Below are positions 1-32,000 of a stretch of DNA of 32,000 bases, one piece after another. Every line of letters begins with the position of its first letter. The stretch's first letter is position 1. Origin of the DNA: Aliinostoc sp. HNIBRCY26 (GTDB lineage: Bacteria > Cyanobacteriota > Cyanobacteriia > Cyanobacteriales > Nostocaceae). The DNA is taken from positions 5,056,278 through 5,088,277 of the forward strand of contig NZ_CP189852.1 in the NCBI RefSeq assembly GCF_050235535.1. Direction: 5' to 3'. The notes under the pieces are model-generated. The model was not told where the DNA came from. It saw only the letters and a program-made list of their open reading frames with translations, and ran no database searches. The position numbers and the translations under genes were made by a program.

Positions 1-20
1 CTAGTTAGAAAAATTTACAA

Positions 21-2663
21 CTAACCCAAGGCGGAATTTAAATCACTCTGTGCTTGTTCTAAGGCGGCTGGTAATTTACTTGCGTCGCGTCCGCCGGCTT
101 GGGCGAGGTTTGGTCTTCCACCACCGCCACCACCGCAGATTTTCGCGATCGCACCAACGAACTTACCCGCCTGTAAGCCTTTCTTGTTGACTTCGGGGCT
201 AAAGGCTGCAACTAAGCTGACTTTTCCTGCTTCGGGAACTGAACCCAATACCACTGCACCGTTACCGATTTTTTGTAGTAAGCGTTCGGCGGCGGTTTTC
301 AAGGATTCGGGGTCAACGCCTTCTAATTCGGCGACGATAATTTTATGTTCGCCTAGAGTTGTTGCGGTTTGTAATAAGCTGTCGGATTTAGCGATCGCTA
401 ATTGTCCTTTCAGCGTTTCTAGTTGCTTTTCAGCGTTTCTCAATTCGCTTTGTAAAGTTGTGATTCTGTCCGGTAGTTCTTCGGGTTTGACTTTAAAGCG
501 ATCGCTTAAATCTTTAACTACTTTATCCCGTATATTTAAGTAGTCTAAGATAGCGGGGCCAGATACCCCTTCAATTCGCCGCACGCCAGAAGCCACGCCA
601 GCTTCAGTAATAATCTTAAATACGCCAATCTCCGCAGTATTACTTACGTGTGTACCTCCGCATAATTCCATAGATACACCAGGGAAATCGATAACGCGGA
701 CTTCATCACCGTATTTTTCCCCAAACATGGCGACAGCACCCCTAGCTTTGGCTTCGGCTAAGGGTAATACTTCGATTTTGGCGGAGTGGGCTTCAGAAAT
801 CCAGGTGTTAATCTGTTCTTCTACTTGTTGAACTTCTTCTGGTGTTAAGGCGCGGGGACAGTTGAAGTCAAAGCGCAGTCTGTCGAAGGATACCAAAGAA
901 CCGGCTTGAGATATCCCCTCATCGACGATTTTCTTTAAAGCCGCTTGTAGTAAATGGGTGGCTGTATGGTTGGCTTGGGCGCGACGACGACAAGCCCAAT
1001 CAATTTGGGCGGTGACGGTATCGCCTACGCAGAGTGTTCCACGTTCGATGCGCCCGAAGTGGACAAAGAAATCGGATTCTTTTTTCACATCTTCCACGCG
1101 CACAACTACGCCATCACCGGAAATATAACCGCGATCGCCGATTTGTCCCCCAGATTCGGCATAGAATGGGGTCTGGTTAAGGACAATCTGCACCTCTGTT
1201 CCGGCTTCGGCTGCTTCTTGGGAAACACCACCGACTAATAAAACTTCGACTTTCGCTGTTGCGGCTGGTTGGGTATAACCTAAAAATTCCGTGGCGTGGA
1301 TATGTTCCGCGAGTTTGTCCAGAGAACCTTGTACTGTTAAGTCGATGGTTTCGTGGGCAGCTTTGGCGCGTTCGACTTGCTTTTGCATCTCGACATTAAA
1401 GTCGTCTTCATCAATGGTGAGGTGATTTTCCGCCGCGATTTCTTGGGTAAGTTCGAGAGGGAAGCCGTAGGTGTCGTACAGTCTAAAGGCACTTTCACCA
1501 CTAATTACGGTTTTACCTTGCTTTTTCACCTCGGCGATGATTTCTGCTAGGAGTTTCTCACCCCTATCTAAAGTTTTGAGGAAATTCGCTTCTTCTCTTT
1601 GTAATTCGGCTGTGATTGTGGCTTCTCGTTGGCGCACATTGGGGTATGCTGATTCGGAAAGAGCGATCGCAGTTTCGGCAACTTGGTTAATAAATTCGCC
1701 ACTAATCCCAATTAATCTGCCATGACGCACCACCCGCCGAATTAATCGCCGCAATATGTAACCCCTCCCCACGTTGGAGGCGCGGATTTCATCTGCAATC
1801 ATGTGAACCACGGAACGGACGTGATCCCCGATGACTTTTAAAGAAACTTTGGTGTTCTCGTCGCTGTCGTGGTAATTGATCCCCGCGATTTTGGCGGCTG
1901 TTTCGATAATGGGGAAAATTAAATCTGTTTCATAATTATTCGGTACTTGTTGGAGGATTTGCGCCATTCTCTCCAAACCCATACCGGTGTCGATGTTTTT
2001 ATTTTGCAGAGGTGTTAAGTTACCTTCGGCATCCCGATTGTATTGCATGAACACCAAGTTATAAAACTCGATAAACCGGGTATCATCTTCTAAATCTATA
2101 TTGTCATCGCCCCGTTCTGGGTGAAAATCGTAATATATTTCGGAACAAGGGCCACAGGGGCCAGTCGGGCCAGATACCCAAAAGTTATCATCTGCACCCA
2201 TGCGCTTAATTCTGGCTGCTGGTACACCAATTTGATCCCGCCAGATAGCAAAGGCTTCGTCGTCTTCTTCAAAAACACTAACTACTAAACGTTCCTTGGG
2301 TAAACCAAACACCTCCGTAGAGATTTCCCAACCCCAAGCGATCGCTTGTTCTTTAAAATAGTCACCAAAACTAAAATTACCCAGCATCTCAAAAAATGTA
2401 TGATGCCGTTTAGTGCGTCCGACGTTCTCAATATCATTGGTACGGATGCACTTTTGGGAAGTTGTCGCCCGCTTAAATTCTGGTGTGCGCTGCCCCAAGA
2501 ATATCGGTTTAAATGGTAGCATCCCCGCGATCGTCAGCAGCACAGTAGGATCTTCTGGTACTAGGGAAGCACTGGGTAAAATTTGGTGTTCCCTTTGAGC
2601 ATAGAAGTTAAGGAATTTAGCGCGGATTTCGTTACCGCCGATGGACTGGGGGTTTGAAAACAT
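21..2663 (-). CDS. alaS: Alanine--tRNA ligase (class II AlaRS)
   Basis: Long ORF 21..2720. The translation has AlaRS hallmarks: [33 protein letters not shown], editing-site HTATHLL and CGGTHV, and a C-terminal [14 protein letters not shown]. The ORF-track start at 2720 is a TTG. The ATG at 2661-2663 ([14 protein letters not shown]...) gives a normal-length N-terminus, so I place the start there. Confidence 0.95.
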
Positions 2664-4067
2664 GGGAAGAAATGACAAACTAATTTTATTTAACGAGTAG
2701 GGGTGAGTGGAAGCAGGCAAAAGTTAAGAAAAAAGAATAGTTATTTAATCAGCTTTTTGCCTATGTCATGATTAGGGCTTTATTTACGCCTTGCTGTAAT
2801 AGGAACTAGAGCCTAAAGTCTAGTATGTTTACGGGCTTAACACCCCGCCACCGCTAACAGCACACTAGTCAACATCCCGCTACTGCTCACAGAACTCTAT
2901 ATATTTTTGCATTTTGTTTCCCTTTGCTGCCACCAATTTGCGGTTTTTCAGCAGTTCTATGTCTGTATGATTTCTGGAATCTACCTGATAGCAGATGTAT
3001 AACTAACCCATCATTCGTAGTTGTTAATTCAGTTAAACCTTGACTTACGTAATAATTCTTGATTTTAAAGTAACTAATATGGCTATATCTGAGTACGTAG
3101 TAGAGTAAATACTCAGATGAGTTCAAATTTAGCATTAAAAATATATCCAGTACGTAAGTCTGCAATATCTCGAATGTGACACAAACAATCCATATATATC
3201 AGGATTGCCCACAATTCCGGTAGATTACTAAAAGTAGTTTTGACTTATTCAAAGTGTTAATTCACAGGTTGCTGAAACAGTTAACAGTTGATAAGTAATA
3301 TTTAACAGCATACACAAAAGAATTTACAAAATTTAGATGCGGGACAAGCTATTTGTCTTACAAAAATTTTGATGCCCGATTTTTTTTACAAATTGCAACA
3401 TATCCCTACACAAATACAATTTTACTACATGGTGACTTACTATTTTGATGACTGCATTTACACAGATTAACTAGATTAGTTTTTGACTAGCTTTTCGTAG
3501 AAAAAGTTGTTTTTTATTAAAATTTTATATCTGTATAAAAGTATATAACTTTACAGTAAAATTTATAGCTTTTGTGTGAATTTCATAATGAAACGATGTT
3601 TTTACGCAAAAGCACGTACACATAGCTTGTATATGTGAATGTAAAAAATATGTATTTTTCGTTATTTATACTGATGCCTTAGACTTGAGTATTATTATCA
3701 TAATTATATGTATGTAATATTTGATTTTTTTGAAGTTTAAATCATACATTTATGATTGTTTTAAGCTGTCTTAAATAGTCACATATTTATAAAGAAAATA
3801 TTAATACGATTCCCTAAAAAATGTTCAGTATTTTCACTGTTTAAAAAATAAAAACCTAGATTATTTTTTAATGAACCCCAGTGAATATAATTCGGCTTTT
3901 ATTATGTTCATACACAGGTATTAAGAGGATATTAAGCTTTCAGAATTTTAGTTTTTTTGAGTTAAGAATGTATAGATATATACAGAGAGAATTGGAGAGG
4001 AATAAAGCTATAGATTTGGCAGAAATAAACTCAAAGATTAGCAAGAATAAAGGCGAAAAGCACAGCA

Positions 4068-5105
4068 ATGAAAACCAGCATTCTGGTCTTTGGAAGTCAT
4101 GAATTTCTTGCCACGCTTCCTGATCAGATTCATGATGCCAGCACTTTTAATTTAAAAGTGTCTATTGACTTTAATCAGGCAGTGTTGCACATCCAAGTTG
4201 TGCAGCCAGATGTCATATTTGTGCAGGCAAGTTGTCAGGATAGCATCAGAGTTTGTCGATGGTTGAAAGAACAAAACCAGCTATCCTGGATACATTGTAT
4301 TTTGGTAGAGGATCGTCCCCAGCAGATAATTGATAAAAGCCAAAGCAGTTGTGAGTGGGAGTTTGAAATGATGGCTAATGCACTCAATCAAGGTGCAGAT
4401 GCTTATATTTGGTTATTAACTGAAGAGAATAATAATCGTCTAACAACTGCCACCAAAAGTTTAATTATCAGTCAATTAACAGTTGGTGTACGGAAAGTCA
4501 AAAAGTATCGCGAGTTGATGAATACCAATGATATCCTCTCAGCGATCGCCCTTGCAGATTCACTCACAGATTTAAATAATCGTCGCGCCCTAGAATGGGA
4601 TTTACCCAGACAAATCAATAAAGCCCGTAGTCAAGATACTCCCTTAAGCTTGATTATTTTGGATGTAGACTTTTTCAAAAAAGTGAATGATCAGCATGGG
4701 CATTTAGTAGGCGATCGCCTGTTGCAATTACTGTGTAGTCGTCTACGTCATAATTTACGTAGTCAAGACACAGCTTTTCGCTATGGAGGAGAAGAATTTG
4801 TTGTCCTTTTACCCTACACTAACAGTGATGAAGCTTTAACCGTCGCTGAACGTCTGAACCGGATAGTTAGAGAACAACCCTTTGCAATTAACAGTCAGTT
4901 ACATTTGCAGATCACCATTAGTTTAGGTGTAGCCAGTTTGCAACCCGACGACGACGAAAAAGGGATAAATTTGTTACATCGTGCTGACCAGTGTCTCCTA
5001 GCTGCAAAAGCATCTGGTAGAAACAAAGTCATTACGTGGGGAGAATATTCTCAAACTTCGAGTTTAGAGACGGTTTCTGGAATGAGTAGGGGTATGGGGG
5101 TGTAA
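4068..5105 (+). CDS. Diguanylate cyclase: degenerate receiver-like N-domain + GGDEF domain (GGEEF active site, RxxD I-site)
   Basis: 345-aa ORF. The C-terminal half has DVDFFKKVNDQHGH, RSQD-TAFRY-GGEEF, ISLGVA and ADQCLLAAKASGRNKV, all typical of GGDEF domains. The N-terminal ~120 aa has a receiver-like beta/alpha pattern but lacks the acidic phospho-acceptor pocket. Confidence 0.85.
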   Translation: MKTSILVFGSHEFLATLPDQIHDASTFNLKVSIDFNQAVLHIQVVQPDVIFVQASCQDSIRVCRWLKEQNQLSWIHCILVEDRPQQIIDKSQSSCEWEFEMMANALNQGADAYIWLLTEENNNRLTTATKSLIISQLTVGVRKVKKYRELMNTNDILSAIALADSLTDLNNRRALEWDLPRQINKARSQDTPLSLIILDVDFFKKVNDQHGHLVGDRLLQLLCSRLRHNLRSQDTAFRYGGEEFVVLLPYTNSDEALTVAERLNRIVREQPFAINSQLHLQITISLGVASLQPDDDEKGINLLHRADQCLLAAKASGRNKVITWGEYSQTSSLETVSGMSRGMGV

Positions 5106-5106
5106 G

Positions 5107-5174
5107 GGTATAGGGGTGTAGGGGTATAGGGGAACGAATGAATATTACCTATTCTTCCCCTACACCCTTATACC
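5107..5174 (+). terminator. Heptamer-built imperfect hairpin just after the GGDEF stop codon
   Basis: 5107-5124 GGTATAGGGGTGTAGGGG pairs with 5157-5174 CCCCTACACCCTTATACC (one mismatch, ~32-nt loop). There is no U-tract, so terminator function is a guess. Confidence 0.3.
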
Positions 5175-5189
5175 AATTTTGGATTTTGC

Positions 5190-5276
5190 GGAAAGTTCTG
5201 TAGGCGGGTTTCCCGCCGTAGGAACGCCACTTGCTACAAGCCGGGAAACCCGTCCAACGCAGTGGCTCAACTTTCC
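5190..5276. repeat. 87-bp MITE-like structured element
   Basis: It has 8-bp terminal inverted repeats, GGAAAGTT (5190-5197) and AACTTTCC (5269-5276). Internal complementary blocks are CGGGTTTCCCG (5205-5215) with CGGGAAACCCG (5242-5252), and GCCACTTGC with GCAGTGGC. It lies in an intergenic position between convergent genes. Confidence 0.4.
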
Positions 5277-5336
5277 AAGAAGGATGTTGGATTGAAAGCC
5301 AAGATTCATTGGCTATTCCAGAAGCTCAAAACCATA

Positions 5337-6020
5337 CTACCTATACACCTCATTCACCATAGCTTTTTCGCAGTCTGCAACTGTACCGCGCTGTCTCATC
5401 ACCTGGACTAAAGCTTGGTAACTAGACCAGTTTTTCTCTAAAAGAGTTTTCGCTTGGAGGGCGTGAAATCTTTTCTTTTGTTGATAGTTTGATTCTGAAA
5501 AACCCAAAACTTTTAACACACTAGCTAACTTGCTTTGATCATCAGTACCACCTTCCGCACGTTCATAGACTAAGCTTTCTGCGGCGATCCCCGCCATCCA
5601 AACGGTGCAGTAACGATCTAGCATTTGGGTGGTGATTTTACCTTGCTGTAGTTGCAAAGCTATTTCTTGATCATCAAAAGTTACACCACCTTGGCCTGGT
5701 TGTCCTTGTTTCAGGGCTTCCCATGCACTGAGGGTATAACCTGTGACGGGAATTCCCAACAGGTGGGCGACTAGGAAATGTCCAGCTTCGTGGTGAATAA
5801 TGCGATCGCGATGTTGTGGAGAAAAGCCCGCAATCCAATCTAACAGCAGCGCACCACCCTTTCCCTGCAAACTGAAACTATCAATAGTGGCTATCCCCAA
5901 AATTGTGAAAGTCGTAATTGCCGGAATTGCAGGAGATAAGTTAATTAAAGGCCCCAACAAAGCTGATAGCGTCATCAGAAACACAGATATGGCAACTAGA
6001 TTAAGGGCGGTTTGGCTCAT
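5337..6020 (-). CDS. Membrane protein with FtsH/peptidase-M41-like zinc-protease motif (HEAGH), no AAA module
   Basis: 227-aa ORF with ATG at 6018-6020. Hydrophobic N-terminal helices are followed by IIHHEAGHFLVAHLLG (HExxH) and a WMAGIAAE segment resembling the FtsH protease domain. Confidence 0.7.
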   Translation of the reverse strand: MSQTALNLVAISVFLMTLSALLGPLINLSPAIPAITTFTILGIATIDSFSLQGKGGALLLDWIAGFSPQHRDRIIHHEAGHFLVAHLLGIPVTGYTLSAWEALKQGQPGQGGVTFDDQEIALQLQQGKITTQMLDRYCTVWMAGIAAESLVYERAEGGTDDQSKLASVLKVLGFSESNYQQKKRFHALQAKTLLEKNWSSYQALVQVMRQRGTVADCEKAMVNEVYR

Positions 6021-6023
6021 AAT

Positions 6024-6114
6024 GGGGACTGGGGATTGGGGATCGGGGACTGGGGACTGGGGACTGGGATTGGGAAAGTAGGGGAAGCAGGGGAAGTAAG
6101 GGTGCAGGGGAAGA
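6024..6114. repeat. STRR heptamer array, G-rich on + strand (GGGGACT/GGGGATT/GGGGATC, then GGGGAAG variants)
   Basis: Six contiguous 7-nt units at 6024-6065 are followed by degenerate GGGGAAG-type units. The array starts 3 nt from the ATG of the minus-strand gene. Confidence 0.85.
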
Positions 6115-6239
6115 ATGACTTCGCACTCAGCACTGGAACAGTTACTATATTTTGAGCTTAATCTTTCTTAAATTATATTAATCAATGCGTTGCATATCTC
6201 AATGTTAAAAATGAAAAAGAAGCTTCAAAATCAAATTTA

Positions 6240-6384
6240 GTCCCCGATCCCCAATACTTCGACAAGCTCAGTACAAGTCCCCGATCCCCAATCCCTAATA
6301 CTTCGACAAGCTCAGTACAAGTCCCCAATCCCCAATCCCCAATCCCCAATCCCCAGTCCCCAATCCCCAGTCCCCAATCCCCAA
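6240..6384. repeat. STRR heptamer array, C-rich on + strand (CCCCAAT/CCCCAGT/CCCCGAT), interrupted by two copies of TACTTCGACAAGCTCAGTACAAG
   Basis: Heptamers can be read directly. The 23-nt insert occurs at 6255-6277 and 6299-6321 (44-nt period), and a related copy lies at 20637-20657. The array ends ~10 nt before the ATG at 6394. Confidence 0.85.
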
Positions 6385-6393
6385 AACTGAAAG

Positions 6394-7599
6394 ATGATGA
6401 GATTACAGGCAAAGTCACTAGGTGAGAATCCTCAAGATTGGTTTTGGCCGTTCTGGTTGGCTTTGCCACTTTATCCCTACTACAAACGGCGGACAATTTG
6501 TCGAGAAGTAGTCAAAGATACTATTTGGACATTTGATCAACTGCATGGCATTCTCTACGCCATAGTTCCCATTCGCATGACGGTGATCAAACTAGATGCA
6601 GGTGGTTTGTTGGTTTATGCACCTGTGGCGGCAACGTCAGAGTGTATCAAACTAGTTAAGGATTTGGTCGCTAGGCACGGAGAAGTTAAGTACATTATTT
6701 TACCGACTAGTTCGGGTTTAGAACATAAAGTATTTGTGGGGCCATTTGCGAGATGTTTTCCCCAAGCCCAGGTATTTATTGCCCCTCACCAGTGGAGTTT
6801 CCCCTGGAATATGCCCCTGAGTTGGCTAGGGTTTCCCCAAAAGCGCACACAGATACTACCAGAAGATAGTAGTCAAGCTCCCTTTGGTGATGAGTTGGAC
6901 TATGCAATTTTAGACATTAATTTGGGGGGAGGCGCATTTGTAGAGGTGGCGATGTTGCATAAGCGATCGCGTACTCTCCTAGTCACTGATACAGTATTAT
7001 CCATACCCGAAGATCCACCTGCCATTAGCCAATTAGACCCCTATCCTCTGCTATTTCATGCCAGAGAACACGCACAGCAAACAATAGTAGATAACCCCAC
7101 CAACCGCCGCCAAGGATGGCAACGCATTTGTTTATTTGCCATTTACTTTCGTCCTAGCACGCTGCAAATCACTGGTTTATGGCAGATGTTTCGTGATGCT
7201 ATGCAAGCACCAGATCACTCACATAAGGCTTACTTTGGCTTATTTCCGTTTCGCTGGCAAGAAAACTGGCAGCATTCATTTAACGCCTTGCGAGGTCATG
7301 GTAGACCATTTGTCGCCCCTATTTTACAAAGTCTGATTCTGCCCCAAGACCCAAATCAAGTAATTAACTGGGCAAATCGAGTTGCCAAATGGGATTTTCA
7401 GCAGATTATCGCCTGTCATTTTGATGCACCATTTGCTGCGAGTCCCGATGAATTTCGTCAATCCTTTGCTTTTTTGGAGAACAATTCCTCTAGGATGAAT
7501 CTGCAACCTCTACTAGAAACAGATATGCGATTCATCAAGGAGTTAGAAAGTAATTTAGTACAGCGAGGTATCGCTACACCAGCTAAAAATCGGATTTAG
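6394..7599 (+). CDS. DUF4336-like conserved protein (function unknown)
   Basis: 401-aa ORF with ordinary composition. The N-terminal WPFWLALPLYPYYKRRT and TIWTFDQ...VPIRMTVIKL pattern is what I recall for DUF4336 proteins of cyanobacteria and plants. The family call is from memory only. Confidence 0.65.
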   Translation: MMRLQAKSLGENPQDWFWPFWLALPLYPYYKRRTICREVVKDTIWTFDQLHGILYAIVPIRMTVIKLDAGGLLVYAPVAATSECIKLVKDLVARHGEVKYIILPTSSGLEHKVFVGPFARCFPQAQVFIAPHQWSFPWNMPLSWLGFPQKRTQILPEDSSQAPFGDELDYAILDINLGGGAFVEVAMLHKRSRTLLVTDTVLSIPEDPPAISQLDPYPLLFHAREHAQQTIVDNPTNRRQGWQRICLFAIYFRPSTLQITGLWQMFRDAMQAPDHSHKAYFGLFPFRWQENWQHSFNALRGHGRPFVAPILQSLILPQDPNQVINWANRVAKWDFQQIIACHFDAPFAASPDEFRQSFAFLENNSSRMNLQPLLETDMRFIKELESNLVQRGIATPAKNRI

Positions 7600-7617
7600 T
7601 TACACCAAATATAATGA

Positions 7618-7647
7618 TGTAGAGACGTGGCATACAACATCTCTACA
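7618..7647. terminator. Hairpin between convergent genes (TGTAGAGA-N14-TCTCTACA)
   Basis: 8-bp perfect arms at 7618-7625 and 7640-7647, with further partial pairing inside. It lies 19 nt after the DUF4336-like stop and ~77 nt after the stop of the minus-strand 132-aa gene. Confidence 0.45.
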
Positions 7648-7723
7648 GTGCATAATAAAGCGCATCTTCATCAAGAAACGGTATTACGTAAATCCTAATA
7701 AAAACATATATTTTCTAGCGTTG

Positions 7724-8122
7724 CTATGGTAACTTATAGCTAGCAATGCGTATATTCAACTCGCCGCTTTGTGGATTGTGGTTAAATACAAACGCGCCTT
7801 CTTCCCTTTCTCCTCCAGATAAAAAATCAATTTGTTGTTCTCCTGTTTCTTCTACCTGGCTGCTAACTTTTAACGTGGCGATAATTTGTACTGATTCAGC
7901 CGTTTCTCCGCCAGAGTTGACAACTTCAAAGGGAACATAAAATTGACCGTTTACTCTTCTAATAGTCTGCTTCTTATTGACGGAAATAATAGGTGGTTGA
8001 TCTTTTTCATTAATCCAGATATATCCTACTAGACTAACAATAATTGCCAGAATAAATAAGGCGATACTTAAAGTTATCCATTCGGCTGGAGTGCGTTCTG
8101 CTTCTGATTCTGATTGATTCAT
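7724..8122 (-). CDS. Small single-pass membrane protein (recalled as TIGR02588 family)
   Basis: 132-aa ORF with one N-terminal TM helix (WITLSIALFILAIIVSLVGYIWI). Its start overlaps the stop of the upstream gene (ATGA at 8119-8122). Confidence 0.7.
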   Translation of the reverse strand: MNQSESEAERTPAEWITLSIALFILAIIVSLVGYIWINEKDQPPIISVNKKQTIRRVNGQFYVPFEVVNSGGETAESVQIIATLKVSSQVEETGEQQIDFLSGGEREEGAFVFNHNPQSGELNIRIASYKLP

Positions 8123-8985
8123 ATGGCTAACCTACCTGCTGCACCGCCAATAGTTGCAGGTAATCCTAAAATTAAAGTATTTTCTAACCACATACTCCAA
8201 GGATTGGAGAAGCTTAATTTATGAAAAAACCACAACATAAAAGCACTGGCTATTAACGAAACTAAATAGGAAATAACTGTTTCACTTAATGGTCTTTGAA
8301 AAATACCTTTTTGCTGTTTCCGCTTTTGCTGATCAGAAAAACCCGCTTGGAAAACAATTGCATAAGAAATCACCAAAGATGCTGCAATAATTGCCAAAAG
8401 CCACGGTGCTGAAACCGCAGCTACAATCATGGTAACTTCATCTGTAGGAGCAATATTAAATGCAATTACGGTTGCGCCAATCAGAGTTGCACCTAAGTCT
8501 GCAAAAGTAGCGTCCAAATTATTCGGTTTCTGGTGATTTTTGTGGCTGGATTGTTGATTATTATTACTTTCGCCTAAAAATTGGTTAGCTAATGCTACAC
8601 CGAAAGTAAAAGGAACACTTTCAAAAATGATTTTGCCAATCGCTTCTCTTAGGGAGGTTGCAATTGTGATTTCTCGTAATAATATCAACATCAAAGTAGA
8701 ACAAATGATGCCAATAGCTATTGCTTCTATTGTATCTGTGATGGCTTCATAAGGTCGTTTACGACGTTGAATTTTACGAAATCCTTCTGTTTTATTGAGT
8801 AGAAACACGACAACAAACATTAAAGCGATCGCACTCATCATCAGTTGTGCTTTGACAAGCGATCCTACCCACCAAACTTCCATAGTATATAACAAGGGGA
8901 TGCCAAATAAAAAGCCACCACAAGCACCCCGAACAATATCATTTAGCTCACTTTTAAAGATATTCTGCTGACGATTGACTGCCAA
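8119..8985 (-). CDS. Polytopic integral membrane protein (recalled as TIGR02587 family)
   Basis: 288-aa ORF with about six hydrophobic segments. It has a TTG start at 8983-8985 (no in-frame ATG before codon 35) with AAGGA ~11 nt upstream. It overlaps the next gene by 4 nt. Confidence 0.7.
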   Translation of the reverse strand: MAVNRQQNIFKSELNDIVRGACGGFLFGIPLLYTMEVWWVGSLVKAQLMMSAIALMFVVVFLLNKTEGFRKIQRRKRPYEAITDTIEAIAIGIICSTLMLILLREITIATSLREAIGKIIFESVPFTFGVALANQFLGESNNNQQSSHKNHQKPNNLDATFADLGATLIGATVIAFNIAPTDEVTMIVAAVSAPWLLAIIAASLVISYAIVFQAGFSDQQKRKQQKGIFQRPLSETVISYLVSLIASAFMLWFFHKLSFSNPWSMWLENTLILGLPATIGGAAGRLAI

Positions 8986-9310
8986 TCTTACTATTTCCTT
9001 TGCCTAATCCATGATGATTAAGCTCCGATATTTTTATTTTTTATTCATCTCTCTGGGGTAATTAAATTATGAGATAGATAATCTATCTAGAGACAGTTAT
9101 CAATTAACTCGTTAAGTATATAACTAAAATAACCAATAATAAAAAAGTAAAATTGCTGACACATCACCGTCATAATAATGCGATATGCAGGTAATTAAAA
9201 ATCGAAAATTTCTCAAAAAATTAGCTATTTTCTGTCTTTAGTCAGACTAAAAACCACTGGTTTTTATTTATTCTACGTAAATAACGGCACGATTAAATAC
9301 ACATATAAAA

Positions 9311-9334
9311 CACAGATAAATTGTTTTATCTGTG
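9311..9334 (+). other. Perfect 10-bp-stem hairpin followed by a T-rich tract in the susA upstream region
   Basis: CACAGATAAA-ttgt-TTTATCTGTG is followed by TTTCTTTAAGTTTTTA, ~85 nt upstream of the susA ATG. Confidence 0.3.
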
Positions 9335-9417
9335 TTTCTTTAAGTTTTTACGTGTCTAAAATCTAGGTTGGCAGCTTACGCTACCCTAGAAGGCAAAATC
9401 ATCATTTAGAGGTTACT

Positions 9418-11838
9418 ATGTCAGAATTGATTCAGGCAATACTGGATAGTGAAGAAAAAAGTGATTTACGTTGCTTTGTGAGTCAATTACGCCAAAAGGA
9501 ACAGAATTATTTACTGCGTAATGACATCTTGAATGAGTATAGAGAATACTGTAATAAATTCGACAAACCAGAGACGTTTTATACTTCTTCTCATTTGGGT
9601 AAATTAATTTACTATACCCAAGAGATTATTCAAGAAGATTCAAATTTTTGTTTTATTATTCGCGCCAAAATTGCGAGTCAAGAAGTGTATCGACTCACAG
9701 CAGACTTAGATGTAGAAGCAATGACGGTACAGGATTTATTAGATTTGCGCGATCGCTTCGTCAATAAGTTTCATCCCCAAGATGGTGATCTGCTAGAGTT
9801 AGACTTTGGCCCTTTTTACGACTACACTCCAGTCATCCGCGACCCGAAAAATATCGGTAAGGGTGTACAGTTCCTTAACCGCTACCTCTCCAGCAAACTA
9901 TTTCAAGATGCTAGACAATGGCTAGAAAGTCTATTTAACTTCCTACGTCTGCATCATTACAACGGTGTCCAACTATTAATCAACGATCGCATTCAATCAC
10001 AACAACAGCTCTCGCAGCAAGTTAAAAAAGCTATCAACTTTGTCAATGACCGACCCAACGATGAACCCTATGAACGTTTCCGTCTGGAATTGCAAACTAT
10101 GGGTTTTGAACCAGGTTGGGGTAACACAGCTTCCCGTGTGCGAGACACCTTAGATATTCTCGATGAATTAATCGACTCACCAGACCCCCATACCCTAGAA
10201 GCTTTCATCTCTCGCGTCCCGATGATTTTTAGAATCGTCCTAGTGTCAGCACACGGTTGGTTTGGACAGGAGGGGGTTTTAGGTCGTCCTGACACCGGTG
10301 GTCAGGTGGTGTATGTCCTCGACCAAGCCAAAAATTTAGAAAAGCAACTGCAAGAAGATGTCATACTCGCTGGGTTAGAGGGGTTAAATGTCCAGCCCAA
10401 AGTCATCATTCTGACGCGTCTGATTCCTAATAGTGATGGGACGCTTTGTAACCAACGCCTTGAAAAAGTCCACGGAACAGAAAACGCCTGGATTTTGCGC
10501 GTTCCTTTGCGGGAATTCAACCCCAACATGACGCAAAACTGGATTTCCCGATTTGAGTTTTGGCCTTATCTAGAAACCTTCGCCATTGATGCGGAACGGG
10601 AACTGTTAGCAGAATTCCAAGGTAGACCAGATTTAATTGTGGGTAACTATACCGATGGGAATTTAGTGGCGTTTTTGTTAGCGCGACGGATGAAAGTCAC
10701 CCAATGTAATATCGCCCATGCTTTAGAAAAATCCAAATACTTGTTTAGTAACTTGTATTGGCAAGATTTGGAAGATAAATATCATTTTTCCTTGCAATTT
10801 ACGGCTGATTTAATTGCAATGAATGCAGCTAACTTCATCATCAGCAGCACCTACCAAGAAATCGTCGGGACAGGAGATAGTATCGGACAGTACGAATCTT
10901 ACAAATGTTTCACCATGCCAGAGTTGTATCATGTGGTGAACGGGATTGAATTATTTAGTCCCAAATTTAATGTTGTACCCCCAGGGGTGAACGAAAACGC
11001 CTATTTTCCCTACACACGACAAGAAGATAGGGTAGAAAGCGATCGCGATCGCCTCGCCGAAATGCTATTTACTTTAGAAGACCCTAGCCAAATCTTCGGT
11101 AAACTCGATGACCCCCACAAGCGTCCGATTTTCTCAATGGCGCGTCTCGACCGCATTAAAAACCTGACCGGTTTAGCCGAATGCTTTGGACGTAGCAAAG
11201 AATTACAAGCACATTGCAACTTAATTTTAATTGCTGGTAAGTTGCGGGTAGAAGAATCAGACGACAATGAAGAACGGGATGAAATCGTCAAACTTTATCA
11301 TATTATTGACGAATATAATCTGCACGGCAAAATTCGCTGGCTAGGGGTGCGCCTCTCAAAAACTGACTCTGGAGAAGTGTATCGTGTCATTGCAGATCAT
11401 CAAGGAATCTTTGTCCAACCAGCATTATTTGAAGCGTTTGGTTTAACAATTCTGGAAGCAATGATTTCTGGACTACCAACTTTTGCGACTCAATTTGGGG
11501 GGCCATTAGAAATTATTCAAAATCAAGTCAATGGTTTTTATATTAACCCCACAAATTCAGAAGAAACAGCCGATAAAATTCTCGAATTCGTCATTAAATG
11601 TGAAGAGAATCCCCAATATTGGAATATAGTTTCTCAAAAAGCCATTGACAGAGTATACAGCACCTACACTTGGAAGATTCACACCACAAAGCTATTATCT
11701 CTAGCCAGAATTTATGGTTTCTGGAACTTTACCTCCAAAGAAAATCGTGAGGATTTGTTGCGCTACCTGGAGGCTTTATTCTATTTAATTTATAAACCAA
11801 GAGCGCAACAACTTTTAGCACAGCATCAATATCGATGA
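9418..11838 (+). CDS. susA: Sucrose synthase (GT4 family)
   Basis: 806-aa ORF. It is near-colinear with my memory of Anabaena SusA (MSELIQAILDSEEK..., GQEGVLGRPDTGGQVVYVLDQ, ...FYLIYKPRAQQLL) and has the same length class. Confidence 0.95.
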   Translation: MSELIQAILDSEEKSDLRCFVSQLRQKEQNYLLRNDILNEYREYCNKFDKPETFYTSSHLGKLIYYTQEIIQEDSNFCFIIRAKIASQEVYRLTADLDVEAMTVQDLLDLRDRFVNKFHPQDGDLLELDFGPFYDYTPVIRDPKNIGKGVQFLNRYLSSKLFQDARQWLESLFNFLRLHHYNGVQLLINDRIQSQQQLSQQVKKAINFVNDRPNDEPYERFRLELQTMGFEPGWGNTASRVRDTLDILDELIDSPDPHTLEAFISRVPMIFRIVLVSAHGWFGQEGVLGRPDTGGQVVYVLDQAKNLEKQLQEDVILAGLEGLNVQPKVIILTRLIPNSDGTLCNQRLEKVHGTENAWILRVPLREFNPNMTQNWISRFEFWPYLETFAIDAERELLAEFQGRPDLIVGNYTDGNLVAFLLARRMKVTQCNIAHALEKSKYLFSNLYWQDLEDKYHFSLQFTADLIAMNAANFIISSTYQEIVGTGDSIGQYESYKCFTMPELYHVVNGIELFSPKFNVVPPGVNENAYFPYTRQEDRVESDRDRLAEMLFTLEDPSQIFGKLDDPHKRPIFSMARLDRIKNLTGLAECFGRSKELQAHCNLILIAGKLRVEESDDNEERDEIVKLYHIIDEYNLHGKIRWLGVRLSKTDSGEVYRVIADHQGIFVQPALFEAFGLTILEAMISGLPTFATQFGGPLEIIQNQVNGFYINPTNSEETADKILEFVIKCEENPQYWNIVSQKAIDRVYSTYTWKIHTTKLLSLARIYGFWNFTSKENREDLLRYLEALFYLIYKPRAQQLLAQHQYR

Positions 11839-11848
11839 TAATTATTAA

Positions 11849-11877
11849 ATTAGTAATGGGTTATACCCATTACTAAT
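11849..11877. terminator. Bidirectional hairpin between convergent susA and the PG-binding gene
   Basis: Perfect 13-bp stem: ATTAGTAATGGGT (11849-11861), loop TAT, ACCCATTACTAAT (11865-11877). The right arm touches the stop codon of the minus-strand gene. Confidence 0.6.
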
Positions 11878-12479
11878 TATCTGGAATATGCAGTTAACGA
11901 ATACCAAGTTCTCGGCCCCACTACGCCATCTGCTTGCAGATTTCGCCGCACTTGAAAGGCTTTAACTGCACTTTCTGTAAACGCTCCATATACCCCATCA
12001 ATGGGAACACGATAGCCATTCGCTACCAATAATCTTTGTAAGACTCTAACAGCACTACCGGAATGACCAAAACGTAAATTTGGTACATTACGAACAGACC
12101 TAGAAGTGCGTCTAGCAATCAAAATTTTACTGGGTGTTTGTTGTGCAATAAGCACGGGTTGGCGTGGCGATTTGAGCCGCACAGCCTGAAAATTTTGAAA
12201 TTCATCTACACTGTAAACATCCTTTTTTACAGGTGTTTGTCTACTTGGTGTATGTGAATTTTCGGTGTTGAAAGCTAATTCAATACTTGGGGAACTGTCA
12301 CTTAGCAGCACGAATTCAGGCGGCGTGGTTTTTGCAGATGACACTAACTGATCTGACTCAATAGATGTAGCTTTTTTCACGCCATTGTCGAGCTGAATTA
12401 CAGGCTGCTTGGGTACAATCGACGGAGATGTTTGCTGTATTGCTAATACACCCGTCATCAGCAGGACAATATCATTCAT
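11877..12479 (-). CDS. Peptidoglycan-binding-domain protein
   Basis: The C-terminal ~60 aa match the PG_binding_1 pattern (GHSGSAVRVLQRLLVANGY...DGVYGAFTESAVKAFQ...LQADGVVGPRTW). The ORF track extends to 12629. I prefer the ATG at 12477-12479 (MNDIVLLMTGVLA...) because the upstream 50 codons are low-complexity and AT-rich. The start remains uncertain. Confidence 0.65.
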   Translation of the reverse strand: MNDIVLLMTGVLAIQQTSPSIVPKQPVIQLDNGVKKATSIESDQLVSSAKTTPPEFVLLSDSSPSIELAFNTENSHTPSRQTPVKKDVYSVDEFQNFQAVRLKSPRQPVLIAQQTPSKILIARRTSRSVRNVPNLRFGHSGSAVRVLQRLLVANGYRVPIDGVYGAFTESAVKAFQVRRNLQADGVVGPRTWYSLTAYSR

Positions 12480-13086
12480 GTTATTTGATATCACTATCAC
12501 CCATAATTCCTTTGACAGAAGAAAATCATCTATTCCGGAATAGTGATTACTGAAATTTCTGGAGTTAAATTTTGAGCAATTGCCAAAAATCAATAAATCA
12601 TCAATCAAGCATGAAACATTTTCATCCAATCAGTTTTGGATGTTCCAACTTTTAGATGTGGCAGTATTTAAATTGTGAACAGTGCTTTTTTTATCATGCA
12701 AATCACAACTTTAGTCATTTAATCAACTGTGAAATTACCTCAATGTAAAATTTTCTATATAGTCAACTTGATCAAGAATAATAAACTCTATATATAAAGG
12801 AAATTATTCCACCTTAAGCAGTATATATATATGTATATTTTTTGGTGAGAGTATAAAATATTTACTTTATAAATAGACTTTTATCTGCTGAATTCAAGCT
12901 AAAGTATTCTAACCAAATTTAGGGGTTTAAATTATAGGCTTCTATCAAGCCGCAAGTGTTGTAGCGGGACGTTAGCCACGCCAGTAGTCTGATGTACAAA
13001 AGCGATCGCAAATTGTAATCTCTGGAAAAACAGCGTAGAAATCCTTCGCGTTCTAGGCACAGAGGAGTTAGCATAGAACTTGTGCT

Positions 13087-15294
13087 TTGATGATCTCAGT
13101 ATCAATACCCACAGAGAACGCAGTTAGACAAGCGATCGCTATGCTTCAGTATCCCAATCTCGAACAAGCGTTAAAATATCACTTCGGTTATGATAACTTT
13201 CGTCCAGGACAACGGCAAATTATCCAAGACGCGCTGCAAAATCGGGACTTATTGATAGTGATGCCTACGGGTGGGGGAAAATCTTTGTGCTTTCAGTTAC
13301 CTGCACTGATGAAAACAGGACTGACTGTAGTGGTATCACCGTTAATTGCTTTGATGCAAGACCAAGTAGAAGCACTGCGAAATAATAATATCTCAGCTAC
13401 CTTCCTCAATAGTAGTTTGAACCCCTATCAAGTGCGATCGCGGGAAGATGCCATTGTCAATGGTAAGGTAAAATTACTCTACGTTGCCCCAGAAAAGCTG
13501 CTGAGTGAAAGATTTCTCCCTTTTCTGGATTTAGTTCATGAAAAGATTGGGATATCGATATTTGCAATCGATGAAGCACATTGTGTTTCGGAATGGGGAC
13601 ATGATTTTCGGCCAGAATATCGTCAGTTAAAGTTACTGCGGAAGCGTTACGCCAATGTTCCCATGCTTGCGCTGACGGCAACCGCCACAGATCGCGTCCG
13701 GTCTGATATCATTCAACAATTAGGCTTAAAACAACCCAGTATTCATCTTGCTAGTTTTAACCGGCAAAATTTATATTACGAAGTCCGCGCCAAAAGTAAA
13801 CAAGCTTACGCTGAATTATTAGAATTAATTCGTGACACGGAAGGCTCAGTCATTGTTTATTGTTTAACGCGTAAAAAGGTCGAAGAACTAACTTTTAAAC
13901 TGCAAAACGATAAGGTTTCCGTCTTACCTTATCATGCCGGCTTACCTGACGATGAACGGAGTAAAAATCAAACGCGATTTATTCGGGATGATGTGCGGGT
14001 GATGGTGGCGACTATCGCTTTTGGCATGGGAATTAATAAACCTGATGTGCGGTTAGTGGTGCATTTTGATATTCCCCGTAATTTAGAGAGTTACTATCAA
14101 GAATCAGGTAGGGCGGGAAGAGACGGCGAACCGTCGCGGTGTACAATCTTTTTCAGTTTTGCTGATATTAAAACCATTGAATGGAGTATTGACCAAAAAA
14201 CCGAACCCCAGGAACAATTGATTGCCAGACAACAACTCCGGCAGATGATCGACTATGCTGAAGGGACAGATTGTCGGCGGACAATTCAACTAGGTTATTT
14301 TGGCGAACGCTTTGCGGGTAATTGTGCTAACTGTGATAATTGTCGCCATCCCAAACCTTTAGAAGATTGGACAATTGAAGCCATGAAGTTTTTATCTTGT
14401 GTGGCGCGATGTAAAGAAAGATTTGGGATGTTACACATTATTGATGTGTTACGTGGGGCGAAAAAAGAGAAGATTATTCAATATGAGCATGATAAGCTTT
14501 CTACTTACGGTATAGGTAAAGATAGAACCGCAGATGAATGGCGAATTTTGGGGCGATCGCTTTTACATCAAGGTTTATTAGAACAAACTACCGATGGCTA
14601 TTCTGTACTGAAATTAAATGCGTTAAGTTGGGAAGTAATGCGCCGTCAACGCCAAGTTTTCTTATCTGTTCCTGTGGCGCAAAAAGTGCGGTTAGTCCCC
14701 GATAATCCCAAAGCTGAGATTGCAGAAGCATTATTACAGAGATTGCGATCGCTGCGTAAACAATTAGCCGATGAACAGTCTGTACCGCCTTATGTAGTCT
14801 TTCACGATTCTACTTTGAAATTAATGGCACAGGTACAGCCGAAAAACTTAGCGGAATTCGGTAAACTTTCTGGTGTAGGTAGTCATAAACTCGCCCAATA
14901 TGGGGAAAAGTTTCTCTCAGAAATTCGCGCCTATATTCAAGAACAAAATTCCACAGCTAAGACTGCTGAATATACACCCTCACTCAGCTTAGTTTCTGGG
15001 ACTGAATTACAGACATTACAGTTACATCAACAAGGCTTAAATATTGCTCAAATTGCTCAAAAACGCAATTTAAGCCCGACTACTATTGCTAGCCATTTAG
15101 AAAAACTCATCGAAAAAAATCAGCCAGTAGACTTAAATCAATTAGTCCCTTTGGAACATCAACAAAAAATTTGGCAAGTTTTAGAAGTGCTGGGTGATAT
15201 TCCCCTAACGCCAATTAAAGAACAGTTAGGCAATAGTTATACCTTTGATGAGATTCGCCTGGTGCGGGAAAAATGGCGACGACAACGTAAGTAG
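13087..15294 (+). CDS. recQ: ATP-dependent DNA helicase RecQ (helicase + Zn/RQC + HRDC + extra C-terminal HTH-like segment)
   Basis: Motifs present: FRPGQRQII, MPTGGGKSLCFQLPA, DEAHCVSEWGHDFRPEY, ATIAFGMGINKPDVR, YYQESGRAGRDG, Cys cluster CRR...CANCDNC, and HRDC-like LRKQLADEQSVPPYVVFHDSTL. The start is a TTG at 13087 or the ATG at 13090. Confidence 0.93.
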   Translation: MMISVSIPTENAVRQAIAMLQYPNLEQALKYHFGYDNFRPGQRQIIQDALQNRDLLIVMPTGGGKSLCFQLPALMKTGLTVVVSPLIALMQDQVEALRNNNISATFLNSSLNPYQVRSREDAIVNGKVKLLYVAPEKLLSERFLPFLDLVHEKIGISIFAIDEAHCVSEWGHDFRPEYRQLKLLRKRYANVPMLALTATATDRVRSDIIQQLGLKQPSIHLASFNRQNLYYEVRAKSKQAYAELLELIRDTEGSVIVYCLTRKKVEELTFKLQNDKVSVLPYHAGLPDDERSKNQTRFIRDDVRVMVATIAFGMGINKPDVRLVVHFDIPRNLESYYQESGRAGRDGEPSRCTIFFSFADIKTIEWSIDQKTEPQEQLIARQQLRQMIDYAEGTDCRRTIQLGYFGERFAGNCANCDNCRHPKPLEDWTIEAMKFLSCVARCKERFGMLHIIDVLRGAKKEKIIQYEHDKLSTYGIGKDRTADEWRILGRSLLHQGLLEQTTDGYSVLKLNALSWEVMRRQRQVFLSVPVAQKVRLVPDNPKAEIAEALLQRLRSLRKQLADEQSVPPYVVFHDSTLKLMAQVQPKNLAEFGKLSGVGSHKLAQYGEKFLSEIRAYIQEQNSTAKTAEYTPSLSLVSGTELQTLQLHQQGLNIAQIAQKRNLSPTTIASHLEKLIEKNQPVDLNQLVPLEHQQKIWQVLEVLGDIPLTPIKEQLGNSYTFDEIRLVREKWRRQRK

Positions 15295-15422
15295 TTTAAA
15301 GGGACTGGGGATTAATGTAGCGATCGCATCCATGAAAACTACTGTTGTAGAGAAGTTGTTTGTAGCTTTTTTTGGTGATTTGCGATTGTTAACTTTTGAG
15401 GTGCGATCGCTAGCTGCTATTC

Positions 15423-15602
15423 TTAAGAAGCTATGTCTACGTAACTGGGAATACTAGAAGCAGTATCTTGCGTTTCTGTGGCAGATTTTGATGTACTGGG
15501 CTTCTGATTTTTTGTAGCTAAAACTACAGACAGGAGCTTTGGCAACGTCAGACACACAACTGTATTTACTAGAGTCAAGAGGACACCATCAATTGAACTC
15601 AT
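15423..15602 (-). CDS. Possible 59-aa small hydrophobic protein (below the ORF-track cutoff)
   Basis: ATG at 15600-15602 is preceded by GAGGGG 7 nt upstream. The translation is MSSIDGVLLTLVNTVVCLTLPKLLSVVLATKNQ..., ending at TAA (15423-15425). I recognise no homology. Confidence 0.25.
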   Translation of the reverse strand: MSSIDGVLLTLVNTVVCLTLPKLLSVVLATKNQKPSTSKSATETQDTASSIPSYVDIAS

Positions 15603-15867
15603 AGATTTACCCCTCTTTACAAATTTTTCGTCTAATTCTTATCTTAGTGTGAATTGGCAGTTGCATCATTAATTACACATTTTGATTTTCTTCTGATATC
15701 TATAAGTTTCTTCTATATATATTTTTGTGAAGCGCACTTCCACATTCAAAGTTAGTAGTCAGGACTTTAGTCAGACAAAAAATCAGCCATTATTCTGAAC
15801 AAAGGATCAGGGAATCAAAAAACTGCCTTCATAAGCTAATCGTCATTCATTTTTCCAGACTGATTCG

Positions 15868-15890
15868 TTTGTAGTAAGGGCTTTAGCCCT
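15868..15890. repeat. Small dispersed hairpin repeat (TTTGTAGTAAGGGCTTTAGCCCT family)
   Basis: Copy at 15868-15890, with a degenerate copy near 15752-15772. The same family occurs at 26303-26376. It resembles the very small dispersed repeats reported for Nostoc genomes. Confidence 0.5.
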
Positions 15891-16065
15891 GGCTTTATGC
15901 AACTTAAATGCTGATTAGCTTACCATACTTATATATAGGAATCCGACTTGATTATTGAAATGATTTGCGTAAGAAGGGAACAGGGAACAGGTAAGAAGGA
16001 ACAAAAGTGTACGGAGTTTTTTTCAGAAATCAAATATGAGTCCTATAGCAGTGTGACATCTAATT

Positions 16066-19000
16066 TTACTCATCAATACGCTTGCTAATCGCCTGTACTA
16101 ATTCCTCAAATTCTCCCTCACTGTGAACGTCAGCAGTAAGGGTATTCATATCTTTAAGCGTGTTAGCTAGTCTTGGTAAGTATTGGCGAATTTCGTTGTA
16201 CGAGTCAATGTCATCTCTAAAACCTTCTAGGTAAGCAGCAGATACCTTTTTTAACTCATCATCAAATTTTTTAATTTTTTCTTCCCAATAGATGACATAC
16301 TGAAGTCGATCAATAGGGTCGTATATTTTTGCATCTGCTAATACAATTGGAAAAATGCGATCGCTAAACTTATGATTCTTAGCAATTTGCACCAGTTCAA
16401 ACATACAGTTGGGTGATTTCAAATATTTATCACTAATCACAGCAACTACACATTTACCACGCCCGATTTTTTCCATGAAGGCTTTAATCCGTTCTTTATA
16501 ACCTAAGTCTCGCTTATCTCTAATAATAGTGATACCTTTAGTTTGTAAAACTTCGTCTAAGTGATTAACATAGGTTCCACTTTCTCCACCCCAAGCATAG
16601 GAAATAAAGATTTCTTTCTCATATTCTTCTGATATCAGTTCAGGTATTTCCTTAAATATTTCTCGGTCGTTGCGTTGTCTTTCTACTCGTTGTGTAGGCG
16701 ATTCAATACCATCAAGTAATTCTTTGGGGTCGAAGGTTTCTGTTAAGCCTGGAGGAATATAGAATAAACCTTTTTCCTCATAAATTAGTAAGTTTTTGTA
16801 GTCTGCAATAATATTGGGATGCCCAGGTATGGGTACTTTCTCATCAGCTATTAAGCCTTTGATAGTTTTGTGAATTGCTTTAAATTCGGAACGAATTATT
16901 GCTAATAGTTCTCGTCTCGTGGATTTTTGACCACTAATAGAGATAAATATCTTTTGGTCTTCTCTGTCGCTTTTGACTAAGGCGCGGTTATTGCGATATT
17001 TCAACACAATTCCACTCCGCCACCAAGTTTGTCTATCTGCTAAGTGGTGCATCCTGACAATGAAGCGAGAAATAATACTGTTGGGAAGGACGTTGTAATG
17101 ATATTGGAAGGCTAAAACATTTTCCCATTCACCTGTGCTGGGTTCTGATTTGGGTAACAAATCAGGAATGAGGAAGCGATCATCACCTGTACCATTCTCT
17201 AACAGAAAGCAAAGTTCAAACTTTTTCATCATATCCACAATGAATAGTTGCTTGTTGCGGGGATAGCAAAGGTCATTGAGAATGCGGTTGAGTTGCTCTC
17301 GTCCTAAAATTCCCCGAAATTGTGTGAGTAAAAGATTATCATTGAGGATTTTGTAGACACCATTTGTTACCCATATGGGATTGAGGACGTTAGTATCTTC
17401 TAAGCGATCATCGTCACGAAAGTTGAGAACAATGCCAAGACGGTGCAATAATTCGATGAGTGTGGATTGATTGAGATCACCTGTAACCTGCTCTTTATGA
17501 CATAAATCTTGGTACTCTGTGTAAGAAATATAGTCTTTTTTCTTGTGTTTCATCGCTTCCAAGCGGGTTTTGACTTGAAACCAACTTAGGGGTAAAGGGT
17601 CATGAATATGTTCTATCTTTGCCAGTTCACGGGTGATAATTGACTGCAATTTTGGTATACCTCTTCCAGTGGCGCAGGAAACAGAGACAATATCTTTAAT
17701 GTTGTGGTATTTGTTGCGTAGTCCCTTTTGGTCGATGTCGAGGGATTGTTGATCAATTTTGTTGCCAACAATAATAATTGGCGAATCACCACCAAAGCTG
17801 TGAATAATTTTCAGCCAGTATTCTAGTTCGTTTTGTCGTTCATCTACACGCGCATCTAAGACTAATAAGTAGAGGCTGCGTTTGGTGAGAAAAAATTGGT
17901 GGGTGGCGTGCATGATTTCTTGTCCGCCAAAATCCCAGACATTGAGCCGGATAGGTTGATGATTAATAGTTACTTGCCAATTTTGGATGTTAATCCCTTC
18001 TGTTTTATTTTCGTGGGGGTCGAAAAGGTTATGAATCAGCCGTTTAACTAGAGAAGTTTTACCAACGCCACCTTGTCCTACCAGCAATACTTTAGCTTCG
18101 TTGAGGGGTTTTTCTTGTCCGGCTTGCAGAGAGAAATAATAGCTCAGAATCTTGGCTGGTTCGCCTAAATTGTCCCATGACTCGTCTAAGATTTCCGGCG
18201 GAATTTGCAACTGAGCATTGCCTTCACCGCGTAAATCTAGCTTTTCGAGTTTAGTTAGTTTCTGTATTTCTGACGGTAAATTGATCAAGTTATTATCTTC
18301 AAGAGCAAGAATTTGTAGATTTTTGAGTTGTCCAATTTCCGGTGGCAGACTCCTCAGTTGATTACTGCTGAGGTCGAGCGATTGCAGGTTGACCGATTGT
18401 CCAAATTCCGGTGGCAGACTGCTCAGTTGATTTCTTTCGAGGTTGAGCGATTGCAGGTTGACCAGTTGTCCAATTTCCGGTGGCAGACTGCTCAGTTGAT
18501 TACGACCGAGGGAGAGCGATTGCAGGTTGACCAGTTGTCCAATTTCCGGTGGCAGACTGCTCAGTTGATTTCTGCGGAGGTCGAGGGATTGCAGGTTGAC
18601 CAGTTGTCCAATTTCCGGTGGCAGACTCCTCAGTTGATTACTGCTGAGGTCGAGGGATTGCAGGTTGACCAGTTGTCCAATTTCCGGTGGCAGACTGCTC
18701 AGTTGATTTCTACGGAGGTCGAGGGATTGCAGGTTGACCAGTTGTCCAATTTCTGATGGCAGACTGCTCAGTTTATTAACACTGAGGGAGAGCGATTGCA
18801 GGTTGACCAGTTGTCCAATTTCTGATGGCAGACTGCTCAGTTGATTAATGCTGAGGGAGAGCGATTGCAGGTTGACCAGTTGTCCAAATTCCGATGGCAG
18901 ACTGCTCAGTCGATTCCCGTAGAGGTTGAGCGATCGCAGGTTGACCAGTTGTCCAAATTCCGGTGGCAAACTGTTCAGTTGATTACTTTGGAGATTGAGC

Positions 19001-19128
19001 GATCGCAGGTTGGTTAGTTGACCAATTTCCGATGGCAATGTTTTTAAGCCTTCGTAAGAAAGGTTTAATTTTGTCACATTGTCTTTGGCAGCTTTTGCGA
19101 TAACTTGCAGCAGTTCTTCGTTGGTCAT
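16066..19128 (-). CDS. LRR-Roc-COR-TIR protein (ROCO family GTPase with C-terminal TIR domain), paralogue 1
   Basis: 1020-aa ORF. aa 28-306 form 12 x 23-aa LRRs (LSSLPPEIGQLVNLQSLxLxxNQ). The Roc GTPase has G1 GQGGVGKT (351-358), G3 DFGGQ (399-403) and G4 NKID (456-459). A long COR-like region follows. aa 838-~935 are TIR-like (EIFISYAW..., DKYLKSPNCMFELVQI, Glu911), followed by an ~85-aa helical tail. Confidence 0.9.
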   Translation of the reverse strand: MTNEELLQVIAKAAKDNVTKLNLSYEGLKTLPSEIGQLTNLRSLNLQSNQLNSLPPEFGQLVNLRSLNLYGNRLSSLPSEFGQLVNLQSLSLSINQLSSLPSEIGQLVNLQSLSLSVNKLSSLPSEIGQLVNLQSLDLRRNQLSSLPPEIGQLVNLQSLDLSSNQLRSLPPEIGQLVNLQSLDLRRNQLSSLPPEIGQLVNLQSLSLGRNQLSSLPPEIGQLVNLQSLNLERNQLSSLPPEFGQSVNLQSLDLSSNQLRSLPPEIGQLKNLQILALEDNNLINLPSEIQKLTKLEKLDLRGEGNAQLQIPPEILDESWDNLGEPAKILSYYFSLQAGQEKPLNEAKVLLVGQGGVGKTSLVKRLIHNLFDPHENKTEGINIQNWQVTINHQPIRLNVWDFGGQEIMHATHQFFLTKRSLYLLVLDARVDERQNELEYWLKIIHSFGGDSPIIIVGNKIDQQSLDIDQKGLRNKYHNIKDIVSVSCATGRGIPKLQSIITRELAKIEHIHDPLPLSWFQVKTRLEAMKHKKKDYISYTEYQDLCHKEQVTGDLNQSTLIELLHRLGIVLNFRDDDRLEDTNVLNPIWVTNGVYKILNDNLLLTQFRGILGREQLNRILNDLCYPRNKQLFIVDMMKKFELCFLLENGTGDDRFLIPDLLPKSEPSTGEWENVLAFQYHYNVLPNSIISRFIVRMHHLADRQTWWRSGIVLKYRNNRALVKSDREDQKIFISISGQKSTRRELLAIIRSEFKAIHKTIKGLIADEKVPIPGHPNIIADYKNLLIYEEKGLFYIPPGLTETFDPKELLDGIESPTQRVERQRNDREIFKEIPELISEEYEKEIFISYAWGGESGTYVNHLDEVLQTKGITIIRDKRDLGYKERIKAFMEKIGRGKCVVAVISDKYLKSPNCMFELVQIAKNHKFSDRIFPIVLADAKIYDPIDRLQYVIYWEEKIKKFDDELKKVSAAYLEGFRDDIDSYNEIRQYLPRLANTLKDMNTLTADVHSEGEFEELVQAISKRIDE
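18211..19047 (-). repeat. 69-nt coding tandem repeat (12 LRR units) inside ROCO-TIR paralogue 1
   Basis: A 23-codon periodicity is visible in both the DNA and the protein. It also generates a stop-free antisense frame (ORF 18328..18756). Confidence 0.85.
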
Positions 19129-19173
19129 TTACATCGTTGAAATTGATTGTCTCACCTGTTTTTTCAATTCTGA
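19129..19173 (-). promoter_or_regulatory. Conserved 45-nt 5' leader shared by both ROCO-TIR genes, ending in ATG-TAA-ATG
   Basis: 42/45 nt are identical to 25493-25537. On the coding strand it reads TCAGAAYTGAAAAAAYAGGTGAGACAATCAATTTYAACGATGTAA followed by the main ATG. Confidence 0.4.
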
Positions 19174-19450
19174 CTTACGGATGTTGCAAACACCACAGTT
19201 ACATAAAGTACCGTCATTGTCTGCAAGAGAAACACGACAACTAGAACCGCGTACCTGATTCCGTAGAAGCGCAAACAGATTTGCTGCAATGGTAACACGA
19301 GGGTCACGTTGCTTTGAGCCGGAGTCAAAAGGCACTACGGAAAACCAGCTACAAAAATGAATTTAATTCAAAGGTATCAGCCATAGCAGCGATTAACAAG
19401 AAGTTTATGGAGTATAAAAGCTTTATTTTAACTGATAATGCTTGTTGATT

Positions 19451-19650
19451 GCTCGTGAACCTAATATACGATTCGTAAATCTAATTTCTGAGTCGTAAAT
19501 CTGATTTAGAACTCGTGAATCTAATTTCTGAGTTGTAAATCTGATTTAGAACTCGTGAATCTAATTTTTGAGTCGTAAATCTGATTTAAAACTCGTGAAT
19601 CTAATTTCTGAGTCGTAAATCTGATTGAGAACTCGTGAATCTAATTTGCG
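19451..19650. repeat. Tandem array of ten 20-bp units (five 40-bp A/B double units), no spacers
   Basis: Units are in exact 20-nt phase and alternate ACTCGTGAATCTAATTTCTG with AGTCGTAAATCTGATTTAGA. The first two units are degenerate. The array is non-coding (period not divisible by 3) and lies 320-520 nt upstream of ROCO-TIR paralogue 1. Confidence 0.9.
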
Positions 19651-19677
19651 GGATGTGCGGCTTGTTATTGAAACTCT

Positions 19678-19759
19678 GATCCCCCTAAATCCCCCTTAAA
19701 AACGGGGACTTTGATGTTTTTCTTGTTCCCCCCTTTTTTAAGGGGGGTTAGGGGGGATC
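19678..19759. repeat. 82-bp palindromic GATC-ended element (copy A)
   Basis: GATCCCCCTAAATCCCCCTTAAAAA...TTTTTTAAGGGGGGTTAGGGGGGATC. It is near-identical to 19888-19970, and a partial internal copy lies at ~19809-19840. Confidence 0.8.
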
Positions 19760-19887
19760 AAAACGATGCAGGATCAAGTGAGAAGACTTGTGTGTAGACT
19801 GTAGCTTCAAAAGGCGGACTTTGATGTTTTTTCTGGTTTCAGGCTACGGTGTACACACATCTGGGTGCTGGGTGGAAAATATGGTTT

Positions 19888-19970
19888 GATCCCCCTAAAT
19901 CCCCCTTCAAAAGGGGGACTTTGATGTTTTTTCTTGTTCCCCCCTTTTTTAAGGGGGGTTAGGGGGGATC
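19888..19970. repeat. 83-bp palindromic GATC-ended element (copy B), forms part of the left inverted repeat of the DUF559 unit
   Basis: It has the same arms and core as copy A. A reverse-oriented, interrupted copy lies at 20392-20543. Confidence 0.8.
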
Positions 19971-20015
19971 AAAACCATGCTTTCAAGCATTCTAGCTGGA
20001 TAAACACTAGCAAAT

Positions 20016-20402
20016 ATGACGAAAAACCTCAAAACTGGCGATTTTCATTTACCTTACAATCCAAAGCTTGTAGAAAGAGCAAAAGAACTTCGCAAAAACA
20101 TGACCCCAGCAGAAAAAAAGCTATGGTGTGAGTATCTGAGAGATTTTCAATTTCGGGTTTTAAGACAAAGACCAATTCATCATTTTATAGTTGATTTTTA
20201 CTGTCCTAATTTACAACTAGTTATTGAAATTGATGGGGATAGCCATTTTACAGATGAAGGTCAAGATTATGATCTGGAGAGAACGCAGATTCTGGAAGGC
20301 TATGGTTTAAGGGTTATTAGGTTTACGAATAGTCAAGTTTTAAATGAGTTTAATAGTGTGTGTCAGCAGATACAGGAGTTGATCCCTCCTAACCCCCCTT
20401 AA
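20016..20402 (+). CDS. DUF559 domain protein (Vsr/restriction-endonuclease-like fold)
   Basis: 128-aa ORF. The pattern LPYNPKLVERAKELRKNMTPAEKKLW...LRQRPI..FIVDFYCP...LVIEIDGDSH...D..R...L...G..VIRFTN..V is the classic DUF559 pattern. The last codons (IPPNPP*) are encoded by the flanking repeat arm. Confidence 0.85.
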   Translation: MTKNLKTGDFHLPYNPKLVERAKELRKNMTPAEKKLWCEYLRDFQFRVLRQRPIHHFIVDFYCPNLQLVIEIDGDSHFTDEGQDYDLERTQILEGYGLRVIRFTNSQVLNEFNSVCQQIQELIPPNPP

Positions 20403-20613
20403 AAATGGGGGAACAAGAAAAGAATTAAAGTCCCACACTCAATTCAATTCTTTGCACCATTTGTCATTTGAAAATGGGATAACAAAAAAACAATCAAAGT
20501 CCCCCTTTTTAAGGGGGATTTAGGGGGATCAAACCACATTTCCCACCCAGCACCCAGATATATATACACCATAAGGAGTAGAATCAAAATCACCCTTTTA
20601 AATCAGTTATCAG

Positions 20614-20778
20614 TTATCAGTTACCAGTTATCAGGCGTATACTTCGACAAGCTCAGTAACAGGTGGGGGATTTAGACCCGCCACCAACGCATTCCACCTG
20701 GAGGTGTGGTGTTTCACCAGGGATAAATAGATCACTGATAACTGTTTACTGTTCACTGTTCACTGTTAAATGGGGATT
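20614..20778. repeat. Inverted heptamer arrays (TCAGTTA x4-5 at 20614-20645; ACTGTT[TC] units at 20746-20778) bracketing a ~100-nt GC-richer core
   Basis: Read directly from the sequence. The core contains a TACTTCGACAAGCTCAGTA copy and two short GC hairpins (GGTGGGGG..CCCGCCACC and CCACCTGGAGGTGTGG). Confidence 0.7.
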
Positions 20779-21000
20779 TAGGCGCATCAAAATAACTGGC
20801 ACACGGTGTTACTTTTAACTCATATACCTTATCTAAACAGCAAATCTACTTATAACTGCTCAATCTAAATAATTAAAAAATTCTGTAGCTTTACTCAAGC
20901 TAGTACATCTGCTGATTGCGTACTCTAATGGTAGCTAAAGAACTAAGTGTTGATTAACATTAGTCTTTCATATTCACTACATTGCCAAAAGGAAAATCTT

Positions 21001-21387
21001 ATGTCGCAACGGAGACGAGACTCAATTGCACTGACTAAAGCTGAACGTCGGATTGAAAGATTGGAGACGATTAACTCTGACTTAGATTTTGGTAATGGCT
21101 TGTCAGTCGCTACTTACAAAAATATGGTTAGTGAGTTACGAGATAAGTTAGCGGCTTATAATCAAGCACGAGCAATAGTAGAGAAAACGCAGAATGCTTT
21201 ACTAGAAGCGGAACGTGCTTTAAATGATTATTCTGAGCATATGTTATTAGGTGTTGCGTCTCGCTATGGCAAAAATAGTGATGAATATGGGATGGCTGGT
21301 GGAACGCGCAAATCAGACCGCAAAAAACCACGTCCATCAGTAGCTAAGTCTATGGTAGTACCTGCGGAGTCAACAACAACGGCATGA
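21001..21387 (+). CDS. Hypothetical 128-aa helical/coiled-coil protein with basic C-terminus
   Basis: The ORF track starts at 20947. The ATG at 21001 is preceded by AAAAGGAAAATCTT and gives MSQRRRDSIALTKAERRIERLE... I recognise no family. Confidence 0.55.
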   Translation: MSQRRRDSIALTKAERRIERLETINSDLDFGNGLSVATYKNMVSELRDKLAAYNQARAIVEKTQNALLEAERALNDYSEHMLLGVASRYGKNSDEYGMAGGTRKSDRKKPRPSVAKSMVVPAESTTTA

Positions 21388-21394
21388 AATGTAA

Positions 21395-21421
21395 GTTGGG
21401 TTGCGCTGCGCTTAACTCAAC
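21395..21421 (+). terminator. Hairpin GTTGGGTT-N11-AACTCAAC followed by ATTTATCTT
   Basis: 8-bp stem (one G-U pair) 8 nt after the stop of the 128-aa gene, with a modest T-rich tail. Confidence 0.4.
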
Positions 21422-21453
21422 ATTTATCTTAAAAACTCAACAAAGATTTTGGT

Positions 21454-21479
21454 GTTGGGTTTCCTTACGTCAACCCAAC
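21454..21479. terminator. Hairpin GTTGGGTT-N10-AACCCAAC in the convergent spacer
   Basis: Perfect 8-bp stem 18 nt beyond the ROCO-TIR paralogue 2 stop. It belongs to the same repeat family as 21395-21421 and has no U-tract. Confidence 0.35.
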
Positions 21480-21496
21480 CCACATGACATCTAATT

Positions 21497-24400
21497 TTAC
21501 TCATCTATGCGGTTGCTAATCGCCTGCAATAATTCCTCAAATTCTGACTCGCTGTGAATGTCGGGGGTGAGGGTGTTCATATCTTTCAGCAGGTTGGTAA
21601 GTTCAGCGATGGTGTTGCGAATTTCGGTGTATTGATCAATTTCTTCTCGAAATCCCTGTAAATTAGCGGCGGAAACTCCTTTCATGGCTTCATCTAATTC
21701 TTTGATTTGGTCTTCCCAATGTTTAATATATTTAATTCTTGCAACAGGTTTATAAATTTGGGCATCTGCTAACACAATCGGAAAAATTCGGTCATAAAAT
21801 TCACCATTCTTAGCAATTTGCACCAATTCAAACATACAGTTGGGCGATTTTAAATATTTATCACTAATCACAGCAATTACACATTTACCCCGTCCAATCT
21901 TTTCCATAAATGCTTTAATGAGACCTTTATAACCTAAGTTTCGCTTATCTCTAATAATGGTGATGCCTTTAGTTTGTAAAACTTCGTCTAAGTGATTAAC
22001 ATAGGTTTCACTTTCTCCACCCCAAGCATAGGAAATAAAGATTTCCTTCTCATATTCTGATGTGGATGAATTAATCATTTTATGTTGTTCTCTCTCTTGT
22101 TCTAGTTGCTTTTGTAAACGCGTTACTTGAGGATTGATTTCCTCATATTCTCGTTCGGAGGTGAACATCACATCATCAATTAATCTACGCACATCTACCA
22201 TTTCATAGCTGTTTTCGCATTCAACTTGATAGCGACGAGCATTTAAGCGTTTGCGGAGAGATTCCAAAGAATAAAAATGAGGAATTGGCAGATTTATGCA
22301 CATTTCACAGTTACAGGGAACTAGAGTTTGATATTTTAAAGTTTCATAAGACTTGTGGATTTTTTCTAATTCATGGGTGACAACTGCCATAAGTTCTTTT
22401 TTGCGATTTCCGGCTACACGAATTTTAATTTCTCGCTGATTGTAATTTTCTATGACTTCGGCGCGAGTTTGGTCTTTGTGGAGAACAACGCCAGTTTTCC
22501 AAACGTGTTTTTGCCATTCAATCCAAGGGTGTGTTTCCACAATAAAACGGGTAATCATACCTTTCGGCATGAAGTCATAGGTGTAGCGAAGTATTAAATT
22601 GTTGGTGTCGTTCCAGGTATAGTCAGGTTGTTCAATGGAAAGTAATTGCGGCGCGATGTAAGTACCAGGACGGCTAGGAATTTCGTAACATAGTTTGAAC
22701 CGCATCATTAATTGCAGCAGTTCATCTTGCATTTGGGAATATTCATCATCTTGCCAAATATTTTTTAGGTCATCTTGTGTAAAACAACCAAGGTTTTGCT
22801 TGACAGTATCATTATCTAAAACTTTGTAAACCGCAGTAGTTCCCCATTCTGGTTTGAGGATGACGTAGTGTTTGAGTGTGGCATCATCTTGGAAGTGGAG
22901 AAAAACACCAAGGTCGTGTAAATAGCTACTCAACCGCAGCATATCTTTGCGGTCTGTTAAATTATTGACTCGGCAAAGATTGCAGTATTCTTCTTGGGTG
23001 ATGTAATTACGGGGATAGTTTTCTAATGCGGCTCTGACTCTCACCCAGAGTTTTGGTAGCGGTGTGCCAACATGGGGAAGTCTGCTGATGTAAAGCTGAA
23101 TTGCGTCTTTAATTTCTGCTAAACCGCGATTGGTGTCTAAGTTAGTAGCCAAAACTTCTTTGAGATTGGTAAACTCTCCACGTAACTGGCGTTCATTGAC
23201 TTCACATTGGCAGTCTTGTTTTTCGTTCTTGATAATCAGAACTGGACTTTTATCGCTGAGGAGTTCGACAACATTTAGCCACCAGTAGAAATCAGTGTTT
23301 TCTCTGCGGTCATCCGCTACTAAAGCATAAAGAGAACGCTTGCTGAGGAAAAATTGATGGGTTTGGTGATAGATTTCCTGTCCGCCAAAATCCCAGATAT
23401 TCACACGAAAGTCTTGACCGTTAGGTTGGGTAAAGTGCCAACGGATAACCTCTATACCTTCGGTTGATTCTTCATCTGGTTGGAGTTGGTAATTTTCGTC
23501 TTGGATTTTCTTGGCTAAAGATGTTTTACCTGCTCCCCCTTCGCCAACAATTAAGAATTTGGCTTCATATAAAGGTTCGGTTTCGGCTGGGTCTTGTACC
23601 TGGAAATAGAAATTAAGGATTTTGTTTACATCACCAGGATCTTCAAATATGTTCTTTGACCCCAAAATCTCAGGCGGAATGGGAACTGGATTTCTACGAA
23701 GGTCAAGTTTTTCCAGGTTTTTTAGTTGCCGAATTTCCGGTGGCAGACTGCTCAGTTGATTACTGCTGAGGTCGAGATATCGCAGGTTGACCAGTTGGAC
23801 AATTTCCGGTGGCAGACTGCTCAGTTGATTACTTCTGAGGTCGAGATATCGCAGGTTGACCAGTTGCCGAATTTCCGGTGTCAGACTGCTCAGTTGATTA
23901 CTTCTGAGGTCGAGATATCGCAGGTTGACCAGTTGCCGAATTTCCGGTGGCAGACTGCTCAGTTGATTATTGTAGAGGTGGAGCGTTTGCAGGTTGACCA
24001 GTTTTCCAAATTCCGGTGGCAGACTGCTCAGTTGATTTCTGCTGAGGTCGAGATATCGCAGGTTGACCAGTTGCCGAATTTCCGGTGGCAGACTGCTCAG
24101 TTGATTTCTGCTGAGGTCGAGCGTTTGCAGGTTGACCAGTTTTCCAAATTCCGGTGGCAGACTGCTCAGTTGATTTCTGCTGAGGTCGAGCGTTTGCAGG
24201 TTGACCAGTTTTCCAAATTCCGGTGGCAGACTGCTCAGTTGATTTCTGCTGAGGTCGAGCGTTTGCAGGTTGACCAGTTTTCCAAATTCCGGTGGCAGAC
24301 TGCTCAGTTGATTATTGTAGAGGTCGAGCGTTTGCAGGTTGAGCAGTTGGACAAATTCCGGTGGCAGACTGCTCAGTTGATTATTGTAGAGGTGGAGCGT

Positions 24401-25492
24401 TTGCAGGTTGACCAGTTTTCCAAATTCCGGTGGCAGACTGCTCAGTTGATTATTGTAGAGGTCGAGCGTTTGCAGGTTGAGCAGTTGGACAAATTCCGGT
24501 GGCAGACTGCTCAGTTGATTCTCTTGGAGGTGGAGCGTTTGCAGGTTGACCAGTTTTCCAAATTCCGGTGGCAGACTGCTCAGTTGATTCTCTTGGAGGT
24601 GGAGCGTTTGCAGGTTGAGCAGTTGGACAAATTCCGGTGGCAGACTGCTCAGTTGATTTCTGCTGAGGTCGAGCGTTTGCAGGTTGACCAGTTTTCCAAA
24701 TTCCGGTGGCAGACTGCTCAGTTGATTATTGTAGAGGTCGAGCGTTTGCAGGTTGAGCAGTTGGACAAATTCCGGTGGCAGACTGCTCAGTTGATTCTCT
24801 TGGAGGTGGAGCGTTTGCAGGTTGACCAGTTTTCCAAATTCCGGTGGCAGACTGCTCAGTTGATTCTCTTGGAGGTGGAGCGTTTGCAGGTTGACCAGTT
24901 TTCCAATTTCCGGTGGCAGACTGCTCAGTTGATTCTCTTGGAGGTGGAGTGTTTGCAGGTTGACCAGTTTTCCAATTTCCGGTGGCAGACTGCTCAGTTG
25001 ATTCTCTTGGAGGTGGAGCGTTTGCAGGTTGACCAGTTTTCCAATTTCCGGTGGCAGACTGCTCAGTTGATTATTGTAGAGGTTGAGCGATTGCAGGTTG
25101 ACCAGTTTTCCAATTTCCGGTGGCAGACTGCTCAGTTGATTAAATCTGAGGTCGAGCGTTTGCAGGTTGACCAGTTTTCTAAATTCCGGTGGCAGACTGC
25201 TCATTTGATTACTGCTGAGTTCGAGCGATTGCAGGTTAACCAGTTGGACAATTTCCGGTGGCAGACTGCTCAGTTGATTACTGCTGAGTTCGAGCGATTG
25301 CAGGTTGACCAGTTTTCCAATTTCCGGTGGCAGACTGCTCAGTTGATTACCCCAGAGGAAGAGCGTTTGCAGGTTAGTAAGTTGACCAATTTCCGGTGGC
25401 AGTGTTGTTAAGCCTTTGAAAGAAAGGTCTAATTCTGTCACATTGTCTTTGGCAGCTTGTGCAATAATTTGCAGCAGTTCTTCTTTGGTCAT
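21497..25492 (-). CDS. LRR-Roc-COR-TIR protein (ROCO family GTPase with C-terminal TIR domain), paralogue 2
   Basis: 1331-aa ORF. aa 28-602 form 25 x 23-aa LRRs. The Roc GTPase has G1 GEGGAGKT (650-657) and G3 DFGGQ (701-705), and the G4 position reads NEKQD (756-760). A COR-like region follows, then a Cys-rich module VPCNCEMC...C (1058-1107). aa 1149-~1245 are TIR-like with SPNCMFEL (Glu1222), followed by an ~85-aa tail. Confidence 0.9.
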   Translation of the reverse strand: MTKEELLQIIAQAAKDNVTELDLSFKGLTTLPPEIGQLTNLQTLFLWGNQLSSLPPEIGKLVNLQSLELSSNQLSSLPPEIVQLVNLQSLELSSNQMSSLPPEFRKLVNLQTLDLRFNQLSSLPPEIGKLVNLQSLNLYNNQLSSLPPEIGKLVNLQTLHLQENQLSSLPPEIGKLVNLQTLHLQENQLSSLPPEIGKLVNLQTLHLQENQLSSLPPEFGKLVNLQTLHLQENQLSSLPPEFVQLLNLQTLDLYNNQLSSLPPEFGKLVNLQTLDLSRNQLSSLPPEFVQLLNLQTLHLQENQLSSLPPEFGKLVNLQTLHLQENQLSSLPPEFVQLLNLQTLDLYNNQLSSLPPEFGKLVNLQTLHLYNNQLSSLPPEFVQLLNLQTLDLYNNQLSSLPPEFGKLVNLQTLDLSRNQLSSLPPEFGKLVNLQTLDLSRNQLSSLPPEFGKLVNLQTLDLSRNQLSSLPPEIRQLVNLRYLDLSRNQLSSLPPEFGKLVNLQTLHLYNNQLSSLPPEIRQLVNLRYLDLRSNQLSSLTPEIRQLVNLRYLDLRSNQLSSLPPEIVQLVNLRYLDLSSNQLSSLPPEIRQLKNLEKLDLRRNPVPIPPEILGSKNIFEDPGDVNKILNFYFQVQDPAETEPLYEAKFLIVGEGGAGKTSLAKKIQDENYQLQPDEESTEGIEVIRWHFTQPNGQDFRVNIWDFGGQEIYHQTHQFFLSKRSLYALVADDRRENTDFYWWLNVVELLSDKSPVLIIKNEKQDCQCEVNERQLRGEFTNLKEVLATNLDTNRGLAEIKDAIQLYISRLPHVGTPLPKLWVRVRAALENYPRNYITQEEYCNLCRVNNLTDRKDMLRLSSYLHDLGVFLHFQDDATLKHYVILKPEWGTTAVYKVLDNDTVKQNLGCFTQDDLKNIWQDDEYSQMQDELLQLMMRFKLCYEIPSRPGTYIAPQLLSIEQPDYTWNDTNNLILRYTYDFMPKGMITRFIVETHPWIEWQKHVWKTGVVLHKDQTRAEVIENYNQREIKIRVAGNRKKELMAVVTHELEKIHKSYETLKYQTLVPCNCEMCINLPIPHFYSLESLRKRLNARRYQVECENSYEMVDVRRLIDDVMFTSEREYEEINPQVTRLQKQLEQEREQHKMINSSTSEYEKEIFISYAWGGESETYVNHLDEVLQTKGITIIRDKRNLGYKGLIKAFMEKIGRGKCVIAVISDKYLKSPNCMFELVQIAKNGEFYDRIFPIVLADAQIYKPVARIKYIKHWEDQIKELDEAMKGVSAANLQGFREEIDQYTEIRNTIAELTNLLKDMNTLTPDIHSESEFEELLQAISNRIDE
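23687..25411 (-). repeat. 69-nt coding tandem repeat (25 LRR units) inside ROCO-TIR paralogue 2
   Basis: Near-identical 69-nt units. Three consecutive units are perfectly identical (24082-24288). There is also a 138-nt higher-order alternation. Confidence 0.9.
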
Positions 25493-25537
25493 TTACATCG
25501 TTAAAATTGATTGTCTCACCTATTTTTTCAGTTCTGA
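25493..25537 (-). promoter_or_regulatory. Conserved 45-nt 5' leader (second copy), ending in ATG-TAA-ATG
   Basis: 42/45 nt are identical to 19129-19173. It is followed upstream by AAATCCA/AAAATCC short repeats that fill the 86-nt gap to the cyclase-family gene. Confidence 0.4.
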
Positions 25538-25578
25538 AATCCAAAATCCAAAATCCCAAAATCCAAAATTGGTATAAG

Positions 25579-26280
25579 CTAGGGTACAAAAGCCAACACA
25601 CCCACAGGAGAACCCGAACCACCACGTAATCTAAGAACTGCGATCGCTAATGTAGTACCTTTGGGCGGTAACTGGTCTAAATTGGTCAAATTTTCTAACA
25701 CAATACCAGACTTTGCCAAAACTAGACGGTTAGTTGCAAAGCTACTATCAATTCCAGGATCTACACCATGTGTATCAATTCCCACGCCTGCAATTTGCCG
25801 TTGATTGAGTAAAAATTCTGTAGCATAACTGCTAAACCCTGGAAAGTGCATCATCCCTCCAGCATCTTGATTTAAAAAGGCCTGTTTGTCTCCCCATTTA
25901 TGTTGCCAACCTGTGTAAAGTAGCACTACACTACCGCTTTCAATTTGGCCATATTCTCCTTCCCAAGCCAAAATATCAGCAATAGTTAAGGTGTAATCAG
26001 AATTATCAGCCGTAACTTGACTAATATCAATCACTATCGTCGGCAAAACCAATGATTCCGCAGGGTATTGATCAATACCGGCACCATACGTCAAAAAGCT
26101 ATTAGGGGCGTTAATATGAGTAGCACTATGTTCACCTAACGAAAAACCCCGCAAATAATAGCCATCATCAGGAATTTCCGCCACAGTTGTAAACTTTACT
26201 GGCGGATCACCTGGCCATTGAGGGATATATTCATCAATGACATGACTAAGGTGTATAACTCTGGAATAGGTGATTTGCAT
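25579..26280 (-). CDS. Cyclase-family protein (putative cyclase / kynurenine formamidase-like fold)
   Basis: 233-aa ORF. Its overall pattern resembles PF04199-type proteins (LSH.I....P.WPGDP, GEHSATHINAPNSF, LLYTGW, GVGIDTHGVDP). The signature motif is divergent (see findings). Confidence 0.75.
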   Translation of the reverse strand: MQITYSRVIHLSHVIDEYIPQWPGDPPVKFTTVAEIPDDGYYLRGFSLGEHSATHINAPNSFLTYGAGIDQYPAESLVLPTIVIDISQVTADNSDYTLTIADILAWEGEYGQIESGSVVLLYTGWQHKWGDKQAFLNQDAGGMMHFPGFSSYATEFLLNQRQIAGVGIDTHGVDPGIDSSFATNRLVLAKSGIVLENLTNLDQLPPKGTTLAIAVLRLRGGSGSPVGVLAFVP

Positions 26281-26302
26281 AAAAGCAGAGAGTGAATAAA
26301 GG

Positions 26303-26376
26303 TTCGTAGTAAGAACTTCAGTTCTCTCTACAAGACGCTCCGCGAACGAAAAAGGACTAAAGTCCTGACTACAAAC
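26303..26376. repeat. Two small dispersed hairpin repeats (TCGTAGTAAGAACTTCAGTTCTC; AAGGACTAAAGTCCTGACTACAAAC)
   Basis: These belong to the same GTAGT-AGGRC-TTTA-GYCCT family as 15868-15890, with the second copy in reverse orientation. Confidence 0.5.
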
Positions 26377-26467
26377 TGAATCAATTTAATTTTTTTCTTC
26401 CTAAAATCCGAAAACTCGTAACTGAGTTTTGTAGCTGAAGCATACAAGCTTTTAAACATTACTTCTT

Positions 26468-26848
26468 ATGAACACAAAAGCACTTTCAGCTATTTTAGCT
26501 ACAGTTACAGGAACCGCTTCCATATTAACTGCTACACTCGGAATCTCTCCTGCTGCCCACGCTGCAACCACACAATTTAGTTGTAGTGCTAAAAATGTAT
26601 ACATTGAGGTTTCTCGCCTCAACAATGGTACACTACGCTACGCAGCATATAATATCCCCACAACTCTACAACGTCCTAGTCTTTTACTCAATGGTGGCAC
26701 AGCCAGACGCGACGGCGATGGCAATATAGTTTACAGATTTAGAAATGGTAATTATCTGTATGCTGCTGTGCAAGATAGTGGTTACGGCAAAGTTTTGGTT
26801 TACAGAAATAATCGATTAATTGCTACAAACTATTGTGGTGATGTCTAA
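26468..26848 (+). CDS. Small secreted protein, unknown function
   Basis: 126-aa ORF with a plausible Sec signal (MNTKALSAILATVTGTASILTATLGISPAAHA/A). The mature part has two Cys residues (positions 39 and 123). Confidence 0.65.
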   Translation: MNTKALSAILATVTGTASILTATLGISPAAHAATTQFSCSAKNVYIEVSRLNNGTLRYAAYNIPTTLQRPSLLLNGGTARRDGDGNIVYRFRNGNYLYAAVQDSGYGKVLVYRNNRLIATNYCGDV

Positions 26849-26850
26849 TA

Positions 26851-26885
26851 CAATTCGCAATTCGCAATTCGCAATTCGCAATTCA
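26851..26885. repeat. CAATTCG heptamer array (4 perfect + 1 imperfect)
   Basis: It starts 3 nt after the stop codon. Two further units lie at 27927-27940, right after the ho1 stop, and reverse-complement units at 29849-29869. Confidence 0.85.
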
Positions 26886-26979
26886 GACACCATCTGGGTT
26901 TCAAGCTTTGCATCTGTTTCCTAATTTTGGAGAATTTGGTCTAATACTAGTTACAGTCTAAATATTGCCTAATTTTACG

Positions 26980-27007
26980 AACCCAGATTTACAAAGTCTG
27001 GGTTTTT
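26980..27007 (+). terminator. Rho-independent-type terminator
   Basis: AACCCAGA-tttacaaag-TCTGGGTT is followed by TTTGAG. It lies downstream of the 126-aa gene and upstream of the ho1 promoter region. Confidence 0.6.
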
Positions 27008-27206
27008 GAGTGTGTCTATTTTACTCTGTTTAAGCAGACTCTGCCATGCCAACAGTATTTAGCTACTAGCTACTGGTTGTAATTGCTTAAAAATTTTTAA
27101 TATAAATTCTCATCAAATAGTTCTAATGTAACTTTTTAGTGGTATTTTTTAGCCGTTTGTAATTTACAACCCCGGCAGTTGAACCTTTAAAGTTGAGAAT
27201 TTTAGT

Positions 27207-27923
27207 ATGAGCAGCAATTTAGCAAACAAACTGCGTGTTGGTACAAAGAAAGCCCACACAATGGCAGAAAACGTGGGTTTTGTCAAATGCTTTTTAAAAG
27301 GAGTAGTAGAGAAAAGCTCTTACCGGAAGTTAGTGGCTAACTTCTACTACATCTACTCAGCGATGGAAGAGGAGATGGAAAAGCACTCCCAGCATCCGAT
27401 TGTTTCTAAAATTAACTTTACCCAACTCAACCGTAAGCATACCTTAGAACAAGACTTAAGTTACTACTATGGTGCTAACTGGCGGGAACAAGTCAAGTTA
27501 TCTCCAGCCGGGGAAGCTTATGTCAAACGCATTCGAGAAATTTCTGCTACCGAACCAGAATTATTAATTGCCCATTCTTACACCCGTTACTTGGGTGACT
27601 TATCTGGTGGACAAATTCTCAAAAACATTGCTGTAACAGCCATGAACCTCAATGATGGCCAAGGTACAGCCTTCTATGAATTTGCAGATATTACCGACGA
27701 GAAGGCATTTAAAGCAAAATATCGCCAAACTTTAGATGAACTACCTCTAGATGATGCCACAGGCGATCGCATTGTTGATGAAGCTAACGCCGCCTTTGGG
27801 ATGAACATGAAGATGTTCCAAGAACTAGAAGGTAACTTAATCAAAGCCATTGGTGTGATGTTGTACAACACCTTAACTCGTAAACGCACACGCGGTAGCA
27901 CTGAACTAGCAACTGCTGAGTAA
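27207..27923 (+). CDS. ho1: Heme oxygenase 1
   Basis: 238 aa, near-colinear with my memory of Synechocystis HO-1 (LR.GTKK.H.MAENVGFVKCFLKGVVEK.SYRKLV, HSYTRYLGDLSGGQILK, DEAN.AF.MNMKMF.ELEGNLIKAIG). Confidence 0.93.
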   Translation: MSSNLANKLRVGTKKAHTMAENVGFVKCFLKGVVEKSSYRKLVANFYYIYSAMEEEMEKHSQHPIVSKINFTQLNRKHTLEQDLSYYYGANWREQVKLSPAGEAYVKRIREISATEPELLIAHSYTRYLGDLSGGQILKNIAVTAMNLNDGQGTAFYEFADITDEKAFKAKYRQTLDELPLDDATGDRIVDEANAAFGMNMKMFQELEGNLIKAIGVMLYNTLTRKRTRGSTELATAE

Positions 27924-28002
27924 TATCAATTCGCAATTCATTAAGGCTGAATTTCGGAGAATGGTAAAGAGTAAACTTTTGTAAAGTAAGTTTAAGTAAA
28001 AT

Positions 28003-28066
28003 TTAGGGGCAAACTCCCCAGGTTCTTCTGCTTTTAGCAGATGTTCTTGAGGAAGTTGCCCCTAAT
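28003..28066 (+). terminator. Long imperfect hairpin downstream of ho1
   Basis: TTTAGGGGCAA (28003-28013) pairs with TTGCCCCTAA(T) (28056-28066). An inner TCTGC-tttta-GCAGA stem is present. There is no clear U-tract. Confidence 0.35.
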
Positions 28067-28364
28067 GTTTTGGGCTATATGATTGCTTTAGTTGAGTCGG
28101 AGTCAAAGAGATAATGTAATTATGTAATTACATTTACATTATTATTGAATATTTATATAAACGGCTCTTCCGTAGGTGTTATGCTAAAATTTAAACTCAA
28201 ATTAGGGATTTGCCTTTAAAATCAAGGGTTTCAGGCAGTTCAAGCCTAGATTTTCTCCCAAAATCTAAAACGTCAAGATTAAAAGCTGTCTTCCTTGCCC
28301 AGCAAAGGATATGAGCTAATTTATAGACATTTTCAGCATAACAAGTAATGAAGAACCATATAAA

Positions 28365-28784
28365 CTACATTTTAGGACTTACTTTGTCCATAAACTGACG
28401 AAAATTTTTATTGCATAATTTTTCATCAAGAAAATCAATTTCAGTTAAAATGTCTATAAACTGTGACAAATACCCATACTCTTGGATATTCTCGCTTTCT
28501 TGATTGACCTGTGTAGGTGAGCTTGTGTTTTTACAACCTAGAGTATAGTAATCAATACCGTTTTGTGCTTTTGATCTCAGCTTATCTATTTCACTTGATA
28601 ATTCTTTTATTTTTTCATCAAATGAATTAATAATGTTTAAAGGATTAAAGTTATTTTTTATAAGGATATTAAATACATCCTTGGGATTCAGAAAATTTGG
28701 AATTGAGTTAACTTCATTCTCTAGATATATCAACTTTTTTTTAATGTCATTCACTAATTTTTCATAAGCTGCATTTCTTTCCAT
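28365..28784 (-). CDS. Hypothetical 139-aa Asn/Lys/Glu-rich helical protein (AT-rich cassette, gene 2)
   Basis: ORF in a visibly low-GC segment with no TM helix and no motif I recognise. It lies 45 nt downstream of the 164-aa ORF on the same strand. Confidence 0.55.
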   Translation of the reverse strand: MERNAAYEKLVNDIKKKLIYLENEVNSIPNFLNPKDVFNILIKNNFNPLNIINSFDEKIKELSSEIDKLRSKAQNGIDYYTLGCKNTSSPTQVNQESENIQEYGYLSQFIDILTEIDFLDEKLCNKNFRQFMDKVSPKM

Positions 28785-28829
28785 CTTTTAGCCACTCACA
28801 AAAAATACTTATATTTTAATAAAATTAAA

Positions 28830-29324
28830 TTAAGAGCGAGAAAAAGGTAATAACTTTCTTAAAAAAGACGGTAGAAAATGCTTTTCGACGATTTCACTAA
28901 ATTGCCACTGTAAAACTGAATTTGAAATTTCTTTAATATTTCCTAATATTTGATTTATAAAATCAAGAGCTTGAATCCACAGATTGTCTCTCAAATTTTT
29001 ATATGTCTCATTATAACTTCTTTCAAGTTCTTCAAGTTTATCACGTAAATAGAACTGTTTTTTTTCTAGCTCATCTTTCTGCTCTTTTGAAATTAAATCT
29101 TGGATATCCTTCATTGTAGAGATTGTTTTTTCTACTTGATTAGCTTTTAACTTGCAGCGAACAATAGATTCTTTTTTGCTTTTTAGAGCATTATCTATTT
29201 CGAGAGCTTTGAATGTGAATTTATTTGTGTTATTGGATTTAACCTCTAATTCGTTCACACTGTCAACTTCTTGGCTTACTTGTGTGCTTAAAAATGTGAT
29301 TTTATCTTTCAGTTCGTTGTACAT
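28830..29324 (-). CDS. Hypothetical 164-aa coiled-coil protein (AT-rich cassette, gene 1)
   Basis: ORF with heptad-like K/E/L pattern. Its N-terminal segment LKDKITFLSTQVS resembles IKKKLIYLENEVNS of the downstream ORF. I recognise no family. Confidence 0.55.
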   Translation of the reverse strand: MYNELKDKITFLSTQVSQEVDSVNELEVKSNNTNKFTFKALEIDNALKSKKESIVRCKLKANQVEKTISTMKDIQDLISKEQKDELEKKQFYLRDKLEELERSYNETYKNLRDNLWIQALDFINQILGNIKEISNSVLQWQFSEIVEKHFLPSFLRKLLPFSRS

Positions 29325-29591
29325 GATTTGATTATTACCTGTAATATATGTATATTCAAGACATTAAATGAACTAAACAAACAATGACATTTTCAGTATA
29401 ATTTTACTCACATCTTGCACCAACCGTAGATACCCTTAAAAAGAAGATCAACAGCATAAAAGTATAAAAATAATCAATTATAGGAGAGCGATTTTTTCGG
29501 GGGAGATGGGCAAGAATTAAGCAAGGGGTTTAAACATCAATCATCCCAAAGACCTTGAAACTTGGTAGACGCAAGTTCGGTAAAAATCGAA

Positions 29592-29805
29592 GCATTTCGC
29601 TTTGATGTCGTCATACTCCCATAAACCGCCAACCAAGGCGATCGCACTTTTAGCTCATTGGTGACTCAATGCCTTACCGTTGGTGCATTTCACTTCGATG
29701 TCGTGATAAATCTATTTCCCGCCCAAAACCGCGATCGCTCATTGGGTTAATTACTAGTTGAATGCCTTACCGTCGCTGCATTTCGCTCCGATATCGTCAT
29801 ACGGT
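29592..29805. repeat. ~93-nt tandem repeat, about 2.3 copies, each unit carrying a HIP1 site
   Basis: Units start with GCATTTC at 29592, 29685 and 29777. Shared blocks are GCATTTCRCTYYGATRTCGTSATA, GCGATCGC, CTCATTGG and AATGCCTTACCGT. Confidence 0.7.
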
Positions 29806-29874
29806 TATGCAATTTTGCTTTAAACACCCCCACATCATCAGCAGCATTGCGAATTGGGAATTGGGCATTGGGGA

Positions 29875-29915
29875 GGCAGTGCGTTACTTTGGTTTCCAAA
29901 GTTGTAGCAACTGCC
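29875..29915 (-). terminator. Nested hairpin 43 nt downstream of the groEL stop
   Basis: The outer stem is GGCAGT/ACTGCC (29875-29880 with 29910-29915). The inner perfect stem is ACTTTGG-ttt-CCAAAGT (29886-29902). There is no U-tract. Confidence 0.35.
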
Positions 29916-29957
29916 GTCATTGGGTAGTTTCCCATGCCCCATGCCTCATGCGCGATA

Positions 29958-31690
<1,733 letters not shown>

Positions 31691-31789
31691 CTACCTAAAC
31701 ATTCCAAATCACATCTGAAAATCAAAAAAATTGAGTAATATACACTTGATGCTCATGTAGGATACTGGCAGTAATGGTTAAATCGGGAG

Positions 31790-32000
31790 ATGGTTCTGAA
31801 CTTAGAGAACTCCCTTAAGCTGATTGGCATTGCTAGCCCTAGCGGCACCGGCTGGTTAGCAGTAGTGTTTACATTTATCTTGGCTTGGTTAGTTACTTGG
31901 CGTTTAATCCCCACAGTACGTAAATTTGCTTTGCGGGTAGGTTGGGCTGACCAACCGAACGCCAGAAGACTCAACCGAGAACCTTTACCAAATGCAGGAG
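31790..32000 (+). CDS. N-terminus of a glycosyltransferase family 4 protein (WecA/MraY-like undecaprenyl-phosphate sugar-phosphate transferase), truncated by the window end
   Basis: From the ATG at 31790 the translation reads [73 protein letters not shown] helix followed by the A.DxP..R..H/N..P.P..GG pattern is typical of this family. The frame is open to the window end. Confidence 0.6.

Follow-up and report, generated by a model that had tools for sequence, protein, structure and literature searches.

LRR-Roc-COR proteins have been predicted to act as bacterial conflict systems and are enriched in multicellular bacteria (PMC8195603, PMC7159879). In particular, a computational survey by Kaur, Iyer, Burroughs and Aravind (eLife 2021), which contains no locus-level or experimental analysis, counts at least 24 C-terminal effectors, TIR being one, in bacterial LRR-AP-GTPase-COR conflict systems (Fig. 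6D; PMC8195603) and describes these systems in multicellular and filamentous bacteria, with multiple paralogues per genome. CtRoco of Chlorobaculum tepidum and Roco2 of Methanosarcina barkeri (MbRoco2), employed as structural models of LRRK2, have the order LRR-Roc-COR with no recognisable enzymatic effector after COR. Plant TNLs (Roq1, RPP1, RPS4, RUN1/RPV1 and L6) also join an LRR sensor, an NTPase switch and a TIR effector, but in the order TIR-NB-ARC-LRR and with a STAND ATPase as the switch; their tetrameric resistosome assembly would be only putative for Roco proteins. The bNACHT and Avs/STAND anti-phage proteins likewise combine sensor, switch and effector in a single polypeptide, and a recent STAND survey makes no mention of Roco, GTPase or LRR sensors. 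Among eukaryotes, brown-algal ROCO proteins with hypervariable LRRs, diversified by exon shuffling, are similarly proposed as immune receptors, and a TPR-ROCO-TIR fusion has been noted in the red alga Chondrus crispus (PMC11378527). A biochemical or genetic study of any bacterial Roco-TIR was not found in the literature.

The window analysed here, a stretch of 32,000 nucleotides of Aliinostoc sp. HNIBRCY26, carries two genes of the LRR-Roc-COR-TIR kind, ROCO1 and ROCO2, which are independent units. The preliminary description of this DNA had reported two same-strand reading frames with one shared domain order. Both frames, each running from ATG to TAA, were reproduced exactly in coordinates and length on the minus strand, and Pfam places each domain in both proteins above its gathering score (LRR_8/LRR_4 included), with E-values well beyond chance:

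16066-19128, minus strand: ROCO1, 1020 aa, LRR-Roc-COR-A-COR-B-TIR, WP_427158347.1 of Aliinostoc sp. HNIBRCY26 (ORF, Pfam, exact database match)
18199-19077, minus strand: ROCO1 LRR array, aa ~18-310, about 12-13 units of 23 aa (Tandem Repeats Finder, register analysis)
17752-18093, minus strand: ROCO1 Roc, aa 346-459 (Pfam Roc, 116 bits)
16711-17592, minus strand: ROCO1 COR-A and COR-B, aa 513-658 and 670-806 (Pfam, 140 and 117 bits)
16069-16626, minus strand: ROCO1 TIR cassette, aa 835-1020, putative catalytic E911 (codon 16396-16398)
21497-25492, minus strand: ROCO2, 1331 aa, LRR-Roc-COR-A-COR-B-TIR, WP_427158351.1 (ORF, Pfam)
23663-25441, minus strand: ROCO2 LRR array, aa ~18-610, about 25-26 units (Tandem Repeats Finder, unit table)
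23222-23560, minus strand: ROCO2 Roc, aa 645-757 (Pfam Roc, 84 bits)
22172-23056, minus strand: ROCO2 COR-A and COR-B, aa 813-951 and 964-1107 (Pfam, 167 and 162 bits)
21500-22057, minus strand: ROCO2 TIR cassette, aa 1146-1331, putative catalytic E1222 (codon 21827-21829)

This architecture is not new in kind, because an earlier prediction already treats it as a conflict system and lists TIR by name as an effector (PMC8195603). That is, the two proteins share with the surveyed systems the rapidly evolving N-terminal LRRs, the AP-GTPase/Roc, the COR and the C-terminal effector slot. What is new here, and not drawn from that survey, is the core-swapped chimeric neighbour, the NEKQD G4 motif of the ROCO2 clade and a Trp-to-Asn change in the TIR. 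With a probability of roughly 0.6, ROCO1 and ROCO2 would each represent an NLR-like sensor contained in one polypeptide and belonging to the AP-GTPase (Roco) type of bacterial conflict system. The identity of the TIR, the alignment of its Glu, the non-syntenic position of the genes, the variation of the LRRs and the sharing of the TIR cassette all argue for this NLR-like reading, which had been advanced from the letters of the DNA. We infer ligand sensing, a direction of GTP-gating, NADase chemistry and an immune outcome along the following lines. The N-terminal LRR solenoid would offer the surface for ligand recognition, the Roc-COR tandem would operate as a nucleotide-dependent switch of conformation and oligomerisation, and the C-terminal plant-type TIR, located on a charged linker of ~30-40 residues directly after the dimerisation module COR-B, would be the effector. 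Following the binding of a foreign (phage) or danger ligand, the LRR would be freed from Roc-COR, with a change in nucleotide and oligomeric state; the TIR domains might then be gathered into an active assembly that consumes NAD+ or turns it into ADPR-type products, and the infected filament cell would cease growth or die.

The P-loop of the Ras-like Roc GTPase is intact in ROCO1 (GQGGVGKT, K357 at codon 18058-18060) and in ROCO2 (GEGGAGKT, K656 at codon 23525-23527), as is the switch II DFGGQ (aa 399 and aa 701, respectively); these motifs and residue numbers, together with the EIFISYAW and SPNCMFEL of the TIR, agree exactly with those first given. The best PDB matches of both proteins are MbRoco2 (4wnr), CtRoco (3dpu, 6hlu, 8r4b) and LRRK2, with E-values of 3e-92 (MbRoco2) and 4e-82 (CtRoco) for ROCO1 and of 1e-58 and 2e-44 for ROCO2. 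The G4 motif of ROCO1 is the canonical NKID. In ROCO2, unlike CtRoco and MbRoco2, to which it was aligned, G4 reads NEKQD (aa 756-760, 23213-23227), a form that characterises the ROCO2 clade of Nostocales in a G4 census of orthologues; the guanine specificity of ROCO2 is only putative, because this motif departs from NKxD. TIR NADases need self-association. The cycle of CtRoco, a relative of solved structure, leads from a compact dimer, mediated by COR, to an open monomer with GTP bound and back, and its LRR swings on the LRR-Roc hinge (PMC11052575, PMC5714945). As the GTP-bound state of CtRoco is the monomer, the 'on' nucleotide state of a Roco-TIR is ambiguous, which counts against the proposed reading.

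The LRR arrays are tandem repeats at the DNA level. Specifically, a 69-nt unit is repeated 10.3 times with 88% matches in the regular part of the ROCO1 array (18326-19037), and 24.2 times with 90% matches in ROCO2 (23735-25402), where blocks of identical units occur. The strict 23-aa register comprises 11 and 24 units, respectively, plus degenerate first and last units, consistent with the 12 and 25 repeats counted initially. The ROCO2 array is the largest among 71 full-length orthologues: the number of LRR motifs is about 0-16 in orthologues, against 24-26 in ROCO2, so the family does vary in its LRRs. Variation within arrays falls mainly at positions 5, 7 and 8 of LxxLxLxxN. The ROCO2 array is, however, made of few unit types, repeated, and recent slippage would fit this composition as well as selection does.

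The flanks of the pair are those initially named, and the segment is repeat-rich with a mobile-element-like unit, as had been proposed:

13087-15294: RecQ gene
25579-26280: PF04199 cyclase-family gene

The idea of a 'defence islet' is not borne out, because recognised defence genes are missing from the flanks (PADLOC, Pfam) and the remaining window genes are housekeeping; only DUF559 gives a weak restriction-enzyme-like match. PADLOC itself has no model for an LRR-Roc-COR-TIR system and returned weak TIR-region matches only. Such a setting, found also in several relatives, would suit an alternative that we regard as unlikely, namely that the filament uses the proteins as its own switches for signalling or regulated cell death, with the same LRR-Roco-TIR logic and with stress, senescence, development or kin recognition, instead of phage, as cues. 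The family is in fact strongly conserved (60-93% identity in more than 100 clusters, ROCO2 being a member of a conserved Nostocales family) and near-ubiquitous in filamentous cyanobacteria, one homologue adjoins an NAD biosynthesis and salvage cluster, and Kaur et al. tie such systems to multicellularity and apoptosis-like processes. The genomic position, on the other hand, is not conserved. A conserved syntenic core position had been named as an observation that would speak against an immune role; in 80 cyclase-anchored Nostocales loci, a ROCO-TIR gene adjoins the cyclase in just one, that of the nearest relative, Nostoc sp. CMAA1605, which has one copy versus two in Aliinostoc sp. HNIBRCY26, and homologues in five other genomes lie in unrelated neighbourhoods. 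Differences in copy and LRR number between close relatives are a pattern typical of conflict genes, and some homologues lie near transposases, toxin-antitoxin, OLD-like or CHAT genes. Furthermore, the same TIR cassette occurs on NACHT, NB-ARC and KAP chassis, the NACHT and KAP families being tied to anti-phage defence (bioRxiv 10.1101/2022.07.19.500537 and PMC8195603, respectively).

The C-terminal domain is a TIR, as had been suspected. Pfam TIR_2 scores 55 bits in ROCO1 (aa 840-959) and 51 bits in ROCO2 (aa 1151-1261), with a gathering cut-off of 28 bits, and EIFISYAW starts at aa 839 and aa 1150. In sequence and predicted fold the closest TIRs are those of plant TNLs: the PDB sequence matches are RPV1, Roq1, RUN1, RPP1, SNC1 and L6, and the AF2 model of the ROCO2 cassette (pLDDT 84.2, pTM 0.81) retrieves plant TIR domains as all of its top 29 Foldseek matches, followed by the TIRs of AbTir, TLR1, SARM1, TcpB and SPARTA. 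The Glu of SPNCMFEL (E911, E1222) does sit at the proposed catalytic position, since it aligns with Roq1 E86 within S-x-W-C-L-x-E-L and is invariant across 56 cassettes, and S.NCM[FY]EL is found in about 117 of 120 orthologues. The Trp of the plant WCLxEL, four residues before this Glu, is replaced in these cassettes by an invariant Asn, and the chemistry may therefore differ from that of characterised NADase TIRs. Some plant TIRs are reported to have 2',3'-cNMP synthetase activity, and plant TNL TIRs produce signalling molecules instead of merely depleting NAD+. It is conceivable, though about as improbable as the previous alternative, that the TIR is no NAD+-depleting executioner, but a Thoeris-like signal maker for an unlinked effector, a nucleic-acid enzyme of the 2',3'-cNMP synthetase type, or only an oligomerisation scaffold. 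Besides the Asn and the plant-like fold, this would agree with the presence of a TIR-dsDNA complex (7x5l) among the structural matches and with the long, conserved helical C-terminal extension of the cassette (helices 116-171 and 177-197 of the model). Against it, the loci contain no linked ThsA-like or other receptor gene and no conserved downstream partner ORF, and the strict conservation of the Glu and its motif argues for catalysis over pure scaffolding.

The NLR-like reading is in turn strengthened by the reuse of this cassette on NTPases of the NACHT, NB-ARC, nSTAND1 and KAP families and on EAD adaptors. The STAND NTPase module that defines bNACHT and Avs proteins is missing from ROCO1 and ROCO2. 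At 63-89% identity, the cassette is found in EAD1-, EAD7-, EAD8- and EAD11-TIR and REC-TIR proteins. Further proteins that carry it are NACHT-NCH2-TIR, NACHT-HEAT-TIR, NB-ARC-TPR-EAD8-TIR, WD40-Roc-TIR, TIR-nSTAND1-WD40, TIR-nSTAND1-FGE-sulfatase, TIR-NB-ARC-TPR and TIR-SH3-KAP. In ROCO1-clade relatives, the slot after COR-B is alternatively occupied by EAD7 or an MCU-like TM domain; EAD7-TIR and Roco-EAD7 genes are not adjacent in the loci examined, a point against the proposed reading.

The tandem pair first described is no simple duplication. By sequence comparison, both ends of ROCO1, the LRR and the TIR, are of ROCO2 type and enclose a Roc-COR core of a different lineage, which makes the gene a chimera of three parts. 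The core (aa ~271-834, 16627-18317) is 34-42% identical to ROCO2 versus 75-83% to its type-1 relatives, a clade whose members outside the cyanobacteria, Methanosarcinales among them, show about 60% identity, and has no DNA match in CMAA1605. The block at ~18318-19173, from -45 nt through the LRR array, is ROCO2-type at the DNA level, with 83-97% nucleotide identity to ROCO2 and to the CMAA1605 gene. The TIR is 77% identical in amino acids to that of ROCO2 versus 53-66% to the TIRs of its own core clade, and sliding DNA identity resolves its cassette into ROCO2-like and divergent tracts. That ROCO1 is a recent recombination by-product of repeat-containing genes with no selected function, leaving ROCO2 as the working gene, is the least probable alternative: the three-part mosaic has its joints in repeat or homologous segments, ROCO1 is a singleton whose core has a best database match of only 79% and which is absent in the assemblies of the two nearest relatives, and the pairing does not recur, the other type-1 Roco-TIR genes being solitary, but the 1020-codon frame is intact and keeps every catalytic motif (the TIR Glu, G1, G3 and a canonical G4), the joints coincide with domain boundaries (the last LRR and the COR-B/TIR linker), which indicates a well-formed protein, and natural fusions of a type-1 core with TIR exist elsewhere (P0121, P0122, P0126, P0128, P0183).

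The two genes are separated by a spacer with the following features:

19129-21496, no strand: spacer between ROCO1 and ROCO2, with a tandem repeat, a DUF559 unit and a small ORF
19453-19647, within the spacer: 20/40-nt tandem repeat (Tandem Repeats Finder)
20016-20402, plus strand: DUF559 gene, Vsr/homing-endonuclease-like (Pfam DUF559, 1.8e-29)
21001-21387, plus strand: 128-aa ORF, probably starting with MSQRRRD (146 aa when listed from 20947)

Judged from alignments, this spacer is the native 3' flank of a ROCO2-type gene, common to Trichormus sp. M33_DOE_039. The 128-aa ORF, with no Pfam, PHROG or PADLOC match, is conserved only beside the Trichormus orthologue (94% identity to the L095 ORF), and the segment 20768-24298 matches L095 at 90%. 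The DUF559 gene, with PHROG matches to HNH/homing endonuclease, lies between two inverted repeats, at 19845-19947 and at 20471-20573 (103 nt, 84%), and its protein is 95% identical in amino acids in Trichormus, but there the gene is inverted.

Two open reading frames of Aliinostoc sp. HNIBRCY26 lie on the minus strand exactly where the preliminary description had placed them, and their products match database entries exactly:

16066-19128, minus strand: ROCO1, 1020 aa (WP_427158347.1), TIR cassette at aa 835-1020
21497-25492, minus strand: ROCO2, 1331 aa (WP_427158351.1), TIR cassette at aa 1146-1331

The databases annotate the pair just as 'COR domain-containing' and 'leucine-rich repeat domain-containing' proteins. 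Pfam returned for both, with all matches above the gathering thresholds, the order already proposed, namely LRR_8/LRR_4, Roc, COR-A, COR-B and TIR_2, including the succession of Roc, COR-A and COR-B that defines the Roco family. The sequence motifs, residues K357, K656, E911 and E1222 and codon positions of that description are likewise exact. The nearest solved structures for the ROCO1 and ROCO2 cores are those of M. barkeri Roco2 (4wnr; E-values of 3e-92 and 1e-58), followed in the PDB ranking by C. tepidum Roco (3dpu, 6hlu, 8r4b) and then by LRRK2. Judged by these matches, both Roc-COR cores are genuine Roco modules. Two plus-strand ORFs over the same region, at 18328-18756 (142 aa) and 23726-25411 (561 aa), were discarded as artefacts, being the stop-free antisense of the 69-nt LRR repeat.

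The nucleotide-binding motifs G1 and G3 are undamaged in both proteins. The G4 motif of ROCO1 is canonical (NKID), in a clade that retains NKxD, whereas ROCO2 carries NEKQD instead at aa 756-760 (window 23213-23227), out of register in the alignment with the NKID of M. barkeri and C. tepidum Roco. NEKQD recurs in 86 of the 120 ROCO2-type orthologues, with NEKQ followed by N, G or E in others; the final Asp is replaced by one of these three residues in about 15 of the 120. The G4 of the ROCO2 clade suggests an altered or relaxed nucleotide specificity.

The two genes are very unevenly related along their length.

Identity between ROCO1 and ROCO2, by segment
N-cap: 78%
LRR array: 73%
Roc: 42%
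COR-A: 34%
COR-B: 34%
TIR: 77%

The ROCO2 family comprises more than 100 Nostocales clusters with 60-93% identity across Roc-COR-TIR, every one of them LRR-Roc-COR-TIR. The ROCO1 core belongs to a broader clade, 57-79% identical to proteins of Dolichospermum, Anabaena, Cylindrospermum, Acidobacteria, Anaerolineae and Methanosarcinales, most members of which are devoid of a TIR. In addition, the TIR of ROCO1 is 77% identical to that of ROCO2, whereas the TIRs borne by other members of its core clade reach 53-66%. The same pattern is found at the DNA level. ROCO1 matches both ROCO2 and the Nostoc sp. CMAA1605 orthologue at 83-97% over a stretch that starts 45 nt before the ATG and continues through the LRR array; similarity to these is absent across the last LRR, Roc, COR and linker (approximately aa 271-834) and returns, patchily, in the TIR-coding DNA. 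The 3′ flank is 94-100% identical to that of the CMAA1605 gene. ROCO2-like ends around a foreign core, in both DNA and protein identity, indicate that ROCO1 is a three-part chimera. Its joints fall on domain boundaries; in effect, nature has exchanged the GTPase core here while the sensor and effector ends stayed similar. An independent parallel is provided by P0128, a relative in which a type-1 core, of the ROCO1 lineage, is joined to a TIR 84% identical to that of ROCO2. Simple tandem duplication is ruled out by the 34-42% identity of Roc-COR against 73-97% for the LRR and TIR ends.

The history of the locus can be followed in two relatives. Nostoc sp. CMAA1605 shares the outer synteny, with heme oxygenase, a 126-aa ORF and the cyclase on one side and RecQ, a PG-binding gene and sucrose synthase on the other, but possesses one ROCO2-type gene of 1171 aa. 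Trichormus sp. M33_DOE_039 has a ROCO2 orthologue, 91% identical, at another genomic position; 3′ of it lie the 128-aa ORF (94%) and the DUF559 gene (95%, inverted) of the spacer between ROCO1 and ROCO2 (19129-21496), together with the short tandem repeats of that spacer. Given this matching flank, the spacer is the old 3′ flank of ROCO2 and no recent insertion. The one-copy and two-copy states are separated by recombination through the TIR-coding repeat, and the single copy of CMAA1605 could equally be the product of a TIR-TIR recombination deletion. A clean insertion of ROCO1 plus spacer into a single ancestral gene is not sustained, as the spacer is native to the Trichormus orthologue.

The spacer itself contains the following features:

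19453-19647: 20/40-nt tandem repeat, about 10 and 4.4 copies, present also 3′ of the Trichormus orthologue
19845-20573: DUF559 (Vsr/homing-endonuclease-like) gene between 103-nt inverted repeats
21001-21387, plus strand: 128-aa ORF, coiled-coil-like in its N-terminal part and basic at the C-terminus

Palindromic units of the form CCCC(T)nAAGGGG...GATCAAA make up the inverted repeats and occur at several places in the spacer. Since its orientation is reversed relative to the Trichormus ROCO2 orthologue, the DUF559 unit appears to be a small element capable of inversion or mobility. The 128-aa ORF gave no family match, is conserved (94%) only beside the Trichormus orthologue, and is no general partner of the ROCO2 family.

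Both LRR arrays are real DNA tandem repeats with a 69-nt unit, in 10.3 copies at 88% identity in ROCO1 and 24.2 copies at 90% in ROCO2; strict 23-residue units number 11 and 24, respectively, with degenerate units at the ends. Motif counts range from 0 to 16 across 71 full-length orthologues, compared with 24 in ROCO2 of the window. Most of the variation within arrays falls on LxxLxLxxN positions 5, 7 and 8 and on positions 18-20. The ROCO2 array, however, consists of a few unit types arranged in repeated blocks, which points to recent unequal crossing-over.

The C-terminal 185 residues form a TIR domain, with Pfam matches to TIR_2 and TIR. The top PDB matches by phmmer are all TIRs of plant TNL receptors (RPV1 at 4.5e-7, then Roq1, ADR2, RUN1, RPP1, SNC1 and L6), in whose alignment SPNCMFELVQI pairs with plant S(R/T)WCL(D/E)ELVKI. 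An AlphaFold2 model built from 56 cassettes is confident (pLDDT 84.2, pTM 0.81). Plant TIR domains, chiefly those of TNL receptors, take the first 29 places in its Foldseek ranking against the PDB, followed by AbTir, TLR1, SARM1, TcpB and SPARTA TIRs, with a probability of 1.00 to many TIR structures. The Glu previously put forward as catalytic holds its place in these comparisons as the candidate residue. Specifically, cassette residue E89 (E1222 of ROCO2), counted along the sequence alignment, falls on E86, the published catalytic Glu of Roq1; in the model it sits on helix 84-95 behind strand 71-76 (strand C), and it is unchanged in 56 of 56 cassettes. The surrounding S.NCM[FY]EL is found in about 117 of the 120 ROCO2-type orthologues. 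In a marked departure from characterised TIR enzymes, the Trp four residues N-terminal to the Glu in plant WCLxEL, found also as SARM1 W638 and AbTir W204, is absent: Asn (N85), which pairs with the Trp of RPV1, Roq1 and ADR2 in the phmmer alignment, is invariant across the 56 cassettes.

Used as sole query, the cassette retrieved 1,117 proteins, and its profile 1,231 representatives of 50%-identity clusters at E <= 1e-30. It occurs joined to EAD1, EAD7, EAD8 and EAD11 (EADn-TIR) and to REC (REC-TIR), in NACHT-NCH2-TIR and NACHT-HEAT-TIR, in NB-ARC-TPR-EAD8-TIR and TIR-NB-ARC-TPR, in TIR-nSTAND1-WD40 and TIR-nSTAND1-FGE-sulfatase, and in TIR-SH3-KAP, TIR-TIR-AAA_35 and WD40-Roc-TIR. Conversely, the slot after COR-B varies among relatives of the ROCO1 clade, being occupied by an EAD7 adaptor in P0162, by an MCU-like (mitochondrial calcium uniporter family) transmembrane domain in P0189 and P0156, and by a two-helix hydrophobic tail in P0123 and P0137; the last two kinds may be membrane-pore effectors in the slot of the TIR. 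A cassette carried by many chassis and a slot of varying content point to an interchangeable effector of NTPase-switch receptors. A split form, EAD7-TIR beside Roco-EAD7 in one operon, was not found in three loci examined. That the cassette is plant-like and recurs on NACHT, NB-ARC, KAP and EAD chassis is relevant to the descent of eukaryotic TIR immunity from bacteria.

Among known systems, ROCO1 and ROCO2 conform to the AP-GTPase/COR conflict systems of Kaur et al. 2021, in which a variable LRR precedes AP-GTPase, COR and a variable effector. TIR is among the C-terminal effectors listed for these systems (PMC8195603), and an earlier 2020 paper of the same group introduced the EADs and noted AP-GTPase/COR in cyanobacteria (PMC7159879). 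Among relatives of the pair, the effector slot holds TIR, EAD7 or MCU-like TM and the LRR number ranges from 0 to 24. Such systems are described from prokaryotes of multicellular or filamentous habit, whose genomes each carry several paralogues, and the pair fits this: two paralogues lie within the window alone, and the homologue matches belong mostly to Nostoc, Fischerella, Coleofasciculus, Microcoleus, Anaerolineae and the like. NLR/STAND receptors, in contrast, have a central NACHT or NB-ARC, neither of which Pfam matched in ROCO1 or ROCO2, where the switch is Roc-COR; the two proteins are therefore NLR-like in predicted working, outside NLR/STAND membership. Thoeris differs in pairing a ThsB-type TIR with ThsA (SIR2 or Macro/TM plus SLOG); no ThsA-like gene was present among the scanned neighbours, and PADLOC gave no Thoeris match for the TIR. 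PADLOC-DB v2 has no model for Roco-TIR, and its TIR-region matches were weak (bSEFIR at 1e-8, PDC-S66, SAVED_TIR). No experimental study of Roco-TIR, or of a bacterial Roco acting in defence, turned up in the literature, and a 2026 Nature survey of bacterial STAND receptors mentions neither GTPase, Roco nor LRR. The LRR-Roc-COR-TIR kind is already known as a prediction and is no new category.

Structural work on C. tepidum Roco describes a compact COR-mediated dimer without nucleotide and an open monomer with GTP, the LRR swinging about the LRR-Roc hinge (PMC11052575, PMC5714945). In ROCO1 and ROCO2 the TIR sits C-terminal to COR-B on a charged linker of about 30-40 residues. Active TIR enzymes require self-association to build their active site, as in SARM1, plant resistosomes and AbTir filaments. 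As the TIR adjoins the dimerisation module COR-B, we propose that ligand binding by the LRR would shift the nucleotide and oligomeric state of Roc-COR, that this shift would draw the TIR domains together, and that the assembled TIRs would consume NAD+, leading to arrest or death of the infected cell. A simple rule in which the GTP-bound form is the active one is disfavoured, since GTP-bound C. tepidum Roco is monomeric. As far as computation goes, the earlier interpretation of the pair as NLR-like immune or cell-death sensors is backed. If this immune reading is true, the switches of bacterial NLR-like receptors would include Ras-like GTPases besides STAND ATPases.

Prokaryotic Roco proteins are bacterial relatives of the Parkinson's-disease kinase LRRK2, and to our knowledge their role is unknown; how the Roc-COR GTPase controls an attached output domain is debated, LRRK2 included. 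A TIR output on a Roco offers a simple and measurable read-out of the switch, as NAD+ consumption and cell arrest, and the window provides a natural domain swap, with near-matching sensor and effector ends on deeply different GTPase cores, one with an unusual G4. The locus could thus serve as an experimental entry to Roco function, combining a presumably assayable effector, two cores on the same ends, the unusual G4 and Asn for Trp near the putative catalytic Glu.

A bolder reading is that the neighbours, in the way of paired plant NLRs such as RPS4/RRS1, form a heteromeric sensor/helper pair. The homogenised LRR and TIR ends of ROCO1 and ROCO2 would then allow co-assembly, and their two different Roc-COR cores would exert two-key control of a composite TIR active site. 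One core is a canonical GTPase; in the other, the degenerate G4 may mean a changed nucleotide specificity. Were this reading true, the pair would be the first G-protein-gated, paired TIR immune receptor and would give prokaryotic LRRK2 homologues a role. We consider it a long shot, with a probability of roughly 7%. A conserved small downstream partner gene is ruled out, the downstream ORFs being unrelated in six homologous loci. A recurring association of type-1 with type-2 Roco-TIR genes is likewise rejected, as P0128 and P0183 (both type-1 relatives) are solitary. With no conserved partner and solitary type-1 genes, each gene looks autonomous and the pairing strain-specific.

The accessory placement suggested earlier for the pair is borne out by the absence of a fixed syntenic site and by varying copy and LRR number: among 80 cyclase-anchored Nostocales loci, a ROCO-TIR lies beside the cyclase in CMAA1605 only. 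The proposed flanks, RecQ and a PF04199 cyclase-family gene, were both found, and the window further carries sucrose synthase, heme oxygenase and GroEL. The accompanying suggestion of a defence islet found no support, as PADLOC yields in the window a weak mREase_II-like match to DUF559 alone. Unrelated neighbourhoods surround the homologues of N. edaphicum, Nostoc TCL26-01, N. commune, Fischerella PCC 9431 and Nostoc C117; a transposase, PIN/Phd genes, an OLD-like ATPase or a caspase-like protein is encoded in some of them, and the rest are of housekeeping type. Rfam and tRNA scans of the window gave no matches, and promoter and terminator scans were at chance level and uninformative. G+C is markedly low at 3001-4000 (0.27) and 28001-29000 (0.30), against about 0.40-0.47 elsewhere.

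Individual loci of relatives show further features. P0128 (locus L092, 2531-5182) has a LexA-type winged-helix DNA-binding domain between LRR and Roc and adjoins IS605 TnpB, a ParE-like toxin and a CHAT-TPR protein. In Nostoc commune NIES-4072 (L090, 13671-23237), about 1.4 kb separate the ROCO2-type homologue from an NAD biosynthesis/salvage cluster of NadE, a NUDIX-NrtR regulator, an NMNAT-like gene and NAPRTase, with NAD kinase beyond; this proximity to a putative NAD-consuming TIR may be due to chance. In Nostoc sp. C117 (L020, approximately 1400-4579), a ROCO2-type gene and the cyclase orthologue share a strand, the former about 5.4 kb upstream, which may reflect loose residual linkage or coincidence. 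In Fischerella sp. PCC 9431 (L091, 2670-6590), a 1306-aa caspase-like (Peptidase_C14) plus DUF7379 protein is encoded 3.4 kb upstream of the ROCO2-type homologue and may be a further conflict-type gene.

Follow-up and report, generated by a model that had tools for sequence, protein, structure and literature searches.

Two small AT-rich genes, hereafter called A and B, lie between the conserved genes ho1 and groEL2 in the 32,000-nucleotide stretch of DNA that was analysed (the window). It is very probable that both genes are real, that they form a pair of patchy distribution and have been inserted into a hotspot, and that a 16-nt direct repeat bracketing them is not the junction of the insertion. 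A wider reading, in which a mobile hotspot cassette would encode a hetero-oligomeric, NTPase-linked conflict module made of A and B, is given about an even chance of being correct.

The variable junction between ho1 and groEL2

The features of the junction were located at the following window coordinates.

27207..27923, plus strand: ho1 (heme oxygenase), conserved left flank (Pfam PF01126, 296 bits)
27998..28070, plus strand: conserved terminator-like hairpin 3' of ho1, an inverted repeat with 35-nt arms and terminator-like matches
28079..28132, no strand: short palindromic mini-element, common only to the closest relative, Nostoc sp. CMAA1605 (L006)
28133..28358, no strand: AT-rich non-coding left part of the strain-specific segment, which holds the left repeat copy
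28326..28341, plus strand: left copy of the 16-mer, GACATTTTCAGCATAA, 18 nt outside the cassette DNA common to other copies
28359..29484, minus strand: cassette core, comprising promoter region, gene A and gene B (GC 27.4%)
28365..28784, minus strand: gene B, 139 aa
28830..29324, minus strand: gene A, 164 aa
29386..29401, plus strand: right copy of the 16-mer, GACATTTTCAGTATAA, 83 nt inside the conserved cassette
29485..29819, no strand: non-coding right part of the strain-specific segment, with three ~93-nt tandem units from 29587
29820..29957, no strand: region 3' of groEL2 with ATTGGGA heptamer repeats, found in CMAA1605 (91%) and not in the empty-site genomes
29958..31670, minus strand: groEL2 (Cpn60, GGM tail), conserved right flank (PF00118, 275 bits)

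The two open reading frames have exactly the coordinates and lengths given in the original prediction; they are co-oriented and separated by 45 nt. The low G+C that had been judged by eye was borne out when computed, at 27% for the cassette against 41%. In 300-nt windows G+C was 0.24-0.30 over positions 28400-29400 and 0.40-0.52 in the flanking genes. Gene A has a GC content of 29.1% (GC3 25.5%) and gene B 27.4% (GC3 25.0%), compared with 42.1% (GC3 41.8%) for ho1, 45.4% (GC3 39.2%) for groEL2 and 40.7% for the whole window. These values support a compositionally foreign cassette. An Rfam scan of 27800-30100 returned nothing real.

The flanks of the cassette are conserved. The ho1 protein shows 89-99% identity across 80 Nostocales loci, and the groEL2 flank was matched by blastn in loci L006, L007, L009, L010, L011 and L023. 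The two genes are convergent in five relatives (L007, L009, L010, L011 and L023), and the stretches that match the window are separated there by 86-287 nt. Empty sites of this spacing were found in Trichormus M33_DOE_039, Anabaena minutissima FACHB-250, Anabaena sp. 4-3, Nostoc parmelioides and one MAG, and show that the segment is an insertion into a conserved convergent junction, as had been proposed. Homology with the empty-site genomes stops just past the ho1 hairpin, at about 28074-28078 (blastn end points for L007, L008, L011 and L023). The closest relative, CMAA1605, is 95-96% identical at the nucleotide level and carries an unrelated 1376-nt insert at the same junction. The insert codes for a HEPN protein (Pfam score 26.9 bits, against a cut-off of 22) and has an antitoxin-like ORF, after which a putative truncated PIN-like start was read. 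The mini-element at 28079-28132 matches positions 6887-6935 of the CMAA1605 locus at 80% (blastn), where its version contains a perfect palindrome; past this element the two genomes are wholly unlike, and the segment that varies between them spans 28133-29819. The other of the two closest relatives (L008) contains a third, distinct cargo of other small ORFs. With conserved flanks, five empty sites and three different cargos (the window, L006 and L008), the junction is a strain-variable hotspot.

Within 28133-29819 no recombinase, transposase or integrase was found, and A and B, neither with a family match, were the only supported ORFs. The non-coding part on the left (28133-28358) gave only its self match by blastn against every locus compared, and that on the right (29485-29819) had no homologue in the loci compared. 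The cassette is the present cargo of a hotspot that extends from the ho1-side hairpin to the region 3' of groEL2; carrying no mobility genes of its own, it may be passive cargo that is exchanged or replaced. The junction, which is either empty or filled with one of three cargos, provides a small and clean natural site of exchange in Nostoc/Anabaena genomes and may be useful for studying accessory-gene exchange without dedicated recombinases. Should A and B prove inert or decaying, the segment would amount to an ordinary strain-specific islet.

The 16-nt direct repeat

The original prediction interpreted the 16-mers as the target duplication or att core of a site-specific insertion of 28342-29401. 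A direct repeat matching at 15 of 16 positions does bracket both ORFs at the coordinates claimed, and its two copies are the sole matches in the window (0.08 expected). A 16-nt direct repeat with no more than one mismatch arose within the variable segment in ~8% of dinucleotide shuffles (24-25 of 300), and by a post hoc estimate the chance of one that brackets both ORFs is roughly 1%; the statistical significance of the repeat is modest. The 16-mer is also not a common dispersed repeat, which would have counted against the prediction: allowing up to two mismatches, it is absent from 1.12 Mb of related loci, a sample of relatives, none exactly isogenic, that includes five empty and two differently filled sites.

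The boundaries of the shared DNA argue against that interpretation of the 16-mers, and make an att or target-duplication origin very improbable. The cassette DNA held in common with Nostoc sp. NIES-2111 (28359-29484) does not end at the repeats; homology extends 83 nt beyond the right copy and ends 18 nt before the left copy. A second copy 3' of B is absent in both NIES-2111 and a Nodularia MAG, and the 16-mer occurs in neither the sister genomes nor the empty sites, none of which carries the expected single copy. On the gene strand the right copy contains a -10-like TATACT (29395-29400) with TTGGTG 17 nt upstream (29418-29423). This TATACT is invariant in three loci, and it is the only conserved part of the right copy, the remaining bases of the 16-mer being variable. 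The left copy overlaps a perfect 14-nt inverted repeat shared with the B coding sequence (28320-28333 and 28447-28460). Furthermore, the strain-specific segment at 28133-29819 is wider than the unit bounded by the repeats, and it lacks an integrase or transposase. Judged from these sequence comparisons, the 16-nt repeat is not an insertion scar.

The attC sites of integrons follow the consensus RYYYAAC. An attC-like reading of the 16-mer, made by eye, was rejected because GCATAAC misfits this consensus.

Genes A and B and their relatives

The A-B pair defines two protein families that have no Pfam match and are found only together. The cassette core is common to Nostoc sp. NIES-2111 with 92.7% nucleotide identity, and positions 28365-29359 are common to the Nodularia MAG with 79.5% (both by blastn). 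The same cassette, with 28% GC, was observed in differing contexts in loci L001, L002 and L004, where it adjoins tRNA-Gly, a 3' fragment of tRNA-Gly or tRNA-Pro; outside the window it lies 0.2-1.4 kb downstream of tRNA genes or fragments, near immune-type and toxin-antitoxin genes. A diverged pair is carried on a plasmid of Calothrix PCC 7716. Every B-like gene (L086, L087, L088-L091, L092, L096/L097, L098 and L099) has an A-like gene directly upstream, so that the two are always adjacent and in the order A then B, within the only ~10 independent contexts observed. Positions 28359-29484 may be described, provisionally, as a horizontally mobile, AT-rich minus-strand operon of two genes with its promoter region.

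Selection on the reading frames indicates that both genes are genuine. Relative to the Nodularia MAG, dN/dS was 0.29 for A and 0.19 for B; relative to NIES-2111, where A is frameshifted and B intact, it was 0.095 for A (with the frameshift repaired) and 0.16 for B. It could be supposed that these are spurious frames in AT-rich non-coding DNA, which has few GC-rich stop-free constraints, and neither protein has a family match. Comparison with two other genomes gives dN/dS of 0.1-0.3 at dS of 0.2-0.6, three genomes conserve the frames over their full length, and distant homologues at 20-40% identity keep the gene order in at least seven further contexts; this explanation is given practically no credence.

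Protein A is predicted to be all-helical with a conserved C-terminal L-P tail, and its family comprises ~18 proteins. Protein B is also predicted to be helical, and out of billions of proteins only 18 clusters belong to its family; the window B lacks a C-terminal D-W-x-x-L-x-L tail that many relatives carry. The named hosts of both families are all filamentous cyanobacteria (Nostoc, Nodularia, Mastigocoleus and Calothrix). The A-like proteins encoded beside distant B proteins are homologous to A (hhalign probability 92.7%, E 4e-7). The resemblance between the N-termini of A and B, from which tandem paralogy had been suspected, exists as a 24-column match that is not significant when the A profile is compared with the B profile (hhalign probability 0.3%), and on these profiles A and B are not detectable paralogues.

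Searches of Pfam, NCBIfam, PHROGs and PADLOC with A, B and their family members returned nothing significant. In PADLOC-DB v2 the only matches were isolated, weak and to coiled coils (PbeC, LmuB and JetC). The match of A to PbeC (E 5.5e-4) did not recur in the rest of its family, LmuB and JetC were each matched by one family member, and none of the 19 family members scanned repeated, at E<=0.01, a weak match of B to SNaCT8 (E 0.12); all of these were attributed to composition. Profile searches against PDB sequences recovered coiled-coil noise only (apolipoprotein, keratin and others). AlphaFold2 predictions from four-sequence alignments were poor, with A as one long helix (pLDDT 62) and B at pLDDT 47, and hence lend no fold-level support to a hetero-oligomeric module. 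An exact-sequence look-up of A and B in an assembly index gave no record, and single-protein metagenome scans gave nothing new. The lack of a family match for either protein leaves the toxin-antitoxin, known-defence and phage identities offered by the original prediction unsubstantiated.

A prophage or other viral remnant would account for the low G+C, for small genes lacking a known function, and for the tRNA genes nearby in other genomes. It is nonetheless highly unlikely: no relatives of A or B were found in IMG/VR viral contigs, a tblastn search with B gave 0 matches in 50,697 phage genomes, PHROG matches were all insignificant, and phage genes were present in none of about 10 neighbourhoods.

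An alternative with more in its favour is that A and B make up a type II toxin-antitoxin (addiction) pair, retained in hotspots because its loss is harmful. The genes are small, co-oriented, 45 nt apart and AT-rich, and occur patchily in islands with many toxin-antitoxin genes; the frameshift in A beside an intact B in NIES-2111 is as expected if the toxin is lost first, and the sister strain has HEPN and toxin-antitoxin remnants in the same hotspot. Against this, no toxin or antitoxin family was matched in Pfam, NCBIfam, PADLOC or PHROGs, and no RHH, HTH, AbrB or Phd DNA-binding domain was detected in either protein. A and B are both long, helical and coiled-coil-like, and of similar size, and in relatives down to 20% identity the pair stands first, on the 5' side, in larger clusters with Hsp70 or dynamin genes, which is atypical of toxin-antitoxin modules. 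An addiction pair is accordingly considered unlikely.

Gene neighbourhoods and known systems

In several deeper-branching relatives the pair lies directly upstream of, and on the same strand as, genes for an NTPase. The order in L088-L091 is A, B and then a divergent triad of GrpE, Hsp70 and DnaJ-TPR, and in L086 it is A, B, a GrpE-like protein and Hsp70, the N-terminal stretch of the GrpE-like protein having been read by eye as TM helices. The Hsp70 downstream of A-B is a short divergent paralogue of 580 aa, which scores 405 bits against a DnaK equivalog cut-off of 648. In L099 a divergent CHAT-TPR gene precedes A, B, a DUF697-like gene and a dynamin gene, and in L096 the pair is embedded in a locus with the order caspase-NACHT, HEAT/DUF1822, A, B, DUF1822 and NACHT. 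The L002 copy has HsdR, a PIN/MazE pair and a NACHT-WD40 protein as neighbours. In L001, L087, L092 and L098 the pair has no NTPase gene beside it, nor has it one in the window, where none lies between ho1 and groEL2, and NTPase coupling is thus not obligatory. The partner Hsp70, GrpE, DnaJ and dynamin had no PADLOC matches. The possibility that the C-terminal tail of B tracks Hsp70 holds in L086 and L088 and fails in L098, which has the tail and no Hsp70.

These neighbourhoods make a defence or addiction-type role, as originally suggested, plausible, although genomes of Nostocales abound in toxin-antitoxin and STAND genes, so that neighbourhood association is weak evidence. From the position of relatives upstream of an Hsp70 triad or of DUF697-like and dynamin genes, or inside a caspase-NACHT-DUF1822 locus, we infer that A and B may form a hetero-oligomeric coiled-coil complex. 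An NTP-driven remodeller (Hsp70 or dynamin) would put this complex together or take it apart, and the complex would act as its client, sensor or effector scaffold within a conflict or immune-type system in multicellular cyanobacteria. The copy in the window, with no adjacent NTPase and no B tail, is a stripped-down orphan pair that would act alone, act with chaperones encoded elsewhere, or be decaying.

The DUF697-like and dynamin families are membrane-associated. This bears on a different proposal, that A and B are helical proteins with a structural or membrane-remodelling role (PspA/Vipp1- or phasin-like) whose oligomers are handled by Hsp70 or dynamin in stress, not in conflict. The all-helical predictions for both proteins, the putative N-terminal TM helices of the L086 GrpE-like partner, and the moderately hydrophobic or amphipathic segments of distant members (maximum KD19 up to 1.8) are consistent with it, as is the known remodelling of VIPP1 oligomers by Hsp70/GrpE/DnaJ in chloroplasts. 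The window proteins, however, are not hydrophobic (KD19 0.57-0.65) and have no sequence similarity to PspA/Vipp1; the very rare and patchy occurrence of the pair, the hotspot and plasmid sites and the foreign composition argue against a housekeeping function. Such a role is regarded as rather doubtful.

The conflict-module reading can be extended, tentatively and with less confidence than the module itself, to A and B as the conserved client or sensor core of an undescribed cyanobacterial immune or programmed-death family. Assembly of a two-protein coiled-coil effector would be governed by a dedicated Hsp70-GrpE-DnaJ/TPR triad or by a dynamin-like GTPase, and the window would hold a minimal, self-sufficient 1.1-kb cassette that travels between hotspots and tRNA-linked islands. 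Should A and B be clients or effectors of such machines, the pair, with its two genes and 1.1 kb, would offer experiments a small way into the NTPase-linked conflict systems of multicellular cyanobacteria, which are poorly understood.

Hotspots between core genes with interchangeable defence or toxin-antitoxin cargo are a feature of the E. coli and Pseudomonas pan-genomes. The ho1/groEL2 junction resembles them in its conserved flanks, in being empty in some relatives, in its AT-rich cargo, and in holding three cargos in three close strains, that of the sister strain including a HEPN protein and toxin-antitoxin remnants. It differs in that the segment is very small (~1.7 kb), lacks an integrase and lies between two convergent terminators, and in that its cargo is only a candidate for a defence function. 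As in type II toxin-antitoxin systems, A and B are small, adjacent, presumably co-transcribed, mobile and patchy, with one partner inactivated in one genome; unlike those systems, they show no detected toxin or antitoxin fold and in relatives are part of NTPase clusters.

Conflict systems that combine a GTPase with Hsp70, GrpE and DnaJ/TPR proteins have been proposed for multicellular prokaryotes (PMC7159879), and DUF1822 TPR proteins go with caspase systems (PMC8195603). The A-B pair is not described in PMC7159879, where the Hsp70/GrpE theme centres on GAP1-N2 GTPases in actinobacteria and firmicutes. Relatives of the pair match these NTP-dependent conflict systems (Kaur, Burroughs, Iyer and Aravind 2020, PMC7159879) in their position upstream of Hsp70, GrpE and DnaJ/TPR genes or of a dynamin-family GTPase, in their CHAT, caspase and NACHT neighbours, and in their named hosts, which are filamentous and hence multicellular. 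Of the features that define such systems, multicellular hosts and linkage to caspase/CHAT, STAND or TPR genes were found. A core NTPase within the cluster was found in L086 and L088-L091 (Hsp70) and in L099 (dynamin); the window copy has no NTPase partner of any kind and, insofar as the NTPase occurs in relatives only, is not classifiable as a complete conflict-system member.

A connection with type IV pili has been described for a cyanobacterial GrpE-DnaK1-DnaJ3(TPR) system (McDonald et al. 2022, as cited in PMC12288463). That system is not reported to include A/B-like genes, and no pil genes lie near the A-B triad. The A-B-linked Hsp70 is, unlike DnaK1, short and divergent, and its GrpE-like protein is long and in one case apparently membrane-anchored, as judged by reading. 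What the triad of L088-L091 shares with the DnaK1 system is its composition of GrpE, Hsp70 and a TPR-containing J-protein.

Two genes of foreign composition

Two minus-strand ORFs lie between ho1 (heme oxygenase) and groEL2 (Cpn60/GroEL), and both were found at exactly the coordinates and lengths of the original prediction:

28830-29324, minus strand, gene A, 164 aa ORF
28365-28784, minus strand, gene B, 139 aa ORF

The low G+C that had been estimated by eye was borne out by calculation in 300-nt windows, with values of 0.24-0.30 between 28400 and 29400 against 0.40-0.52 in the flanking ho1 and groEL2. The GC content is 29.1% for gene A (GC3 25.5%) and 27.4% for gene B (GC3 25.0%), and 42.1%, 45.4% and 40.7% for ho1, groEL2 and the window.

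Homologues of A and B are very few, yet full length. Those of A are a 166-aa protein in a Nodularia MAG (72%), a Logan contig (76%) and the copy in Nostoc sp. NIES-2111 (94%); B is represented in NIES-2111 (93%), in an ENA contig (79%) and by a 100-aa fragment in a MAG. Nei-Gojobori dN/dS ratios, from comparisons with dS of 0.2-0.6, were 0.29 for A and 0.19 for B against the Nodularia copy, and 0.095 for A (frameshift repaired) and 0.16 for B against NIES-2111. These ratios show purifying selection acting on both frames, and the alternative that A and B are spurious ORFs is refuted. The cassette decays as well, as seen in a -1 frameshift that splits gene A of NIES-2111 where the A8 run of the window is reduced to A7 (L002 7720-7735), and in the MAG locus L004, where B is reduced to a surviving piece of 303 nt. 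The frameshifted gene may be a pseudogene or contain a slippage-prone tract. The identical frameshift is present in an independent read assembly (L003).

A variable junction between ho1 and groEL2

The junction was compared across 80 loci from species-representative genomes, fetched with the ho1 protein and searched by blastn. The two genes are convergent neighbours in Trichormus sp. M33_DOE_039, Anabaena minutissima FACHB-250, Anabaena sp. 4-3, Nostoc parmelioides and one MAG. In these five empty sites the stretches matching the window are just 86-287 nt apart; homology ends on the left at ~28074-28078, directly past a conserved hairpin (27998-28070), and restarts on the right at the groEL2 stop codon (~29958-29977). 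The closest relative, Nostoc sp. CMAA1605, has flanks 95-96% identical to the window and matches it to 28132 and again from 29820, which defines 28133-29819 as the strain-specific segment. Between its flanks CMAA1605 holds an unrelated 1376-nt insert (L006 6936-8311) with an 80-aa antitoxin-like ORF, after which comes a putative truncated PIN-like start read by eye. The insert also encodes an AT-rich protein of 300 aa that has a HEPN domain at its C-terminus (Pfam 26.9 bits, cut-off 22). A third, unrelated cargo lies behind the ho1 hairpin in Trichormus sp. M6_bin.1_H (L008 6873-7617, where the contig ends); its minus-strand ORF of ~116-140 aa has no Pfam match. An apparent start of an HTH-type ORF was also seen in this cargo by hand translation. 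The proposed insertion into the ho1-groEL2 junction therefore holds, given the empty sites and the other cargo in two relatives, and cargo replacement in an already occupied hotspot is a better description of the event than simple insertion.

Elsewhere the cassette lies near tRNA genes. It is found 1.4 kb downstream of tRNA-Gly(TCC) in the Nodularia MAG (L001 5545-5615) and 0.2 kb downstream of the 3' half of tRNA-Gly(TCC) in NIES-2111 (identical stretch of 45 nt, L002 7042-7090), and the B fragment of L004 lies 0.67 kb downstream of tRNA-Pro(GGG) (L004 7257-7330). This placement is consistent with cargo of integrative islands situated close to the tRNA-proximal end and, together with ~160 nt directly past the tRNA sequences that are common to L002 and L004 (75%), suggests a family of tRNA-targeting islands. 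In NIES-2111 the cassette is next to genes for a NACHT-WD40 protein, a PIN/MazE pair and a type I restriction subunit; in L004 the B fragment has PIN toxin-antitoxin pairs as neighbours. The rival reading of the cassette as a phage remnant is weakened by the finding of no viral relatives of A or B. It is well supported that the two genes form a real, mobile operon of foreign composition that occupies a strain-variable hotspot.

The direct repeat and flanking sequence

The bracketing 16-nt repeat was confirmed, its copies at 28326-28341 and 29386-29401 matching at 15/16 nt and being the sole two in the window. Dinucleotide shuffling of the variable segment yields an equally good repeat somewhere in ~8% of cases, and the 16-mer itself is absent from 1.12 Mb of related loci (≤2 mismatches), also as a single copy at empty sites; it is thus real and non-dispersed, not a common repeat, and only modestly improbable. 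Its reading as an att site or target duplication fails, since the cassette core does not end at the repeats. The core common to NIES-2111 spans 28359-29484 (92.7% over 1129 nt), with the left copy 18 nt outside and the right copy 83 nt inside; the DNA common to the Nodularia MAG spans 28365-29359 (79.5%). On the gene strand the right copy is TTATACTGAAAATGTC, in which only TATACT is invariant across three upstream regions, with TTGGTG 17 nt upstream of it in the window and NIES-2111, so that this copy overlaps a likely -10 element. No second copy lies downstream of B in NIES-2111 or the Nodularia locus, and no recombinase gene is present. The 16-mer was accordingly rejected as an insertion scar; the att model does not hold, and it is well supported that the repeat is incidental to the cassette borders.

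A perfect 14-nt inverted repeat (TTTATAGACATTTT / AAAATGTCTATAAA) was observed at 28320-28333 and 28447-28460; its first arm lies in the 3' flank and overlaps the left copy of the 16-mer, and its second lies within the B coding sequence. The arms could pair in the operon mRNA.

Outside the core, 28133-28358 and 29485-29819 had no homologue by blastn in any fetched locus. The right-hand piece carries three ~93-nt tandem units (29587-29865) that are 72-83% alike. All three have a conserved 30-nt head, TCGNNGCATTTCRCTYYGATRTCGTSATA, and the first two also HIP1 sites, GCGATCGC; no copy was found among 100 related loci. Heptamer repeats lie downstream of groEL2 (ATTGGGA x3.9 and CCCATGC x3; 29846-29872, 29931-29951), and similar GGGATTG-type heptamers fill the empty-site spacer of Trichormus M33_DOE_039 (L007 6877-6905); we take them to resemble cyanobacterial STRR-type repeats. 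A small palindromic element directly past the ho1 hairpin (28079-28132), common only to the window and CMAA1605, where it is a perfect palindrome with ~22-nt arms (L006 6887-6940), delimits the variable segment on the left. The mechanical groEL2 ORF (29958-31670) opens with a GTG that precedes the conserved MAKIISF start by 13 codons, and the real start is probably the ATG at ~31631.

Relatives of the pair and its possible role

Searches of A and B against Pfam, NCBIfam, PHROGs and PADLOC gave no match beyond coiled-coil noise. The B profile, run as an exhaustive HMM search over 1.84 billion representative proteins, recovered no more than 18 clusters, and a profile search recovered 18 A proteins among 5.8 billion; all named hosts are filamentous cyanobacteria (Nostoc, Nodularia, Mastigocoleus, Calothrix). 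The suggested tandem paralogy of A and B was not borne out, similarity between them being undetectable (hhalign probability 0.3%). All contexts recovered have an A-like gene (159-176 aa) immediately upstream of the B-like gene; homology of these A-like genes to A is supported by profile comparison (probability 92.7%, E 4e-7), and they share its C-terminal L-P motif. Many distant B proteins end in D-W-x-x-L-x-L, a tail that window B lacks and that is conserved after a low-complexity linker in P0013, P0017, P0018, P0019, P0020, P0021 and P0024 of the B-family alignment (A4). This tail might serve as a peptide that docks onto a TPR or Hsp70 partner; in L098 it is present without an adjacent Hsp70. 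Predicted structures of A and B are all-helical, at low confidence.

Neighbourhoods of distant A-B pairs
L088-L091: A, B, GrpE-like (321 aa), divergent Hsp70 (580 aa), DnaJ + TPR (520 aa)
L086: RHH, A, B, GrpE-like (351 aa; N-terminal putative TM helices), Hsp70
L099 (Calothrix PCC 7716 plasmid): CHAT-TPR (divergent), A, B, DUF697-like, dynamin-family protein
L096/L097: caspase-NACHT, HEAT/DUF1822, A, B, DUF1822, NACHT
L087, L092, L098: A, B alone; in L092 a ParE-like protein and small ORFs lie just upstream

The G+C of the pair is usually below that of its surroundings. The L088-L091 Hsp70 reaches 405 bits, below the DnaK cut-off of 648. The DnaJ-TPR protein of L088 (5726-7288) carries a CFI-box-CTERM domain (NCBIfam NF041770, 50 bits, cut-off 40).

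From these arrangements, A and B would act jointly, probably as a coiled-coil hetero-oligomer, and the family would have a functional link to NTP-driven remodellers and to genes of immune type. With no partner NTPase beside it, the window copy is an orphan; it may act by itself or in trans, or it may be in decay. Gene neighbourhoods make a defence-like role plausible; the rival readings are a toxin-antitoxin pair and a stress or membrane structural protein. The A-B pair is described in neither PMC7159879 nor PMC8195603. The find as a whole, a tidy hotspot with an uncharacterised, very rare gene pair that has a suggestive link to Hsp70 and dynamin, is moderately interesting. Hsp70/GrpE/DnaJ-TPR modules with GTPases, CHAT/caspase and STAND proteins have been proposed, from comparative genomics, to be NTP-dependent conflict systems of multicellular prokaryotes (PMC7159879), and DUF1822 TPR proteins have been linked to caspase systems (PMC8195603).
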